Origin: a virus | Taxonomy: Duplodnaviria; Caudoviricetes | IMG/VR virus record: IMGVR_UViG_3300012942_000049 | Location: 1-62,079 of that record | Direction: 5' to 3' (one strand) | Length of the DNA stretch: 62,079 nt | Shown here: positions 1 through 62,079 of the stretch, one piece after another | Position numbering within the stretch: the stretch's first letter is position 1 | Layout of the letters: every line of letters starts with the position of its first letter | The notes under the pieces: generated by a model | What the model saw: only the letters and a program-made list of their open reading frames with translations | Databases searched by the model: none | Told to the model about the DNA's origin: nothing | Translations under genes and position numbers: made by a program

Positions 1-190
<190 letters not shown>

Positions 191-201
191 ATCAGTTGGG
201 G

Positions 202-627
202 TTACTCCCCCTCGAGCTCTTCGTCGTCGTCTGCGCCCTCTTCGGAAGCAGCCTCGGCCTGCTTGGCAGCGCGCTGGGCAGCCTTGCGCTCCTTGAGCGC
301 GTTCAGCTTCTCCTGCTTGTCAGCCTCGAGCTCACCGTTCTCGTAGGCCTCGAGGATCTGCTCGACCTCGGGATCCTGCGGACCCGACCAGGTCCAGCGA
401 GCACGGTTGCCGGCGACGATCTCGCGGTCAAGACGGCCATCTCGAGCCATCTTGCGAAGGAGGGTGCGAAGGTCGCGAGTCTTGACATCCTTGCCGTAGC
501 GAACCTTGATAATCTCGACGATGTCAGAAACACCGAAGACATCCTCATCGGTTGCCTCGGGCTCCGGAGCCGGGGCGGGCTTTGCTGCAGCCTTCTTCGT
601 GGCAGCGGTCTTGGTCTTAGTGGCCAT
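202..627 (-). CDS. Putative HTH/winged-helix DNA-binding protein with basic N-terminus and acidic tail
   Basis: AAGGA RBS, own promoter and terminator; core LRTLLRK...GNRARWTW resembles the 14683 and 22748 proteins. Confidence 0.65.
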   Translation of the reverse strand: MATKTKTAATKKAAAKPAPAPEPEATDEDVFGVSDIVEIIKVRYGKDVKTRDLRTLLRKMARDGRLDREIVAGNRARWTWSGPQDPEVEQILEAYENGELEADKQEKLNALKERKAAQRAAKQAEAASEEGADDDEELEGE

Positions 628-704
628 GTTATTATTCCTTTGTTTTTCTTAGCTCACTATCATCTGATCAGTAAGCGTGGCTCAAATGGAGCAATGCATA
701 AGCT

Positions 705-733
705 ACTTTATATCCATTGCTGCGCATTGTCAA
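705..733 (-). promoter_or_regulatory. sigmaA-type promoter TTGACA-17-TAAAGT
   Basis: Reverse complement of ACTTTA (705-710) and TGTCAA (728-733). Confidence 0.7.
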
Positions 734-758
734 GGAAACTCGGCTAAGATAATCAGCT

Positions 759-787
759 TTGACAAGGTACTAATGGTCATATATGAT
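759..787 (+). promoter_or_regulatory. sigmaA-type promoter TTGACA-17-TATGAT, divergent from the previous one
   Basis: Near-consensus hexamers with 17-bp spacer. Confidence 0.8.
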
Positions 788-824
788 TGAGGTATGACTT
801 TCCACAATTCTTAGAGGAGCTGCA

Positions 825-1226
825 ATGGCTAGTCGATATCTGCTTATTGAGTTCGACAACAGTGAACAAGCAGATGCCTTACGCGCACAAATAGATGCTG
901 CCACAAGGCGAGGTAAGAGATTTAGGGTAGTTGGACTATTCTCTAAGCCAGGACCAAGGTTTTGCCAGTGCGGTAAGTATGAGAACAAGAGAGGTCAGCA
1001 ATCTACTCTCAAGCGAGGTGAGAAGTTTGGTTGGTATGTCTGCACTGAATGCAAACTTCCTGCCCCAATCATGTCTCACCTCAAGAACCTGATTAAACCA
1101 TCTGATATCATTAATCCACCTAAATCCGCGATTCTCAATTCGAGAACACATGCCCCAACGGACATGGGATTCTATACTTATGGCCTCAATGCGCAAACAT
1201 TGAGCCAGTTTGAAACTTCGGACTGA
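825..1226 (+). CDS. Hypothetical protein with zinc-ribbon-like Cys pairs
   Basis: AGGAG RBS; CQCG and CTEC motifs. Confidence 0.7.
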   Translation: MASRYLLIEFDNSEQADALRAQIDAATRRGKRFRVVGLFSKPGPRFCQCGKYENKRGQQSTLKRGEKFGWYVCTECKLPAPIMSHLKNLIKPSDIINPPKSAILNSRTHAPTDMGFYTYGLNAQTLSQFETSD

Positions 1227-1266
1227 TCGATAAGCGCCCGGTCAGTCCGAACAGCTTGGGAGATAG

Positions 1267-2802
1267 ATGAGCACCATCTATAAGTTCAAAAAGAAGCCGT
1301 ATCGTCACCAGGTTCTAGCGATCAAAAAGCTCATGAGTACGGGCTATGGTGGTGCCCTCCTCATGGAACCCAGAACCGGTAAGACTAAAGTGGCTATTGA
1401 CTACACAGCGATTCAACATGTTGGTCATGGTGTCAATAGGGTGCTAGTGGTCTGTCCAGTAGTCGCATTTGAGGTGTGGAAACAACAGCTCAAAGAGAAC
1501 ATGCCTTATAAGTACCGCCTAACTGTTTGGGATCGTAGGGGAAGAAAACGCAGTGAAAAGAAACTACCCCCCTATGGTCAGGATATTCTGGACATAGTTA
1601 TAATCAACTATGATGCCTTTGCTACTCCTGGTGATTGGCGACGGCATCGTAGCGGACCTAATAAGGGTCAGCCCATAGTAAAGAATGGCACTAAGATTCG
1701 AGCACGCCGAGGTGGTCGATTCGATATGATCAAGGCTTTTAAACGGTGGCAACCTCAGCTCATTATTCTTGATGAGTCACACCGTATTAAATCTCCCAGT
1801 GCCAAGAAATCTACTGCCCTACATAGCATAGGTAAGGTTGCTGATTACCGTCTACTTCTGACGGGTACAGTTGTCACCAAAAGTAAGAGGCTGTTTGATA
1901 TCTATAGTCAATGGCTATTCTTGAACCCTGATCGATTCCAGGGTATGAACTTCAATGAGTTCAAACATCGTTATGGGCGGTTTATTATGCAGGACCGCTA
2001 TGAGAAATGGCTTGGTCCTATTAATCAAACTGACCTACACAAGAAAATACACCGAGATGCTTTTAGCATCACCAGAGAGGAATGTTATGACCTACCAGCC
2101 CAGACATCTCAGATCATCCCCGTCCCTCTGGAAGAGAGTGCGGAACTCTATGATCAGATGGCGGAAGACATGGTCGCTCGTATTGAAACGGGGGAAATAA
2201 CTGAAGCATCGATTCGCCTTGTTCAGCGACTAAGGCTTCAGCAGATTACCTCGGGAATTACTAAAACAAATCCCACTCCTCAGTATCCTAAAGGCCGTAT
2301 CGCAGTAATAGGTACAGAAAAACTGCGAGCGATTGAGGATCGCCTTGAGGATCTTATGGAAGCAGATGAGAAGGTAGTCATAGGTGCACTCTTCAAAGCA
2401 GATATACAGCGGCTCGAGGCACTCGGGAAAAAACTTAAGGTACCCACCTTCGCTTTACATGGGGGAACCCCTGGCCGTATCAGGGGAAAACTACCGGAAC
2501 AGTTTAAAGCGGCTCACGGAGGTGCTATCTTCATTGGGCAACCAGCTGCGGCAGGTGAAGCAATTGATCTCTCCTGTGCTAGCATCCTTCAATGGTATAG
2601 CCTTCCCTCCAGCTGGGTCAACTTTCGTCAGTTCTCAGATCGAATCGCCCTTAGTGATAAACCAACATTCCATGAGTTCTATCTCGCTGCAGGTACAGTT
2701 GACTTCATGCTCTATGAAACCCTCATGGAAGATGGGGACATCGGTAAGAAGATGATTTCCTCGCCTGAGAGGTTGCTTCGACTGGGTGTGGGATTAGAGT
2801 AA
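1267..2802 (+). CDS. SNF2-family (SF2) DNA helicase
   Basis: Walker A EPRTGKT, ILDESH, LLTGT, helicase C-terminal motifs. Confidence 0.9.
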   Translation: MSTIYKFKKKPYRHQVLAIKKLMSTGYGGALLMEPRTGKTKVAIDYTAIQHVGHGVNRVLVVCPVVAFEVWKQQLKENMPYKYRLTVWDRRGRKRSEKKLPPYGQDILDIVIINYDAFATPGDWRRHRSGPNKGQPIVKNGTKIRARRGGRFDMIKAFKRWQPQLIILDESHRIKSPSAKKSTALHSIGKVADYRLLLTGTVVTKSKRLFDIYSQWLFLNPDRFQGMNFNEFKHRYGRFIMQDRYEKWLGPINQTDLHKKIHRDAFSITREECYDLPAQTSQIIPVPLEESAELYDQMAEDMVARIETGEITEASIRLVQRLRLQQITSGITKTNPTPQYPKGRIAVIGTEKLRAIEDRLEDLMEADEKVVIGALFKADIQRLEALGKKLKVPTFALHGGTPGRIRGKLPEQFKAAHGGAIFIGQPAAAGEAIDLSCASILQWYSLPSSWVNFRQFSDRIALSDKPTFHEFYLAAGTVDFMLYETLMEDGDIGKKMISSPERLLRLGVGLE

Positions 2803-2832
2803 TTGACAAGGTGCATGGGTTTTTGATATGAT
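2803..2832 (+). promoter_or_regulatory. Promoter TTGACA...TATGAT for the nucleotide-metabolism operon
   Basis: Consensus hexamers directly after the helicase stop. Confidence 0.7.
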
Positions 2833-2863
2833 CCATGTACAAGATAAAGAAAGGCTCTAGTCA

Positions 2864-3055
2864 ATGACATTGGCAGAACTATTGAGTAAACTTGAAGAGG
2901 CTCAACTTAGGTTGCCTGACTTCAATCCTGAAGATATTCGAGTCAGAGTAATGGATGCTGACAATGGTTATTGTTATGACCTTAACCTTGGTGGGCTTCA
3001 GACTGAATCTTCACCTGACACTGCCATCATCTGGCTTACAGTGAGTGAAGCATGA
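2864..3055 (+). CDS. Hypothetical protein
   Basis: RBS; ATGA overlap with next gene. Confidence 0.6.
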   Translation: MTLAELLSKLEEAQLRLPDFNPEDIRVRVMDADNGYCYDLNLGGLQTESSPDTAIIWLTVSEA

Positions 3056-3591
3056 TCATCGTTGAAGGTCCAGATGGATCTGGTAAAACTACCCTTATCA
3101 AGTTGCTCAAGGATGAGCTGAACATTCCAGTAGCCCCTCGAGTGGTTAGCAAAGAAACCAAGGCTATGACCAATCTTCAAGATTGGGTAGATAATAACCT
3201 TGACGAGGGTTTCCAAAAAGTCATCTTCGATCGCTATCGTTTGATTAGTGAACCTATCTATGGCCCTATCCTTCGAAAAGGTCAGTCTGAGGGTTTTGAC
3301 TCACTTATGTGGCTTGGTCCTCGACTCAAGCGATTCTATGAGCTTGAACCGATCATCATCTATTGCCTTCCACACCTCTTTACTGTTGTGAAGAACATTG
3401 GACGAGACCATGACAATGATGTAGTTAGGCCTCATATCCAAGCTATCTATACTGCTTACGTTGCAAAGGCTGCAATGGATTATGCATTAGCCCCTGGGCG
3501 AGTGCATGTTTGGGACTATGAACATAGTCCTCAGGTAATGGGTCGGCCTATCTGGCTCCCAACAATCAAGGAAGAGCTTAAGAAGCGATGA
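3052..3591 (+). CDS. dNMP (thymidylate-kinase-like) kinase
   Basis: IIVEGPDGSGKTT P-loop; IFDR motif. Confidence 0.85.
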   Translation: MIIVEGPDGSGKTTLIKLLKDELNIPVAPRVVSKETKAMTNLQDWVDNNLDEGFQKVIFDRYRLISEPIYGPILRKGQSEGFDSLMWLGPRLKRFYELEPIIIYCLPHLFTVVKNIGRDHDNDVVRPHIQAIYTAYVAKAAMDYALAPGRVHVWDYEHSPQVMGRPIWLPTIKEELKKR

Positions 3592-4094
3592 CCCAAGAAG
3601 ATGACTATATCGATCGTCTCGGTGAGATGTTCGAGAAGCAGGATCAACTCCAGTCTAGTACCTATGGTGATGGCAAATCACCTCGGGATTTTAGTCAAGA
3701 GGCTAAGATCGAGTTTATCAAGACCAATGTGATCGCCCTGACTGACGAATTGCATGAAGCCCTCGGTGAAGTTGGATGGAAGCCTTGGGCTACCAGCAAG
3801 CACATCAACATCGAGGCTTTTAAGTCTGAACTTGTCGATGCCTGGCACTTCTTCATGAATCTGGCCATCGTGGTCGATATGACACCTGAGGATCTTTATC
3901 AGGGATACCTTGCCAAACGAGCCAAGAACATCAAGCGCCAGGAAGATGGCTATGATGGAGTCAGTACTAAGTGTCCTGGTTGCGGTCGTGCCCTTGATGA
4001 TGATGCAGTTGACTGCTGCGTCGAGACCATTCGTATCGGCGAGCAGGACATCTGGTGCTTCGTTAAGAACGAGCGATTCACGGTGAAGCGATGA
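3588..4094 (+). CDS. All-alpha (MazG/dimeric dUTPase-dCTPase-like) dNTP pyrophosphatase
   Basis: DELHE...WKPW...ELVDAWHF...KNIKRQ motifs. Confidence 0.85.
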   Translation: MTQEDDYIDRLGEMFEKQDQLQSSTYGDGKSPRDFSQEAKIEFIKTNVIALTDELHEALGEVGWKPWATSKHINIEAFKSELVDAWHFFMNLAIVVDMTPEDLYQGYLAKRAKNIKRQEDGYDGVSTKCPGCGRALDDDAVDCCVETIRIGEQDIWCFVKNERFTVKR

Positions 4095-5119
4095 GAACTT
4101 ACACTGCAGCTACAATGACCGAGCTTTATGACAAGCTCACAGATAGCCTCATCATGGCCACTGAAGATGAACTCGATGTTATTTCTACCGTCGATGTTCA
4201 GATCCATGACATCATGGGTGAAGCAGCCAGTATGAAGTGGGACTTTGACTTCAAGTCTGCTTGGCTCACTAAATCCCGTTGGTCGATGATGGTTCGCCAG
4301 TATATCGATCCTGAAGAACTGGAGGCTTGGATTGGCCGATGCACCAGCAGAATTGGACTTCGCGGCCGGGGAGTCGCTGTCTTTAGAACTAAGGTCGTCG
4401 CTCCACGGGGTGGGGCTGCTACTGGTCATACTAACAAGGAGACCAGACGTTGGGGTAGTTGCATGCTCAATATCTCGTATAAGGCCCTACCGACTCCTCA
4501 GATCACTCTCTTTTCCCGAACCTCTTACCTTGGTTACATTGGAGCGCTCGATCTCTCTGTTGCCTGGATGGTCGGGAGTTACCTTGCCAAGGAGATGGGT
4601 GTTAGTGTCGAAAGGTTCAAGTTCGTCTGGGTCAATCAGGCAATCCAATGGCACAACTTCAAGTCGCTGGCTTACATGCTCAACCACACCAATCCCGAGC
4701 AGAGAGAGCAATATCGACGGTATCTAATCTCACCGAGTGCTGAATTGGCAGGTGTGGAAAAGAGGGCCATCCTCGACCACCCTGCAATCAAGCTGTCACG
4801 CAAGTGGTTGCAGAAGGTTATTCGAGAAGATGCCGCCGGCAGAACTTATGGTGATATGACCTATAACACCTTTAGAAGAATCGTTCGTCGATTCCATACT
4901 GAGGTGTATGGTGAGGAATATGCCAAGCAGTTTGAGGGATGGTCATACTTCAAAAAGGGTGATCGAACCGGTGAGCAAAAAGAGTTCTTTAAACTCTACA
5001 ATTTGCTCCCGTCAGTAAAAGTTGATAGCCTAGATTTATCGCCCATTCGTATGCCGATGTCACGAAATTATGGGGAACCCTTTATCGGCGAAATAGAAGA
5101 CGAGGATGATGATGACTAA
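4091..5119 (+). CDS. Divergent thymidylate-synthase-fold protein
   Basis: SCML...LFSRTSYLGYIGALD...LAKEMG...FVW...QWH aligns by eye with the TS catalytic core. Confidence 0.55.
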   Translation: MRTYTAATMTELYDKLTDSLIMATEDELDVISTVDVQIHDIMGEAASMKWDFDFKSAWLTKSRWSMMVRQYIDPEELEAWIGRCTSRIGLRGRGVAVFRTKVVAPRGGAATGHTNKETRRWGSCMLNISYKALPTPQITLFSRTSYLGYIGALDLSVAWMVGSYLAKEMGVSVERFKFVWVNQAIQWHNFKSLAYMLNHTNPEQREQYRRYLISPSAELAGVEKRAILDHPAIKLSRKWLQKVIREDAAGRTYGDMTYNTFRRIVRRFHTEVYGEEYAKQFEGWSYFKKGDRTGEQKEFFKLYNLLPSVKVDSLDLSPIRMPMSRNYGEPFIGEIEDEDDDD

Positions 5120-5306
5120 GGCTCGGGGTATCGTAACCTGCCCCACCTGCATTCATGAGGTTAGGCGGCAGGAGCCACATGTTGAATGGATGGATGTCTA
5201 TATCTGTGACAATCCCTCATGCCCCGTATTCAACTTCACTATTCGGTGGGCATCATCACCCGCAAGCTCATCACAAGTCGATCAGTCAGCTCTCCAAAGC
5301 CGATAG
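5106..5306 (+). CDS. Small zinc-ribbon hypothetical protein
   Basis: CPTC...CDNPSC; overlaps upstream stop. Confidence 0.5.
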   Translation: MMMTKARGIVTCPTCIHEVRRQEPHVEWMDVYICDNPSCPVFNFTIRWASSPASSSQVDQSALQSR

Positions 5307-5317
5307 GAGATAAACTC

Positions 5318-6193
5318 TTGCATCACTATGATTCACCTTACTTCATCGATAACTTTCTGGCCATTCGGAAAGAGTTGATAAACCAACCAAACGTCAATGT
5401 TGGGGAATGGCAATCTCAGCATGATCAGGAGAAGTTCTTGATGAAAGAACTACTTCATGTGACTATGGAATATGATCTACCTGAGAATGCTCTTTTGCTA
5501 GGAGTAGCTACAGGAGCTCGATTGCCCTGGGCTGAAGATCACTTCCAGGAACGAGTGAGTGGTAAACCTCTCAATCCTGCACCAAGTGAAGCCTGGTGGC
5601 CTTTCAGGCAGAACAAGTCGGGTAATACCAATGAAGCTCACAAGAGTGAAGGTGGTCAAGCCTTTAGCCACACTTATCCTGAGCGAATGTGGCCGAAGTT
5701 CGCTAATCCCATTGGTGATGGCATCATGGATGAACACGATCTAAACCCAATGATGGGTATTAGGTTTAACTATGGTGATCTTGTAGATGTGGTCAAGCAA
5801 TTGGTACATCATCCCATGACTCGCCAGGCTTATCTACCCATCTGGTTTCCGGAGGATACTGGGGCTGTCAAGGGTCAGCGAGTTCCTTGTACCCTGGGTT
5901 ACCATTTCATCATTCGTGATGGTAAGTTGGACATCAGCTATTTCATGCGATCTACAGACTTGCTTCGTCATTTCCAGGATGATGTCTATATGGCAGGTCG
6001 ACTTGCTCAATGGATGGTAGATGAGATTAACTTCTCTTATGAGACTAGTTATTATGGTGACGTCTATCCCACCCCAGATGAACAAAAACTTGAGGTTGGT
6101 AAACTAATCTTCCACACCGCCAACATGCATATCTTCGTTGGTGATGTACCTCTGATCAACTATTGGGAATCCCAAGGTAAGGTTTGGTACTGA
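5318..6193 (+). CDS. Thymidylate synthase family protein, dCMP hydroxymethylase/methylase-like (start uncertain, ORF open from 5219)
   Basis: TRQA, VPCT, MRSTDLLRHFQDD, NMHIF; TTG start after AGGAGA. Confidence 0.8.
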   Translation: MHHYDSPYFIDNFLAIRKELINQPNVNVGEWQSQHDQEKFLMKELLHVTMEYDLPENALLLGVATGARLPWAEDHFQERVSGKPLNPAPSEAWWPFRQNKSGNTNEAHKSEGGQAFSHTYPERMWPKFANPIGDGIMDEHDLNPMMGIRFNYGDLVDVVKQLVHHPMTRQAYLPIWFPEDTGAVKGQRVPCTLGYHFIIRDGKLDISYFMRSTDLLRHFQDDVYMAGRLAQWMVDEINFSYETSYYGDVYPTPDEQKLEVGKLIFHTANMHIFVGDVPLINYWESQGKVWY

Positions 6194-6342
6194 TGAGAGA
6201 AAGTCGCCGAATTAGGACTAGTTTTATCAAGGTTGCTTATAACCTTAGATACTATGAGTGGTATTCTTGGAACCCTAATGTGAATTATGACACTCTTAAT
6301 TTCCATCACGGGGCTGCACTGAATGGACCGAGATACCTATGA
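6193..6342 (+). CDS. Small hypothetical protein (49 aa)
   Basis: TGATG and ATGA overlaps with flanking genes; not in ORF track. Confidence 0.45.
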   Translation: MRESRRIRTSFIKVAYNLRYYEWYSWNPNVNYDTLNFHHGAALNGPRYL

Positions 6343-6779
6343 GAATTACAAGAGATGACATGCTTATGGAGGTGGCATTAGTTGTCGCAAAACGAGGAAC
6401 CTGTAGTAGACTCCAAGTTGGTGCAGTTATATCTCGAGATGGAAGAATCATTACGACAGGTTACAATGGAGCTCCATCAGGCCTCCCCCATTGTGACCAC
6501 CGTTTCGATGGACCCGAGGCTGGGGGATGCGAGATCGCAGAACATGCTGAGAGAAATGCAGTCGCATTTGCGGCAAAGTATGGACTCGCTCTCGACAATG
6601 CGGAAGTCCATTGCACCCATGCGCCTTGTCTCGCCTGTAGTAGAACCCTTGTCAATTCAGGCATCACCCGCGTTAGTTATGCCATACCCTATCGATTGAC
6701 TGCTGGTGTGGAATTGCTTGAAACTGCTGGAGTCGAAGTGTTGCAACTAAGTTTGCCCAATGGTAGAATGCTATGGTGA
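6339..6779 (+). CDS. dCMP deaminase
   Basis: TGYNG, HAERNA, PCLAC zinc motifs. Confidence 0.92.
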   Translation: MRITRDDMLMEVALVVAKRGTCSRLQVGAVISRDGRIITTGYNGAPSGLPHCDHRFDGPEAGGCEIAEHAERNAVAFAAKYGLALDNAEVHCTHAPCLACSRTLVNSGITRVSYAIPYRLTAGVELLETAGVEVLQLSLPNGRMLW

Positions 6780-9292
6780 TCTTAGTTGACCGATGCAACT
6801 TCTGCAATGAGCATGACGTAGAGTCATATGCCAAGGGCCCAAAAAACGCAGATATCGTTGTAGTTACTAATCGTAAGAATAGTACCAGATTTCAAGATGC
6901 ACTTGAGCTCGAGCTAACACAACTCGGTCTTGATGTGGGTGAGATTTACTTTACCCCAGTAATCAAGTGCACTGACTACAATACTTCTCCAACGAATAAG
7001 CAACTAAAGGCCCATGCACAAGACTACCTGATACCTGAACTCGAGAGGGTTAAACCCCAGTTTATCTTGGCTCTAGGCAATGAGGCCTTGCTAGCCATTA
7101 CTGGCAAGTCAGGTATTACAAAGTATCGGGGTCGTACTTTTGAGGCAATGGGTGCAAAGGTAGTTTCCACTATTTCACCATCAGCGGTGAATCGCAACCC
7201 TGGCCAAAAACCTGCATTTCTTGCTGACCTTAGGCTCTTCGTCAACAATGTGATGGATAGGTCAGCAGGTATTAAACCTCCCAAGTATCTCACAGTGGAT
7301 ACTAAGGAGAGTTTCGATAAGATGCTAAAGATCCTCGACATGTGCGAGGAAATCGACATTGACATTGAGACTACTCGGGATGAGTATTATACTCCAGAAT
7401 TCCGAATGATCAGCCTTGCTGCTACATGCGAGGTGCGCACTTCCTTTGGTGAACTAAAGATAGCAGTATTTGCTCTACCTCTTTACCATCCTCAATCACC
7501 CTGGCGGGGTCAATGGCAAAAGGTTCTACGAATCTTTGGTAAGCATGTACATAAGATTAAGAGGGTAGTTGCTCATAATGCCTCCTTCGACTGTAAAGCC
7601 CTCATGTGGTGTGGAGTACCCCTTTTACCCACCTTTGATACCATGCTCGCCATTCACTTGCTCAATGAGAATGTGCAACGTGGTCTTAAACCTCAGGCAA
7701 TGGCTCGACTTGGGGTAGAGCCTTGGGGTATTGATACTGGCAACCTGTTCAACTACCCAATTGAAGAAGTACTTCATTACAACGTTCTTGATACTTGGTA
7801 TATGTATCATGTCAAGAAGCAATTGCTCGAAGAGCTTAAGGAACAACCTCGACTTCTTCGCATCTTTAGTAAGTTGACGATGCCGGCACAGCGAGAACTT
7901 ATACCCAGTGAGATAAGGGGTGCATGGATCGATGTCGATAGACTCAAGGCAAGAAAACCCCAGGCTGAACAACGACTTGCCGACATTGAGCAGCGTATCC
8001 GAGAGGCTGCAAAACTCCCTGACCCTAATTCAGAAGAGTGGCCTGCCACTATCAGACATCTCAAATCGGGTGATCGCCGTATTCCCTGGACCGAAAACTT
8101 CAATGCATCGCAGTTTGCAAGATGGATGCTTTTCGATCATCTGGGACTTCCTGTTGCAGAGCGGGGAAAACCTAAGCCAGATGGTTCACCAGGTGACCCA
8201 AGTATGGCTGAAGGTCAACTCATGGCTCTCAAAGAGGCTCACCCAGTAATTCCACACATGCTTGATCGAGTGACTGCGCAGAAGCACCTCTCGAGTTTCT
8301 TCAATCCATATGCGGAGCTCTACGATGAAAACCACAGAATTCATACCACATTCAAGCTCGCGGGTACAGTTACTGGGCGACTCAGTTCTGGTAAAGCTGA
8401 CGCGGATAAAATATCAGGTACTAGGGGTAAACTTCGAGGTGTCAATCTGCAGCAGGTTCCTCGCGACCCCTTTATCCGGGGGCTTTTCGGTGCGCCGCCT
8501 GGGTGGACCTTCGTTGAGAGTGACTATTCACAGGTCGAACTGAGGGTAGCTGCATACCTAGCTGATGAAACCACCATGAAGCATATCTATGCAACTGGTG
8601 GTGATATTCACCTCTCAACTGCAGCTCGAGTTACTGGATTGCCCCCATCTCAGGTTACCAAGGAAATTCGTAAGGTAGTTGGAAAACCAGTTAACTTTGG
8701 CTTTCTCTATGGTATGAGTTGGAGAAAGTTCATTATTACCGCATTCGAGAACTATGGTTCTCACTTCTCTGAAGCTGAAGCTAGGGGCGCTCGCGAGGCA
8801 TACTTTGCTCTATATCCTAAATTGCTTCCCTGGCACGCCAAGCAGCGACGATTGGTGAATGAATATGGTCGAGTAGTAAGTCCTCTGGGGCGCGTCAGGC
8901 ACCTCCCTGACATATACTCACCTGATAAGAAGGTGCGCGCTGAAGCTGAAAGGCAAGCGATCAACTCACCCGTTCAAGGTTTCGCTTCTGACCTGGCACT
9001 TCTCAGTATGATCATCATTAACCAACGATTCAAGGAGATGGGTGCTGAAGCCCATTGCATTGGTTTGGTTCATGATGCTCTGAACTTCGAGATTAGGAAT
9101 GACTGGCTTAGTCGCTGCCTGCCTGTGATCAAAGATACAATGGAAGATATGGACATTGTATATAAGAAGTTTGGTACGGTAGTTGATATACCAATTGTTG
9201 CTGACGTTGCAGTTGGTCAGCACTGGGGCGATAAGAAAGAACTCACGCCTGAGCAAGTGTATGACTTTAAGCTTGAGTACAGGGGAAATTGA
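6773..9292 (+). CDS. Family A DNA polymerase with N-terminal uracil-DNA-glycosylase-like domain and 3'-5' exonuclease
   Basis: DIET, HNASFD, TGRLSS, NLQQVP, DYSQVELR, KPVNFGFLYG, VHD; N-terminal UDG family 4-like motifs. Confidence 0.93.
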   Translation: MVILVDRCNFCNEHDVESYAKGPKNADIVVVTNRKNSTRFQDALELELTQLGLDVGEIYFTPVIKCTDYNTSPTNKQLKAHAQDYLIPELERVKPQFILALGNEALLAITGKSGITKYRGRTFEAMGAKVVSTISPSAVNRNPGQKPAFLADLRLFVNNVMDRSAGIKPPKYLTVDTKESFDKMLKILDMCEEIDIDIETTRDEYYTPEFRMISLAATCEVRTSFGELKIAVFALPLYHPQSPWRGQWQKVLRIFGKHVHKIKRVVAHNASFDCKALMWCGVPLLPTFDTMLAIHLLNENVQRGLKPQAMARLGVEPWGIDTGNLFNYPIEEVLHYNVLDTWYMYHVKKQLLEELKEQPRLLRIFSKLTMPAQRELIPSEIRGAWIDVDRLKARKPQAEQRLADIEQRIREAAKLPDPNSEEWPATIRHLKSGDRRIPWTENFNASQFARWMLFDHLGLPVAERGKPKPDGSPGDPSMAEGQLMALKEAHPVIPHMLDRVTAQKHLSSFFNPYAELYDENHRIHTTFKLAGTVTGRLSSGKADADKISGTRGKLRGVNLQQVPRDPFIRGLFGAPPGWTFVESDYSQVELRVAAYLADETTMKHIYATGGDIHLSTAARVTGLPPSQVTKEIRKVVGKPVNFGFLYGMSWRKFIITAFENYGSHFSEAEARGAREAYFALYPKLLPWHAKQRRLVNEYGRVVSPLGRVRHLPDIYSPDKKVRAEAERQAINSPVQGFASDLALLSMIIINQRFKEMGAEAHCIGLVHDALNFEIRNDWLSRCLPVIKDTMEDMDIVYKKFGTVVDIPIVADVAVGQHWGDKKELTPEQVYDFKLEYRGN

Positions 9293-9316
9293 CACCTGCT
9301 GCAGGGTTGATATAAT
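9289..9316 (+). promoter_or_regulatory. Promoter TTGACA...TATAAT
   Basis: Perfect consensus hexamers. Confidence 0.75.
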
Positions 9317-9333
9317 TGATCTATAGAAAGGGG

Positions 9334-9600
9334 ATGACAATAATGACTGAGTTAACCTACATAGGCACAAGAAAAACGCAGCAGGGTAAAACTCTTTATC
9401 TCTATCGCAGAGATCAAGCTAATGGTCGATGGAAATTGGCAATTCTTCAAGAGAGCCTCATTCCAGTACTTATTGGCAGTGTAATGGAAGTGGATGAACC
9501 ATCACCAGGTAAGTTTAGCAAGCACCGCATTCGGCTTCTAGAGGTCAAGTATGATGCCCTCGCCGAAAAGTGGAAAAGACTAGATGGCAAGGTGATCTAA
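9334..9600 (+). CDS. Hypothetical protein (start uncertain)
   Basis: ORF downstream of promoter and GAAAGG RBS. Confidence 0.55.
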   Translation: MTIMTELTYIGTRKTQQGKTLYLYRRDQANGRWKLAILQESLIPVLIGSVMEVDEPSPGKFSKHRIRLLEVKYDALAEKWKRLDGKVI

Positions 9601-9762
9601 ATGCCACTCTGCCGTCGAACTTCAAAGCCAATCATTCGAACCGAGCTTGATGCCAAGATCGCATTGGCTCGACGCCTTCGTAATGATAGGGGTGAGATTC
9701 GCTACTACAAATGTGAATTCTGCCACAAATACCACCTTACTTCACAGGAGAAGAGAAGCTAA
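9601..9762 (+). CDS. Small zinc-finger protein (53 aa, YxCxxCxxxHLT)
   Basis: MPLCRRTSK...YYKCEFCHKYHLTS; directly follows previous stop; not in ORF track. Confidence 0.6.
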   Translation: MPLCRRTSKPIIRTELDAKIALARRLRNDRGEIRYYKCEFCHKYHLTSQEKRS

Positions 9763-9763
9763 C

Positions 9764-9940
9764 TTGTTCATCTTGGCTAGAACCGCAACAGGTAGACCCT
9801 CACTGCAACACGCCACTGATGACCTAGAAGTTACCCTCTGCGGTATAACTATGCGCGGATGGTCTAGAGCTTATCTCCCCCCAATTATTCCCCAGATTCT
9901 TTGTAAGAAATGTGGAAAGGCGCTCGGTGTCAAGGCCTGA
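9764..9940 (+). CDS. Small zinc-binding hypothetical protein
   Basis: TTG start after AGGAGA; H...LCG...CKKC. Confidence 0.5.
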   Translation: MFILARTATGRPSLQHATDDLEVTLCGITMRGWSRAYLPPIIPQILCKKCGKALGVKA

Positions 9941-10103
9941 TAGAAGTAAACACCTCCAGAATAAGAAGCGCCAAAACAAGCATACTACTTTCGCTGACTG
10001 CATAAGGTGTGGAAAGCGAGCCTATTGGAGTGAAGAAGCCCATCGATGGTTCCACACCAAGCCTTTGCGAGATGAAGACTGGCATCGGGTTAGTGTTGAT
10101 TGA
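9927..10103 (+). CDS. Small basic hypothetical protein
   Basis: GTG start; CIRCG...WFH. Confidence 0.5.
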   Translation: MSRPDRSKHLQNKKRQNKHTTFADCIRCGKRAYWSEEAHRWFHTKPLRDEDWHRVSVD

Positions 10104-10159
10104 CTGACAATACCAAGTTTGATAGCATGGTATTACTAAACTTTTTCTAGGAGCTCAAC

Positions 10160-11275
10160 TTGCCTGCTCAAAACATTGGGATGCCTTTGTCGGAACGCCC
10201 AAATAGTCTCTATTGGGATCCCACCGCCAATGATGGTCAAGGTGGTAGTATTACCACTCATTCAATGGTGAAGACCTTCCGGCGATGCCCAAAGCAGGCT
10301 GAGTATAAGTATTACCATCGACTTTTGCCCAAGCGACTCGGTTCTCCACTGAAGCGAGGAACTTGGGTACATGCGTTGTTGGAGGCTTATCACAGCGGGC
10401 AGGACTGGAAAGAGGTTCATGCTCGTTATAGCCATGAGTTTAATCAACTCTTCGATGAAGAGAAAGATTACTATGGCGACATGCCTACTGAAATCTACCG
10501 CATGATGAGTGCATACATATGGCACTATAAAAATGATCCCTGGGAATGGATTGATACCGAGTTTACGTTAGAGGCAAAGTTGCCAGATGGTACCATTGCT
10601 CGAGGTAAGATCGACTCCCTAATTCGTAACGCCTTTGGTCTATGGATTGTAGACCATAAGACTCACAAGTCTCTGCCTGACCATAACTTCAGACTGATGG
10701 ATGCTCAGTCTGCCGAATATCTTTGGTTGGCTCAAGAGAATGGTATTGAAGTTCAAGGCTTTATCTGGAACTACCTTCGATGGAAGCCCCCATCGGTTCC
10801 CAAACTTCTGGTCAAGGGTGACCGCATTAGTGATTCTGGTCTAGATACTGATTACCCCACCTTTGTTAGAGCACTGAAGAAGTACAAGCAAGAATCGCCT
10901 AACTTCCAAATCAGGGAGAAAGACCGTGAGCTTGCTCGATATCTAAAGTCGCAGCAGTATGAGTTTGGTAAACCTCAAACTTCCAGTTTCTTCCGTCGCG
11001 ACGTATTCGAGAAAACCCCTGATCTGCTTGAGCGAGTGATGCAGGGTTTTTACAGGACTTCTCAGCGACTCCATTCATATGACTTCAGTGATCCCGATAT
11101 GGTCGAGCGGGTACCTGAAAGAAGCTGCACCTTCGCTTGTAACTATGTTGACATTTGTGCTGCAGAACTTCTTACTGGAGATAGTAGATCACTCAGGAAA
11201 TCCAACTACAAGGTTGGCGATCCTAACTACTATTACAATGATAATGAAACCAAGTACGAGAAAGAGGAAAGATAA
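10160..11275 (+). CDS. Cas4/RecB-like PD-(D/E)xK exonuclease
   Basis: RCP, GTWVH, GKID...IVDHKT, C-terminal CxxxCxxxxxC; upstream promoter and AGGAG RBS. Confidence 0.85.
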   Translation: MPAQNIGMPLSERPNSLYWDPTANDGQGGSITTHSMVKTFRRCPKQAEYKYYHRLLPKRLGSPLKRGTWVHALLEAYHSGQDWKEVHARYSHEFNQLFDEEKDYYGDMPTEIYRMMSAYIWHYKNDPWEWIDTEFTLEAKLPDGTIARGKIDSLIRNAFGLWIVDHKTHKSLPDHNFRLMDAQSAEYLWLAQENGIEVQGFIWNYLRWKPPSVPKLLVKGDRISDSGLDTDYPTFVRALKKYKQESPNFQIREKDRELARYLKSQQYEFGKPQTSSFFRRDVFEKTPDLLERVMQGFYRTSQRLHSYDFSDPDMVERVPERSCTFACNYVDICAAELLTGDSRSLRKSNYKVGDPNYYYNDNETKYEKEER

Positions 11276-11276
11276 C

Positions 11277-11621
11277 ATGGATTACAGCGGTCACACAGGT
11301 CCCAATAAGGGATATGAGGAGGGTTCTGAAGGATGGACTCTCAATCAGACCAGGGTAATGACCCCAAGAGGTGATCAATACAACCTCAGTGCCCAGCTTG
11401 ATCGAGAAGAGGAGTACATCGATCAGCTGAATAAGTTGGTCGAGATGGCTCACCTGAGGCTTAGTCCAGTCCTTAAGCCGGAAGTCACTCCTGGTATGGT
11501 AAGTAGTGACGAGGCTGAGGCAATGATGGCCCCCCTTACGGCTCGAATCTATAGCCAAAACAATCGGTTGCGTCACGTAATCGATGGCCTTGAGTCGCTG
11601 CTTGGTTTGGCAGACCTCTAG
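11277..11621 (+). CDS. Hypothetical protein
   Basis: ATG after GAGG; coiled-coil character. Confidence 0.6.
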   Translation: MDYSGHTGPNKGYEEGSEGWTLNQTRVMTPRGDQYNLSAQLDREEEYIDQLNKLVEMAHLRLSPVLKPEVTPGMVSSDEAEAMMAPLTARIYSQNNRLRHVIDGLESLLGLADL

Positions 11622-12391
11622 TGGCAAAGGATTATAACTCCATCGCTCGAGAGCGAATTACCCATCCGGCAGATATCAAGCGGTTTCCCAAGCTGCTGAT
11701 CTACTCTCGTAACAAAAAGGGTAAGACTACCTTCGGTCTTTCTGCTGGTGTGGAAAAGACGCTAGTGCTCGACCCTGAGCATGGCACAGATGAAATGCAG
11801 ACCAAGAACCCCAATGTTTGGCATATCGAACGATGGGAAGACTTGGATGATGCATACAACTTCCTTCGGTATGGTAAGCATTCATACCAGTGGTGTTTGG
11901 TAGATGGTCTTACCAAGCTGAGCAATATGTCACTGAAGTATGTCATGAAGCTTCAGGAAGAGAAGAGCCTGGATCGTATTCCTGGGTTGGTTCAGCAACG
12001 AGACTATGGTAAATCTGGTGAGCTTATGAAGGATATGCTTACCCGTTTCCATGCCATGCCTATGGGGGTTGTCTTTACGGCTCAGGAACGAATGGAGCAG
12101 GCTCAAGACTCAGAAGAAGATGATGACATCGAGGATAACGATGCATACTTCATTCCTGACATGCCAAAGGGCGTGAGAGGCTATGCCAACTCCATTGTCG
12201 ATGTAATCGGTCGACTCTATGTAGCCAAGGTCGATGATAAGGCTGAGCGACGCCTATGGATTGGTGAGTCGCTTAAGTATGACACCGGTTATCGTTCAGA
12301 CTTCACATTGCCTGACTATGTTCGTAACCCGACTATTCCCAAGGTAGTTAGGCTTATGAGAACAGGATCAGCTGTAGTCAAGAAAGCATGA
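11621..12391 (+). CDS. AAA ATPase, Sak4-like single-strand annealing protein
   Basis: KKGKTT Walker A, LVDGLT Walker B, DVIGRL; lies between exonuclease and SSB. Confidence 0.8.
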   Translation: MAKDYNSIARERITHPADIKRFPKLLIYSRNKKGKTTFGLSAGVEKTLVLDPEHGTDEMQTKNPNVWHIERWEDLDDAYNFLRYGKHSYQWCLVDGLTKLSNMSLKYVMKLQEEKSLDRIPGLVQQRDYGKSGELMKDMLTRFHAMPMGVVFTAQERMEQAQDSEEDDDIEDNDAYFIPDMPKGVRGYANSIVDVIGRLYVAKVDDKAERRLWIGESLKYDTGYRSDFTLPDYVRNPTIPKVVRLMRTGSAVVKKA

Positions 12392-12461
12392 GGTTTATGA
12401 CTCCGTAACTGAGAGATGATATACTAATTCCACACCAGCCAATCACAAAGGGATAATATCA

Positions 12462-13244
12462 ATGGCAACCACAAAACAGGTCGACTTCTCGAACGTCAAG
12501 GATGGCGGTAACTTCAACAGACGCCGCGTTCCTGCAGGCGATTACCTTGCGGTGATCACCAAGGTCGAGGATGCCAAGGCCAAGGATGACGTTTTCCAGT
12601 ACCTCTTCTCGATTAAGCTCGTGAAGCGTCCTGCGTCGGTCTTCCCCTACTACTGCAAGCTTCAGGAGAACCAGCTCTGGAAGCTTCGGAACCTGCTCAT
12701 CGCCGGCGGTCTTAGCGTGCCTAAGAAGCGCCAGCGAGTCGATCCTAACCGACTCGTGAACAAGCAGATCGGGGTGACCATCGAGGATGCTGACTTCGAG
12801 GGCAAGGAACAGTCTGAAATCGCCGGTGTTTTCCCGGCGGCTGAACTCGATGACCAGGTGACTGGTGATGATGAGGATGAGCCGGAGGAAGACGAGGACG
12901 AGGACGAGGATGCCTCGGAGGACACCGACGAGGATGAGGCTGAAGACGAGGCTGAGGAAGCTGAAGATGAGGCTGATGAGGACGAGGCTGAGGAGGATGA
13001 AGAGGAAGAGGATCCTCTCGCTGCCCTCGACCGCAATGCTCTGAAGGCTGAAATCAAGAAGTTCCAGGCTGACTTCCAGGCTCGCAAGTCGCAGACTGAT
13101 GATGATCTGCGCGATGTGCTGCGCGAGAAGCAGGCTGCTGCAAAGCCGAAGACGAAGCCCGCGGTCAAGGCCACAACCAAGAAGAAGCCGATCAACGAGG
13201 TTTCTGATGACGAGCTCGAAGAGCTTGACATCGACTCCCTCTGA
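12462..13244 (+). CDS. Putative single-stranded DNA-binding protein (DUF669-like) with long acidic tract
   Basis: VDFS...VPAGDY...V motif; recombination module context; acidic C-terminus. Confidence 0.7.
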   Translation: MATTKQVDFSNVKDGGNFNRRRVPAGDYLAVITKVEDAKAKDDVFQYLFSIKLVKRPASVFPYYCKLQENQLWKLRNLLIAGGLSVPKKRQRVDPNRLVNKQIGVTIEDADFEGKEQSEIAGVFPAAELDDQVTGDDEDEPEEDEDEDEDASEDTDEDEAEDEAEEAEDEADEDEAEEDEEEEDPLAALDRNALKAEIKKFQADFQARKSQTDDDLRDVLREKQAAAKPKTKPAVKATTKKKPINEVSDDELEELDIDSL

Positions 13245-13318
13245 GAATCACTGGTGCTTGGGATGATAACTCAAGGTAGATGATTATCTGCTAAAGGCAT
13301 AAAAACGCAGCCAGTAGG

Positions 13319-13350
13319 CATGCCCCCGACTTTGAGTCGGGGGTATTGTC
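13319..13350 (+). terminator. Intrinsic terminator
   Basis: CCCCCGAC-TTTGA-GTCGGGGG hairpin. Confidence 0.75.
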
Positions 13351-13435
13351 TTGTGTGGATTCACCATATTCCTTGACTCCGCGAAAGCGGATCATATAAG
13401 ATTCTAGCGATCACCACGAAGGAAAGGAGGGGATC

Positions 13436-13735
13436 ATGAGTCAACCAGAATCTAGACTTAGTCGGAAGATCATGGATGCTCTTCGACTCGAGGGCTACTT
13501 TTGCTTTAAGGTCCATGGGTCGGAGTTCATGATGGCCGGTTTGCCTGACATTATCGTTTGCGCCAAGGGTCAGTTCATCGGACTGGAAACGAAGCTTCCC
13601 TCAACTCGAGGTGATGTTTCTCCCCGACAGCGATATGTCCACACCCAGATCGAGCATGCTGGTGGCACAGCTCAGGTAGTTTGTTCGCCGCAAGAAGCCC
13701 TGGATGTAGTGAATCGAGTATTGATCGATGCGTAG
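13436..13735 (+). CDS. VRR-NUC domain nuclease / Holliday junction resolvase
   Basis: E...AGLPDI...LETK...SPRQ; AAGGAGG RBS; upstream TTGACT promoter. Confidence 0.88.
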   Translation: MSQPESRLSRKIMDALRLEGYFCFKVHGSEFMMAGLPDIIVCAKGQFIGLETKLPSTRGDVSPRQRYVHTQIEHAGGTAQVVCSPQEALDVVNRVLIDA

Positions 13736-13991
13736 GGGTAGGAAATCATCCCATAGCGCCTCAGGGATTGTTCCTAGCGCTCCTTTAAGCTATGATGATC
13801 AGGTGCTTGCATGGCGTAAGAATCTGACAGAAACTGACTGTAGGAGCCTCGCCAGCGATTATCTTCGCGGCATAAAACAGCCAGATACTCATGATGCTTA
13901 TGATGAGTACCAAGAGCGATGGGGAGAGGCTGAGAGTAATCGGGCAGCTTCTCGAGATAAAAAGAAAGCCCGTCAATCGCGCTATGCATGA
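13728..13991 (+). CDS. Hypothetical protein
   Basis: Overlaps upstream stop. Confidence 0.5.
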   Translation: MRRGRKSSHSASGIVPSAPLSYDDQVLAWRKNLTETDCRSLASDYLRGIKQPDTHDAYDEYQERWGEAESNRAASRDKKKARQSRYA

Positions 13992-14148
13992 TTGATCAAG
14001 CAGCATATGATCGGCGATTAGGGATAAACCTCGCAATGCTGACAAACACTTCGATATGCGATGCGATATCATCATGAAGTCGGCTCAGATGCGGAGCACT
14101 CCCGATCTGCAGGCCTCTTCTAGCAACTTCTAGTTTAAGGAGGCCATC

Positions 14149-14391
14149 ATGGCCGTTGCAGCACGATTCTATGTAAGTGCCATTACTAAGCGTGCAGCCA
14201 ATACTGGCGGAATTCAGCTTGAACTTCTACCAGTTACTCGCGATCGATCGAATAATGACTGGAGTGAATATACTCCCAGCGGCAAGATTGAGATGTATAT
14301 CTCTCAAGGTGATGCTGTGAAGTGGTTCGAAGATCGACTCGGCAAGGATATAGCCATTACCTTCGAAGATCGTGATTCTTCAGAAGGATAA
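14149..14391 (+). CDS. Hypothetical phage protein
   Basis: AAGGAGG RBS; WSEYTPSGKIEM motif. Confidence 0.7.
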   Translation: MAVAARFYVSAITKRAANTGGIQLELLPVTRDRSNNDWSEYTPSGKIEMYISQGDAVKWFEDRLGKDIAITFEDRDSSEG

Positions 14392-14407
14392 GGTGGGGTA
14401 ACACAAA

Positions 14408-14457
14408 CCTAACCCCCGGTCAGGCAATTGGGGGAAGAACCTGATCGGGGGCTAGGA
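14408..14457. terminator. Bidirectional terminator between converging genes
   Basis: CCTAACCCCCGGTCAGG / CCTGATCGGGGGCTAGG inverted repeat. Confidence 0.7.
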
Positions 14458-14462
14458 GTGTG

Positions 14463-14681
14463 TTAAGCCTTGATGTAGGAGGTGTCACCTACTGGCTCGG
14501 GATGGGTGAGGCGATGGTATTCCATGTTCTTGCGGCGCTGCCTCTTGGATGGGTGAACCTCAAGGGTGCGTTCATCCTGCACCATGCGAGCCACTCGATC
14601 CTGATAGGGCGTACCCTGCTTGGGCTGCCGTTCGAATTTGATACCGGCCCTTTTACGGGCCTTGCGTGCTGCGTTGCTCAT
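14463..14681 (-). CDS. Small basic hypothetical protein
   Basis: MSNAARKARKRAG...; starts right after upstream stop. Confidence 0.55.
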   Translation of the reverse strand: MSNAARKARKRAGIKFERQPKQGTPYQDRVARMVQDERTLEVHPSKRQRRKNMEYHRLTHPEPVGDTSYIKA

Positions 14682-14682
14682 C

Positions 14683-15324
14683 TTAGTCGTCGAGCTCCAG
14701 GTCCTCGTCATCCAGCTCTTCGTCATCGAGGTCAAGTTCTTCAATCTCGTCGACTTCCTCGATCACCTCAGCGGGTGTGGAAGACTTGCTCTTTCCCTTG
14801 CCACGGCCGCCCCCCTGACCCCTTGCCGGCGCGTTTGCCTTGGCTGCGGTGAAGGCTTCCTTGATCTTCTCGACCTCGTCGGGGGTGAACTCATACCGAC
14901 CACCCGAACCGACTGCCTTGATCGGCGATGCAGCAGAGCGGAGGAACTGCCTGAGCGTCTTGGCCTCGATGTTCAGCTCAGTAGCGACGACTTTGGCAGG
15001 TACCGAGTCGGGCTTCACCTCGCGCTTCGGGGTTGACTTCTTCGAAGACTTCTTCGTTGCCGGCATGTCATCGATTTCATCCTGCTCTTCAGGCTCATCG
15101 AGTTCATCGTCTTCGGCCTCGTCGTCGACCTCTTCATCATCGACCTCATCATCGAGTTCCTCGTCGTCATCGAGCTCTTCATCAGAGTCCTCGAGGTCGG
15201 CCAGGGCGTCGATGTAGTCTCGCTTCTTCCAGCCAGACTCGGCTTCGATGTCGTGCTCTTCGATGAGTTCCTTGAGATCAGCCAGCGTCTTCTTGCTCAG
15301 CTCGGCCTCGGTGTAAAGCGCCAT
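14683..15324 (-). CDS. Acidic DNA-binding protein: N-terminal Rho-N/HeH-like domain plus HTH
   Basis: LSKKTLADLKELI...KKRDYIDAL; VATELNIEAKTLRQFLRS...GGRYEF; AAGGAG RBS. Confidence 0.7.
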   Translation of the reverse strand: MALYTEAELSKKTLADLKELIEEHDIEAESGWKKRDYIDALADLEDSDEELDDDEELDDEVDDEEVDDEAEDDELDEPEEQDEIDDMPATKKSSKKSTPKREVKPDSVPAKVVATELNIEAKTLRQFLRSAASPIKAVGSGGRYEFTPDEVEKIKEAFTAAKANAPARGQGGGRGKGKSKSSTPAEVIEEVDEIEELDLDDEELDDEDLELDD

Positions 15325-15375
15325 GTTTGGATTTCTCCTTAGTTATTGAATTAATCGCCCTTTAGCGATATGTAG

Positions 15376-15404
15376 ACTTTATCGGCATCGCCCATGCATG
15401 TCAA
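15376..15404 (-). promoter_or_regulatory. Promoter TTGACA-17-TAAAGT
   Basis: Same hexamers as the promoter at 705-733. Confidence 0.7.
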
Positions 15405-15423
15405 GGTGGGATGCAAACCTTTT

Positions 15424-15609
15424 TTAAATTGCTTGGCACTCCGTGTAATATGTACTGGGTAGCAAGTCAACCTTACAATGCCAGCAACAATAGTGTGTAT
15501 CTTCATTCGCTATTTCTTCAGCTGCTTCAGTCACTTCTATGTGAAGAGCATCATCATGAACCCTCACTTCTACTGGCATCATCCTCAATTGCACCCATTG
15601 ATGCTTCAT
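15424..15609 (-). CDS. Small zinc-binding hypothetical protein
   Basis: CWHC...C; operon context. Confidence 0.5.
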   Translation of the reverse strand: MKHQWVQLRMMPVEVRVHDDALHIEVTEAAEEIANEDTHYCCWHCKVDLLPSTYYTECQAI

Positions 15610-15781
15610 CCAGCTTAACCTCTGCTTCCACTATAGAATATGCTGCCATTGCATCGGAGAGTATATCTCCAATGGTCATCATCATGCCGGCCACAGCAAA
15701 ATGACCTTGGTTTTCCATCTGTTGTGCTACTTCACCCAAGGTTCTGTGGGTGGTAACCAGGTCCTCAATGGTTATAGCCAT
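15554..15781 (-). CDS. Hypothetical protein
   Basis: MAITIEDL start overlaps upstream stop. Confidence 0.55.
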   Translation of the reverse strand: MAITIEDLVTTHRTLGEVAQQMENQGHFAVAGMMMTIGDILSDAMAAYSIVEAEVKLDEASMGAIEDDASRSEGS

Positions 15782-16356
15782 CAGATGACTCGCGGTGCGA
15801 TAAAGGGTCGGTTGATGTCCCACTGCTGAGCATTGAGAGGATCACGCAAATCAACCACTCGTTCACTAGCCCCGCAGATGACGCATCGCTGAGTTGGCTC
15901 AGCAAGTGGCAGGGTATAACTGGATCCCTTGCGATTGAGATTAAGAGAGGCAATTCGCCATACAGTAGGACGGCGGCAATGGGAGCACCAATAATGCTGA
16001 TCCATGTCAGCCTCGATTCTGGGCTTCCACACCTTCGTGACTAGGATCGGCTTGTTCTTGGCGTCGAGTTTACCCTTTACCTTTACCGTGCGCACGGGGG
16101 GGATAAAACCGAGAGCTGGACAATTGATTGCCGCGTTCTGAATAAGGGGCTTCATCTTTTTGTACCCCTCAAAAGCTTCCTTGTAAGTAGCGAACTTCTT
16201 AGAACGGAAGGTTGATTCATCTTTCTTGAGGATGTACAATTTCCAGGGCAGCGTACCCTTATAATGTTCTGGTAACTTGGGTACCTTAGCGAAATATTCC
16301 CGATATGATGGATCACGGAGGAGTTCATCCAATGTGATCATTTCTGTTAGCGCCAT
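15781..16356 (-). CDS. Hypothetical protein with zinc ribbon
   Basis: GAGG RBS; WCSHC...CVICG; upstream minus-strand TTGACA/TAGCAT promoter. Confidence 0.7.
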   Translation of the reverse strand: MALTEMITLDELLRDPSYREYFAKVPKLPEHYKGTLPWKLYILKKDESTFRSKKFATYKEAFEGYKKMKPLIQNAAINCPALGFIPPVRTVKVKGKLDAKNKPILVTKVWKPRIEADMDQHYWCSHCRRPTVWRIASLNLNRKGSSYTLPLAEPTQRCVICGASERVVDLRDPLNAQQWDINRPFIAPRVI

Positions 16357-16580
16357 TTGTTCCTCTCAGCGATGCCCTGCAGCGTGATATTGCAATGCTA
16401 TCGACTGATCATAACGGTGTCAATATCAAAGTGGGGCATGACAATTTGACTGGGGTCAAATCATGCTTTAGCATTGACGCATTGCATTCCAAATGCACAA
16501 ACCAAGTACTCAATGCAACGACACCAAGTACTCAACGTCAAAGAACCCAAGATGTTAAGAGTGAATAGGGGATACGCAGT

Positions 16581-16787
16581 ATGACTAATAAGGTGAAACA
16601 TTGGGTGAACAACCCAATATATAAGGTTGGGTTCCAAGAGGGTCGACAACGAGGTCACCAGGATGTTCTTGATATCCTCGAGACTAAGTACATGAGTGAT
16701 AACATTGAGCGAGGCTCAGAAATGGGGGAAGCCATTCTTCAGCTTGCCAAAAATGTTGCTGAGGAACTACGTGGCAAGGTTAATTGA
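16581..16787 (+). CDS. Hypothetical protein
   Basis: RBS and operon position. Confidence 0.55.
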   Translation: MTNKVKHWVNNPIYKVGFQEGRQRGHQDVLDILETKYMSDNIERGSEMGEAILQLAKNVAEELRGKVN

Positions 16788-16981
16788 CTTCGATGATCTG
16801 GGTCATATAACTCTGGATCGTCCCAAAAAGTTCATAGTAAGATACCCCCGCGAGGAAGAACAAGCTAAGAGTATGACTGAGGTTCCTCGAGAACTTCGAG
16901 AAGTGGAAGATGATACTGAAGAATGATATCTATCCACTATCATCTGCTCCACATATTTTCTAACTACCAAGAAAAGAACTG

Positions 16982-19054
16982 ATGGTAACACGTTCACAGG
17001 TTGAAAAGTCACTCCGTCTTATCAGCCAAGCATGGGGAAAAAAACAACGAGGCTATGTTTTCTTTCCCTGGATTGATCGAATAGTCCAAATCAATACTGG
17101 AATCAGACGCAAGGGCTTCCATGAGGGAGACCCTTTTCAGTGGCCCGCGGATAAAGAGAAAATAATCGATCATATCCTTCTCCACACCAACGAGCGAGAG
17201 GGTCATGATGTCTATTGGTCAACCTCTCTTTTTGAGTATCCAATGCGACGAGAAGATGTTGCTATGGATGAGCATGCTCTATGGGCCGACCTTGATTATG
17301 TAGACCCTAGTACTCTCGATGAGTATCCTCCCACAATTGCATGGGAATCCTCACCTGGTCGTTATCAAGCACTATGGGTAGCACAAAGGGGTGATTTCCA
17401 GGGAGCCAGCTGGCCAGGCAATGAAAACCAGCGGATGACCTACTATATTGGGGCTGATGCCTCAGGCTGGGATTCTGTACAGTTATTGCGTGTACCTGGT
17501 CTGCCAAACCATAAGCCTGAGCATCGTCGAGAAGATGGTTCTTGGCCCGATGGTAAGATCCTCTGGTTCGATGGGCCTCGATACCTACCGGGTGACTTCA
17601 AGAACTTGCCCGAAGTTGCTGGTGCCAATACAGATGTAACCGATGCACTGATCAACGATATTGATGGTGTGGATCGACTGGAGGTAATCGCCAGTGTTCG
17701 ACTTAAGCTTAATCACCGGGCACGTGAACTACTCTCAGCTCGTGAAGCTTATGGTGATAAATCTGACTCTCTATGGTACCTCATCCGTTGTCTTGCGGAC
17801 GTCGGACTATCCATCGCGGAAATTGTTGCGGTCGTACGAGAGACGGTATGGAATAAGTTTCGAGATAGGCATGATGAGTTTCGTCGGCTTATCGCTGAAG
17901 CATCTAAAGCTATCGCTAAACGATCCGAAGAAACTACTCAAAAACTAGAAGAAGAAGCTGACGAGAATGAAGTTGAGCGTCCATCACCTCAGAGGTTGGG
18001 ATTCCTCCTCAAGAACATTAAAAAGCCAAAGTATCTTATTCAGGGTGTCCTTACAGAAGGAGCGTGTGGTTTTATTGCAGGTGAGCCGAAGTGCTATAAA
18101 TCCTGGGTCGGGCTGGATATGGCGCTCTCAGTTTCAACGGGGGCGGATTTCCTGGGTTACTTTAGGGTTCAAAATCCTGGGCCTGTCCTTTACATACAAG
18201 AAGAGGACCCCGCTCCAACCCTGAAGAACCGATCAGCTAAGATCTGGGTTAATAAGAGCACTGATAAGTTCGAGCTGGTTCACGAGGAAAACGCAGCAGG
18301 TCTTTATTGGCTACCTCCAGAACAGGATCAGTCATTCGACCCCAACATCAATGCCTACATCCAGCAAGGTCTTGTTATCAGTAATGAAGCGTGGCAACTA
18401 TGGCTCGATGAAACTCTTGCTGCTGGCATGGATGGAGAGCCATATCGCTTGCTCATCATTGATACGCTGATGATGACTGCAGGTGAGGTCGAAGAGAACC
18501 GATCCCAGGAAATGACCAACAAGATCTTCAAGCCGTTAAAGGTTCTATCAAGGAAGCACAATGTCGCAATTCAGGTCATACACCATATGGGGAAGTCGGA
18601 AAAGTCGCGTCCGGGTCAACGTATGCTCGGCGCCGTCGCTAATCATGCCTGGTCTGAGGATAGTATATATCTTAGTAGGTCTGGGATCGCGGACATACGC
18701 ATGGACTTTGAGTCCAAGACCATCCCGGCTCAGACGTATCGGATGACCGAACTCAATAACCTTTCATGGACACCCAATGTAAACCCTTGGCGCAATGATG
18801 AAGATCTAGACGCCAACGAAAATGGACAATACCCTCAGGCCGGTCAGCGCACTCGACGCTCACGCTCAAAGAAACCCGATCTATACAGCCAGGCCCTTTC
18901 TGAAGCACCCACTGGACTAACCACTGCACAACTCTCTGAGTTGCTGGGCACCAGCCGATCCGCAGTTCACCGCAAGATGGCCAGACTATATGATCAGGGC
19001 CACGTAGAGCGAGAGATCTTGCCCGATAAGTCGAATCGCTGGAAGCTCATTTAA
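16982..19054 (+). CDS. Primase-helicase (RepB-like primase, RepA/AAA_25 helicase, C-terminal HTH)
   Basis: LWADLD, ESSPGRYQALW, LLRVPG..NHK; GEPKCYKS Walker A, LIIDT Walker B; C-terminal HTH. Confidence 0.88.
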   Translation: MVTRSQVEKSLRLISQAWGKKQRGYVFFPWIDRIVQINTGIRRKGFHEGDPFQWPADKEKIIDHILLHTNEREGHDVYWSTSLFEYPMRREDVAMDEHALWADLDYVDPSTLDEYPPTIAWESSPGRYQALWVAQRGDFQGASWPGNENQRMTYYIGADASGWDSVQLLRVPGLPNHKPEHRREDGSWPDGKILWFDGPRYLPGDFKNLPEVAGANTDVTDALINDIDGVDRLEVIASVRLKLNHRARELLSAREAYGDKSDSLWYLIRCLADVGLSIAEIVAVVRETVWNKFRDRHDEFRRLIAEASKAIAKRSEETTQKLEEEADENEVERPSPQRLGFLLKNIKKPKYLIQGVLTEGACGFIAGEPKCYKSWVGLDMALSVSTGADFLGYFRVQNPGPVLYIQEEDPAPTLKNRSAKIWVNKSTDKFELVHEENAAGLYWLPPEQDQSFDPNINAYIQQGLVISNEAWQLWLDETLAAGMDGEPYRLLIIDTLMMTAGEVEENRSQEMTNKIFKPLKVLSRKHNVAIQVIHHMGKSEKSRPGQRMLGAVANHAWSEDSIYLSRSGIADIRMDFESKTIPAQTYRMTELNNLSWTPNVNPWRNDEDLDANENGQYPQAGQRTRRSRSKKPDLYSQALSEAPTGLTTAQLSELLGTSRSAVHRKMARLYDQGHVEREILPDKSNRWKLI

Positions 19055-19180
19055 AGATGCTCAACATCGCCATGATCCAATTTATCGAGGGCGATATATC
19101 GGGCGATTCAGAGAGCATTAGGGATTCACTGGAAATAAACTCTATTCGATATGCGCGATGCATCGAAAGAAAAATGCCTT

Positions 19181-19381
19181 ATGGATCGTGAAGAATTTCT
19201 CACATCAGTTGGAGTGATCTGCCCGCAATGCAAAGAAGTAATCAATGTACCCATTAAGGTGTGGATTCAAGATGCTGAGTTCGCCCACCTTGGTATGGCA
19301 CAGCTATGCACGGAGCCAATGATAGACGACTTATGGGTTCACATGTTTAACCATCAGCTTGACACAGATATAATTGATTGA
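19181..19381 (+). CDS. Small zinc-finger-like hypothetical protein
   Basis: CPQC...HMFNH. Confidence 0.45.
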   Translation: MDREEFLTSVGVICPQCKEVINVPIKVWIQDAEFAHLGMAQLCTEPMIDDLWVHMFNHQLDTDIID

Positions 19382-19393
19382 TAAGGTGATCAT

Positions 19394-19705
19394 ATGACTA
19401 AAGATGACATTTGGGCTGCTGGGTTGCTCAGCATGACCGGGTCATTCACGGTAATAAAGGCCGCGGGCAACAATAAGAATGTTCGTCTGGTGGTACGAAG
19501 CGCTGTCCACACCCAGGCAATTGAGCGACTCGCCGATATCGCCGGTGTTAATACAGTTTACAGTTCTGCCAATGGCACCAGATTCGCTCAGATCGCCCTC
19601 TCGGGTGAGCCGCTTCACCACTTCATGGAGCAGGTGTGGGATGAGCTCAACCCCCAACGCAAGCGGGAATATATTAAGTCCCGCAGGAAAGCAGGCCTGT
19701 CATGA
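19394..19705 (+). CDS. Hypothetical protein, predicted leaderless
   Basis: TTGACA-17-TAAGGT-6nt-ATG. Confidence 0.65.
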   Translation: MTKDDIWAAGLLSMTGSFTVIKAAGNNKNVRLVVRSAVHTQAIERLADIAGVNTVYSSANGTRFAQIALSGEPLHHFMEQVWDELNPQRKREYIKSRRKAGLS

Positions 19706-20106
19706 AGCTCCAGTTTCGCGTGCTTGTTACCGGGTCTCGCACTTGGCCCGATGAAGAGCTTATCCGCCGCACGATCAGCGCATTCTATGGCATGCTGCAA
19801 AAGGTGCTGGACGATGATATCGAACCTGTTCTAGTTCATGGTACTGCCCAAGGTGCCGACCAAATGGCCGCGGCAGCATGGATTGCCGAGGGTGGCTCAG
19901 TTGAAGCCCACCCTGCAGAGTGGGAAACCTATGGCAAGCAAGCCGGCTATGTACGAAATGCCGAAATGGTTGCTGCCGGCACTAATAAACAGCCACAAAT
20001 CTGTTTCGCTTTTATCCACAATGGCTCCCGGGGCGCCACAATGTGTGCCAACCTTGCCGAAAAGGCTGGTATTAGGACCTACCGCATCACGGCAGGAAGC
20101 CAGTAA
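19702..20106 (+). CDS. SLOG superfamily (YspA/DUF2493-like) protein
   Basis: VLVTGSR, VHGTAQGAD, AGYVRN, SRGA. Confidence 0.85.
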   Translation: MKLQFRVLVTGSRTWPDEELIRRTISAFYGMLQKVLDDDIEPVLVHGTAQGADQMAAAAWIAEGGSVEAHPAEWETYGKQAGYVRNAEMVAAGTNKQPQICFAFIHNGSRGATMCANLAEKAGIRTYRITAGSQ

Positions 20107-20116
20107 GGAGCCCACC

Positions 20117-20350
20117 ATGGCTAAGCACGACACCCTATATGTTATCACCGCCACAAAGACCATTCACACCTTTACCAATGGTCACCTCAAGGCCAACCAT
20201 GCCAGTGAGGAAGTTGTAGTCTTTAACAATGCCGAACTCACCCAGATTATTGCCAACCTACTCACCAACAATGGCTATCATCCCGTCGATGTGGCTATCC
20301 AAACCGCCAAGGGGTCACTGCCCTGGGCCCGACCAGTCACAAAAGTCTGA
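20117..20350 (+). CDS. Hypothetical protein
   Basis: AAGGAG RBS before ATG 20117. Confidence 0.6.
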   Translation: MAKHDTLYVITATKTIHTFTNGHLKANHASEEVVVFNNAELTQIIANLLTNNGYHPVDVAIQTAKGSLPWARPVTKV

Positions 20351-20515
20351 CGAGGCTATCGCCCATCTCTCTCGCGCGGGCCTGCGCGTTAGTCTTTGAG
20401 AGGGGAATTCTATTCTATATATAGTTAGAAGAATTCACCCTCATAGAGTAAGAGAAGATTGACAGTTTACGTATAGATTTATAGAATCTTTATAGATTAC
20501 TTTATAGAAAGGGCT

Positions 20516-21040
20516 ATGATGGATAGCAAAAAGGCCTATGAGATTCTACAAACCTATCGGGCTGAATCTCCATGCATATGGGGACTACTTCGAGGTAACC
20601 AAACAACAGCTGCAATTGCCAAACTTACTCTGATTACTCCTAGCAGAGTGGCTGAAGAACTTGATAAAGATGATTCAGTAATTAGTACCGGGGATAATAC
20701 TTGGGGCTTTGATTCAGACCATGAAGATTATGAGTTTCTTATCGAACTCAAACGGTTTTCTAAACAACTGTACTTCAAATTTGTACAATGGGAAGCACAG
20801 AATCCTGCTAATGGAATCGTAAAGTATACACCTAAGCAGGAGATGGTTCTTGGGCTATTGGCCGAACTTGGTCAACCTTTTACTACACTTGAAGCAGCAC
20901 AAGTTCAAGGCTTTAGTAAGTCAGGTTATACTAAACCTCAGCTAATGGCCTTGGTTAGAAAAGGGGCTCTCAAAATGATTCCAAACACTCGACCCCAGCT
21001 CTGGCAATTGGTTCCGCGTAAGTATGGGGAGAAAGACTAG
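20516..21040 (+). CDS. Putative tandem winged-helix DNA-binding protein
   Basis: Two HTH-like segments; own promoter TTGACA(20459)-17-TAGAAT. Confidence 0.55.
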   Translation: MMDSKKAYEILQTYRAESPCIWGLLRGNQTTAAIAKLTLITPSRVAEELDKDDSVISTGDNTWGFDSDHEDYEFLIELKRFSKQLYFKFVQWEAQNPANGIVKYTPKQEMVLGLLAELGQPFTTLEAAQVQGFSKSGYTKPQLMALVRKGALKMIPNTRPQLWQLVPRKYGEKD

Positions 21041-21200
21041 GGCTGAAGGTAGGACTATGGCCTGCGGCTGGGAGGAGGGCTAAGGCCATAACTACCAATA
21101 CACATATTCGTCCGGGGTTAGCGCATTTCGCTCGCTCCCGCTTCGCGGGCTCGCAAAACACACTCCCAACAAATGAGGCAATGATAGAGATGGGGAAGTA

Positions 21201-21440
21201 ATGGCTGAGACTGAAAGTAAGGCTGAGATAGAACTCGAAGAGCTCGAAGAGCTCGGAGAACCGGGATCTGAAAGGGGGGCGAGAGTGATTAACTGGGACG
21301 GGTTCTTTGATGCTTGCAATGAGTTGGATCAGCAGCTATTGGCTAGAGCTGAGAAGGCTCAGCAGGAGATTATCGAGGTTGATAGGCTTAGGACACGATT
21401 GGCTGAGATTAGAGTGAATGCCAGAAAGCATAGATTTTAG
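21201..21440 (+). CDS. Hypothetical coiled-coil protein
   Basis: ORF with RBS-like GGGGA. Confidence 0.5.
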   Translation: MAETESKAEIELEELEELGEPGSERGARVINWDGFFDACNELDQQLLARAEKAQQEIIEVDRLRTRLAEIRVNARKHRF

Positions 21441-21790
21441 GAGTCAAGCTAGAAAGCTTGGATGGAATAGAGTGAAGAGCCGGAGAAATCGGCTTGGAGA
21501 GGGGGATCCAGAAGTCCGGGAACAATGACTCGTGGGACCGGGAATCATTTCTTTAGGACTCTATACTACGTTCGGGGTTTGAGTTTAAACCAAGTCTCCG
21601 TAGACACTTTGCGATTATCTGATGTCGCCGCAAATCATCGTGTTTGGAACAATCTCGTCCGTGTCTCAATTATTTCTAACGTGCCGAGCTCCGACGGGCT
21701 CATAATTAAGAGTGTCTCAAACTTTTAGAAATTAAACCCTGACAGTTTCCTGCGAGTTTCCTCCAAAAGTTATTAACATTTTAATAACCC

Positions 21791-21828
21791 TGTTGATAAC
21801 TTATGCACATGTTGATAACTTATGCACA
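21791..21828. repeat. Tandem 19-bp repeat TGTTGATAACTTATGCACA x2 made of DnaA-box-like 9-mers
   Basis: Exact duplication; TTATGCACA fits TTATNCACA. Confidence 0.7.
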
Positions 21829-22001
21829 GGGCTCAAAAGCTCTCAGGAAGCGTCTCAGGGCGTCGACCCTCGCTCGGCATGCTGGCATACGCTATGGCTC
21901 CGTTACGGCGTCAGCAAGCGCTTTCCGGACACGATTGATCACAAGTTAAAACACAGTTATAGGGCATATACAGAAGCATATACCCTAAACTGTTACCAGC
22001 A

Positions 22002-22250
22002 TTAGAGACCAATTCCTCCTCGAGATGTTTTGAGAACTGGGTAAACCGCATTGTATGCAGAAACCATTTGCTCAATGAGTTTCTTTGCTTCTGCTATTTC
22101 CAATTCGAATTCCACAGTTTCCCCATTGGTCATTTCGATTTGGAATGCGATGTGTGGAATTGACCCTCGCGCCTCACTAAAAAGAGCACGAGAAGCAATT
22201 GCGCGATTGACGATATGACGAGTGTCATATCTCTTTCTCCATTTGCTCAT
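22002..22250 (-). CDS. Hypothetical protein
   Basis: ATG overlaps upstream stop. Confidence 0.6.
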   Translation of the reverse strand: MSKWRKRYDTRHIVNRAIASRALFSEARGSIPHIAFQIEMTNGETVEFELEIAEAKKLIEQMVSAYNAVYPVLKTSRGGIGL

Positions 22251-22513
22251 TTGTAGTCGCTTTCCATATTCACGAGAATCCATCGAATAAGATCCCATTT
22301 GTTCGCCACTACTTCACCTTCTTTCTTGAAAGTTTCAACTCCAAGATGAATCTCAAGAAAAGCATGGAGAATCAATTCCCCTTTGTTTTCGAGTTCTTCA
22401 TCAGAAACTTCGTTATTGAAGAATGAATCATCAGAGAATTCACTCATTGCCATATCGTCCAATTGCTCAATGAGCGAATCACTGAGTTTCAATAGCGCAT
22501 GTTGATTGATCAT
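22247..22513 (-). CDS. Acidic hypothetical protein, predicted leaderless
   Basis: TTGACT...TAGAAT-6nt-ATG on minus strand. Confidence 0.65.
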   Translation of the reverse strand: MINQHALLKLSDSLIEQLDDMAMSEFSDDSFFNNEVSDEELENKGELILHAFLEIHLGVETFKKEGEVVANKWDLIRWILVNMESDYK

Positions 22514-22756
22514 GATGCAATTCTATCACTACTGCGTGATAAGTCAAGGCAATTTGATTGACTTCATGATCAATATATGCTCGCGCAAATACCACGTTTT
22601 GAGGGCAGTGTCAAGGTATGTTGCGAGGGCGAACATAACGATGTCGTTATAAAAAACTTGCGTCATTGCCTTGCGCGATGCCTCATGCATGATAGTATTT
22701 ATATATCGATCAACTGATCGACAATCAAAAACCGATTCACACAAGGAGTGATTCAA

Positions 22757-23020
22757 ATGGCAACCATCACCGTCTCGGAGCTCGCAACCGAACTGGGCAC
22801 CGACCCCCGCACGACTCGCAAGTTCCTTCGCTCGATCACCGATGCCGATGAGCAGCCCGGCAAGGGGGGTCGCTGGAGCATCGAGAAGAAGTCGGTGCGA
22901 TCGATCAAGTCGAAGTTCGCGCACTACACCGAAGAGCTCGAGGCGAAGCGCGCCGCCAACGACGACGCCCCCGACGCTGAAGAGGTCGACGAGGTCGAGG
23001 TGCCCGACACCGACGCCTGA
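22757..23020 (+). CDS. Small HTH DNA-binding protein with acidic tail
   Basis: AAGGAG RBS; LATELGTDPRTTRKFLRS...GGRWSI; terminator hairpin ~23032-23059. Confidence 0.75.
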   Translation: MATITVSELATELGTDPRTTRKFLRSITDADEQPGKGGRWSIEKKSVRSIKSKFAHYTEELEAKRAANDDAPDAEEVDEVEVPDTDA

Positions 23021-23267
23021 TCTACCACACTCTGCTCCGAATCGCAAGGTTCGGGGCAGGGTTGTGTGTTAAAAGTTAATCAATTTGGCACTGGCACCCT
23101 CAAACCCACTATAGCGTGAGAAGCCCTGAGAGCGTTCCTGGCGCGAGTTGGGGGCGGGGCGCAATGCTAGCATACGCCGTGACACTCCCCAGGGCGCCAA
23201 ACACACCCCCTCAAACTGGGGGGTGAGTTGCCTTAGAGAACGGGGTCGACAGTGGTATGATTGAATC

Positions 23268-23429
23268 ATGAACAACAACGACAAGGCGACCATCGCGAAG
23301 GAAATCAACCTCCGCATTCGCGCTCGCTATGAGGGATTGAAGTTCACGCCGATTGAGCAACCCGCCAACCGCGCCAAGAATGCATCGCGAGGCAAGCCCG
23401 CTCCGCGCAAGAACCGCACCATTCTCTGA
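23268..23429 (+). CDS. Small basic protein (53 aa), predicted leaderless
   Basis: TGGTATGAT-6nt-ATG; MNNNDKATIAKEINLRIRARY...; not in ORF track. Confidence 0.6.
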   Translation: MNNNDKATIAKEINLRIRARYEGLKFTPIEQPANRAKNASRGKPAPRKNRTIL

Positions 23430-23438
23430 GGGGATATC

Positions 23439-23759
23439 ATGAACCGCTTGCAGGAAAACCTGACTGCCGTCGCTGGAGGGGCATGCATGCTTCTCGCCAT
23501 CGCCGGAACCGCAATTGCTCCCCATGTGACTGTGATCGACATGCAAGATCATGCATTGCAAGTTGGTTGGGGTCATCTCACCGCTTCCCTGGTGATCGAC
23601 GGAAGCAACTCTTTCATCGCCGATTGCACGCTCGATGAACTGATCAGCGCTCCCGAAACATGCCACACCACGCTTCGCCCTACCACACTTGAGGGATTGA
23701 AGCAAGGACCGATCATCACGCACTCCGTGCCCCTGTTTTGGGGGAACGGGGTTGCATGA
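23439..23759 (+). CDS. Hypothetical secreted/membrane protein
   Basis: GAGGGG RBS; N-terminal hydrophobic stretch. Confidence 0.55.
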   Translation: MNRLQENLTAVAGGACMLLAIAGTAIAPHVTVIDMQDHALQVGWGHLTASLVIDGSNSFIADCTLDELISAPETCHTTLRPTTLEGLKQGPIITHSVPLFWGNGVA

Positions 23760-23818
23760 TCGCGACTCACGCGGTAGAATTGAAGCATCACCAACTACAA
23801 CACTAAGGAGTTGAAATA

Positions 23819-24001
23819 ATGGCCATCACTATCCACGACCTCCACCTCATGCACGGGCTGCGCGAGATTCAGGAAGTCAGCAAGGCAATCCTCGGGGAGA
23901 GCAAGGAGAACGATGAAGTGATCCGACTGCTCGCCAAGGTTGAGAATCTGCTGGTCTCATCGCCCGAGGCGATCGAAGAGTACGAGGCGATGACAGCATG
24001 A
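23819..24001 (+). CDS. Hypothetical protein
   Basis: AAGGAG RBS; upstream promoter with TAGAAT. Confidence 0.65.
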   Translation: MAITIHDLHLMHGLREIQEVSKAILGESKENDEVIRLLAKVENLLVSSPEAIEEYEAMTA

Positions 24002-24084
24002 TCGCCATAGTGGGCCTGATCTTTTGCGCACTGGTCGGGTCATGGATCGCCTGGTATATCGCCAGCTGGTTTATCAAGGAGTGA
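23998..24084 (+). CDS. 28-aa single-TM peptide
   Basis: MIAIVGLIFCALVGSWIAWYIASWFIKE; ATGA overlap; followed by terminator 24087-24111. Confidence 0.55.
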   Translation: MIAIVGLIFCALVGSWIAWYIASWFIKE

Positions 24085-24240
24085 CCAAGGGCCCCAGAAA
24101 TGGGGCTTTTTGGCGTCTTAGCGAGCGTCTCGCGCAATCGAAGGTGTGGAGGTATGCTAGCATAGGCAGTGACGCTTACACCCTTAAAGACGCTACAAAG
24201 CGCCTTTAGACTTGCTTCGGCTACGTGGTAAAATGGAAGC

Positions 24241-24477
24241 ATGAACGAAAAACTGATCATCATGACCTGCCCCTACTGCCACTGGAGCGCTTCTCATGTT
24301 GAGAGCGACTCCGAACGAAAGAACCGCTTGATCGGAAAGCTCATCGCTCATCTCGAGCTCGAGAAGGATGAAGTCGAGCACCAGTACGTATGCCTTCAGT
24401 GCGACAACGGGACGATGAATGAGACCCAGGCTCGCAACCACATGAGGGTTGAGGGCCACGAAGTTGAAGAAGTTTAG
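24241..24477 (+). CDS. Double C2H2-like zinc-finger protein, predicted leaderless
   Basis: CPYC..H and CLQC...H...H; TAAAAT-6nt-ATG. Confidence 0.65.
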   Translation: MNEKLIIMTCPYCHWSASHVESDSERKNRLIGKLIAHLELEKDEVEHQYVCLQCDNGTMNETQARNHMRVEGHEVEEV

Positions 24478-24489
24478 GGGGTGAGACTG

Positions 24490-24606
24490 ATGACTGACAC
24501 TGAGACTCGAACTGAAGAAGAGGAACGCGAACGCGAACGGCTTGCTTATGCCGCCGCCTATCGCCAGATGGAGCTCGATGATATGGGGGTATACGAAGAG
24601 CCTTGA
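24490..24606 (+). CDS. Small acidic protein (38 aa)
   Basis: GGGGGTG RBS; followed by terminator CCCCGAC-TTCA-GTCGGGG. Confidence 0.5.
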   Translation: MTDTETRTEEEERERERLAYAAAYRQMELDDMGVYEEP

Positions 24607-24694
24607 CCTAGGACCCCGACTTCAGTCGGGGCTCTTTGGCGTGTGTAAAAGCTCGAGCCTTGACATTGATTTGACAAGGTGGTAGGGTCGAGGC

Positions 24695-25015
24695 ATGACT
24701 ACATACAAAGAAACCTACCACGAATCACTTGCGAGAAGCAAGGCGAAACAAGCCGACAAGTTCGAGAAGACCATGATCAAGAAGATCGCTCGGGCTATGG
24801 CAAAGACGCCGCTCTCGAGTGATGTCATCATCATCAGAGTGGGCCTGCAGGCAGAACTCAGTTGGCTCCTCGGTCATGATTGGGAATTGATCACCTCGAC
24901 TATGCCTCAAGTCTCAGGCACTGCCGGACTTCCCCGGTATATCTTGAAGCGCAACAGAGCATGGGTGAAGTACCAAATAGACCTTGACGCATGGCAGCGC
25001 TCTCAGGTAAAATAG
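24695..25015 (+). CDS. Hypothetical protein, predicted leaderless
   Basis: TTGACA(24660)-17-TAGGGT-6nt-ATG. Confidence 0.65.
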   Translation: MTTYKETYHESLARSKAKQADKFEKTMIKKIARAMAKTPLSSDVIIIRVGLQAELSWLLGHDWELITSTMPQVSGTAGLPRYILKRNRAWVKYQIDLDAWQRSQVK

Positions 25016-25019
25016 AAGC

Positions 25020-25145
25020 ATGACACCTTCACCTGATGAGATCCACACCCTCGGGCAAGCATTTGCCTTCCTGGGATTCGGAGTTGCTGTTTGGGCCCTT
25101 GTCATCGGGCTCTGGATTCGAGACCGCCGAAGGTCGAGGCGATAG
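25020..25145 (+). CDS. 41-aa membrane peptide, predicted leaderless
   Basis: TTGACG...TAAAAT-6nt-ATG; TM helix then RDRRRSRR; terminator 25152-25178. Confidence 0.6.
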   Translation: MTPSPDEIHTLGQAFAFLGFGVAVWALVIGLWIRDRRRSRR

Positions 25146-25184
25146 TCTCTAAGGGCCCTCCTTAATCGGGGGGCTTTTGCCTGT

Positions 25185-25790
25185 GTCATATCAGGGGGAT
25201 CATGGGGAATGTGGGGTTCATATGCCGGGGTGTCATTGCATGATGCTTCATGGTCAGATCATTGGCATGATTAGGGAATCATGGGTTGATCATCGAGCAT
25301 CGGCATATGGCAAGGAGCAAGGTGATAGAAGTGGGTAATAGTAGTCATATATGAGGCGGGGTTATATGGCGGGGTCATATATAGGGGGTTCATATCAGGG
25401 GGTATGGGTATGCATGGTGATGGCATTGGATATGGATGCATGATGCTTCCTTCTGCAATTGATCATGCAATCATCATGCGTATGTCATGCGCGGGTATCA
25501 ATGGGGGTATGATGGAGGGCAGCGGGGAATAGGTATAGGTATGAGCATGGCATTATAGGGTAGGGTATGGGGGTATGGCATATGGGAACAAGATAGTGAT
25601 GCCTCTATGCATATGTCTCTTCCCATATCCCTATGCATATCCCCTATGCCTAGTGCTATGCCTCTATCTATCCTCTCTTCTCCTCTTCCTTTCTTCTTTC
25701 TTCTTTGTTTAAATTGATTTAAAAAATAATTTTTCTTTGTTGATCATTCCTTGATTCTCTGATATACACTGAACCCCCCCGTGTCATATC
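25185..25790 (+). repeat. Non-coding strand-skewed block: G-tract/TCATAT repeats, then pyrimidine and AT tracts
   Basis: No ORF; multiple GGGG(G) runs and about six T(C/T)ATAT units. Confidence 0.7.
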
Positions 25791-25934
25791 CGCGATAAAC
25801 CGCACCCGTCAATGTGAGACGGTTATACGTGCTGGGTTTGGGCTCTTTTTGGGATTTCTCTACCACGTACTAATAAGCCCGGACAGGCAGTCAGAATTAG
25901 AGCTTCACTTCAGTGAATCAGAGCTTCACTTGCC

Positions 25935-25964
25935 TTGACACCGCCTCATAGGTTATGCGATGAT
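25935..25964 (+). promoter_or_regulatory. Promoter TTGACA-18-GATGAT upstream of the ncRNA candidate
   Basis: Perfect -35, weaker -10; preceded by AGAGCTTCACTT x2. Confidence 0.55.
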
Positions 25965-25970
25965 TGACCC

Positions 25971-26552
25971 ATCGCCGCTAATGATGACAATTACATAGAG
26001 AACTAGGTCGAATTGCCCCTTGGTAATGAGTTCGTGGGTAAGGGTTCAGTCTAAACTGAAACGAATGGCAACCTACTGCGACTAACCTATACGCTGACCG
26101 AGCAGCTCTCCACACAAACCGTGCCCATCGGGTGGTGCGCGTGAACCCTCAGTGGAGAAAAGGCCTTAAGCTCGGTGCGGCAGTCAGGGGATTTGGCAGA
26201 CGTGCTAAAGTCTTAAAACCGGTTAGTTGGCTTCTTGCCAATCATGATACCTACCCTGATTGCGTGGTCTCAAGCGAAGCCCGCGGCTAGAGGGTAAAAT
26301 TGCTCCAAACCTAAGCTTGAGATATTTCTGGAGACGGGGCTCCTAAACTCTTGCCGGAGCAAGATCAAAGTTTAGGCTAGCAACTCACGAGGAGTCGGTG
26401 AGCTTCAACACCGTCATCAAACGAGGACTAATGGCCCCACCGGGTCTTGAAAAAGAAGAGTTGGGTCAATCAGAGTATTCCTTAGGGTAACGCTAACTGG
26501 TTGATTTTGGACAACTCTGCAGGGCTAGCTACCCACCGGTGGGGTCATTTTG
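25971..26552 (+). ncRNA. Candidate large structured non-coding RNA (~580 nt)
   Basis: No ORF of 60 aa or more; more than 12 nested helices with G-U pairs plus crossing pairings; bounded by two promoters. Confidence 0.7.
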
Positions 26553-26609
26553 TAGCCATAGACACACTTGGCTATTGACACTGAGCCACGGCATTGATAG
26601 CATAGCTAT

Positions 26610-26795
26610 ATGACCACGATCACAGTCACTCACTATGGGCCTAACCAGGTACCTGACCCCGACCACTCAACTTTTATCTCAGTGAGAACCAATTATGGGG
26701 AACACCAGTCAGTGTCACTTCAAACTGATGATGAGGTCAAAGAGCTAATCGCCAAACTTCAGCAAGCCCTAGAAAAAGGAGACCTTAATGGCTGA
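26610..26795 (+). CDS. Hypothetical protein, predicted leaderless
   Basis: TTGACA(26575)-17-TAGCAT-6nt-ATG. Confidence 0.65.
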   Translation: MTTITVTHYGPNQVPDPDHSTFISVRTNYGEHQSVSLQTDDEVKELIAKLQQALEKGDLNG

Positions 26796-27132
26796 GCATA
26801 TCCACCCCGATGACCTGCCCGGGCTCATTCCTAACGCTCCATTGATGGACTTGCCCCAACCTGGTGTGGAGGATAAGCAACCGCCCATCGATACCGGCTC
26901 TGGCATTCCTGAGACACTTGAGGAGATGCAAAAGAAAGCGGATGAGTTTGCTGCTAAAGGTCTGAATGGCAAGTGTTTTATTTGCCACCATGGGGTCTTT
27001 TATGCTCCTGGCTATGACCACGCTGAACTCGAGGGACAGATTTACTCTGAGGCCGGCGTAGATGAGTTCAAGATCAGTCAATCCTGTGAGTTTTGCTTTG
27101 ACAAGCTAGCTGAAACATGGGATGGGGAATGA
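26788..27132 (+). CDS. Zinc-binding hypothetical protein
   Basis: AAGGAG RBS; CFIC...CEFCFD. Confidence 0.65.
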   Translation: MAEHIHPDDLPGLIPNAPLMDLPQPGVEDKQPPIDTGSGIPETLEEMQKKADEFAAKGLNGKCFICHHGVFYAPGYDHAELEGQIYSEAGVDEFKISQSCEFCFDKLAETWDGE

Positions 27133-27173
27133 ACTAGCCTTTGTCCTACTAGAGAAAGTGAGTTTGAGAGTTT

Positions 27174-27341
27174 ATGAACGCTGATGAGCTTAAGCCTATG
27201 GTAACACCTGAATGGACTGCTCAATTGCTCCAGGTGAATGCCAATCTCACAGATCAGTTGCAACGCATTCGTGAGTATGTCAGTGACAACCCTGGCAGCA
27301 TTGACGCTGACACCATTCTTCAGATGATCGATATAGAGTAG
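27174..27341 (+). CDS. Hypothetical protein (55 aa)
   Basis: MNADELKPMVTPEW...; fills gap in operon. Confidence 0.5.
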   Translation: MNADELKPMVTPEWTAQLLQVNANLTDQLQRIREYVSDNPGSIDADTILQMIDIE

Positions 27342-27349
27342 AGAGACTA

Positions 27350-27700
27350 ATGGCAACCCAGTTTTGTGATGTCTGTTATAGAGAGATTAACCTGATTGAC
27401 TCCCCAGGCGGCTCATGGTGGAGTCATGTAATACACCCCCAAGATGATCATGATGCGATTCTGAGAGATTTTTGGGACGCTGAGGTATTCAATGAGAGGG
27501 GTAAGTGGAAATACTCAGTCAAGATCAACATGATGAAGCCAGACCAATGGGTGGATTATCTTTTCCCCATCAACGAGGGTATGGCTTCCACACCTCCTGA
27601 GGTACGAGGGGTTAGTTTCACCCGGGTGCCAGAGAATTGGTCCTTGGTAATGGTAGAGTCACCCTGGGGATACCCCATTAAAGTCGAAGGAACAGCATGA
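27350..27700 (+). CDS. Hypothetical protein
   Basis: CDVC...WWSH; operon context. Confidence 0.6.
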   Translation: MATQFCDVCYREINLIDSPGGSWWSHVIHPQDDHDAILRDFWDAEVFNERGKWKYSVKINMMKPDQWVDYLFPINEGMASTPPEVRGVSFTRVPENWSLVMVESPWGYPIKVEGTA

Positions 27701-27822
27701 TAGCTAAGTGTAACTTATGTGATGACTCAGAGGGTAAAGCTTTCCGCGTACCCTGGGACAGGATAGGTAAAGAGCTTATGGATGCCCATCTGCAGGAAAA
27801 ACATCCGAAGTTGAAACGATGA
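27697..27822 (+). CDS. Small C2H2-like zinc-finger peptide (41 aa)
   Basis: CNLC...HLQEKH; ATGA overlaps on both sides. Confidence 0.55.
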   Translation: MIAKCNLCDDSEGKAFRVPWDRIGKELMDAHLQEKHPKLKR

Positions 27823-28478
27823 ATAACAAAGAATTGATCGAAGAGCTACGCAACTATCAGAGTGCATATGAGTTTCAGTCTGGCCGTACCGAAGATGGGT
27901 ATGTCAGATGGCCAGACATGGCCGAACGCGCGGAGCAATATAAGCGTTACGCGGATGAGTTGGAGGCTGCACAGGAGCGCATCACTGAACTCGAAGCCGA
28001 ACGTGACGAATGGCGTCGGAAGTTCACCGACTGTCACCCGATCCACCTGGATGGCGTGCAGCGAGCGTTCAGGGCCGAAGCTGAGCGTGACACTCTCGCC
28101 ACCCGAGTGAAAGAACTTGAAATGGACCTCCAGTTCAAGCGCCGTTCCAACGGCAGACTGGGGGAACGCTATGTGGAGGCCGAGCGTGAGCGCCAGTTAG
28201 CGCTCGCCACACTCGCCGCTATAACAGAGAAGGTAAGTTACTACATGCACCCTGACTCGGGCGCCGTAGATGACGAAGTGCTGGCCGATTTTGCCGCCAT
28301 TCTCGATGCCTCTCCCGTCAAAAAGAAAGAGCACCAAGAAGAGTTTGGTGTCCGACCTTTAGATGAAGAATGGCATCCTGGGGATGCTTGCGGATCTTGC
28401 GGAAGTACTAAAACCTATCTAGACGATGACATGATCGCATGCTGTCGTTCTTGCGGAAGGAGTGATGCTGATGAGTGA
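27819..28478 (+). CDS. Coiled-coil hypothetical protein with C-terminal zinc ribbon
   Basis: Heptad repeats; CGSCG...CRSCG. Confidence 0.65.
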   Translation: MNNKELIEELRNYQSAYEFQSGRTEDGYVRWPDMAERAEQYKRYADELEAAQERITELEAERDEWRRKFTDCHPIHLDGVQRAFRAEAERDTLATRVKELEMDLQFKRRSNGRLGERYVEAERERQLALATLAAITEKVSYYMHPDSGAVDDEVLADFAAILDASPVKKKEHQEEFGVRPLDEEWHPGDACGSCGSTKTYLDDDMIACCRSCGRSDADE

Positions 28479-28662
28479 CCTGACCGAAACCCTGGCCGAG
28501 ATACATAAGCACATTGATAGTGATCCGACCTATTATGAACGTAAGATGTTGTCCGCCATAGAGAGTGTGCTGACGCTGTGCGACGAGTATGAACAGCCAC
28601 GACACACCCAGGAGCCATTGACTCGCCGCATTCGCAAGGCTCTGACTGATGCGTTGGCTTAG
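28471..28662 (+). CDS. Hypothetical protein
   Basis: AAGGAG RBS. Confidence 0.55.
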   Translation: MSDLTETLAEIHKHIDSDPTYYERKMLSAIESVLTLCDEYEQPRHTQEPLTRRIRKALTDALA

Positions 28663-28699
28663 CCTTGACGCGGTTTATTAGATGCTATAGCATTGCATC

Positions 28700-29059
28700 A
28701 TGACCGAATCGCCCAAGCCAAAGCCACCAAATAATCCTCCACACCCGCCGGCAGCATTTTTCGCCGGTACTAAGATGTGGGAGCGATATCGGGGTCTAAT
28801 CGCTGCTTCGGAATGGGTCGGTTCTTATGAGATTGAGGATCCCGAGGGGAAGCAATACGCCTCAATCACGATCAGCGCTGCATTCAATCGCGCAAAGTCG
28901 CTCTCTAATGCGCTTAAAATGTTCCCTGAAGCGCCTGACGATATGCTTATTGCATATGACATGTTGACTAAAGGGCTTGCGCGCATGGAGCGCAAAATCG
29001 CTCGACTTTATCGGGAGAAGATTGCGACACTAAAGACAGTTACTGTGAGGAGTAAATAA
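28700..29059 (+). CDS. Hypothetical protein, predicted leaderless
   Basis: TTGACG(28665)-17-TAGCAT-6nt-ATG. Confidence 0.65.
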   Translation: MTESPKPKPPNNPPHPPAAFFAGTKMWERYRGLIAASEWVGSYEIEDPEGKQYASITISAAFNRAKSLSNALKMFPEAPDDMLIAYDMLTKGLARMERKIARLYREKIATLKTVTVRSK

Positions 29060-29061
29060 CA

Positions 29062-29325
29062 ATGGCAATTGAGGTTTCGAACTGGGATGTATTGATTACA
29101 CCACAAGGTCGAAAGCCCTACAAAAACCGACGAGAGCTTGAGAAAGCTTGGAATGAGAACGCTGACTTCGTTCATGGACGAACTGGAGTATGGCTTTCTC
29201 AGCGGGAAATCAAACAATATGCTCCTCAGGTTGAGCGGGTAATTATCCGCTACGGTGAAAGACTCGAGAAGACTTTTACCGCATGGGTTAGAGAAGGAAC
29301 TAAGGGTGAGCAACCAAGTAGTTAA
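29062..29325 (+). CDS. Hypothetical protein
   Basis: GAGGAG RBS. Confidence 0.6.
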   Translation: MAIEVSNWDVLITPQGRKPYKNRRELEKAWNENADFVHGRTGVWLSQREIKQYAPQVERVIIRYGERLEKTFTAWVREGTKGEQPSS

Positions 29326-29527
29326 TGCCACAATCAGAGTTCGAGCCATCCCTCTGGGGGCTCTTGAGCAGATTATGGATCTGATTGCTGAGGAGGCTAA
29401 TCGGGTATCTTGTGACTTTACACCCACGCAAGAACAATTGCTGGTTGGTGTGGATAAGAAACCTCAGCTATGGTCTCGCGATAAGCCTTTGAGTTCGGTT
29501 CGTGGTCATGGTAAGATGGAGAAATGA
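29306..29527 (+). CDS. Hypothetical protein
   Basis: GTG start after AAGGA. Confidence 0.5.
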   Translation: MSNQVVNATIRVRAIPLGALEQIMDLIAEEANRVSCDFTPTQEQLLVGVDKKPQLWSRDKPLSSVRGHGKMEK

Positions 29528-29679
29528 TCCCCCAAAGTACTGAACAGCAGAACTGGCAAGTCCAGACCCTTGATGGCGTATGCATGAGTGATCATTCCAC
29601 ACAAGAGGAAGCTCAGGCCGAGCGCGAACGACTTTCAAAAGATTACCAGGAATACTTTAGAGTAAGGAGAACCGCATAA
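29524..29679 (+). CDS. Small hypothetical protein (51 aa)
   Basis: ATGA and TAATG overlaps with neighbours. Confidence 0.5.
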   Translation: MIPQSTEQQNWQVQTLDGVCMSDHSTQEEAQAERERLSKDYQEYFRVRRTA

Positions 29680-30062
29680 TGGCCAGTTTTCTAGAAGATG
29701 CCAAGGGTAAAACTGTTGTAGAAGTCGCTGCACGTATTTCCCATGACTATGACATCGAGTTTCATAAGGTACTAACTGGTATTCTCAGGGTTACTGATCT
29801 TTGGAATCAGTACGAGGATCTTAGAAACTTCAAAGAGATTGTCGATACACTGCAAATTAAGGTAGTTGTAAGACAACCTCCCGAGTTTGATAGTCCTGAA
29901 TGGGCTACTCCTGAAGCCTATATAGGACCGCTTGTGGGTGTGGTGTTTGAGGACACCCTCTTTAAGCCATCTCAGCTGGTTTTTAATTCTGATGGTTATG
30001 CCACCATACCTCTTCGCTCCTTTATTGCTCAAGTATCGAGGGCGGAGAACGAAAAGCCTTGA
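29679..30062 (+). CDS. Hypothetical protein
   Basis: AAGGAG RBS. Confidence 0.6.
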   Translation: MASFLEDAKGKTVVEVAARISHDYDIEFHKVLTGILRVTDLWNQYEDLRNFKEIVDTLQIKVVVRQPPEFDSPEWATPEAYIGPLVGVVFEDTLFKPSQLVFNSDGYATIPLRSFIAQVSRAENEKP

Positions 30063-30137
30063 CAAGGTTTATCATGCGCCTATAGCATGATGATGCACCA
30101 CCTAAAATGCCAAGGAAACCGAAGAAAGGGATACCAA

Positions 30138-31622
30138 GTGAATCTCAAAAAGCTAGTTGCTCTTGCGGGAGTAACAGCCGTAGTTGCCACCGGGGCGGTG
30201 ATGTTCGGGGCAATGCCAGCATCGGCACACACACCTACTGTGACTGCGGACTGTTCGACTGGGTTGACAGTTAACCTAGTGGACTATTCAACGAATGGTG
30301 GTCATCCTCAGGATAACGAGGTGACTGTAACCATCGATGGTACTCAGGTCGATGACCAGCAGTTCGGTGCCTCGTTCAACCAGACGTACCCGCTGGGCGA
30401 CCAGTATGCTGCTCATACCTACGAGGTGAAGGTCAATGCCTGGGATGGCAAGCAGTACGACCTCGACAAGAGCGGCTCACTCGATGCCTGCAAGACTGAC
30501 CCTGCTCAGCCGCCAGCACAGGTAACTGATACTGATTGGGTCGATGGAACTGCAGTTTGCGGTGACACTACCATCGCTCAGACTCGTACTGAGACCACGA
30601 CGCCTTATGTTTTGGTTGATCACGAGTGGGTGCTCGACAGTGACCATGCAACTTCGGTTACTCAGACTCAGACTAGGCCGCTTAGCGATGCCGAACTGGC
30701 TGCACTTCAGCAGAGCTGCGCACCGCCCATTCCAGAACCTCAGCAATGCACCTCAACTGGTAGCTGGTATAGTGAAGACACCGCTCCCATTCAGGGTGAA
30801 GATGGTCTGGACTTTAAGGGTCAGGGTACCGCAGTCGATTACTACCAGCCGGTAACGGGAAATCTGCAGGGGTTGGGTAACCAGTCCATCACCTTTGCGA
30901 ATGTTTCGGGGTATCAGCCCAGTTTCACCATCGTTTTCAACCGCGAGGGTAATTCTGGATATGCCAACTTGGTTGCTGAGTGGTACATGAATGGTGGCTC
31001 GCCTGACACGGCTGGAACCTTCAGCATCGATGCGACCACCAAGTTCTGGACGAACAAGATTGCCAATCCTGCACCAGGCAGCCAGTCTGACCCGCAGCCC
31101 TTGAGCTTCTTCGTTCAGGAGTATCCTAACAATGAGCTCATCTCATTGGGGGCTCACCTCGGGAGTGCCCAGGGTGATGATACTCACAGTGCAGTGACTG
31201 CGATCAGTGGGTGCGCTTCTGCCAACTTCGTTCCGACGAAGCCGGCTGATGAAGTTACCGTGAAGACGACACCATCGACTCAGTGCACCCCCAGTGGTGG
31301 TACTGAGACCGATACGACCGTGACGACGACTACCCCTTATATTTGGGATGCCGACAACGCGAAGTACGTCCTCGACACTGACAACGCCAAGGCAGTTACT
31401 ACGATCAGTACTCGCGCCGCAACCGCTGACGAGTGCCCCGTAACGACTACCACTTCCACACCGCCAGCAGCTATCTCGGTCAACAGCAGTCCTACTGGAC
31501 TTGCTGACACTGGGAGCAACATCGATGCTTCGATGATCGCTGGGGGCATTATGCTCGCAGGGCTGGGCTTCGGTATTGGGCTGATCATCTTCAGCATCCG
31601 CCGCCGGCACGCGATGAAGTAA
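30138..31622 (+). CDS. Secreted, sortase-anchored cell-surface protein (LAxTG)
   Basis: Signal peptide ending ASA; Thr-rich body; LADTG + TM helix + RRRH tail; own promoter and terminator (31640-31662). Confidence 0.8.
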   Translation: MNLKKLVALAGVTAVVATGAVMFGAMPASAHTPTVTADCSTGLTVNLVDYSTNGGHPQDNEVTVTIDGTQVDDQQFGASFNQTYPLGDQYAAHTYEVKVNAWDGKQYDLDKSGSLDACKTDPAQPPAQVTDTDWVDGTAVCGDTTIAQTRTETTTPYVLVDHEWVLDSDHATSVTQTQTRPLSDAELAALQQSCAPPIPEPQQCTSTGSWYSEDTAPIQGEDGLDFKGQGTAVDYYQPVTGNLQGLGNQSITFANVSGYQPSFTIVFNREGNSGYANLVAEWYMNGGSPDTAGTFSIDATTKFWTNKIANPAPGSQSDPQPLSFFVQEYPNNELISLGAHLGSAQGDDTHSAVTAISGCASANFVPTKPADEVTVKTTPSTQCTPSGGTETDTTVTTTTPYIWDADNAKYVLDTDNAKAVTTISTRAATADECPVTTTTSTPPAAISVNSSPTGLADTGSNIDASMIAGGIMLAGLGFGIGLIIFSIRRRHAMK

Positions 31623-31717
31623 CACCTAGCACAATTGGTGGGGCCCCGAGAAATCGGGGTCCTACTGCTGTGTATCAAATTGTTGACAGGGGCAGCATGA
31701 TGCTATAGCATTGAAGT

Positions 31718-31861
31718 ATGCCGAATCATCTTAAAGCTAAAGTGACATACCGACCTCGCCGTCGCCGAAGGATGTGGAAGTCATACTGGAAGAAGTTCTT
31801 TAGGGACTTCAAGTATGCCTTCATGGCTACTTTCAAGGAGGTCTTTGGTGAGCGAGACTGA
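31718..31861 (+). CDS. 47-aa Arg/aromatic-rich peptide, predicted leaderless
   Basis: TTGACA(31683)-17-TAGCAT-6nt-ATG; MPNHLKAKVTYRPRRRRRMW... Confidence 0.55.
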   Translation: MPNHLKAKVTYRPRRRRRMWKSYWKKFFRDFKYAFMATFKEVFGERD

Positions 31862-32021
31862 CCCACTGGGCAAAGTGCCAAGGTATGTCCTTTTCAGGGG
31901 GAGGAAAGCTCGCGTGATAGGATATGAGAACGGTCGCTTCGAAATTCTGGACTACCAAGACCAGAAAAGACTAGTCTCCCGGTCTCAAATCACTTTCATA
32001 CCTCCTAGGAAGACTAAATGA
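31848..32021 (+). CDS. Small SH3-like hypothetical protein
   Basis: GTG after AAGGAGG. Confidence 0.55.
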   Translation: MSETDPLGKVPRYVLFRGRKARVIGYENGRFEILDYQDQKRLVSRSQITFIPPRKTK

Positions 32022-32308
32022 CTCGCTTTGTTTTGGGTCAAGTAATTCAACTCCCCGTAGGGTACACGGTAGTGCCCTATAAGCAAAGGGGTTCTGGATA
32101 CTTTAGCATTATCGTTGCTGGGGTCGATGAACTGCAAGATCATGTGGGACTCTCACTGTTTTTCTTCACCGACTTGCTCACTAAGGGCGAAGTAATCGAT
32201 ATTCGATCATTGCTAAAGTCTACAGAAGCCAAACTGATAGATGCCATGAGTGAGTATATCCCGACTATACCCGATATCCCACTCTTTGAGCTACATGAAA
32301 TGGAGTAA
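32018..32308 (+). CDS. Hypothetical protein
   Basis: ATGA overlap. Confidence 0.55.
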   Translation: MTRFVLGQVIQLPVGYTVVPYKQRGSGYFSIIVAGVDELQDHVGLSLFFFTDLLTKGEVIDIRSLLKSTEAKLIDAMSEYIPTIPDIPLFELHEME

Positions 32309-32314
32309 AAAACC

Positions 32315-32896
32315 ATGATTATCCTTTGGATACTGATCGGGATATGCATCCTTGGAATGATCGTCTCAGCCTATGGCTTGGGCGAATATAGAGCTAGTAA
32401 AAGGTACTACTTCCCACTGACAATTGAGGGATCAGAAAACGACGTAAAGCCTCAGGTTGAACCAATTCCTGAGGTTTCTTTGTATCTAGCCACCCATACT
32501 GGTGAAATCAACGTAATACCCTCCCCGCCAACAGGTCCAATTGTTCTGCCCCACCTTGGTGTGGATGATGTTATTGAGATTCGTTCAGAAGTAGAGGTCA
32601 TTCGTGAATTGCGCGAGCAGGTAACAGAGCTTGAATCCGAATTGACTAAAGAACGACAACTGTGCGCTCATATCAAGCGAATTAAGCAGATGCATTGGCG
32701 CACGATTGAGCGGCTTAGGGTTCAACTGAAGGCGATTGAGTCAGTCAACGAGAGTCTGTCAGTACAGCATATCTTGAACTGGAGTTACTATCGCTCACTT
32801 CAAGAAGTTAAGCGAGAAAAGATCTTCAGATTGTCCTTCCAACAATGGAATCGAGCAATGGTTTGGGAGAAAGAGGCTGCGCTGTGCCTCTCTTGA
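32315..32896 (+). CDS. Membrane-anchored coiled-coil protein
   Basis: N-terminal TM helix; coiled coil. Confidence 0.6.
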   Translation: MIILWILIGICILGMIVSAYGLGEYRASKRYYFPLTIEGSENDVKPQVEPIPEVSLYLATHTGEINVIPSPPTGPIVLPHLGVDDVIEIRSEVEVIRELREQVTELESELTKERQLCAHIKRIKQMHWRTIERLRVQLKAIESVNESLSVQHILNWSYYRSLQEVKREKIFRLSFQQWNRAMVWEKEAALCLS

Positions 32897-33057
32897 TCCT
32901 AGGTATATGGTTTATTGACATCTTTCTGGTTGCGGGGTTCATTATCGCTTTGGGACTCTTGATGATTTTGGTCAATGCGATCATTGCGATGATTAGAGTT
33001 ATCATTGAGGCGCGCTCAGAGAGGGTAAGGATTCGCCAATATAAGGCCTATTGGTGA
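32884..33057 (+). CDS. Small membrane protein
   Basis: Long hydrophobic helix; GTG start after GAGG. Confidence 0.5.
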   Translation: MPLLILGIWFIDIFLVAGFIIALGLLMILVNAIIAMIRVIIEARSERVRIRQYKAYW

Positions 33058-33128
33058 TTGGTCGATATACCAATTCGGTTTGATTGACAATCAATTCTCG
33101 GACCTAATAGGATGGGTGAAGAGGACTT

Positions 33129-33419
33129 ATGATACTTCATGTAATTAGCTTGGTGCTAGCAGTGGCAAACTTGATCTTGCTCATTGTTCTACTCAGGCAT
33201 TTGACGGAACTTAGTATCACAGTTGATAGGATTGGGATGGCCTATAGAACTAGGCAGTCACAAATCAAACAACAGACTGGGATTACTCATAAGAATCCTC
33301 AGGTAGATGCCCATGCTCGAACTACTAAGCGTGATTCCAATGACTTAGAAGTTCGAGGTGCTCGTATGAGTCGCCAGACCAAGAGGTACAAGGTTGACAG
33401 CGAAAATTTTAACGGTTAA
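33129..33419 (+). CDS. Membrane protein
   Basis: N-terminal TM; promoter TTGACA(33084)...TAGGAT. Confidence 0.55.
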   Translation: MILHVISLVLAVANLILLIVLLRHLTELSITVDRIGMAYRTRQSQIKQQTGITHKNPQVDAHARTTKRDSNDLEVRGARMSRQTKRYKVDSENFNG

Positions 33420-34098
33420 CTTCAGCAAAGTTCCCGATATTGTGGAACATGCTAGTGGTGTCACGCAAGGTCCTCGACCTAGCACTGAAGCACCCACAAC
33501 TGCTGATGGTAAGCTGCTGACACCGAAGCAGATACGCGCTCGCGCTCGTCGCAAGATGAAGCGAATGGAACGCATGACTGACCAGGAGTTTAGTTACCTT
33601 TACTCTAAGCCCATTGACGAGTGGGACTTGGATGAATTGGCTCATGGGCGACCGCGTAATTCAGAGGGCAGGTTCAGTGGACCTAAACCTAAGTGGATTA
33701 CAACGGCTATCCATGAAGAGGCTATGACTCGGTATACCAGTGCGGTTAAATCGAGGATGAATGCCACTACGGTTGATGCCCTAGATGTTATCAAACAACT
33801 GATCAATGATGATGAGCGAGATGATAAGGGTAAGCCCATTGTACCAGCAGGAACTAAACTTGAGGCTGCCAAATTCCTTATCGAGCATGTTGTGGGTAAG
33901 CCTACTCAGCGTCTCGAGCAGGATGTCTCAGTTAAGCTGCAGGGTATTCTTGGTCAGGTTATGGTAAACCCTGCAGAAGTACTGAATGGACACCAAACAT
34001 ACGAACTGGGTCACTTGCCTGGTATCACAATCCCACTAGGAGTTGAAGAAGATGCCGGATCCGACGATGACGAACTCCTCGACAGTTTCTCCGGATGA
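33394..34098 (+). CDS. Putative terminase small subunit
   Basis: Helical protein with KLEAAKFLIEH..GKP motif at the start of the late region. Confidence 0.5.
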   Translation: MTAKILTVNFSKVPDIVEHASGVTQGPRPSTEAPTTADGKLLTPKQIRARARRKMKRMERMTDQEFSYLYSKPIDEWDLDELAHGRPRNSEGRFSGPKPKWITTAIHEEAMTRYTSAVKSRMNATTVDALDVIKQLINDDERDDKGKPIVPAGTKLEAAKFLIEHVVGKPTQRLEQDVSVKLQGILGQVMVNPAEVLNGHQTYELGHLPGITIPLGVEEDAGSDDDELLDSFSG

Positions 34099-34354
34099 CC
34101 CCTGTGCCATTTGCGGAACTACACGTGAGAATCATGGGGATAGAAAGCATAAGTTCTCCATCGATGGTTCACTTAATCCGCTAGATCCCCCCGCCCCTAG
34201 AAGGCAGGCTCCCACACCAGCTGGGCAGGCCCTAGCGAAGGACCCTACTACTGCAATGACACTTCGCCTGGTAGAAGTACTTATCCAAAAGGGTGTTCTT
34301 CTGGGTGATGACCTTATTCATATCTTTGGTGGTGAGAAGGCTGAGAGTCATTGA
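34068..34354 (+). CDS. Hypothetical protein (start uncertain)
   Basis: CAICG...H...H. Confidence 0.45.
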
Positions 34355-34676
34355 GGGTAACCTGGAACGTGATCTTCTATACATCTTAAAACTCAGGGCT
34401 CCACATGAAGCGGTGGGGCTACTGAATGGTGATCAAATCATAGAGCTCCCAAATCGCCATGAGGAGCCTACCCATAACTTTCTCATTCATCGCGATGATA
34501 TACTCGAGGCACTGAATCGCAGTGGAACTATCAACTATGATGAACTGGTTCTCTGGCACACCCACCCTCGAGGAGGTGTGGGACCTAGTCGTATTGATAT
34601 GCGGCAAAAGACCCAGTTTCCATATCATCTAGTGCTTACTTTGGAACAAAACACACTGATTCCTGCTTGGTATTAA
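34293..34676 (+). CDS. JAB/MPN (Mov34) metalloprotease (true start probably ~34329)
   Basis: PHEAVG ... WHTHP ... PSRID JAMM motif. Confidence 0.8.
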   Translation: MFFWVMTLFISLVVRRLRVIEGNLERDLLYILKLRAPHEAVGLLNGDQIIELPNRHEEPTHNFLIHRDDILEALNRSGTINYDELVLWHTHPRGGVGPSRIDMRQKTQFPYHLVLTLEQNTLIPAWY

Positions 34677-34731
34677 AGCTGTCTGAGTTTCCCTGATAAA
34701 ATGAGGGTGTTTCTAGTCTAGAAAAGGTCTC

Positions 34732-35181
34732 ATGAAAACCCTCACCGAATGGTACCGATCAACGATCTGGTATAATCCTCGGTCTGTTAGAATTAGTAGT
34801 AACCAAGTCTTAGCTGTTAGTTACCATCGAACTGCTGCCACCACCTACTTTGTTTATTTGGTTTGGGGCATTCTCTCCTCAGTTGATGATGACCATTACC
34901 AAGATTGGTTTCCCTTTCTCATTGTAGTGGCATCTTTCCTGGCTTTCATTGGAGCTAACTGCTTTCCTAGCACAGGAAGAATAGAACTATTTGCTGCTTC
35001 AGCACTGACGGTTCTAATCCTGACATTCATTATGCTGACCCTTGTACATGCCGTTACAGTGCATCCAGGTACTTGGTCAGCTAATCTTGTGTTGGATGCC
35101 TCATTCCTCATCATACCAGTTTCACGCATTAGTTTTATTATCCGGCAGCTTTTGCGCGAGGCCTCTAGGAGTAAGAAGTGA
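34732..35181 (+). CDS. Multi-pass membrane protein (lysis cassette)
   Basis: About 4 TM helices. Confidence 0.6.
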   Translation: MKTLTEWYRSTIWYNPRSVRISSNQVLAVSYHRTAATTYFVYLVWGILSSVDDDHYQDWFPFLIVVASFLAFIGANCFPSTGRIELFAASALTVLILTFIMLTLVHAVTVHPGTWSANLVLDASFLIIPVSRISFIIRQLLREASRSKK

Positions 35182-35675
35182 CTTGGTGGCAAACTATCTT
35201 GCTAACGCTTATAACGGCATCTGTACCTGCTGTTATAAGTTGGGTTCTGAGACGCAAAGGTGCTAATAAGCGACTCGAGCTTGAAGAGGGTAGTCTTTCC
35301 GTTAGTCAATTCAATGCTCAAACAACAGCCTATCAGGACCTCCTTGATAGAGCTAACAAGGCTCTTGCTGATGCTAACAAAACGGCTGTAGGTTTAGCAG
35401 ATGAACTCAAGACATACAAGAGTGAACGAGAATCTCTCGTGGACACTGTAAAAAAGCAGGGTACAAAGATTGAACTGCTGCAAGAAGCAGACAACGAGAA
35501 AACTGATGCTCTGATCAGAACTAATGGTAAGTTGGAAACACTTCGCGGTTTGTTTTTAAGTTATGTCACGCGAACTGGTATACCATTGACGATGCAAGAA
35601 CAGGCCATCTTCGATGATACACTCCCCAGTGATATTGTTCGAAGCTTGACCAAGAACCCGCCAATTACTACATAG
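35178..35675 (+). CDS. Membrane-anchored coiled-coil protein (lysis cassette)
   Basis: N-terminal TM then coiled coil, directly upstream of endolysin. Confidence 0.6.
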   Translation: MTWWQTILLTLITASVPAVISWVLRRKGANKRLELEEGSLSVSQFNAQTTAYQDLLDRANKALADANKTAVGLADELKTYKSERESLVDTVKKQGTKIELLQEADNEKTDALIRTNGKLETLRGLFLSYVTRTGIPLTMQEQAIFDDTLPSDIVRSLTKNPPITT

Positions 35676-35684
35676 GAGAAAACA

Positions 35685-36641
35685 ATGACAAGTAACGGTC
35701 AGCTCGATACGAGCCAGCTTGTTCAGGCCGCTAATGGCGCGCCCGGTCAGGTTCTCGAGCGCAACACTGCTGCAGCTTGGGCTAACATGGTCGCAGCAGC
35801 CGCAAGCGATGGTGTAAGACTTGCGCCTGAGCCTGATGATGGTATTCCCTCATGCTATCGTGATCTGGCTCACCAGCAGTACGCCTGGGATCAGTACAAG
35901 AATCACGGGGGCAATGTCGCAGCAGTTCCGGGAACATCTAATCATGGTGACGGTACGGCGATCGACATCGCTATCACCTCGGCGGTTAAGAACTGGCTCG
36001 ACAACAACGCCTCAAGGTTCGGATTCAGCAATGCCGAGGGTAAAGCCAACGGCGAGAACTGGCACTGGGATTATGTCGGTGGTGGATCCTCTGGTGGAGC
36101 AGATGATGGTTCTGCGCAGGATACCAAGAATCGCCAGGAATGGCTGATCAGTCAGGGCTATGATCTTGGTCCTTCTGGTGCTGATGCGGTCAAGGGTCCC
36201 AAGACGATTGCTGCTTACAAGGCCTACCAGACCTTCCTCAAGCAGAATTGGGGCTACACTGGCGCTATCGATGGAGAATGGGGTAGTGGAACTCAGGCAG
36301 CGCACCAGCGATACTGGGACTCACTGCACCCGGCACCTGCTCCTGCGACTGGTAACCCCTTTGGTATCGACGATGTTCGAGGCCTTCAGAAGATCGCTAA
36401 GCTCTACGGTTATACTGGAGGAATCGACAACGACTGGGGCGCTGGATCTGCTTCTGGTTTCTCGCAGTTCCTTCGAAAGAACTGGGGATATTCGGGTAAC
36501 GATGTTCTTGGTCCCGTAATGTGGTCCGCCATTGCTCGCTGGCTCCGAGGTCGCTGGGGTTACGTTGGCAATGACGTTCCTGGTCCTGTGATGCGCGCCG
36601 CGCTTTCTCAGGCCAACACTGCTAATTTCCAGCAGCTGTAA
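35685..36641 (+). CDS. Endolysin: M15-family peptidase plus peptidoglycan-binding repeats
   Basis: SCYR, PGTSNHGDGTAID, ENWHWDY; GYTG.IDG.WG repeats. Confidence 0.88.
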   Translation: MTSNGQLDTSQLVQAANGAPGQVLERNTAAAWANMVAAAASDGVRLAPEPDDGIPSCYRDLAHQQYAWDQYKNHGGNVAAVPGTSNHGDGTAIDIAITSAVKNWLDNNASRFGFSNAEGKANGENWHWDYVGGGSSGGADDGSAQDTKNRQEWLISQGYDLGPSGADAVKGPKTIAAYKAYQTFLKQNWGYTGAIDGEWGSGTQAAHQRYWDSLHPAPAPATGNPFGIDDVRGLQKIAKLYGYTGGIDNDWGAGSASGFSQFLRKNWGYSGNDVLGPVMWSAIARWLRGRWGYVGNDVPGPVMRAALSQANTANFQQL

Positions 36642-36663
36642 AGCTCAACCAAGGAGAAACTAA

Positions 36664-37056
36664 ATGAGTACCACTAGTGATACAACTGGTCAGGCGGTTA
36701 CGCCCGATCAGCCGAGTCAGTACACCAAGGCTGCGATTGCAGTTATCGGTTCAGGTCTTGTAGTCGTTCTGACTGCAGTGGCTGCCGGTGGAGCAGTAAA
36801 TCCCCTTACAGTAGTCAATGCCATTCTTGCTGCCATCACGGTAGTGCCGGTGGCATGGACCAGCCAGAAGTGGTGGGGCAAGGCGATTGCCGCCGGCATC
36901 GTTGCTGCTCTTCAGCTTCTGGTTACTCTGCTCTCGCCGACTCTCGGCTGGGGCGAAGTTTCGGGGCTGAACTGGTCGGCAGTAATTCTGGCCTTCGTCA
37001 CTGCAGCTGGTGTGGGAATCATCCCCAACAAGCAGAACCTCGCATTGGCGGCATAA
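36664..37056 (+). CDS. Holin
   Basis: 4 hydrophobic helices directly after endolysin. Confidence 0.75.
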   Translation: MSTTSDTTGQAVTPDQPSQYTKAAIAVIGSGLVVVLTAVAAGGAVNPLTVVNAILAAITVVPVAWTSQKWWGKAIAAGIVAALQLLVTLLSPTLGWGEVSGLNWSAVILAFVTAAGVGIIPNKQNLALAA

Positions 37057-37059
37057 GTC

Positions 37060-37134
37060 ATGGACCAGGATCAATCTGATTACGTAGTTCCAATCGATCC
37101 TATGGATTTGCTGCAGTGTGACAGCTGCCAGTAG
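37060..37134 (+). CDS. 24-aa peptide ending in CDSCQ
   Basis: MDQDQSDYVVPIDPMDLLQCDSCQ; between holin stop and terminator. Confidence 0.55.
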   Translation: MDQDQSDYVVPIDPMDLLQCDSCQ

Positions 37135-37152
37135 GAGGTGATCCTCTTTCTC

Positions 37153-37193
37153 TGAGGGGCCCGGAGGGATTCTACTCCCCCTCTGGGCCCTTT
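37153..37193 (+). terminator. Intrinsic terminator of lysis operon
   Basis: GGGCCCGGAGGG / CCCTCTGGGCCC + TTT. Confidence 0.75.
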
Positions 37194-37228
37194 GGTATAT
37201 AATGAGACCCAATTGAGGTGAAAAAACC

Positions 37229-37531
37229 ATGGCTAATATCAATGACAGTTCATCAGAGTATGAAGGTGGCGGGCTTATGCCCAATACTGTCTTTCCTAAA
37301 GAGACAGATGCTCTGACGAACGCTGATAAGTTTAGACTTCAATCCATCACTGGACAAGAAGAAGATTCACGAGCCCCAGTTAATCCTTACTTCTGGTATG
37401 GTAACGATTGGCCTGACTTTTCTGGCGAGAAAGCAGACGCTAGAGCTCGTAAACAACGTGATGCTCAGATCAAGCGGGATAACTCTCGTAGATATAAGCA
37501 ATCTCCTACTCCCCCTAATTCTCAGTACTGA
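37229..37531 (+). CDS. Hypothetical protein
   Basis: GAGGTG RBS. Confidence 0.6.
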   Translation: MANINDSSSEYEGGGLMPNTVFPKETDALTNADKFRLQSITGQEEDSRAPVNPYFWYGNDWPDFSGEKADARARKQRDAQIKRDNSRRYKQSPTPPNSQY

Positions 37532-37542
37532 AAGGCAAGTCA

Positions 37543-39132
37543 ATGCCCGAGTTTGGTAAAGTAGTTGGGCAATTTAAGACTATTGTAGTGGACTCGGATG
37601 ATCCCGACAGTATTCCAGATATCCAATCTCTAAATGGAACCATTGAGTTTACACTGAATGTTGCTAAACTCATCGATGCCTCTGAAACTCCCAATCCAGT
37701 AACTTATGGTGCATCTAAGTTCATTGGAGTTCTGGATTCAGATGGCTACCTTTCCACACCCAATGCTGCGGGTAGCGGAATTTTGTACCCCGGTCTTTGG
37801 ATGCTTGCTACTGATGACCCTGATATGAACCCTCATATCAATGTGTCATACACAGTGGTATATAAGCTTAAGGATGCCAAGGGTGTCCTTATCAATCTGC
37901 CTAGTCATACCTTGGCTGTTCCTGCTAATTCTACTGTTGATCTGAGCCTTGCCATTCCTCCGGATGGTGCTCCAGTAGAAGGAGTTGCTGCTGCTGAGGC
38001 GGCTGCTCAGTTGGCCATTCAGGCTGCTAACTCTGCAGTAAAAACTGTTAACAATATTGGTCCTGATGCGGATGGCAATGTTGATGTTGCTGGTGGTGGT
38101 GGATCTGGTATTCAGTCCGTTGTTGCTGGGACTAACATTACAGTCGATAACACTGATCCCAATAACCCAGTAATTAGTGCAACTGGCGGGGGAACGACTG
38201 ATGCTGTCTGGGGTAGTATCACCGGTGATATCCTTGACCAGACTGACTTGCAAGATGCTCTTGATGGCTTCGTGAGTGATGATGAACTGGCTAATGCAAT
38301 TGCAGGCATCACTCTAGCATCGCTGGGAGGCGTACCTGCGACACGTACAATTGCCGGTCATGCATTGACTAGTGATATTGCGCTTGGCAAATCTGATGTT
38401 GGTTTAGGCAATGTCGATAATACCTCTGATGCTAGTAAACCCGTAAGCACTGCCCAGGCTGCTGCCATCGCGGCTAAACTAGACGCTTCTCAAAAGGGAG
38501 CAGCTAGTGGAGTTGCCACGCTCGATGGCTCAAGTAAGATCCCAGTTACCCAGATTCCTGACATTGCTATTGTCAATTATCTGGGTACAGTTGCCAGTCA
38601 AACCGCCATGCTCGCTTTGGTTGGTCAGCAGGGAGACTGGGCAATTCGAAGTGACCTTGGCACGGTGTGGACAATCACTGGAAGTGATCCCACACAAATA
38701 GGTAACTGGGTTCAGATGAGTTACCCGACTGCTCCTGTGAGTTCAGTCGCAGGTAAAACAGGCGCAGTTACTCTTGGGGCTTCTGATGTGGGTGCTGTTC
38801 CTACTACTCGCCAAGTCAATGGCAAGGCATTGAGTGCGGATATTACTTTGGCTGCTTCAGATGTATCAGCAGTTCCTACTACTAGAACAGTCAATAGCAA
38901 GCCACTAAGTGCTAACATTGTACTAGCAGCATCAGATGTTTCTGCGGTACCCACCGCTAGGACTGTAAATGGTAAGGCTCTAAGTTCAAACATCACTTTG
39001 GCTGCTTCTGATGTTGCGGCTATCCCTACCTCTGATGGCATTAGTCATATTCTCCCCATAACTACTGCCGCTTATACTGCACTTGGTACTAAAGACTCTG
39101 CCACCCTCTACCTTATTACGGATGCCTCATGA
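37543..39132 (+). CDS. Fibre-like virion protein with ~25-aa repeats
   Basis: LGNVDNTSD..KPVS and repeated VPTTRxVNGKALSADITLAASDV. Confidence 0.75.
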   Translation: MPEFGKVVGQFKTIVVDSDDPDSIPDIQSLNGTIEFTLNVAKLIDASETPNPVTYGASKFIGVLDSDGYLSTPNAAGSGILYPGLWMLATDDPDMNPHINVSYTVVYKLKDAKGVLINLPSHTLAVPANSTVDLSLAIPPDGAPVEGVAAAEAAAQLAIQAANSAVKTVNNIGPDADGNVDVAGGGGSGIQSVVAGTNITVDNTDPNNPVISATGGGTTDAVWGSITGDILDQTDLQDALDGFVSDDELANAIAGITLASLGGVPATRTIAGHALTSDIALGKSDVGLGNVDNTSDASKPVSTAQAAAIAAKLDASQKGAASGVATLDGSSKIPVTQIPDIAIVNYLGTVASQTAMLALVGQQGDWAIRSDLGTVWTITGSDPTQIGNWVQMSYPTAPVSSVAGKTGAVTLGASDVGAVPTTRQVNGKALSADITLAASDVSAVPTTRTVNSKPLSANIVLAASDVSAVPTARTVNGKALSSNITLAASDVAAIPTSDGISHILPITTAAYTALGTKDSATLYLITDAS

Positions 39133-41120
39133 TTCTAGGACAGTGGAACTTTAGCGAGGGCACTGGCACAACGACGGCGGATCTCAGTGGAAATGGTCGA
39201 ACTCTGACCGTCAATGATTGGGGCGAACCACATAATACTGGATTCAGTGCAGCTACTGATGGTAGTGCTCGCGCAGTTGGTATGACTGGTGATCTGGGAT
39301 TAAATGCCCCAGCTGAAATTGGTCTCACAGTTTGGGCAAATCTTCAGACGCCGAGTGGCAACCCCGACATCATCACCATAAAGGATGCTACAGAAGCATC
39401 ATATGTAGGAGTCTATTGGGGTGACAGTAGTCACATCCGACTCTACATCCTTGGGCTCGATGGTAACTATCGTGAATCCTCTCTAATTGCTATCCCGATT
39501 GGTGCCTGGATTCATTATGGTATTGCAGTGAATGCGACATCTTGCATCCTCTACCTCAATGGCTCAGCTGTTGCCACACTCAGTAGGTCGGCAGCGTTTG
39601 GCGACCTGATCACTTTCAATCTTGGTGGTAGTGAAGACTCGAGTGGTCAGCACTCCATCGGCCTGTTCTTCGACGCGACCCTGTACGACAACGCGCCTAC
39701 TCAATCTGACGTTTATACTCAGATGCACACGCCCATTAACCATACTCCAGTAATAACCCCTACAACACCCACGATTGCTTGGGCAGCGGATGAAGGTACT
39801 GGTACAACAGTTACTGACTTTAGTGGTAATGGAAATACTGGAGTCGCTGCAAGCAATGGGTGGGTAACAGGCCATTCTCCTCATGCTTTTGCTGCTGCAG
39901 GTAATTCTACTAGTCCCGCTGTAGAACTGGAATCAGTTACAGATATGCCATGGGGTCCAACTATGACCTACATGGGTCTAGTGAAAGCCATCACTTATAC
40001 TGGCTCGGGTGACTTGCTAGAGATTAAGAGTGATCACTCTAGTACTCGTTACCTTACCATTTGGCGTCCTTCCATATCCTCTCTTCTTCTAGAGATTAAG
40101 GACTTGGGGGGAGTAACAACAGACACTGTTGAGTATCCTTATAATCTAACTGGGGTTTGGGTCCACCTAGCTGCCAGGGTTGATGTAGATGAAATCAGTC
40201 TCTTCATTGATGGAGAACTAGCAGTAACGGTACCAAGAACAAGTGCTACTAATCTTGGTCCCCTCAAACTACTCTATGCTGGTGGTACTGATACTAAGTT
40301 CAATCAAGCTGCTGTAAATGATGTTCGCCTGTTTGGTGGAGCACTTGATAATGACACCATAAGGTATTATGCAAATACCCCAGTAACAGCTCTTACAATG
40401 GGTACTATAGGACCTTATGCAGACAATTACGCTGATACATCTTTCACAGTAGGTGTACCCTCAGGGGTTACAGTTGGGGCCTTGGTATGCGCTGCAGTGA
40501 TCGTTTATGGCAGTGATCTAACTCCTCCATCCATTACTGGGTTTACTCTATCTAAGTCATCGCCAAGTGTTATGACGGCATTTGGTTTGAACTTCAAGGT
40601 GTTCTGGTTCTATAAGTATGCTACCTCAGCAGACTCAGGCACTTATACAATCTCCAAAGGGGCAAACCAAGTTAATGCAGCCTATGTATGGAGACTTATT
40701 GGGTGGACTGGTAGCAGCGACCCTTATGCTGATACTCTACATGAGGGAGTGAATGACTCTGGTCCAGCGGTAGTTTCATCTTTTACACCAGGCGGAGAAA
40801 GCTCAATGCTCATCTCCATAGCCTTGCAGGATACATCATCAGTACCAACCGGTTGGGTAAAGGATGCAACGGCTACATCTCGTGATGGGGATACAATAAA
40901 CCTTGGTCACATAGTACAGGATTCTCCTACTGCAACGGGTTCTCTAGCTTTTGGTTCAACCGAGGGGGTTGTATCAATTGCCACAATTCGTCAATCTACC
41001 CCATCGACTGATGTTCTTGGTCTTAACCTTGGAGCTAACAATCTCAAAAAGTTGATGCTTGGTTCTCAGGAAATCAAGAAAGCCTATATAGGTTCTTCAC
41101 TCGTCTACGACCGCACCTGA
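39129..41120 (+). CDS. Virion protein with tandem LamG/concanavalin-A-like domains
   Basis: EGTGTT..D.SGNG x2, W.H, LYLNG/LFIDG motifs. Confidence 0.75.
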   Translation: MILGQWNFSEGTGTTTADLSGNGRTLTVNDWGEPHNTGFSAATDGSARAVGMTGDLGLNAPAEIGLTVWANLQTPSGNPDIITIKDATEASYVGVYWGDSSHIRLYILGLDGNYRESSLIAIPIGAWIHYGIAVNATSCILYLNGSAVATLSRSAAFGDLITFNLGGSEDSSGQHSIGLFFDATLYDNAPTQSDVYTQMHTPINHTPVITPTTPTIAWAADEGTGTTVTDFSGNGNTGVAASNGWVTGHSPHAFAAAGNSTSPAVELESVTDMPWGPTMTYMGLVKAITYTGSGDLLEIKSDHSSTRYLTIWRPSISSLLLEIKDLGGVTTDTVEYPYNLTGVWVHLAARVDVDEISLFIDGELAVTVPRTSATNLGPLKLLYAGGTDTKFNQAAVNDVRLFGGALDNDTIRYYANTPVTALTMGTIGPYADNYADTSFTVGVPSGVTVGALVCAAVIVYGSDLTPPSITGFTLSKSSPSVMTAFGLNFKVFWFYKYATSADSGTYTISKGANQVNAAYVWRLIGWTGSSDPYADTLHEGVNDSGPAVVSSFTPGGESSMLISIALQDTSSVPTGWVKDATATSRDGDTINLGHIVQDSPTATGSLAFGSTEGVVSIATIRQSTPSTDVLGLNLGANNLKKLMLGSQEIKKAYIGSSLVYDRT

Positions 41121-41261
41121 TTGGGTGTGGAAAGGGCAATTTCTCAATTGAGTAAAGCATCGGTGATGATATAGCATATCCTCAGGAGCGACAGGATCGC
41201 ACCTAATCGCCTAACTAATCGCGCACGAGTCATTGATCGAAGTGCCATAAGGAGTCATTAA

Positions 41262-42659
41262 ATGCCCGCCATCGTCCCCGAAGGCAAAGTCTTCAGAAAG
41301 GACGTATGGTTCAAAGAGACTGGCTATGTTCCACACCCTGGTCAGAAATTGGTGCATTATGACAACACCCGCAATAAGGTCCTATGTAATGGACGACGGT
41401 GGGGTAAGACTCTCTTTGGTGGCAAAGAGATCGAGGTCATGGGTTTTCTCAAGAACTGGCTTAATCAGCCCATGCGCGGCTGGATTATTGGCCCTGAGTA
41501 TCCAGATGCTGAAAAAGAGTTTCGCGTTGTTTATGATACCTTTAAGGCACTTGGTATTGATCAGGTGTCTGATAAGTTCTTGAACAACACCGAGAATGGC
41601 AACATGCGCATTCACACTCGGTGGGGTTTCGATCTTCAATGTAGAAGCGCTCGTCACCCTGAGAGTCTGGTTGGTGAAGGTCTAGACTTTGTGCTTCTAT
41701 CCGAGGCTGGACGACACACTCGCCGAACCTTTACTGAGTACGTTCGACCTGCGCTCTCTGATAAGCGCGGTGTTTCCATCATGTCAGGTGTTCCTGAAGA
41801 TGCCAATGAGAACAACTTGCTTTACTGGGCCTATTATCGAGGTCAAGATCCAAGCAAGCTTCAGTGGAAGTCTTGGCGAATGCCTAGTTGGACTAACACT
41901 GCAATGTTTCCCGGTGGTCGTAATGACCCAGAAATCATCGAAGCCGCTGATGATCTAACTGAGGATGAGTTCCGCAGACAGTACGGTGGGGAGTTCATTC
42001 TTAAGCGCGGTCGTGTTATGAAAGAATGGGATGATGATATTCATATCGTCAACCAACCCTATAATTACGACTGGCCCCTTTATGCTGCAGTCGACTTTGG
42101 GTACACCAATGACTGGGTTCTTCTTTGGATTCAGGTAGATCCTATGACAAAGAATGTCTACGTCATTGGTGAACATCGGTGGCGACTTAGAGATACTGAA
42201 GATATCGCTCGCAATGAGATTGCTCATATGACTCTCTTGAGTAAATGTCAGGCAATGTATGTTGATCCTTCATCGCCGGATGATGCTGCCATTCTTCGTC
42301 GACACCTTCATGTACAAACTCGAGCTAACACAGGTGGAGAAATCAACCTGAGACTTCAGCTCATTCGATCTGCTCTAAAGACTCGCCCGGAATCTCTTCC
42401 TGAAGATCACCCTGAGCGAGTACCTGGTCTAGTAGTTGATGCCTCTTGTAAAGACCTCATCTGGGAAATGCGAGAGGGTTACCGTTGGCCTGAAAGTCAT
42501 TCTGACATGAAGAACAACAGTGAAATTCCACTAGATGTAGATAACCATGGTCCTGAGGCACTAGGTCGATTCTTCAAGGGTCACATGGAGCAGTACTCTA
42601 ACGTTGGTCGACAGAGTCGCCAAAGCCGAATTAATGCCACGAGGAGACGGGCAGCATGA
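41262..42659 (+). CDS. Terminase large subunit
   Basis: GRRWGKT Walker A, GEGLD, VDFG, DNHGPEAL. Confidence 0.9.
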   Translation: MPAIVPEGKVFRKDVWFKETGYVPHPGQKLVHYDNTRNKVLCNGRRWGKTLFGGKEIEVMGFLKNWLNQPMRGWIIGPEYPDAEKEFRVVYDTFKALGIDQVSDKFLNNTENGNMRIHTRWGFDLQCRSARHPESLVGEGLDFVLLSEAGRHTRRTFTEYVRPALSDKRGVSIMSGVPEDANENNLLYWAYYRGQDPSKLQWKSWRMPSWTNTAMFPGGRNDPEIIEAADDLTEDEFRRQYGGEFILKRGRVMKEWDDDIHIVNQPYNYDWPLYAAVDFGYTNDWVLLWIQVDPMTKNVYVIGEHRWRLRDTEDIARNEIAHMTLLSKCQAMYVDPSSPDDAAILRRHLHVQTRANTGGEINLRLQLIRSALKTRPESLPEDHPERVPGLVVDASCKDLIWEMREGYRWPESHSDMKNNSEIPLDVDNHGPEALGRFFKGHMEQYSNVGRQSRQSRINATRRRAA

Positions 42660-44233
42660 CCGAGGTTATCAATCAATGGTCTACCATTAAGCCATTCGTA
42701 GACTCCAGTGCTAGGGGCATGTTTAAGCTCTATCCTGACGAGGATCGTGACCGCCTGGCTTCATACTACAAGTATGACCAAATCTACTGGAATGATCCTC
42801 GATCTTACAGCCTTAGGGTTCTGGATGGTGAAGAGCCTCTCTATATTCCTAATGCCCGTATCATTTCCGAGACTACTGCCTATTACCTTCTCAAGGGTCT
42901 TCGCATTACTACTAAGGGCAGTAAGGACGAAGAGACTTTTCTCCAAGACTTTCTCAAGAGAGAAACCTTTTACTCTCGCTTCAATGTTGCTAAGCTCAGT
43001 GGAGTAGTCAAGGGTGACTTTGTATTCCACATGACGGCGAACCCCAATAAGCCAGAGGGTACAAGAATCTCACTGATTCCAGTCGATCCTGCTAACGTCT
43101 TCCCCATTTGGGATGATGATGACCCTAACCACATGATCGGTTGTCATCTGGCTCAGCAGTATACTAAACCAAACGACCCTGAGAATAAATTGTACATGAG
43201 AGTACTAACTTACCTACAGGAGGATAAGACTAGTCAAATCTCACGAGAAGAGATTATCTACACCATCGATGAAGACTGGTGGGGCCCTAAAGCTAAGAAG
43301 TACAAGGTAATAATCAAAAAGGGCTTCCTAGATAGTCGAATTACTACCATCCCAGTTTACTGGTTCAGAAACAAGGATTGGCTCGGTGATCAGTTTGGTT
43401 CATCCGAACTCCGCGGTCTGGAAACGATCAGCCAGACCATCTCCCAGGGTAGTACAGACATCTCAGCCGCCCTGGCTCTTGAAGGTCTTGGGGTCTATGC
43501 AACTGATGGTGGTCGGCCAGTCAACGATGACGGCACTGAAACAGACTGGGAAGTTGCTCCGGGTAAAGTGATGGAGGTTCCCACTGGCTCCTACTTCAGG
43601 CGAGTAGAGGGTGTGGGATCTATTACTCCTGCTAAGGATCAAATTGACTATCTGGAGGATAAGCTCTATAAGTCAACTGGTCTTACTGATGTTGCTCTTG
43701 GAACGGTAGATCCTGTATCTGCTCAATCTGGTATCGCTCTCGCTATCAAGTTCTCACCGACTTTGGCCAAGATAGAGACTCGAGACCAGGAGGGTATCGA
43801 TAGGCTAACTCAACTCTTCTATGATTGGAAGACTTGGGTAGAGGTCTTCGAGCGCAAAACCCTGAGCGGTGATATTGTTCCAGTGATCGGAGATAAGCTC
43901 CCAACTGATCGAGTTGCTAGGCTTAATGAACTTAACAACATGTTCGATCGTAGGATTATCTCAGCTGCTTTCTTTAGGCAAGAGATGAAGGAAATGGGCT
44001 ACGACTTCCCGAGTGACTCTGCAATGGAGTCTCAGATTAAGGATGACCTTACCCTTACCCGATTCGCCAACGCCTCAGATACCACCGATCCTAATAACCC
44101 AGAAGATAACTCTGGTAACACGCTTCCGGATCAGAACCGGAGTAATAATAGAAACCGCCCGAATGAAAGTTCTGGTACGGAATCTACCACTAAGTCGATG
44201 AGAGATTCATCGCAGAAAACGCGGGATGCGTAA
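42656..44233 (+). CDS. Portal protein
   Basis: Follows terminase; FGSSEL, SGIAL motifs; size. Confidence 0.85.
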   Translation: MTEVINQWSTIKPFVDSSARGMFKLYPDEDRDRLASYYKYDQIYWNDPRSYSLRVLDGEEPLYIPNARIISETTAYYLLKGLRITTKGSKDEETFLQDFLKRETFYSRFNVAKLSGVVKGDFVFHMTANPNKPEGTRISLIPVDPANVFPIWDDDDPNHMIGCHLAQQYTKPNDPENKLYMRVLTYLQEDKTSQISREEIIYTIDEDWWGPKAKKYKVIIKKGFLDSRITTIPVYWFRNKDWLGDQFGSSELRGLETISQTISQGSTDISAALALEGLGVYATDGGRPVNDDGTETDWEVAPGKVMEVPTGSYFRRVEGVGSITPAKDQIDYLEDKLYKSTGLTDVALGTVDPVSAQSGIALAIKFSPTLAKIETRDQEGIDRLTQLFYDWKTWVEVFERKTLSGDIVPVIGDKLPTDRVARLNELNNMFDRRIISAAFFRQEMKEMGYDFPSDSAMESQIKDDLTLTRFANASDTTDPNNPEDNSGNTLPDQNRSNNRNRPNESSGTESTTKSMRDSSQKTRDA

Positions 44234-44235
44234 GG

Positions 44236-44940
44236 ATGGTTAATACTATGAGCAACATCAATCAGCTCTTCCTTCAGAAGTTGCCTTCGTGCATCTTTGG
44301 TGGAGATGGGGAGAATGATGATGCCAGTAATTCCTCTTCGGAAGAGTTGGGCAGTGAATCCTCGCAGAATGGGTCAGAGAGCACGGGAAGTGCTTCCAAT
44401 GATCTTGGGGATGCAACTCCCAATGATTCAAAGAGTGATGATGACACTAGGGGCCTAAAGTCTGCACTTAATACTGAGCGAGAAGCTCGAAAGGCTGCAG
44501 AAAGGGAACTTAAGAAGTTCCAGAAAGCTCACGATGATGCTGAGCTGGCTAAGAAGGATGAGGTTACTCAGGCCGCGACTCGTGCCGAGAGGGCAGAGTC
44601 TAAGGTCGCGAAACTAGCCTCAGGTTTGCTTAACCAGCGACTCGCTGACGCAATCCGAAAGGCTGCCGGGGACTTCACAGACCCCGAAGATGCAGTATCG
44701 GGTGTGGATCGGTCTCAGCTTGTCTATGAGCAAGATGATGATGACCCCAGTGAAATCACTATCGATGCCAAGTCGGTTCAGAATGCGGTTAAGAGACTTG
44801 CTACGGCTAAACCGCACTGGCTCAAGACTGGAACTTCTGATGGAGAGCCTACTGGTTCTTCTTTCGGGAATCCCAGGAAGCCCACTCCTAAGACTAGCGA
44901 CGATGCTCTCCGAGAGAATTACCCCGCTCTGCGTCATTAA
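44236..44940 (+). CDS. Capsid scaffolding protein
   Basis: Acidic, coiled coil, KPHWLK; between portal and capsid. Confidence 0.75.
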   Translation: MVNTMSNINQLFLQKLPSCIFGGDGENDDASNSSSEELGSESSQNGSESTGSASNDLGDATPNDSKSDDDTRGLKSALNTEREARKAAERELKKFQKAHDDAELAKKDEVTQAATRAERAESKVAKLASGLLNQRLADAIRKAAGDFTDPEDAVSGVDRSQLVYEQDDDDPSEITIDAKSVQNAVKRLATAKPHWLKTGTSDGEPTGSSFGNPRKPTPKTSDDALRENYPALRH

Positions 44941-44978
44941 CCAATAAACCTCCACACCGATAACAAGGAGAAACCACA

Positions 44979-45449
44979 ATGGCAAGGTACGATAAGTACG
45001 AGCCGATTGCCGGTGGGTTCCGCGCTCGTCTTAACGCTGCGCTGACGCTCACCAATGGCAGCATCGGTCCGGTGGCAGTTTCGCTGAACGCCACTGGAAA
45101 GGTGGTAGTCGGCACCGCAGGTCAGTCTGGCATGGTGGGCGTTCTGGTGAAGAACGCTGCCAAGGGTCCAGTCGGTTCCTGGGGCACCAACCTGCTCGGA
45201 GGCACGCCCAATGCTTATGCACCTGTTGGTGCTCAGGCAGGGGATGTCGTCGACATCATGACCAATGGCGAGATCGTCGATCTGGACACCGACGACTTCC
45301 CTGCGGGCACTCGATTCTATGCTGCGGCTGATGGCTCCCTGAGTGCCACTGCGGCTGAAGGCTCGATTCCGGTTGGTTGGACGGTTGAGGCGGGACGCCT
45401 GGTCGTTCGAGTTGGCGCGGGTGCCGTTGCCATCCCGGCCGCTGGCTAA
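44979..45449 (+). CDS. Capsid decoration/cement protein
   Basis: AGDVVDIMTNGEI motif; Gly/Ala-rich; precedes MCP. Confidence 0.65.
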   Translation: MARYDKYEPIAGGFRARLNAALTLTNGSIGPVAVSLNATGKVVVGTAGQSGMVGVLVKNAAKGPVGSWGTNLLGGTPNAYAPVGAQAGDVVDIMTNGEIVDLDTDDFPAGTRFYAAADGSLSATAAEGSIPVGWTVEAGRLVVRVGAGAVAIPAAG

Positions 45450-45481
45450 AACTACCTCAACACACTAAAGGAGAAACTACA

Positions 45482-46663
45482 ATGGCAAAGCCCATTTCAG
45501 GAGATATCCTCCTCAAGTGGCTTCTCGAGGAAACCCCGAAATCGCTCACCGCGTTTGGTGCCGATAATGGTTTCAACGAGCGAGCCGACGTCGTCTATGC
45601 TGCCGACGGGACTGACCTGAATGACTTCTGGCAGGAGGTTCAGGACACTATCCGTCTCCGCAACGCGGATAAGTCTGGACTGATCAGCCAGTTGACCTTC
45701 CAGGTCTCGGGCATCAGTGAAGAGGTTCAGGCGCCTGCGGCGGTGGACTTCGAGGAAGCCTCTGAGTTCGGCCAGCCGGTGGGTATCAAGGCTGGTGGCA
45801 CTAGGTTCTTCCGCGGTTTCGACTTCAAGTTCTATGACTTGGCAGTTCGTTACACCTGGATGTTCCTGGCCGAAGCCGATGCCGCTCAGCTGAGGATGCA
45901 CAACAACCTGGCTCTTGAGGCGGACATCCGTCTTCAGTTCCGCAAGGTGATGCAGTGCCTCTTCAACCCGATCAACGGCAACGGGTTCACCGACAAGAAC
46001 GAGCCGATTACGGTCTTCCGCTTCTACAATGGTGATGGCGAGGTGCCGCCGGAGTACAACTACCAGACGTTCTCTGGTAGCCACAACCACTACCTGGTTT
46101 CTGGTGGAGCGACCGTCACGCCGGCCAACCTCAACACGCTGGCAACTTCGGTTGGGGAGCATGGATACACGCTGCAGAACGGCTACAAGCTCGTTCTCTG
46201 GGTGAACAAGCAGGAAGCTGATGTCATCAAGACCTTCCGGGTAACTGGTGGGGCCATGTATGACTTCGTGCAGAATCCCGATACTTACGAAGGTAAGATC
46301 TGGGTTCCCACCGATGGGCAGTACGTTGGTGGTCCTCAGGGTACGGTGCCGGGTGAGATCGGAACCTATGGCCCATTCCACGTGGTCGAAGAGGGGCTCA
46401 TCCCCGCTGGTTACCTCGTTGCGATCGCTACTGGTGGTCCGGACAACATCTCCAACCCCATCGGTATCCGGCAGCACAGCAACCCGGCATACCAGGGTCT
46501 CAAGGTGATTCCCGGCCAGCGCAGCGACTACCCGCTGATCGACTCCTTCTACCGGAGGGGCATCGGTACTGGTATTCGCCACCGCGGAGCTGCTGCGATC
46601 ATGCAGGTCAAGGCATCGGGTAACTATGCAGTTCCGACTGCATACGACCCGGCTAACGGCTAA
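45482..46663 (+). CDS. Major capsid protein
   Basis: Position, size, strong RBS, FEEASEFGQP motif, followed by terminator 46674-46711. Confidence 0.8.
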   Translation: MAKPISGDILLKWLLEETPKSLTAFGADNGFNERADVVYAADGTDLNDFWQEVQDTIRLRNADKSGLISQLTFQVSGISEEVQAPAAVDFEEASEFGQPVGIKAGGTRFFRGFDFKFYDLAVRYTWMFLAEADAAQLRMHNNLALEADIRLQFRKVMQCLFNPINGNGFTDKNEPITVFRFYNGDGEVPPEYNYQTFSGSHNHYLVSGGATVTPANLNTLATSVGEHGYTLQNGYKLVLWVNKQEADVIKTFRVTGGAMYDFVQNPDTYEGKIWVPTDGQYVGGPQGTVPGEIGTYGPFHVVEEGLIPAGYLVAIATGGPDNISNPIGIRQHSNPAYQGLKVIPGQRSDYPLIDSFYRRGIGTGIRHRGAAAIMQVKASGNYAVPTAYDPANG

Positions 46664-46729
46664 TAACCTCGCCAGTGGGGGATAGTTCATATATCGGCTC
46701 TATCCCCCACTAAAACTCACTAAGGAGAA

Positions 46730-47107
46730 ATGGTAATGGCAAATTACGAACCAGTTGTCTTCGAGGACTCTCAGGGCAACGTCATCTCGAACGACCCGGT
46801 CTTCCTTGCCCAGCGAACGCTTAGGGCTGCAGGAATTACTCTGGAGGACCAGTCTCCTAAGACCCAGTCGGCAACGACTTCTTCGGATGACAGTAGCGAA
46901 AGCATCGAAGAGACCAGCGAAGAAGATCGCGATGAGTCCGGTGCTCGCACCTACAAGGAACTCAAGGGTGGCGATCTGAAGGCTTACGCCAATGAACGAG
47001 GTGTGGACATCACTGGCATGAAGACTGTGGGTGAGGTTCGCGAAGCTCTTCGTAAGGCCGATGCTGATGAGGCCGCCGCCGCTGAGGTCAACGCCGCTAA
47101 CAAGTAA
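46730..47107 (+). CDS. Hypothetical protein with Rho-N/HeH-like domain
   Basis: YKELKGGDLKAYANERGV...VREALR. Confidence 0.6.
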   Translation: MVMANYEPVVFEDSQGNVISNDPVFLAQRTLRAAGITLEDQSPKTQSATTSSDDSSESIEETSEEDRDESGARTYKELKGGDLKAYANERGVDITGMKTVGEVREALRKADADEAAAAEVNAANK

Positions 47108-47118
47108 GGCTAAAGAAC

Positions 47119-47433
47119 ATGGCAATCCAGGATGATATCAATTACGTCCGACTTATGTTGGGCGAAACTGATACGGAAAACTCCATGTTCGACGACGATC
47201 AGGTAACCCTGTTCATCACTTCCACTAGTTCTAAAGAAGCTGCCATTCTTATGGGATGGAAAGCTAAAGAAGCTGACTTTGCAAACCTGGTAACGACCAT
47301 CGATGGAGCTGCTACTCGACAGATGAGCGATCTTTATGCTCATGCTCAGCAGCAGGTAAAGGTATGGTCTCAGCTTGCCATTGGGCCTGCTGCTGGACGA
47401 AGCCGAGTCGGTAAGATTGTGAGAACTGAATGA
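47119..47433 (+). CDS. Head-tail adaptor
   Basis: VRLMLGE..; synteny. Confidence 0.65.
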   Translation: MAIQDDINYVRLMLGETDTENSMFDDDQVTLFITSTSSKEAAILMGWKAKEADFANLVTTIDGAATRQMSDLYAHAQQQVKVWSQLAIGPAAGRSRVGKIVRTE

Positions 47434-47816
47434 ATGCCAGCGAGCTCCGCATGAGACGGAGAAACGTCAAGGCTTTCATTAAGGCGGATCCGGTAGAGAT
47501 TGTAATCTCTAGGCCACAACCGCCCACTAAGACTCCTGCGGGAGGCATGCTTCCCTCCGCGCCAAGGGACATGCCTTCCCAGGAGGCTCGCATTGTTCTC
47601 AACAAACGTCGCTACTTCAATGGGATCATCGACACCGAAGCCGGTGACATCCCCCACACCGACTACCTGTTGGTTGCTGAACATACTAAAGACTTCCAGG
47701 TCGACGATCAGTTCGTCTGGCTTGATGAACACTACAGAATTACTGGGCGATACATTGCCCGACAGGAATCTATCCTGTGCTCCATCGATCTTCTAGGCGA
47801 ACCGAATCGATCTTAA
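47430..47816 (+). CDS. Head-tail stopper/connector
   Basis: Synteny; beta-rich. Confidence 0.6.
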   Translation: MNASELRMRRRNVKAFIKADPVEIVISRPQPPTKTPAGGMLPSAPRDMPSQEARIVLNKRRYFNGIIDTEAGDIPHTDYLLVAEHTKDFQVDDQFVWLDEHYRITGRYIARQESILCSIDLLGEPNRS

Positions 47817-47817
47817 A

Positions 47818-48198
47818 ATGCCAACGTCAAGAGGTGGTAACTCCTTCATCATTGACGATGGAATTATTGTTTGGTTCGATGGTCCCGAATGGGATGATAT
47901 TGCTGCTGAAGTCTTTGAGCAAGCTACCGATCAGATCGAGACCTATGCTCAGGACAATGCTCCTTGGCAGGATAGAACGGGTGATGCTCGAGCAGGATTG
48001 CGGGCAGAATCTACTAACTCAGCCGGCGATATCACACTTACCCTCGAGCACACTGTTGATTATGGACTATGGCTTGAGGTCATCCAGAATGGTCGCTTTG
48101 CGATCATCATGCCAACACTCGAGGCCGAAGCTCCGCGAGTCTTCCATGCTGCTACTATTGCAGTAGCTGCAGCCCGTCGGGGAAGGAACATCTCTTGA
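47818..48198 (+). CDS. HK97 gp10-like neck protein
   Basis: APWQDRTG...VDYGLWLE. Confidence 0.75.
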   Translation: MPTSRGGNSFIIDDGIIVWFDGPEWDDIAAEVFEQATDQIETYAQDNAPWQDRTGDARAGLRAESTNSAGDITLTLEHTVDYGLWLEVIQNGRFAIIMPTLEAEAPRVFHAATIAVAAARRGRNIS

Positions 48199-48611
48199 CC
48201 ATCAGAACCTGGGTTTATTCAAAACTGTCTTCAGACCCCATCGCTTCTGAGGTCGGGGGTGTGGAAAATCCTCGAGTCTTCGCCAAGAAGAGCATGACTT
48301 CATCTATCGAGGAACACCCCTTTATTGTTTACAAACTGGGGAATAACACTGATGATGCGTTTAGTGAGGATGTAGAAGTCGAAACCCAGTACATTCAAAT
48401 TTGGGTACATGACTTTACTGATGAGAAATCTGGCGACTACATGCAGATTGATAGAATCCTTGGCATCATTAAGAGTCAATTCGACAAGGCAGTTAGTCCC
48501 GATGATGGTGTCATTCGATGCATCTACCTTGAAACCTCTCAAGACCTTGATGATAATACACTGAATACTATCTTCAAGTACCTCCGACTAGCAGTGAAAG
48601 TGAAGAGATAA
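48195..48611 (+). CDS. Tail terminator
   Basis: PFIVY...QIWVHD; synteny. Confidence 0.65.
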   Translation: MTIRTWVYSKLSSDPIASEVGGVENPRVFAKKSMTSSIEEHPFIVYKLGNNTDDAFSEDVEVETQYIQIWVHDFTDEKSGDYMQIDRILGIIKSQFDKAVSPDDGVIRCIYLETSQDLDDNTLNTIFKYLRLAVKVKR

Positions 48612-48976
48612 TGACATACGCAGTTTACATCGGTCAGTCCCACTACCGTGAGCTTACGGCCAAGGACTTGGATGTTGAGAGCAACTCCAAGGATTTCCGC
48701 TTTAAGCGGGGTGAGCCTACGCTGGTTAACAAGGACGTCATGGAAAAGCTCCTGACCAACGCCTTTGGTCGATTTGTTGAGGTTGACAAGCCGACGGATA
48801 CCAACTCTGGCGATGTCAAGAAGTCTGATGATGACGAGTCTCTCGATGATTCGGCAAGCATCACGGAGTCGGGTCGTGAGAGTACTTCCTCCGGCGGCGG
48901 CTCTGGTGCGCCTGTTTCGGGTACAGCCACTTCAGGTGTTTCGACAAGTGGTTCTGGCACGACCACTCAACAGTAA
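48611..48976 (+). CDS. Hypothetical protein with Ser/Thr/Gly-rich tail
   Basis: TAATG overlap. Confidence 0.55.
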   Translation: MTYAVYIGQSHYRELTAKDLDVESNSKDFRFKRGEPTLVNKDVMEKLLTNAFGRFVEVDKPTDTNSGDVKKSDDDESLDDSASITESGRESTSSGGGSGAPVSGTATSGVSTSGSGTTTQQ

Positions 48977-49094
48977 TTCGTCGATCAAATAGATGAGGAG
49001 TTTATCGTAGGAATCGCTTGGAAGCGCTTTGCAGCGACTTATATAGCGACCGTGATAAATTACTCGATGAGCAACATTAGGCCCTGAGGACGGC

Positions 49095-49289
49095 ATGCCA
49101 ACCGAACTTCGATGCAACGGTACCCTTTATGGGATTCTGTCTGACGATAGAACTACCATTGAGGTAAAGTGCCATCGGAGGAAGTGCGGTTATGCACCAG
49201 GAGTAGTAGTACTCCACACCCTGAGTCTGGAAACAGGCCAGGTCATTTCTACCCAAAGGTTCAAAGAACCTCGAACAAAGAAGGAATAA
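49095..49289 (+). CDS. Com-like zinc-ribbon protein
   Basis: ELRC...IEVKC..RKC; GAGGA RBS. Confidence 0.6.
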   Translation: MPTELRCNGTLYGILSDDRTTIEVKCHRRKCGYAPGVVVLHTLSLETGQVISTQRFKEPRTKKE

Positions 49290-49290
49290 C

Positions 49291-49848
49291 ATGGCACTCC
49301 CCGATTACGCTTTGCCGTTCGGTCTGCGCCAGGTCGTACTCACGCCCTACGCTGCTGATGGCACTCCTGATACCGCCAATGCGGTTCAGCTGCCCGCCTC
49401 TCGTACCTTCAGCTTCACCGATACTGAGGACTTCACTGACCTCGTCGGTGATGACTCGACTGTTGCCTCGCATGGTGCGGGTCCGACGCTCGAGTGGGAA
49501 CTTGAGGGTGGTGGTATCTCGCTCGCGATCTGGGCTATCCTCTCGGGTGCGACTGTCACTACCACTGGTTCAGCTGGTTCATCGATCCAGACGCTGTCCA
49601 AGCTCACCACTGATGTTCGCCCGTACTTCCAGGTAGAAGGTCGAGCCATCAGCGACAACGGTGGTGACTACCATGCAAAGGTCTATCGCTGCAAGGCCGA
49701 TGGCGACCTGGAAGCTGAGATGAGCAATGGTGACTTCTTGCTCACCAAGGCCAAGGGTAAGGGTTATGGCGACCTCACGTCGCACAAGCTCTACGACATC
49801 AACTTCAACGAGACTGCAACGCCGATCACTCTCGGCGGCGGCAGCTAA
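49291..49848 (+). CDS. Major tail (tube) protein
   Basis: PFGLR...GDD...RPYF..EG motifs; synteny. Confidence 0.8.
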   Translation: MALPDYALPFGLRQVVLTPYAADGTPDTANAVQLPASRTFSFTDTEDFTDLVGDDSTVASHGAGPTLEWELEGGGISLAIWAILSGATVTTTGSAGSSIQTLSKLTTDVRPYFQVEGRAISDNGGDYHAKVYRCKADGDLEAEMSNGDFLLTKAKGKGYGDLTSHKLYDINFNETATPITLGGGS

Positions 49849-50060
49849 GACAAATGATTACGCGGGCGGCGATGGACTCAGTATGGGAAAGAAGTCGTCG
49901 CCCGCAAGATCATGACATGGCAACATGGGCTGTTGCATGATTTGTAATTGCGATATAGCGTTGATCGCTATTCGCAAGAAATTACGAAACGTGCGACGGG
50001 CCATGATGACTTGCTCACACGAATACAACACAAACAATAAAAGATCCCCTGGAGGACCAA

Positions 50061-50558
50061 ATGGCAACTTCGAACACGCCTAAAGTTAGTTCGATCTCCG
50101 AGTTCAAAAAGAGTGGTATTGCTCTTGAGCTCCCCTCAGGTTTCGTAGTTAAGGTCCGAAACACTGGGGGTCTTCGCACGTTTATGAGCAATGGTTCTAT
50201 CCCGAACAACCTGCTTGCCATCATCAGTAAGGCGCTCAATACTGGCAAGGGTGTGGACACCAAGGATCTCGTTACTCAGGAGGGGGTTCTTGATACTAAA
50301 CTCCTCAACGAGATGAGTGAGATGATCGACAACATCGCCATGAAGACGATTGTTGATCCGGTTATCAACCCAGTCCCCGCTGATGAAGAAGAGCGCAGTG
50401 ATGACCTTCTTTATGTAGATGAGCTTCCCGAAGATGACAAGATGTTTATCTATAGCTGGGTCTCCGGGGGTACCCGCGATCTTGAGCAGTTTCGCCGCGA
50501 ATCTGCCTCAGGTATGGATGCTGTACAATCTCAGCTCCTCAATCCGCAAGGCTCCTAG
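50061..50558 (+). CDS. Tail assembly chaperone
   Basis: Between tail tube and tape measure; GGAGG RBS. Confidence 0.75.
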   Translation: MATSNTPKVSSISEFKKSGIALELPSGFVVKVRNTGGLRTFMSNGSIPNNLLAIISKALNTGKGVDTKDLVTQEGVLDTKLLNEMSEMIDNIAMKTIVDPVINPVPADEEERSDDLLYVDELPEDDKMFIYSWVSGGTRDLEQFRRESASGMDAVQSQLLNPQGS

Positions 50559-50796
50559 CGATATTGCAGGCTTACGTCCCGGGAGCTATGAGGCTTTCTG
50601 TCTAGATCAAGCTGTTTGGTTCCTTGGCATAACAGTCACACAGGAACTTGATAAAATCGGGTCCAATAAGTCAAAGGCTGCGAGCAAGGATGAGGCCGCA
50701 CGACTTCGAAGGCTTAATAGCTTGCTAGGGACTGTTGAATCTCAACCTAATAGAGGGTTTGCTGATCCAGCAGCTCTCTTTGGGCATAAGAAATAG
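50491..50796 (+). CDS. Tail assembly chaperone extension (+1 frame)
   Basis: Overlapping +1 frame ORF ending just before the tape measure gene. Confidence 0.6.
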   Translation, partial: FAANLPQVWMLYNLSSSIRKAPSDIAGLRPGSYEAFCLDQAVWFLGITVTQELDKIGSNKSKAASKDEAARLRRLNSLLGTVESQPNRGFADPAALFGHKK

Positions 50797-50802
50797 GATC
50801 TG

Positions 50803-53800
50803 ATGGCAGAAACGCTTGGTACTATCAAGGGTCAAATGATCCTCGATGTTAAGCAAGCGCTAGCTTCTTATACATCTGCCCGACAGGCCCATATCGCGAC
50901 AACCGTTGCTCTTTCAACTGGTGCTGCAGCAGTTACTCAAGCCGGTGCTACAATCGCCGCTGCTGGTCTTGCAATGGCCGGCGGAGTTCTTGCTGCAGTT
51001 AATGCTTCGGCTAAGTTTGAAAAGACAATGGACTATGCTGCGGCTGTTTCCGGAGTCACTGGTAAAGCATTCGATGCCCTGAAAGCCAAGGCAGTTCAGC
51101 TTGGTCAGGATACGATCTTCTCCGCTCAGGACATTGCCGATAGCTTTGTCGAGCTGGCCAAGGCGGGTGTACCTGCAAAGACCATCATCGATGGTGTGGG
51201 AGATGCTGTTGCTCACTTGGGTGCAGCGGCAGATATTCCCCTCGATACTGCAGCAAACATTATTACTGCAGCAACTCAAACATTCTCTCTATCTGCTGAT
51301 CAAGCAGTAGGTGTTGCTGACAAGCTGGCAGGAGCGGCAAACGCTTCTATCGTGGATGTTCAAGACCTGGGTACTTCTTTCAAGTACGCCGGTGGAACTG
51401 CTCATGCATTGGGACTTAGTTTCGATGATGTTAATACTGCTCTTGCCCTGCTTGGTAAGGCCGGCATTAAGGGTTCTACTGCAGGTACCTCTCTTCGCCA
51501 GGTAATGGTTTCCCTCTCGGGTTCCACACCAAAGGCTACTGCTGCTCTGAAAGAACTGGGCATTATCACTGAAGATGGTGGTAACAAGTTCTTCGATGCT
51601 CAGGGAAAGATGAAGCCTCTGGCTGATGTCTTTCAGATTCTCCAGGATGCTGAAAAGGGTCTTACCTCAGAACAACAGGTGGCCATCGATAAGGCCATCT
51701 TCCAGCAGAGAGCCATTAGCTCAGTTGCAACTCTTACTCGAGATGGTGCTGCTGGCTTCAATGAGATGGCTGATGCCATCGGTAGAACTACTGCTGCTGA
51801 GGTAGCGGGTAAGCGACTCAATAACCTTGCCGGTGACATTGAAATCCTCAAGGGTAACATTGATACTCTGCTTATCACCGCTGGTGGGGGATTCCAAAAC
51901 TTTGCTCGATTCATCGTTCAGTCAGTTACTAAAGTAGTTGGAGTCTTCAACGATCTATCACCTGCTGCTCAGACTACTACTCTAGCTATTGTTGGCATTG
52001 TCGGGGTAATCCTTACCTTTATTGGTATCGCCGGCATTATGGCTGGGCAGTTGCTAAACATTGTAAACCTGGTTATTCGACTTGGTGATGTAACTGAGAT
52101 TGCTGCAGGCATTCAGGCAGTCTGGAATGGGATCACAGGGGCTGCGGCTGCAGTGATGCAGCTTCTTAACCGAGCCATGATGGCTAACCCGATCCTGTTT
52201 ATCATCGGTCTTATAGCTCTCTTTGTAAGTGCCCTGATCACTCTCATGGGTGGTTGGGGTAAGGTTGCTAAGTTCTTCAAGCCAGTAGGCGATGCGCTCA
52301 AGCAGGTCTTCCAGGATATTATGAAGGCCCTGGGACCAGTAACTAAGGCTTTTGGTGAAGTTGCCAAAACGGTTGGTGGCATCTTTACTAGTGTCTTCAA
52401 AGAACTGGTAACTGCACTACTTCCGCCACTGGTTTCCCTTTTCAAGGCTATTACCCCGATCCTTACTTCAGTAGCTAAGATCGTGGGCGATATCCTAGTG
52501 CCTGCAATCGGCCTATTGACACCACTTTTCCAGCTTGTAGCAGTAGTGCTTCAAGTGGTGATGGCGATTCTGCAGCCCTTTATTGGGCTCCTCACCGATA
52601 TTCTCGTGCCGATTCTGAATATCGTTGCATGGGTGCTGCAACTAGTTGCTGATGGTGTTCAGTGGCTCGCGGATCAAATCGGTAAGTTTCTGGGTAGTCA
52701 GGTTCCTGCAGTCCTACAGGCCTTTGGTAAGGTGTGGGACAATGTTTACAATAACTACATCAAGCCATTCTGGGATAACCTGGTTAAGCTGATTCAGCCC
52801 GTAGTTGATTGGTGGAATAACACTGCTGTTCCACTTATGACTAAGGGCATGGACGTCCTCAAGGATGCTTGGGATAATGACATTAAAGCTCTGGGTCTTG
52901 CTTGGCAGGGTCTGCAAACGGGTCTTAAGCCAATCGTCGATTGGTACGTAAACACCTTCATTGCTCCCCTTAAGAACTCTAGTAAAGACTTTTCTGATGG
53001 GGTAGTTAAGTATGCCAAGGGTTCTGCTGATGCTTGGAATGGCTTTACCAAGGGCCTAAAGGTTATCGCCGACTGGTATGTAAACAACTTCATTAACCCC
53101 ATGGTTAATGCTGGTAAAGGCTTTGAGGGCTTTATCAAGGAGTTCGTCAAGCGGTTCGATGATATTAAGTCTGGGGTTAAGAATGCTCTTGCTCCAGCAG
53201 CTAAAGCTTTTGACGACTTTAAGAATAAGTTCGAGGATGCTAAAACCAAGGTTTCCAATGCAATTAAGCCTCTGGTTGATGACTTCCAACAGATGCGGGA
53301 CAAGATCGGCAATGCTATTCAGCAGATGCAAGATCGAGTTGCTCCCATTGTTGACAAGTTTAGGACAATGTGGGAAACCCTACAGACTAAGCTTGGTCCC
53401 ATCATTGATAAGCTAAAGGATCTTTTCGGTAAGATTGCGGATGCTATCAACAAGGCTCTGGGTGATGATGGCAAGGACGCTGGTGGGGGAGGTGCTGGGG
53501 GCGGAGGTAAGAAGAAATCCAAGGCTGACATCCTTATCGATACCTTCACCTCTATCCTTACATTCTTCCTGAGTGGTGCTGGCTCTGCTCTTATCGGAAT
53601 TCTAACTGTTCTAGCTGGGATTCTGGGACTTGTTGCTGACGCCATTTCAGGTTTTGCTAAGGCAATTGACTGGGCATGGAATAACCTCATTAAGCCGGCG
53701 TTTACTGGCTTCGGCATAGTAATGCTTTGGCTCTGGAACAACATTATCAACCCAGTCCTTAACTTCATTGTTACTACATTTACCTGGTGCTTTGATCAGG

Positions 53801-54513
53801 TCATGAAGGTCGTTGGTCCGGTAGTTCAATGGGTAAAGGATCGAATTGGTACTTGGGCAGAGATTGAGCAAACAGTATCTGACATCTTTACTAACGTAGT
53901 CAACTTCATTAAAGATCCCTTTGGTGGTATTAGGGACTTCTTCGATAAGAAGAGGGAAGAAATCAAGGGAGCTTTCGCCAATGCTAGACAATGGTTGGTT
54001 CAGGCTGGTAAGGATATTATCCAGGGTCTAATCAACGGTCTTGACTTTATGACCGGAGGTTTGGTTAGCAAACTTGGTCATATCACTGGGTTGATCCCCA
54101 AGAATAAGGGCCCGGAACGAGTTGACAAAGTTCTGCTTAGACCCAGCGGTATGTGGATCATGCAGGGTCTTATTGATGGGATCCAGAGTCAGGTTGGTTC
54201 GCTAACTTCTACTCTTCAGAGTATTGGATCTACAGTCCCCAATTCACTAACTGGTAGTATCACCGCGAGTCGAGATTTCCAAAACCTCTATGATACTATT
54301 ACTGCAGGAAAACAACTGAACTCCACGCTCAATGCTCAGCTAGTTCCTAATGCTGATGATGAGTCTTTGCGAACTATTGCAGAAGCTCTTGATACCATCG
54401 CCAATAAGGATACAGTTAACATTGAGCACCTTGATGTTAATAACCCTGAACCAGAACCTGCCTCGAAGTCAGTACCGAAGACCATTCGTAAAGCCGCTTA
54501 CATCCCGGGATAA
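50803..54513 (+). CDS. Tape measure protein
   Basis: 1236 aa, Ala-rich, GIKGSTAGTSLR, ANP, Trp-periodic repeats. Confidence 0.92.
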   Translation: MAETLGTIKGQMILDVKQALASYTSARQAHIATTVALSTGAAAVTQAGATIAAAGLAMAGGVLAAVNASAKFEKTMDYAAAVSGVTGKAFDALKAKAVQLGQDTIFSAQDIADSFVELAKAGVPAKTIIDGVGDAVAHLGAAADIPLDTAANIITAATQTFSLSADQAVGVADKLAGAANASIVDVQDLGTSFKYAGGTAHALGLSFDDVNTALALLGKAGIKGSTAGTSLRQVMVSLSGSTPKATAALKELGIITEDGGNKFFDAQGKMKPLADVFQILQDAEKGLTSEQQVAIDKAIFQQRAISSVATLTRDGAAGFNEMADAIGRTTAAEVAGKRLNNLAGDIEILKGNIDTLLITAGGGFQNFARFIVQSVTKVVGVFNDLSPAAQTTTLAIVGIVGVILTFIGIAGIMAGQLLNIVNLVIRLGDVTEIAAGIQAVWNGITGAAAAVMQLLNRAMMANPILFIIGLIALFVSALITLMGGWGKVAKFFKPVGDALKQVFQDIMKALGPVTKAFGEVAKTVGGIFTSVFKELVTALLPPLVSLFKAITPILTSVAKIVGDILVPAIGLLTPLFQLVAVVLQVVMAILQPFIGLLTDILVPILNIVAWVLQLVADGVQWLADQIGKFLGSQVPAVLQAFGKVWDNVYNNYIKPFWDNLVKLIQPVVDWWNNTAVPLMTKGMDVLKDAWDNDIKALGLAWQGLQTGLKPIVDWYVNTFIAPLKNSSKDFSDGVVKYAKGSADAWNGFTKGLKVIADWYVNNFINPMVNAGKGFEGFIKEFVKRFDDIKSGVKNALAPAAKAFDDFKNKFEDAKTKVSNAIKPLVDDFQQMRDKIGNAIQQMQDRVAPIVDKFRTMWETLQTKLGPIIDKLKDLFGKIADAINKALGDDGKDAGGGGAGGGGKKKSKADILIDTFTSILTFFLSGAGSALIGILTVLAGILGLVADAISGFAKAIDWAWNNLIKPAFTGFGIVMLWLWNNIINPVLNFIVTTFTWCFDQVMKVVGPVVQWVKDRIGTWAEIEQTVSDIFTNVVNFIKDPFGGIRDFFDKKREEIKGAFANARQWLVQAGKDIIQGLINGLDFMTGGLVSKLGHITGLIPKNKGPERVDKVLLRPSGMWIMQGLIDGIQSQVGSLTSTLQSIGSTVPNSLTGSITASRDFQNLYDTITAGKQLNSTLNAQLVPNADDESLRTIAEALDTIANKDTVNIEHLDVNNPEPEPASKSVPKTIRKAAYIPG

Positions 54514-54515
54514 TC

Positions 54516-55352
54516 ATGACTAATACCACTGACACATACTGGGATGTCGATGGTGTATCGCTACAGACATTCGCGATGAATATCCAGACTCTTGGTGGTA
54601 CAAGGTCTTCTCCTGCACCTTTTAGAGGCGATGATATTACCATCCCTGGTAGACCAGGTCAAATCTGGATGCCTAAAGAGGTAGATGCTAAAACTGTAGA
54701 ACTAGCCATGTGGGTAAGGGGTGCTAACAGCGATGGAACAATCCCTACACTTGGTAGTGATCAGCGAGATCTCTACGATGACAACCTACGAACTCTACAA
54801 CACCTTCTTCACACACCAGGCAGACAGTTTACTCTTACTAAGCGTTTCCGAATCGGCGGAGTTCTATATAGCGCAAGTGCTCTAGGTGAATATGCTGGGG
54901 GTCTCGAGCCCAGTATGATTGGCCGCAAGGCTTCAACTTTCACTGTAGATATCAAGATCACTGCTGGGTATTTCTACAATGATGTAGTAACTCAGATGAC
55001 TCTAGTAAATGGTGATAACAACTTCAACTTCATTACTGATGGACCCAGTTCTAACGTTGTAATTACCATTGAGGGTGCCAGGCATAACGTAACGATTCGC
55101 AATAAGACTAGGGGTATGCAAGTGCAGTATCCCGGTACACTTAATGCGGGCGATCAGGTAGTCCTCGATGTTGCAGACTTCATCTCTACCACTACACCTG
55201 ATGGGGTAGCACCATTTGATTCCTCAGTGGATATCCTTCACTCTGGTGCGGTAGAATGGCTTAGCATACAAAATGGCCTCAATGTTATCAACCTAACTTC
55301 CGATAGCGGAGCTGGTACAGTTATTCTTCAAGCTCGAGGAGCATTCCACTAA
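54516..55352 (+). CDS. Distal tail (Dit)-like minor tail protein
   Basis: Follows TMP; IPGRPG, NGLN motifs. Confidence 0.7.
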   Translation: MTNTTDTYWDVDGVSLQTFAMNIQTLGGTRSSPAPFRGDDITIPGRPGQIWMPKEVDAKTVELAMWVRGANSDGTIPTLGSDQRDLYDDNLRTLQHLLHTPGRQFTLTKRFRIGGVLYSASALGEYAGGLEPSMIGRKASTFTVDIKITAGYFYNDVVTQMTLVNGDNNFNFITDGPSSNVVITIEGARHNVTIRNKTRGMQVQYPGTLNAGDQVVLDVADFISTTTPDGVAPFDSSVDILHSGAVEWLSIQNGLNVINLTSDSGAGTVILQARGAFH

Positions 55353-58300
55353 TGGCGAATGAGGGTGTGGAAGTTGAAATCTACCGGTTTAATGACCCCC
55401 TAACTAAGGCCGCAGTACTTCACAACACCATTAATCCCCAGATTACTTGTGAGATTGGTGATGGGGCTGGTTCACTTACCGGTTTCAATCTTGATCCCGA
55501 GATTGTTAGAGATCCTACTCTTCTAGACTATCTAAACATCGTTAAGATGAGGATAGATGGAGTAATCAGGCAAGCCTGGATTATTCAGAAGAAAGGTAAC
55601 AAAGACCTAGAAGCCACTCGTGCAGATGAGCACAAAGAACTTAGTGGTGCTGGTCTTAGACAATGGCTCAATGATGCAGTAGTTAAGCCATATGGTGGAC
55701 TTAAGCAATGGTCCCATGATAACCGCTTCTTCAACTTTGCCACAGAGCGAGGTGCCTGGTATATAGATGCCGACTGGCAGGCTGTCCATGATGCTGGTCA
55801 GGTTCATGTAACACCAGATAAGATACCTCAACCTACTGACTGGCCAGACTGGGCTTCTAATGCTCACTGGCTATGGGGTGTAGATCAACCGGGCGGTGCA
55901 ACCCCTAACCTGACTACGACCTACTTTCGTAGAGAATTCACCATCGCTGAGGGAGCTGGAGGAAATTACCGCCTTTACTGTGCCGGTGATGATTCAATCT
56001 CAGCATGGTTGGATGGTGAACAGCTTGTTAGTAACAACCCGGCAACTGGGGCTGCCGATAATCAGGGTGCATTTCAAACAAGCACTAAGGTAGACTTTAC
56101 CCTCAGTGAAGGTCCACACGTTATGGCCTTTAGTACTGAGAACCTTTACTTCGGGCCTGCTGGTACTCTCGCCGCAGTTTGTCAAGTTACTACTAATGCC
56201 GATGGTTCTTCCAGCGAAGTCCCTCTTTGGGTCTCCGATATGAATACCAACTGGAAGTGCTTGTACAATCCCTCAAAGGTGCCAGGCTGGTCAGCTGGGG
56301 AGATTATTCTTACTCTTTTCAATGAAGCTAAAGATCGCGGGGTTGCCAACTTCGATGTTATGACGCCCACCTGGACTGCAAGTCATGACTCCATTGGTAA
56401 TGCCTGGACTGATACCTATGACTGGTCATTCCCCATTGGTAATACTTACTACTCAGTGATCCAACAGCTGGAAGAACTTGTCTGCAATCTTACCATCGAT
56501 CCAGATACATATGATGTTAACCTCGTTCCCAACATTGGGGTAGATCGAACTACCTATAGATATGATGTTGATGGTGTTACAGTTCTTCAATCCCCAGTGA
56601 TCTTTAGACGAGGAAAGAATCTTACCTCTGCAGAAACAGAGGGTACTGCCAAACTTGTCAATAGTCTGATGATCAAGACGGACAATGGTTGGCTAGAGTC
56701 AGATGTCACTAATGACCCCTCCCTTACTAAGTATGGTAAGAAAGAGGCTACCCTTAATACTGGGGCTTCTCCCGATATCTCGAATGATCTTGCTCAGGTA
56801 ATCTTTCAACACAAGGCTGACCCTGAAGAGGGTGCCACCTATGAGTTCATTCCAACTCCTGGAGCTACACCATTCACCGATTTTGGTGTGGGAGATTGGG
56901 TTCTTGCGCCAAAGGATACTGAAGAACTTGTATCCCGTAGGGTGATGTCTATCTCAGCTACCCGCTTGAATGCCGGCAAAGTTGGTTGGACTGTTGAGTT
57001 TGATACTATCTTCCAAGAAGATGACGTTAGAATCAATAACATTCTTAACAAGACTGGCAATGGAGGAGTTGGAAGTGGCTTTGCCAATGCTCAGGGCAAT
57101 GGTTCCACACCAATTACGCCAGTATCTCCTCCGGTTGGACCCCCGATCATTAGGGTTCCTAAACCACCTACCGACCTCTCAGCGGTGTCCTCAGGGAAAT
57201 GGAGTGCCGATGGTGTCACCCCAATCTCTGAGGTCACCTTAACTTGGACACCTACAAGTCAGAATACTGATAACACTGAAGCTATTCCTAAGTTCTATGA
57301 AGTATGGGCCCACCCCGCTTCGATGGATGACTCAGCCTATCAGCAGTATGCCATTGTAACATCACCTAGTGCAGTGATGGATCTTACACCGGGCATTTCC
57401 TGGGTTTTCAAGGTTAGGACTCTTACCGAATCATCTCGACCCTCGGCATTCTCTAGTGAGTATACATATACCACTGAGAGTCCTAATCAACCTATGGACC
57501 CACCAAGCACTCCTACACTTAGCAGTGATAAGGGTCTATTGGTTGTTACCTGGGATGGCAAGTTGGGAGCTAATGATCCTCCGCCGCAGTTCAGGTTCGT
57601 CTATGCCCAGGTTTCGCCTAGCGGTGCTGGAACTTGGTCTCGCATGGGTGCAGTTCTTCAGCGAGGCGGGGGCTCAATCAATATCCCGAACCTTACGATC
57701 GGCAGTGAATATGATGCGCGATTGATTGCTGTTGATGGCGTAGGGATCGCTTCAAGCGCGTCAGAAATTGCCAGCATATCGATTACAGGCATCGATTTGG
57801 GTGATCTTGATTCGGAAGTTACGGATGCGATCAACGCAGCTGAACAAGCGGCTATTAATGCCTCGGTTACTGATAACCTGGCGATGGACCCCAGCTTCGA
57901 AGATGAGCCTCTTCACTGGTGGTCAATTGTCACTCCCACTGAAGTAACTCAAGATGGCGATGATCCCCACCTGGGGGGCAACTCCATTCGGATGGCTAAC
58001 TCGGCAAGCCTCGCTAGTTATATCGCCCTACAGGGTCTTTTTGACATCCCCCTTACATCAGGTAGTTCCTACATCATATGGGCTTGGATCAAGCTTGAGG
58101 CTGGGACAGCCATCGATAACGGTGTGGAGATTACAATAACCTGGGTTGAGCCCGATGGAACTACAACTCATACAGAATCTGTTGCGAACTCCCCCTCACT
58201 GATCGACACTACTAACTATCTTCGATTTAGTGGAGTATGGGTAGTGCCTGAGACTGCAGTATCCATGAGAATTCAGATTACTCGTTTGGATAATAACCCG

Positions 58301-58921
58301 AGTAATATCTACCTTCTCGATGACATCGCCATCTATCAGCAGGCTAATGCAGACCTAATTGCCGATGGTGGGATTACCACTGATAAGCTGGTTGCCGAAG
58401 CCATTACTGCTGGTAAAATTGCTGCCGGTGCAATCTCAGCAGATACTATTCAGTCTGGGGCTATTACCGCAGGTAAAATCGCGGCTGGGGCAGTCACTGC
58501 AGATGCTATCGCCGCTTCCTCGATCAGTGGTGATAAGATCGTTGCTGGTAGTATTGAGGCTACAAGCCTTTCACCTTCAGTGGGTAACAGCATTGACATT
58601 AGTGCTAACGAGTCAGTGACAATCATGGCAGGCACAATCAATGATGTTCAAGGGGATGTCAATGACACCCAGAGCAATCTTACTGAGATGCAGACCTACT
58701 ATACGTTTGGCCCAGATGGGGCAATAGTTTCTAAGCCAGGCTCTCCTTTTGCATTGGCACTCCGTTCTGATAGGATTGAAATGCTGGAGAACGGGAACGT
58801 TGTTTCATACTGGACTTCAGGGCAGATGTACGTTAACGACTTCATTGGTACTAAAGTTGTATTGGGCAATCACCAGATTGAGCAATATTCCAGCGGTACG
58901 GTGGTAAGGCAGCTTTCATAA
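55352..58921 (+). CDS. Large minor tail / tail tip protein with FN3 and carbohydrate-binding-like domains
   Basis: LTW..P FN3 patterns, PSFE, AITAGKIAAG repeats. Confidence 0.75.
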   Translation: MANEGVEVEIYRFNDPLTKAAVLHNTINPQITCEIGDGAGSLTGFNLDPEIVRDPTLLDYLNIVKMRIDGVIRQAWIIQKKGNKDLEATRADEHKELSGAGLRQWLNDAVVKPYGGLKQWSHDNRFFNFATERGAWYIDADWQAVHDAGQVHVTPDKIPQPTDWPDWASNAHWLWGVDQPGGATPNLTTTYFRREFTIAEGAGGNYRLYCAGDDSISAWLDGEQLVSNNPATGAADNQGAFQTSTKVDFTLSEGPHVMAFSTENLYFGPAGTLAAVCQVTTNADGSSSEVPLWVSDMNTNWKCLYNPSKVPGWSAGEIILTLFNEAKDRGVANFDVMTPTWTASHDSIGNAWTDTYDWSFPIGNTYYSVIQQLEELVCNLTIDPDTYDVNLVPNIGVDRTTYRYDVDGVTVLQSPVIFRRGKNLTSAETEGTAKLVNSLMIKTDNGWLESDVTNDPSLTKYGKKEATLNTGASPDISNDLAQVIFQHKADPEEGATYEFIPTPGATPFTDFGVGDWVLAPKDTEELVSRRVMSISATRLNAGKVGWTVEFDTIFQEDDVRINNILNKTGNGGVGSGFANAQGNGSTPITPVSPPVGPPIIRVPKPPTDLSAVSSGKWSADGVTPISEVTLTWTPTSQNTDNTEAIPKFYEVWAHPASMDDSAYQQYAIVTSPSAVMDLTPGISWVFKVRTLTESSRPSAFSSEYTYTTESPNQPMDPPSTPTLSSDKGLLVVTWDGKLGANDPPPQFRFVYAQVSPSGAGTWSRMGAVLQRGGGSINIPNLTIGSEYDARLIAVDGVGIASSASEIASISITGIDLGDLDSEVTDAINAAEQAAINASVTDNLAMDPSFEDEPLHWWSIVTPTEVTQDGDDPHLGGNSIRMANSASLASYIALQGLFDIPLTSGSSYIIWAWIKLEAGTAIDNGVEITITWVEPDGTTTHTESVANSPSLIDTTNYLRFSGVWVVPETAVSMRIQITRLDNNPSNIYLLDDIAIYQQANADLIADGGITTDKLVAEAITAGKIAAGAISADTIQSGAITAGKIAAGAVTADAIAASSISGDKIVAGSIEATSLSPSVGNSIDISANESVTIMAGTINDVQGDVNDTQSNLTEMQTYYTFGPDGAIVSKPGSPFALALRSDRIEMLENGNVVSYWTSGQMYVNDFIGTKVVLGNHQIEQYSSGTVVRQLS

Positions 58922-61659
58922 TGGCAGATTTTCAGGCAGGCGTAGGGTCCGCTACACTTCAGCTTAGCGTTCAAGTTGCCGGCCAAAGTATTCAGGGTAA
59001 CTATTCCGTAGTTAACTGGCAACTTTACCTTATCTGTGGTAATGGTCAGTCCTGGAATGCTGATTCTACAGGATGGTCAGTCTCTATCAATGGGGCTGGT
59101 TATTCAGGTGGCTATACCTTCGACTTCAGGCATGAAACCGTTCACCTTATTGCCTCAGGTTCAACTGTTGTAGGACACAACGCTGATGGAACAAAGGTTA
59201 TCGGGGTTAGCGGTTATACTGCTTACACGGGAACTTCAGCCATTGGTGGTCCTGGTTCAGTAAGCGGTAACGTTGGTCTTCCGACCATTCCTCGAGCTTC
59301 CACACCAAGCATGTCGCCTAACCCTTGCGACTTCGGGCAGCCCATCACGATCAACACCAACCGTGCTGATGGCAGCTTTACACACACGCTTGCTTGGTCA
59401 TTCGGTACACAGTCCGGTACAATTGGTACTGGCATTGGGGCTTCTGCAACTTGGACACCACCACTCAGCCTGCTCAGTGAGATTCCTAATGCAGCCTCTG
59501 GAACTGGTACACTGACTACTACTACATATCAAGGTGGTACCTATATTGGTACAAGTTATGTAGGCTTTACTCTTAGCGCCCCCTCAAGTATTGTGCCAAC
59601 GGTCACAAGTATTGCTGACTCTGAAGCTGTAAGTTCAGTTGCTTCTCTGATTGGTGCTTATGTTCAGGGTCTATCCAGACTGACTATCGCCCTGAGCGGG
59701 GCCGTTGGAGTTTATGGTTCAACCATTGCCAGCTATAGAATCATAGTTGATAACCAGACAATTAATGCCCAGTCTGGAACTATGACTTCTCCATTCATTT
59801 CTAGTGGATCACTTACGATCACTGGTATTGTTACAGATAGTCGAGGCCGCCAAGGCACGATTACCAAGAACATTACTGTACTGGCTTATTCGCCTCCAAA
59901 GATCAATTCTGCAGTCTTCCAACGATCGCTTGTTGATGGTACTCCCGCTGATGAAGGAACCTATCTTCGTTGGGATCTAAATGCCGTCGCCAGCTCCCTC
60001 ATTGTGGGGGGTGTGGAGAAGAATGCTCTGAGCTATTCCATGAGCTATCGGGATCGAGGTTCGAGTGATCCTTTTACTCCTGACAAAGCTGTTACTCTAG
60101 CTGGAGTTACATTCAACAGCTATGATGAGTCATTGGATGGAACATTCAACATCGAGCAAGCTTATGAGGCTTTGCTTAGTATATCCGATGTTTTTGGAAA
60201 CTCCTCTCAAGTGGGTGGTACAATTGCTACTGCCCATATCTTCATGCACTGGGGAAGCAAGAGTGAGGGTCTGGGCATCGGTAAGTACTGGGAACGAGGT
60301 GCCGTTGATGTCCTCGGTACTATGTATCAGAATGATGGAGAACGAGTAGCAAGTCTTCAGGATGCACTTAGAGTCAAGACTGGAGTAATTGATCCCCTTT
60401 GGGTTTCTGGTTTGCCTTCAGTTATTCTGGATGATGGTACTGGAGTAGTTACCGATTGTACTTGGGGAAGTGATTATACTCCAGTTCCTGGGGCTTCTGT
60501 TTACCTTATTCCTAAGGGTGATCCTCGTAATAATAGCTGGGTTATTCTCGGTACCCTTTCTTCTACTGCTTCTAGTTATCTCAATCAGCTTTACCCCGTA
60601 CTAACGGGAGGACTTACCACTAGTAATTCTGGTTCAAATTACTACCCAGTATCATTCACCAAAACTCCCGATGGTATCGTAATGCTTCAGGGAGCATGTT
60701 GGAATTCATCTGGGGCAGTTTGGCCAGCAGGCAAGGTCTTCTTTACCCTGCCGGTAGGCTTTAGACCAGACTATGACCTAGTCTTCCCCATGCCTTACTA
60801 TGGAGGATATCTTTCCTCACTGACAGTTGCTGCCAATGGTGACGTATTTCCCAACCAACCATTCAGTACCGCAGACTCTCGGTATTGGGGCTTTGGTAAT
60901 GTGGCTTTCCCTGCAGCGGGAGTTGCCTCCTGGATCAATTACGACGATATTGGTTCGGGCATGGCTCTCCAGAATGGTTACACACCACTTCTTTCAACTG
61001 TTCTAGCCAGTCGCACTCTTAACTTCGGTAAGCCTCGTATCTGGGCTGACAACTATGGGTTTGTCTGGGTTCAAGGATGCATGAATACAGGTACATCTAG
61101 AGCAGATGATACTCTCATGCTTTCAGTCCCCTCTGCTTATGAGGGTCTTAATATGAACCACTGTATTGCTACAGCAAACTTCTCACAGATGGCTCTAATT
61201 GGAGCTACTGGTCAACCGGGAGGCTCAAGCGCACCTCTTGGTATTACATGGAAAACTTCCCCTGCAAGTGCTGGTTGGATTAGCCTATCATCAGTTACTG
61301 GGTATGAACTTAAAAGCGCTGCTCATACTTGGTCAGCCTTCCCCGGTTCTGGTGGGTGGAGTGCTTATGGAAGTGGTTTTACATCTCCGGGGATCATTAC
61401 TCTGCCTAATAAGATGGTTAGAGTTAGAGGTCTTCTTGCTGGTCCTGCCGGTACTTCTCAGGTGGGTATTCTTCCTGCTGGCTTCCGAGGAACTCAAGAT
61501 GCCTCCCACACCGCAGGTAATCCAAGTCTGCGAGCAGCAGTAAATAACACTGCGCTAATTGAGAATAACCCCAGTGGTGCAGTTTGGGAAACTGCAGTTT
61601 TCGCCGGTAATAATGGGTGGTTCTCCTTGGATATTCAGCAGTTTGCTCTAGGAGGATAA
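58921..61659 (+). CDS. Minor tail / receptor-binding protein
   Basis: N-terminal HNADGTK...LPTIPRAS; C-terminal LP.GFRP repeats. Confidence 0.75.
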   Translation: MADFQAGVGSATLQLSVQVAGQSIQGNYSVVNWQLYLICGNGQSWNADSTGWSVSINGAGYSGGYTFDFRHETVHLIASGSTVVGHNADGTKVIGVSGYTAYTGTSAIGGPGSVSGNVGLPTIPRASTPSMSPNPCDFGQPITINTNRADGSFTHTLAWSFGTQSGTIGTGIGASATWTPPLSLLSEIPNAASGTGTLTTTTYQGGTYIGTSYVGFTLSAPSSIVPTVTSIADSEAVSSVASLIGAYVQGLSRLTIALSGAVGVYGSTIASYRIIVDNQTINAQSGTMTSPFISSGSLTITGIVTDSRGRQGTITKNITVLAYSPPKINSAVFQRSLVDGTPADEGTYLRWDLNAVASSLIVGGVEKNALSYSMSYRDRGSSDPFTPDKAVTLAGVTFNSYDESLDGTFNIEQAYEALLSISDVFGNSSQVGGTIATAHIFMHWGSKSEGLGIGKYWERGAVDVLGTMYQNDGERVASLQDALRVKTGVIDPLWVSGLPSVILDDGTGVVTDCTWGSDYTPVPGASVYLIPKGDPRNNSWVILGTLSSTASSYLNQLYPVLTGGLTTSNSGSNYYPVSFTKTPDGIVMLQGACWNSSGAVWPAGKVFFTLPVGFRPDYDLVFPMPYYGGYLSSLTVAANGDVFPNQPFSTADSRYWGFGNVAFPAAGVASWINYDDIGSGMALQNGYTPLLSTVLASRTLNFGKPRIWADNYGFVWVQGCMNTGTSRADDTLMLSVPSAYEGLNMNHCIATANFSQMALIGATGQPGGSSAPLGITWKTSPASAGWISLSSVTGYELKSAAHTWSAFPGSGGWSAYGSGFTSPGIITLPNKMVRVRGLLAGPAGTSQVGILPAGFRGTQDASHTAGNPSLRAAVNNTALIENNPSGAVWETAVFAGNNGWFSLDIQQFALGG

Positions 61660-61664
61660 CTCTT

Positions 61665-61841
61665 ATGATACAACTAGTTACTACCCTTAACATAGACTGG
61701 GATGAAGCCGATGATCCTGCCCGCTTCATCACAAACCTCCAGGATGGTGTGCAAACTTGCGTGAACGCCATTCCTGGTGCCAGTAATGCTGTCACAGTTG
61801 CATCGATAATTAGTGGGGCTGATGATGATGCGACAGGATAA
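61665..61841 (+). CDS. Small hypothetical protein
   Basis: AGGAGG RBS before ATG 61665. Confidence 0.55.
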   Translation: MIQLVTTLNIDWDEADDPARFITNLQDGVQTCVNAIPGASNAVTVASIISGADDDATG

Positions 61842-61931
61842 TTCTGATAAGGGCTAGGAGAATCCTTAAATCGCTGTGCACCTATCAGGTCGAGTGATTG
61901 ATAAGAAGCGTAAATTGAGCGCTTAAAGACA

Positions 61932-62079
<148 letters not shown>

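What the first reader, a model, noticed from the sequence alone, without database searches (positions are those of the whole stretch)
25971..26552. Candidate ~580-nt large, ornate, pseudoknotted non-coding RNA in its own transcription unit
Seen: an ORF-free stretch in an otherwise tightly packed genome, starting just after a TTGACA promoter (25935) and ending before the next promoter (26575). It is densely self-complementary. A long-range closing helix TGATGAC(25982-88)/GTCATCA(26413-19) encloses: TAGG..TTGCC(26004-17)/GGCAACCTA(26067-75); TTCGT/ACGAA; GACTAACC(26080-87)/GGTTAGTT(26221-28); ACCGAGC/GCTCGGT; TCTCCAC/GTGGAGA; TTTGGCA-GACG-TGCTAAA; TACCCT/AGGGTA; CTCCA/TGGAG; CCTAAACT..TCTTGC-CGGA-GCAAGA..AGTTTAGG; CGGTG/CACCG. 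A 3' domain is closed by AATGGCCCCACCGG(26430-43)/CCGGTGGGGTCATT(26536-49), with inner AGAGTTG/CAACTCT and GTCAATCAG/CTGGTTGAT. Two perfect 8-bp crossing pairings exist: TCTCAAGC(26268-75)/GCTTGAGA(26315-22), a loop-loop contact, and AGGGTTCA(26041-48)/TGAACCCT(26142-49). Several mismatches read as G-U pairs on the + strand, favouring an RNA structure. Known: large phage-associated ncRNAs of unknown function (ROOL, GOLLD) are of this size class. Inference: a member of such a class, or a new class, in an actinobacterial phage. I see no tRNA, tmRNA, RNase P or group II domain V hallmarks.
Basis: partly seen in the sequence, partly recalled or inferred. Interest (0 to 1): 0.9.

Follow-up and report, generated by a model that had tools for sequence, protein, structure and literature searches.

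The report
Portable pseudoknot RNA module in actinophages

Summary
Its self-complementarity is modest. The MFE z-score is -2.46 against shuffles, but 38 of 212 windows of the same phage fold as well or better.

One part is clearly real. Window 26004-26089 is a ~86-nt module (P1, P2, P4 and a pseudoknot). It recurs at 73-87% identity in 15 Streptomyces Gilsonvirus phages and three soil-phage lineages, always once per genome and on the sense strand. Ten of its 25 pairs carry compensatory changes (0 of 500 shuffles reach this). No Rfam family matches, and it is not ROOL, GOLLD, tRNA, tmRNA or an intron.

The module is portable. It replaces a hairpin inside a ~340-nt tRNA-like ncRNA in Gilsonvirus phages. 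In other lineages it follows a tail-chaperone gene or precedes small genes.

The 3' domain (26426-26556, z -4.87) is a stable branched hairpin ending in a U-run, probably the terminator. The middle 330 nt is an orphan.

Best reading: a promoter-to-terminator RNA cassette built around a new autonomous RNA module, most likely a cis-acting processing or stability element. This mechanism is inferred, not shown.

The parts
25894..25931 (+). Two 17-bp direct repeats (GAATnAGAGCTTCACTT) 21 bp apart, abutting the -35 hexamer. Candidate regulator-binding sites for the promoter (inferred).
   Evidence: the repeat finder family D4. These are the only two matches in the 62-kb window at up to 3 mismatches.
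25935..25964 (+). Sigma-70-like promoter: TTGACA, 18-nt spacer, GATGAT, with TG before the -10. The predicted start is near 25971 (inferred).
   Evidence: Consensus scan, 10 of 12 matches. The Gilsonvirus ncRNA unit likewise begins at a TTGACA site.
26004..26089 (+). Conserved portable pseudoknotted RNA module.
- P1: 26004-26008 with 26085-26089.
- J1/2: CGAA.
- P2: 26013-26017 with 26067-26071.
- P3 (weak): 26018-26021 with 26040-26043.
- Pseudoknot: 5' strand 26032-26037 (or 26029-26038) with 3' strand 26076-26081 (or 26072-26083).
- P4 hairpin: 26045-26049 with 26056-26060.
- J4/2: ACGAAU.
   Evidence: blastn to 15 Streptomyces phages; alignment A1; pair counts; covariance model R1 scores 104.3 bits, E 4.7e-27.
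26092..26425 (+). Middle region with no detectable relatives. MFE predicts four self-contained domains (26092-26179, 26180-26262, 26264-26325, 26326-26392) and a T-arm-like hairpin, CGGTG/CACCG, at 26396-26413. The structure is predicted only.
   Evidence: z -2.29; sub-domain z from -1.7 to -2.8; no similarity to any module-bearing locus, to phages or to plasmids.
25982..25988 (+). 5' strand of the predicted long-range closing helix, TGATGAC, pairing with GTCATCA at 26413-26419.
   Evidence: Present in both the MFE and the centroid structure. A perfect 7-mer pairing of this kind is within chance for this stretch and is untestable by covariation.
26430..26552 (+). 3' domain. A 14-bp closing stem (one G-U pair) encloses three hairpins and is followed by a U-run (TCATTTTG). 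Probably a branched intrinsic terminator or 3' stabiliser.
   Evidence: Inverted repeat I1, 93% complementary; z -4.87, 0 of 200 shuffles as low; terminator-like site 26529-26542 with tail GGTCATTTTG.
26575..26603 (+). Next promoter-like site (TTGACA, 17 nt, TAGCAT) in front of the near-leaderless ORF 26610-26795.
   Evidence: The ORF is homologous to Triscuit gp13 (tblastn E 1.2e-9).

Best explanation
Window 25935-26552 is a self-contained, non-coding expression cassette (promoter, RNA, terminator-like 3' domain) in a soil actinophage.

Its one demonstrably functional part is an ~86-nt autonomously folding RNA module at 26004-26089. The module has a closing helix P1, an inner helix P2, a variable hairpin P4, and a pseudoknot. 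The pseudoknot joins the loop inside P2 to the strand between P2 and P1. Invariant junctions (CGAA, GGUAAUGAGU, ACGAAU, CUA) hold the fold together.

The module is a new RNA family. It is carried once per genome by five actinophage lineages and can be plugged into different transcripts.

I take it to act in cis on the RNA that carries it, as a processing or stability element. It would either cleave itself or set a boundary for host ribonucleases, defining the ends of the flanking RNA segments.

In this window it would define or protect the 5' end of a ~450-nt lineage-specific RNA whose 3' end is the branched terminator domain.

Shown: the fold, its conservation, its strand, its portability, its single-copy status, and its absence from Rfam. 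Inferred: transcription from 25935, termination near 26552, any cleavage or nuclease blocking, and that the middle 330 nt has a function.
For: Conservation:
- Only 26004-26091 of window 25700-26700 matches other phages. It matches 15 of 15 hits, all Streptomyces Gilsonvirus, at 79.8-85.2% identity, in unannotated DNA.
- Further true copies lie in IMG/VR and metagenome contigs: L101=L159, L117=L137, and the L133/L164/L165/L006/L115 group.

Structure (10 distinct sequences, alignment A1):
- 97.2% of 247 cells pair.
- 10 of 25 pairs change on both sides. 0 of 500 shuffles reach any of the five measures.
- Slid controls pair only 32-52% of cells.
- P1, P2 and P4 are each 100% paired, with 2, 2 and 4 covarying pairs.
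- P2 changes G-C to A-U in exactly Forrest and L082, and U-A to C-G in L133.
- Both pseudoknot registers are 100% paired.

RNA strand:
- G-U pairs are invariant (66-120) or serve as intermediates (L082, L101).
- The module is co-oriented with the flanking genes in 5 of 5 lineages.

Autonomy and portability:
- In five of the six aligned Gilsonvirus sequences the module sits in a slot that Gilson fills with the hairpin GAACGAAAGTTC. Gilson carries the module instead 3' of its tRNA-like element, in front of an extra gene.
- In L117 it starts 17 nt after a stop codon and lies upstream of a promoter-like sequence. In L101 and the L133 group it lies downstream of a Phage_TAC_17 tail-chaperone gene.
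- P1 varies from 5 to 10 bp, P4 from 5 bp to a longer arm, and L133 has an extra hairpin.

Copy number:
- Model R1 finds one strong match in the window. The next best scores 17.7 bits and lies inside an ORF.
- It finds one strong match in each of Gilson, G001, G002 (a complete 55.6-kb genome) and G003.

Cassette:
- Promoter, unique tandem repeats and terminator-like 3' domain.
- The closest cultured relatives, Shrew and Triscuit, lack the module in the 21.6 and 17.1 kb searched.

Long ORF-free hosts elsewhere:
- A ~340-nt conserved Gilsonvirus unit with compensatory hairpin and tRNA-like swaps.
- A ~650-nt conserved gap in the L133 group.
Against: - No expression data exist. The single public run holding the DNA is a DNA run, so transcription, ends and any cleavage are unobserved.
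- The sample is shallow: five lineages and 10 distinct sequences, six of them Gilsonvirus. The many invariant positions may partly reflect recent horizontal transfer rather than constraint.
- P3 is weak: 76.7% paired, and broken in Belfort/Comrade and in the Forrest group.
- The pseudoknot has at most one pair with a two-sided change, seen in one sequence, and its register is ambiguous.
- RNAalifold prefers a nested alternative without P2.
- Nothing ties the module mechanistically to cleavage or nuclease blocking. A trans-acting role, binding a protein or small ligand, fits the contexts equally well.
- For the remaining 460 nt there is no comparative support at all. The region's folding energy is ordinary for this genome (38 of 212 windows as good). 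The module itself has z -0.28 and the Gilsonvirus RNA z -0.80, so energy z-scores discriminate poorly in either direction.
Confidence: 0.4

Rival explanations
1. The whole 25971-26552 stretch is a single large, ornate, multi-domain ncRNA of a new class, functionally akin to ROOL or GOLLD. The conserved module is one peripheral domain, and the closing helix 25982/26413 plus the T-arm-like hairpin form a tRNA-like minihelix.
For: - It is ORF-free, with its own promoter and terminator-like end.
- MFE and centroid both keep the closing helix and a modular set of domains. All sub-domains have negative z.
- Two other lineages embed the same module in long conserved ORF-free units: a ~340-nt unit with a tRNA-like element in Gilsonvirus and a ~650-nt gap in the L133 group.
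Against: - No relative of 26092-26552 was found, so there is no covariation.
- Self-complementarity is ordinary for this genome.
- No Rfam match, which includes ROOL, GOLLD and OLE.
- The three host RNAs share nothing but the module.
- The T-arm-like hairpin has an 8-nt loop and is not recognised by ARAGORN or by the tRNA and tmRNA models.
Confidence: 0.25
2. The module is a trans-acting or ligand-sensing aptamer. It would be either a decoy or binding site for a host or phage protein, or a riboswitch-like sensor of a small molecule, and not a processing element.
For: - The invariant junctions and pseudoknot strands, with all change confined to helices, are typical of a binding pocket.
- It is single-copy per genome.
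- In Gilson, and for the related-looking e1/e2 elements of L133, the fold sits 30-70 nt in front of a start codon.
- AUUGCC can pair alternatively with GGUAAU or with GGCAA, which could form a switch.
Against: - Downstream genes differ in every lineage or are absent.
- Five of the six aligned Gilsonvirus sequences carry it inside an ncRNA with no expression platform.
- In L117 it lies upstream of the next promoter-like sequence.
- The alternative pairing is broken in L133 while P2 is kept.
- No co-occurring protein was identified. No systematic search for one was made.
Confidence: 0.25
3. Apart from the module, the stretch is functionless spacer. It would be the debris of a gene disrupted when a module-carrying cassette was inserted, and its predicted structure would be chance.
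For: - Its folding energy and inverted-repeat density are within the range of the rest of the genome.
- It has no relatives.
- A short frame at 25851-25940 weakly resembles the start of Shrew gene 11, which continues for 147 aa in Shrew (tblastn E 9.8, not significant).
Against: - The 3' domain is far more stable than shuffles (z -4.87). It is placed exactly where a terminator is needed, before the next promoter.
- No remnant of a coding frame was found: the 52-aa ORF has no hits, and Shrew genes 11-13 give no significant tblastn match.
- Phage genomes rarely keep 460 nt of junk.
Confidence: 0.1

Closest known systems
ROOL, GOLLD and OLE: large ornate bacterial and phage ncRNAs. I saw the listing and abstract of PMC12286853; the rest is recalled.
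   Same: Several hundred nucleotides, ORF-free, phage-borne, with modular multi-stem predictions. In Gilsonvirus the host RNA of the module lies next to or includes a tRNA-like element. As I recall, GOLLD and ROOL loci often do too.
   Different: No covariance-model match at gathering score or at E<=10. The only conserved part is ~86 nt. There is no evidence that the 580 nt fold as one unit.
Small self-cleaving ribozymes scattered in phage intergenic regions: hammerhead, twister, pistol, hatchet, and HDV-like 'theta' ribozymes next to phage tRNAs (abstract of PMC10879173 seen).
   Same: Size (~60-130 nt). A pseudoknotted core with invariant junctions and a variable peripheral hairpin. Sense-strand intergenic positions that differ between phages. 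Proximity to tRNA-like genes in Gilsonvirus and to a tRNA in L101.
   Different: No match to any of these Rfam families. The order of the covariation-supported strands (P1, P2, PK5', P4, P2', PK3', P1') is not the HDV-like order, and no CUGAUGA...GAAA hammerhead core sits at the junctions (inspection of A1). Cleavage is untested.
Exoribonuclease-resistant RNAs (xrRNAs) of flaviviruses and plant viruses (recalled).
   Same: A compact three-way junction closed by a helix, with a pseudoknot to the 3' flank. An autonomous cis-acting fold that defines the end of a stable RNA.
   Different: No sequence or model similarity was tested or is known. The hosts are bacteria, and no nuclease-stalling data exist.
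tmRNA
   Same: In the window's MFE a 7-bp helix joins the 5' end to a strand directly after a T-arm-like hairpin and encloses ~420 nt with possible pseudoknots.
   Different: ARAGORN finds no tmRNA. There is no Rfam tmRNA match at E<=10. The third pair of the closing helix is A-U, not the G-U needed for alanylation (sequence). The hairpin loop is 8 nt.
Pseudoknotted riboswitch aptamers with three-way junctions, such as THF and SAM-type (recalled).
   Same: A helix-closed junction with a loop-to-3'-strand pseudoknot and invariant junction residues.
   Different: No Rfam match, no consistent downstream gene or expression platform, and it is embedded inside an ncRNA in Gilsonvirus.

Membership tests
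ROOL / GOLLD / OLE (Rfam large ornate RNAs) | Match to the family covariance model at or near its gathering score | tested here: not met
   0 matches at gathering score in the whole window. At E<=10 only snoRNA, miRNA and lncRNA noise far below cut-offs.
tRNA | Cloverleaf recognised by ARAGORN or the Rfam tRNA model | tested here: not met
   ARAGORN finds 0 genes in the window. There is no tRNA hit at E<=10 in 25700-26700.
tmRNA | tRNA-like domain with G3-U70, a T-arm with a 7-nt loop, and recognition by ARAGORN or the Rfam tmRNA models | tested here: not met
   Searches are negative. The closing helix TGATGAC/GTCATCA has A-U at pair 3, and the hairpin loop AGCTTCAA is 8 nt. A tag reading frame was not examined.
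Group I / group II introns, RNase P RNA | Match to Rfam models of the catalytic cores | tested here: not met
HDV-like (including theta) ribozymes | Nested double pseudoknot with strand order P1, P2, P3, P3', P1', P4, P4', P2' | tested here: not met
   The helices supported by covariation run P1, P2, (P3), PK5', (P3'), P4, P4', P2', PK3', P1'. No partner for the 5' strand lies between P2 and P4. No Rfam HDV-family hit. The theta consensus itself was not available as a model.
Hammerhead ribozyme | Three-way junction with CUGAUGA and GAAA cores at the junctions | tested here: not met
   The junction strands are CGAA and ACGAAU, and P2, P3 and P4 abut without these cores. No Rfam hit.
New family defined here (model R1) | P1, P2 and P4 helices plus a loop-to-3'-strand pseudoknot, with invariant CGAA, GGUAAUGAGU, ACGAAU and CCUACUGCGRCUAA segments | tested here: met
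   The window copy scores 104.3 bits, E 4.7e-27, over model positions 1-96. All 25 pairs of the P1/P2/P4/pseudoknot model and all 25 pairs of the model with P3 are standard in the window row. This is partly circular, because the window sequence is one of the 10 used to build R1.
Rho-independent terminator (3' domain) | Stable G+C-rich stem immediately followed by a U-run | tested here: inconclusive
   There is a 14-bp stem (z -4.87 for the domain) and a tail TCATTTTG. However, the stem encloses ~92 nt with three hairpins, and the U-run has only four U.

The most novel reading that the evidence does not exclude
The ~86-nt module is the core of a new class of catalytic or nuclease-defying RNA. 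It would be either a new self-cleaving ribozyme or a bacterial-virus counterpart of xrRNAs. Actinophages would exchange it as a plug-in, and long ORF-free 'RNA morons' have been assembled around it at least three times independently: this window's ~580-nt unit, the ~340-nt Gilsonvirus unit with its tRNA-like element, and the ~650-nt L133-group gap. On this reading the window's transcript is one example of a new family of large composite phage ncRNAs.
Probability: 0.2. Interest if true: 0.85.

Novelty: categorically new. Interest (0 to 1): 0.62.

Why it matters
Structured RNA motifs with covariation support and no assigned family are the raw material from which new ribozymes, riboswitches and RNA-protein systems have been found.

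This one is compact, pseudoknotted and has an invariant core. It is also visibly portable between unrelated actinophages and between different positions in a transcript, which argues for a self-sufficient biochemical activity.

Several carriers are cultured SEA-PHAGES Streptomyces phages (Gilson, Belfort, Comrade, Forrest), so the function can be tested directly. Natural 'experiments' already exist: in Gilson the usual slot holds a plain hairpin and the module sits elsewhere.

The work also flags an unannotated ~340-nt ncRNA with a swappable tRNA-like domain in 128-kb Streptomyces phages.

If the long host RNAs prove functional, they would extend the short list of large phage ncRNAs to actinophages.

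Tried and rejected
Known families: Rfam at gathering score on the whole window and at E<=10 on 25700-26700, 25990-26105 and 26380-26560 gave noise only. The Gilsonvirus loci gave only a sub-threshold tRNA hit in Forrest. The L133 gap gave noise. ARAGORN found nothing in the window.

Relatives of the whole region:
- Megablast of 20000-32000 against phages found no match.
- blastn of 26092-26560 against plasmids found no match.
- blastn and nhmmer against 14 module-bearing loci found only the module.
- Protein-anchored searches of IMG/VR with three neighbouring proteins found no relative.
- Shrew and Triscuit have large gaps at comparable places, but these are repeat zones unrelated to the RNA region.
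- No whole genome is held for the window.

Pattern scans:
- The genome-contig scan gave 25 stretches, none a true module. My hand estimate of chance hits is about 30.
- The metagenome scan gave 50 stretches, 5 of them true.
- The last IMG/VR scan gave 30 stretches. I passed 26 loci to R1 (23 new ones plus L207, L006 and L115), and only L006 and L115 matched.

Coding: the 52-aa ORF has no Pfam hit and no tblastn hit in phages at E<=1. Shrew genes 11-13 have no significant match in the window.

tmRNA, HDV-like and hammerhead readings were rejected; see the membership table.

An rRNA-mimic idea (GGCUAAC and GGUAAU resemble 16S 530-loop words, recalled) was dropped as untestable without typing sequence from memory.

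Expression: 'no RNA holder listed'. The only listed run is a soil DNA run that may be the source of the window.

Literature: four searches and passages of PMC10732093 gave nothing on this motif. No supplementary files were seen, and motif lists in the supplements of RNA-discovery papers could contain it.

Neighbouring proteins are ORFans in PHROGs, apart from an HTH protein.

Not done: structure prediction, complex prediction, the search for homologous proteins, the search of protein representatives and the atlas were not used. No systematic search was made for a protein that co-occurs with the module.
Full report
**What the window is.** The window is a 62-kb soil phage sequence with 48.8% G+C.
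- Its large terminase is 74% identical to that of Curtobacterium phage Shrew and 67% to Microbacterium phages Triscuit and Huwbert.
- No near-identical phage is in the phage collection.
- No whole genome is held for it.
- The one public run that holds the DNA is a soil DNA run.

**The observation.**
- The stretch 25971-26552 has no ORF above 52 aa, and all three forward frames are broken by many stops.
- The 52-aa ORF has no Pfam hit and no tblastn hit in 50,697 phage records.
- A TTGACA/GATGAT promoter-like site lies at 25935-25964 and a second, TTGACA/TAGCAT, at 26575-26603.
- Two 17-bp direct repeats abut the first -35 hexamer. They occur nowhere else in the window.

**The ORF-free zone is wider than reported.** From about 25190 to 25760 lies a repeat-rich, AT-rich zone. 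It is of the same kind as the 3896-4538 gap of Shrew. It holds the most structure-prone 582-nt window of the genome, 25318-25899.

**Is the self-complementarity more than chance?**
- Against dinucleotide shuffles the + strand folds at z -2.46, with 1 of 100 shuffles as low. The - strand folds at z -1.52.
- Perfect inverted 7-mers are about twice expectation (19 against 10.3; 10 of 300 shuffles reach this). Perfect 8-mers are not enriched (5 against 2.5; 46 of 300).
- Against the phage's own sequence the region is ordinary. 13 of 106 windows have as many 7-mers. After GC regression, 38 of 212 windows fold as well or better.
- The two 'crossing' 8-mers and the 7-bp closing helix are therefore individually within chance.
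- The 3' domain is the exception: z -4.87, with 0 of 200 shuffles as low.
- Energy z-scores are poor judges here in both directions. The one part proven by covariation has z -0.28, and the conserved Gilsonvirus RNA has z -0.80.

**The part that has relatives.**
- A sensitive blastn of 25700-26700 against all phage records hit only 26004-26091. The hits were 15 Streptomyces phages of the genus Gilsonvirus (~128 kb), at 79.8-85.2% identity, always in unannotated DNA.
- Pattern scans added three further lineages: L101 (=L159), L117 (=L137; a complete 55.6-kb genome), and the group L133/L164/L165/L006/L115.
- The tail-chaperone gene next to the module in L133 has its 184 matching phage records (all below 60% identity) mostly among Gordonia, Arthrobacter and Streptomyces phages. 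These are therefore actinophages too.
- A scan of one genome from each of 185,579 bacterial and archaeal species gave 25 pattern hits, none a true copy.
- A covariance model built from 10 distinct sequences finds one strong copy in the window (104 bits; the next best, 17.7 bits, lies inside an ORF). It finds one strong copy each in Gilson and three IMG/VR records. It finds none in the left arms of Shrew and Triscuit.

**The fold (alignment A1).**
- P1: window 26004-26008 with 26085-26089.
- P2: 26013-26017 with 26067-26071.
- P4: 26045-26049 with 26056-26060.
- All three helices are paired in 10 of 10 sequences. They have 2, 2 and 4 pairs changed on both sides.
- The P2 changes are telling. 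G-C becomes A-U in Forrest and L082 but not in their near-twin MeganTheeKilla. U-A becomes C-G in L133.
- The closing pair of P1 takes four forms: U-A, A-U, U-G and G-C.
- The loop inside P2 pairs with the strand between P2 and P1, which makes a pseudoknot. Two registers are each 100% compatible. One is 6 continuous pairs with one two-sided change. The other is 10 pairs with two bulges and only one-sided changes. They cannot yet be told apart.
- P3 is weak (76.7% paired).
- Over the whole model, 97.2% of cells pair. 10 of 25 pairs covary. 0 of 500 shuffles reach any measure. Slid controls pair only 32-52% of cells.
- RNAalifold offers a nested alternative in which AUUGC pairs with GGUAAU. It leaves the coupled P2 changes unexplained and is broken in L133.
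- Invariant and intermediate G-U pairs, and co-orientation with the flanking genes in all five lineages, show that the + strand RNA is the functional form.

- TTGCC/GGCAA is right.
- TAGG with the proximal CCTA fails at one pair in 6 of 10 sequences. The partner is the distal ACCTA.
- TTCGT/ACGAA fails at one pair in 8 of 10 sequences.
- The long-range partners proposed for GACTAACC and AGGGTTCA lie in sequence that no relative possesses.

**Portability.**
- In five of the six aligned Gilsonvirus sequences (Belfort, Comrade, Forrest, MeganTheeKilla, L082) the module sits about 75 nt into a conserved ~340-nt ORF-free unit. That unit starts at a TTGACA promoter and contains a tRNA-like element.
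- In Gilson the same slot holds a plain GAAA-capped hairpin. There the module lies 3' of the tRNA-like element, directly in front of an extra gene that the others lack.
- In L117 it begins 17 nt after a stop codon and lies upstream of a promoter-like sequence.
- In L101 and the L133 group it lies downstream of a Phage_TAC_17 tail-assembly-chaperone gene. In the L133 group it sits in the 3' half of a ~650-nt ORF-free gap that is as conserved as the coding flanks and shows compensatory changes of its own.
- The flanks of P1 share nothing between lineages. P1 length, P4 length and an extra hairpin in L133 vary freely.
- The module is therefore an autonomous unit that can be inserted wherever a hairpin is tolerated.

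**What it is not.**
- No Rfam family matches the window at gathering score or, beyond noise, at E<=10. The same holds for the Gilsonvirus units and the L133 gap. This excludes ROOL, GOLLD, OLE, introns, RNase P, the known ribozyme families and the known riboswitches as far as their models reach.
- ARAGORN finds no tRNA or tmRNA.
- The strand order of the supported helices is not that of HDV-like ribozymes, and the junctions lack the hammerhead core.
- Four literature searches turned up nothing on this motif. Supplementary motif lists could not be read.

**The rest of the region.**
- Bases 26092-26425 have no similarity to any module-bearing locus, phage record or plasmid. Three protein-anchored searches found no close relative of this phage in IMG/VR.
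- MFE predicts four self-contained domains and a T-arm-like hairpin stacked on the closing helix. This is prediction only.
- The 3' domain (26430-26552) is a 14-bp stem with one G-U pair. It encloses three hairpins and ends in a short U-run, just before the next promoter. I read it as a branched terminator or 3' stabiliser.

**Interpretation.**
- Confidence is about 0.9 that the module is a genuine structured RNA of a family not yet filed.
- Confidence is about 0.45 that the 580 nt are transcribed as one discrete functional RNA.
- The mechanism is inferred. The varied sense-strand positions are: inside an ncRNA next to a tRNA-like element, between a late gene and the next promoter, in front of small genes, and near the 5' end of an ORF-free transcript. 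These fit best a cis-acting element that sets RNA ends, by self-cleavage or by directing or blocking a host ribonuclease.
- A protein- or ligand-binding role is nearly as likely. A classical riboswitch is less likely, because there is no common downstream gene or expression platform.
- The stated confidence of 0.4 refers to this whole package, including the cis-processing reading.

**Verdict.**
It is a portable pseudoknotted RNA module, not the ROOL/GOLLD-like giant that was proposed.
- The 'large ornate RNA' remains an open possibility. It is made more plausible by two other lineages that wrap long conserved ORF-free sequence around the same module.

Noticed in passing
L002 636-985 (Streptomyces phage Belfort); also L003, L004, L005, L082 and L001 2190-2500: An unannotated ~340-nt ORF-free unit in Gilsonvirus phages. 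It starts at a TTGACA/TAAGGT promoter and is highly conserved (84% mean column identity). One hairpin is swapped with compensatory stem changes (TTATGG/CCATAA versus TTACGG/CCGTAA). Two alternative tRNA-like cassettes (66 or 77 nt, with compensatory acceptor stems) sit between invariant flanks. Some records call the cassette 'tRNA-OTHER'. ARAGORN calls only the Forrest form, with a 2-base 'anticodon'. No Rfam family matches.
   Followed up: partly
L133, minus strand: about 3018-3092 and 2678-2763 (elements e1 and e2); also L006, L115, L164, L165, L207: A second, related-looking pseudoknotted element: GAGGYCGAA...GGTAAGGACAGG...CCACCTGTC...CCTC. It sits 25-35 nt in front of start codons. A compensatory change (GACAGGT/ACCTGTC to GACAGAT/ATCTGTC) appears in L164. 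It shares the P1-CGAA-P2 and GGUAA layout with the module. It is rare in IMG/VR (3 loci).
   Followed up: partly
L133 minus strand, about 3660-2990 (oriented coordinates 6668-7345); L006, L115, L164, L165: A ~650-nt ORF-free gap after a Phage_TAC_17 gene. It is as conserved as the coding flanks, and in L165 it shows compensatory changes in a hairpin (CCTCGA/TCGAGG to CCTCGG/CCGAGG). It may be another long ncRNA or a structured 3' UTR hosting the module.
   Followed up: partly
window 25180-25760: A repeat-rich, AT-rich non-coding zone with several 12-19-nt direct repeat families such as GGGGTTCATAT.. and TCATATCAGGGGG. It resembles in kind the 3896-4538 gap of Curtobacterium phage Shrew. The 582-nt window 25318-25899 has the lowest GC-corrected folding energy of the genome. 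It may be an origin or a regulatory switch region.
   Followed up: partly
window 25851-25940: A short frame (29 codons, TTG start) whose first residues resemble the annotated start of Shrew gene 11. It ends in a stop that overlaps the -35 TTGACA. This may be a truncated gene left by insertion of the RNA cassette, or a conserved non-coding leader. The similarity is not significant (tblastn E 9.8).
   Followed up: partly
window 26788-27132: A 114-aa protein just downstream with CxxC-type motifs (CFICH, CEFC) and a sub-threshold Pfam hit to the endoribonuclease YbeY (E 0.006, 16.9 bits against a cut-off of 25). It has no PHROG.
   Followed up: no
L101 6073-6146 (minus strand): A tRNA-Phe with the unusual anticodon AAA, about 430 nt downstream of the module on the same strand.
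   Followed up: no
window 24660-24698 and 26575-26612: Promoter-like sites whose -10 hexamer lies only about 6 nt before the ATG, suggesting leaderless mRNAs for the flanking early genes.
   Followed up: no
window 2286-2352: A weak match to the module model (17.7 bits, E 0.019) inside the 511-aa ORF 1267-2802. Taken as noise.
   Followed up: no
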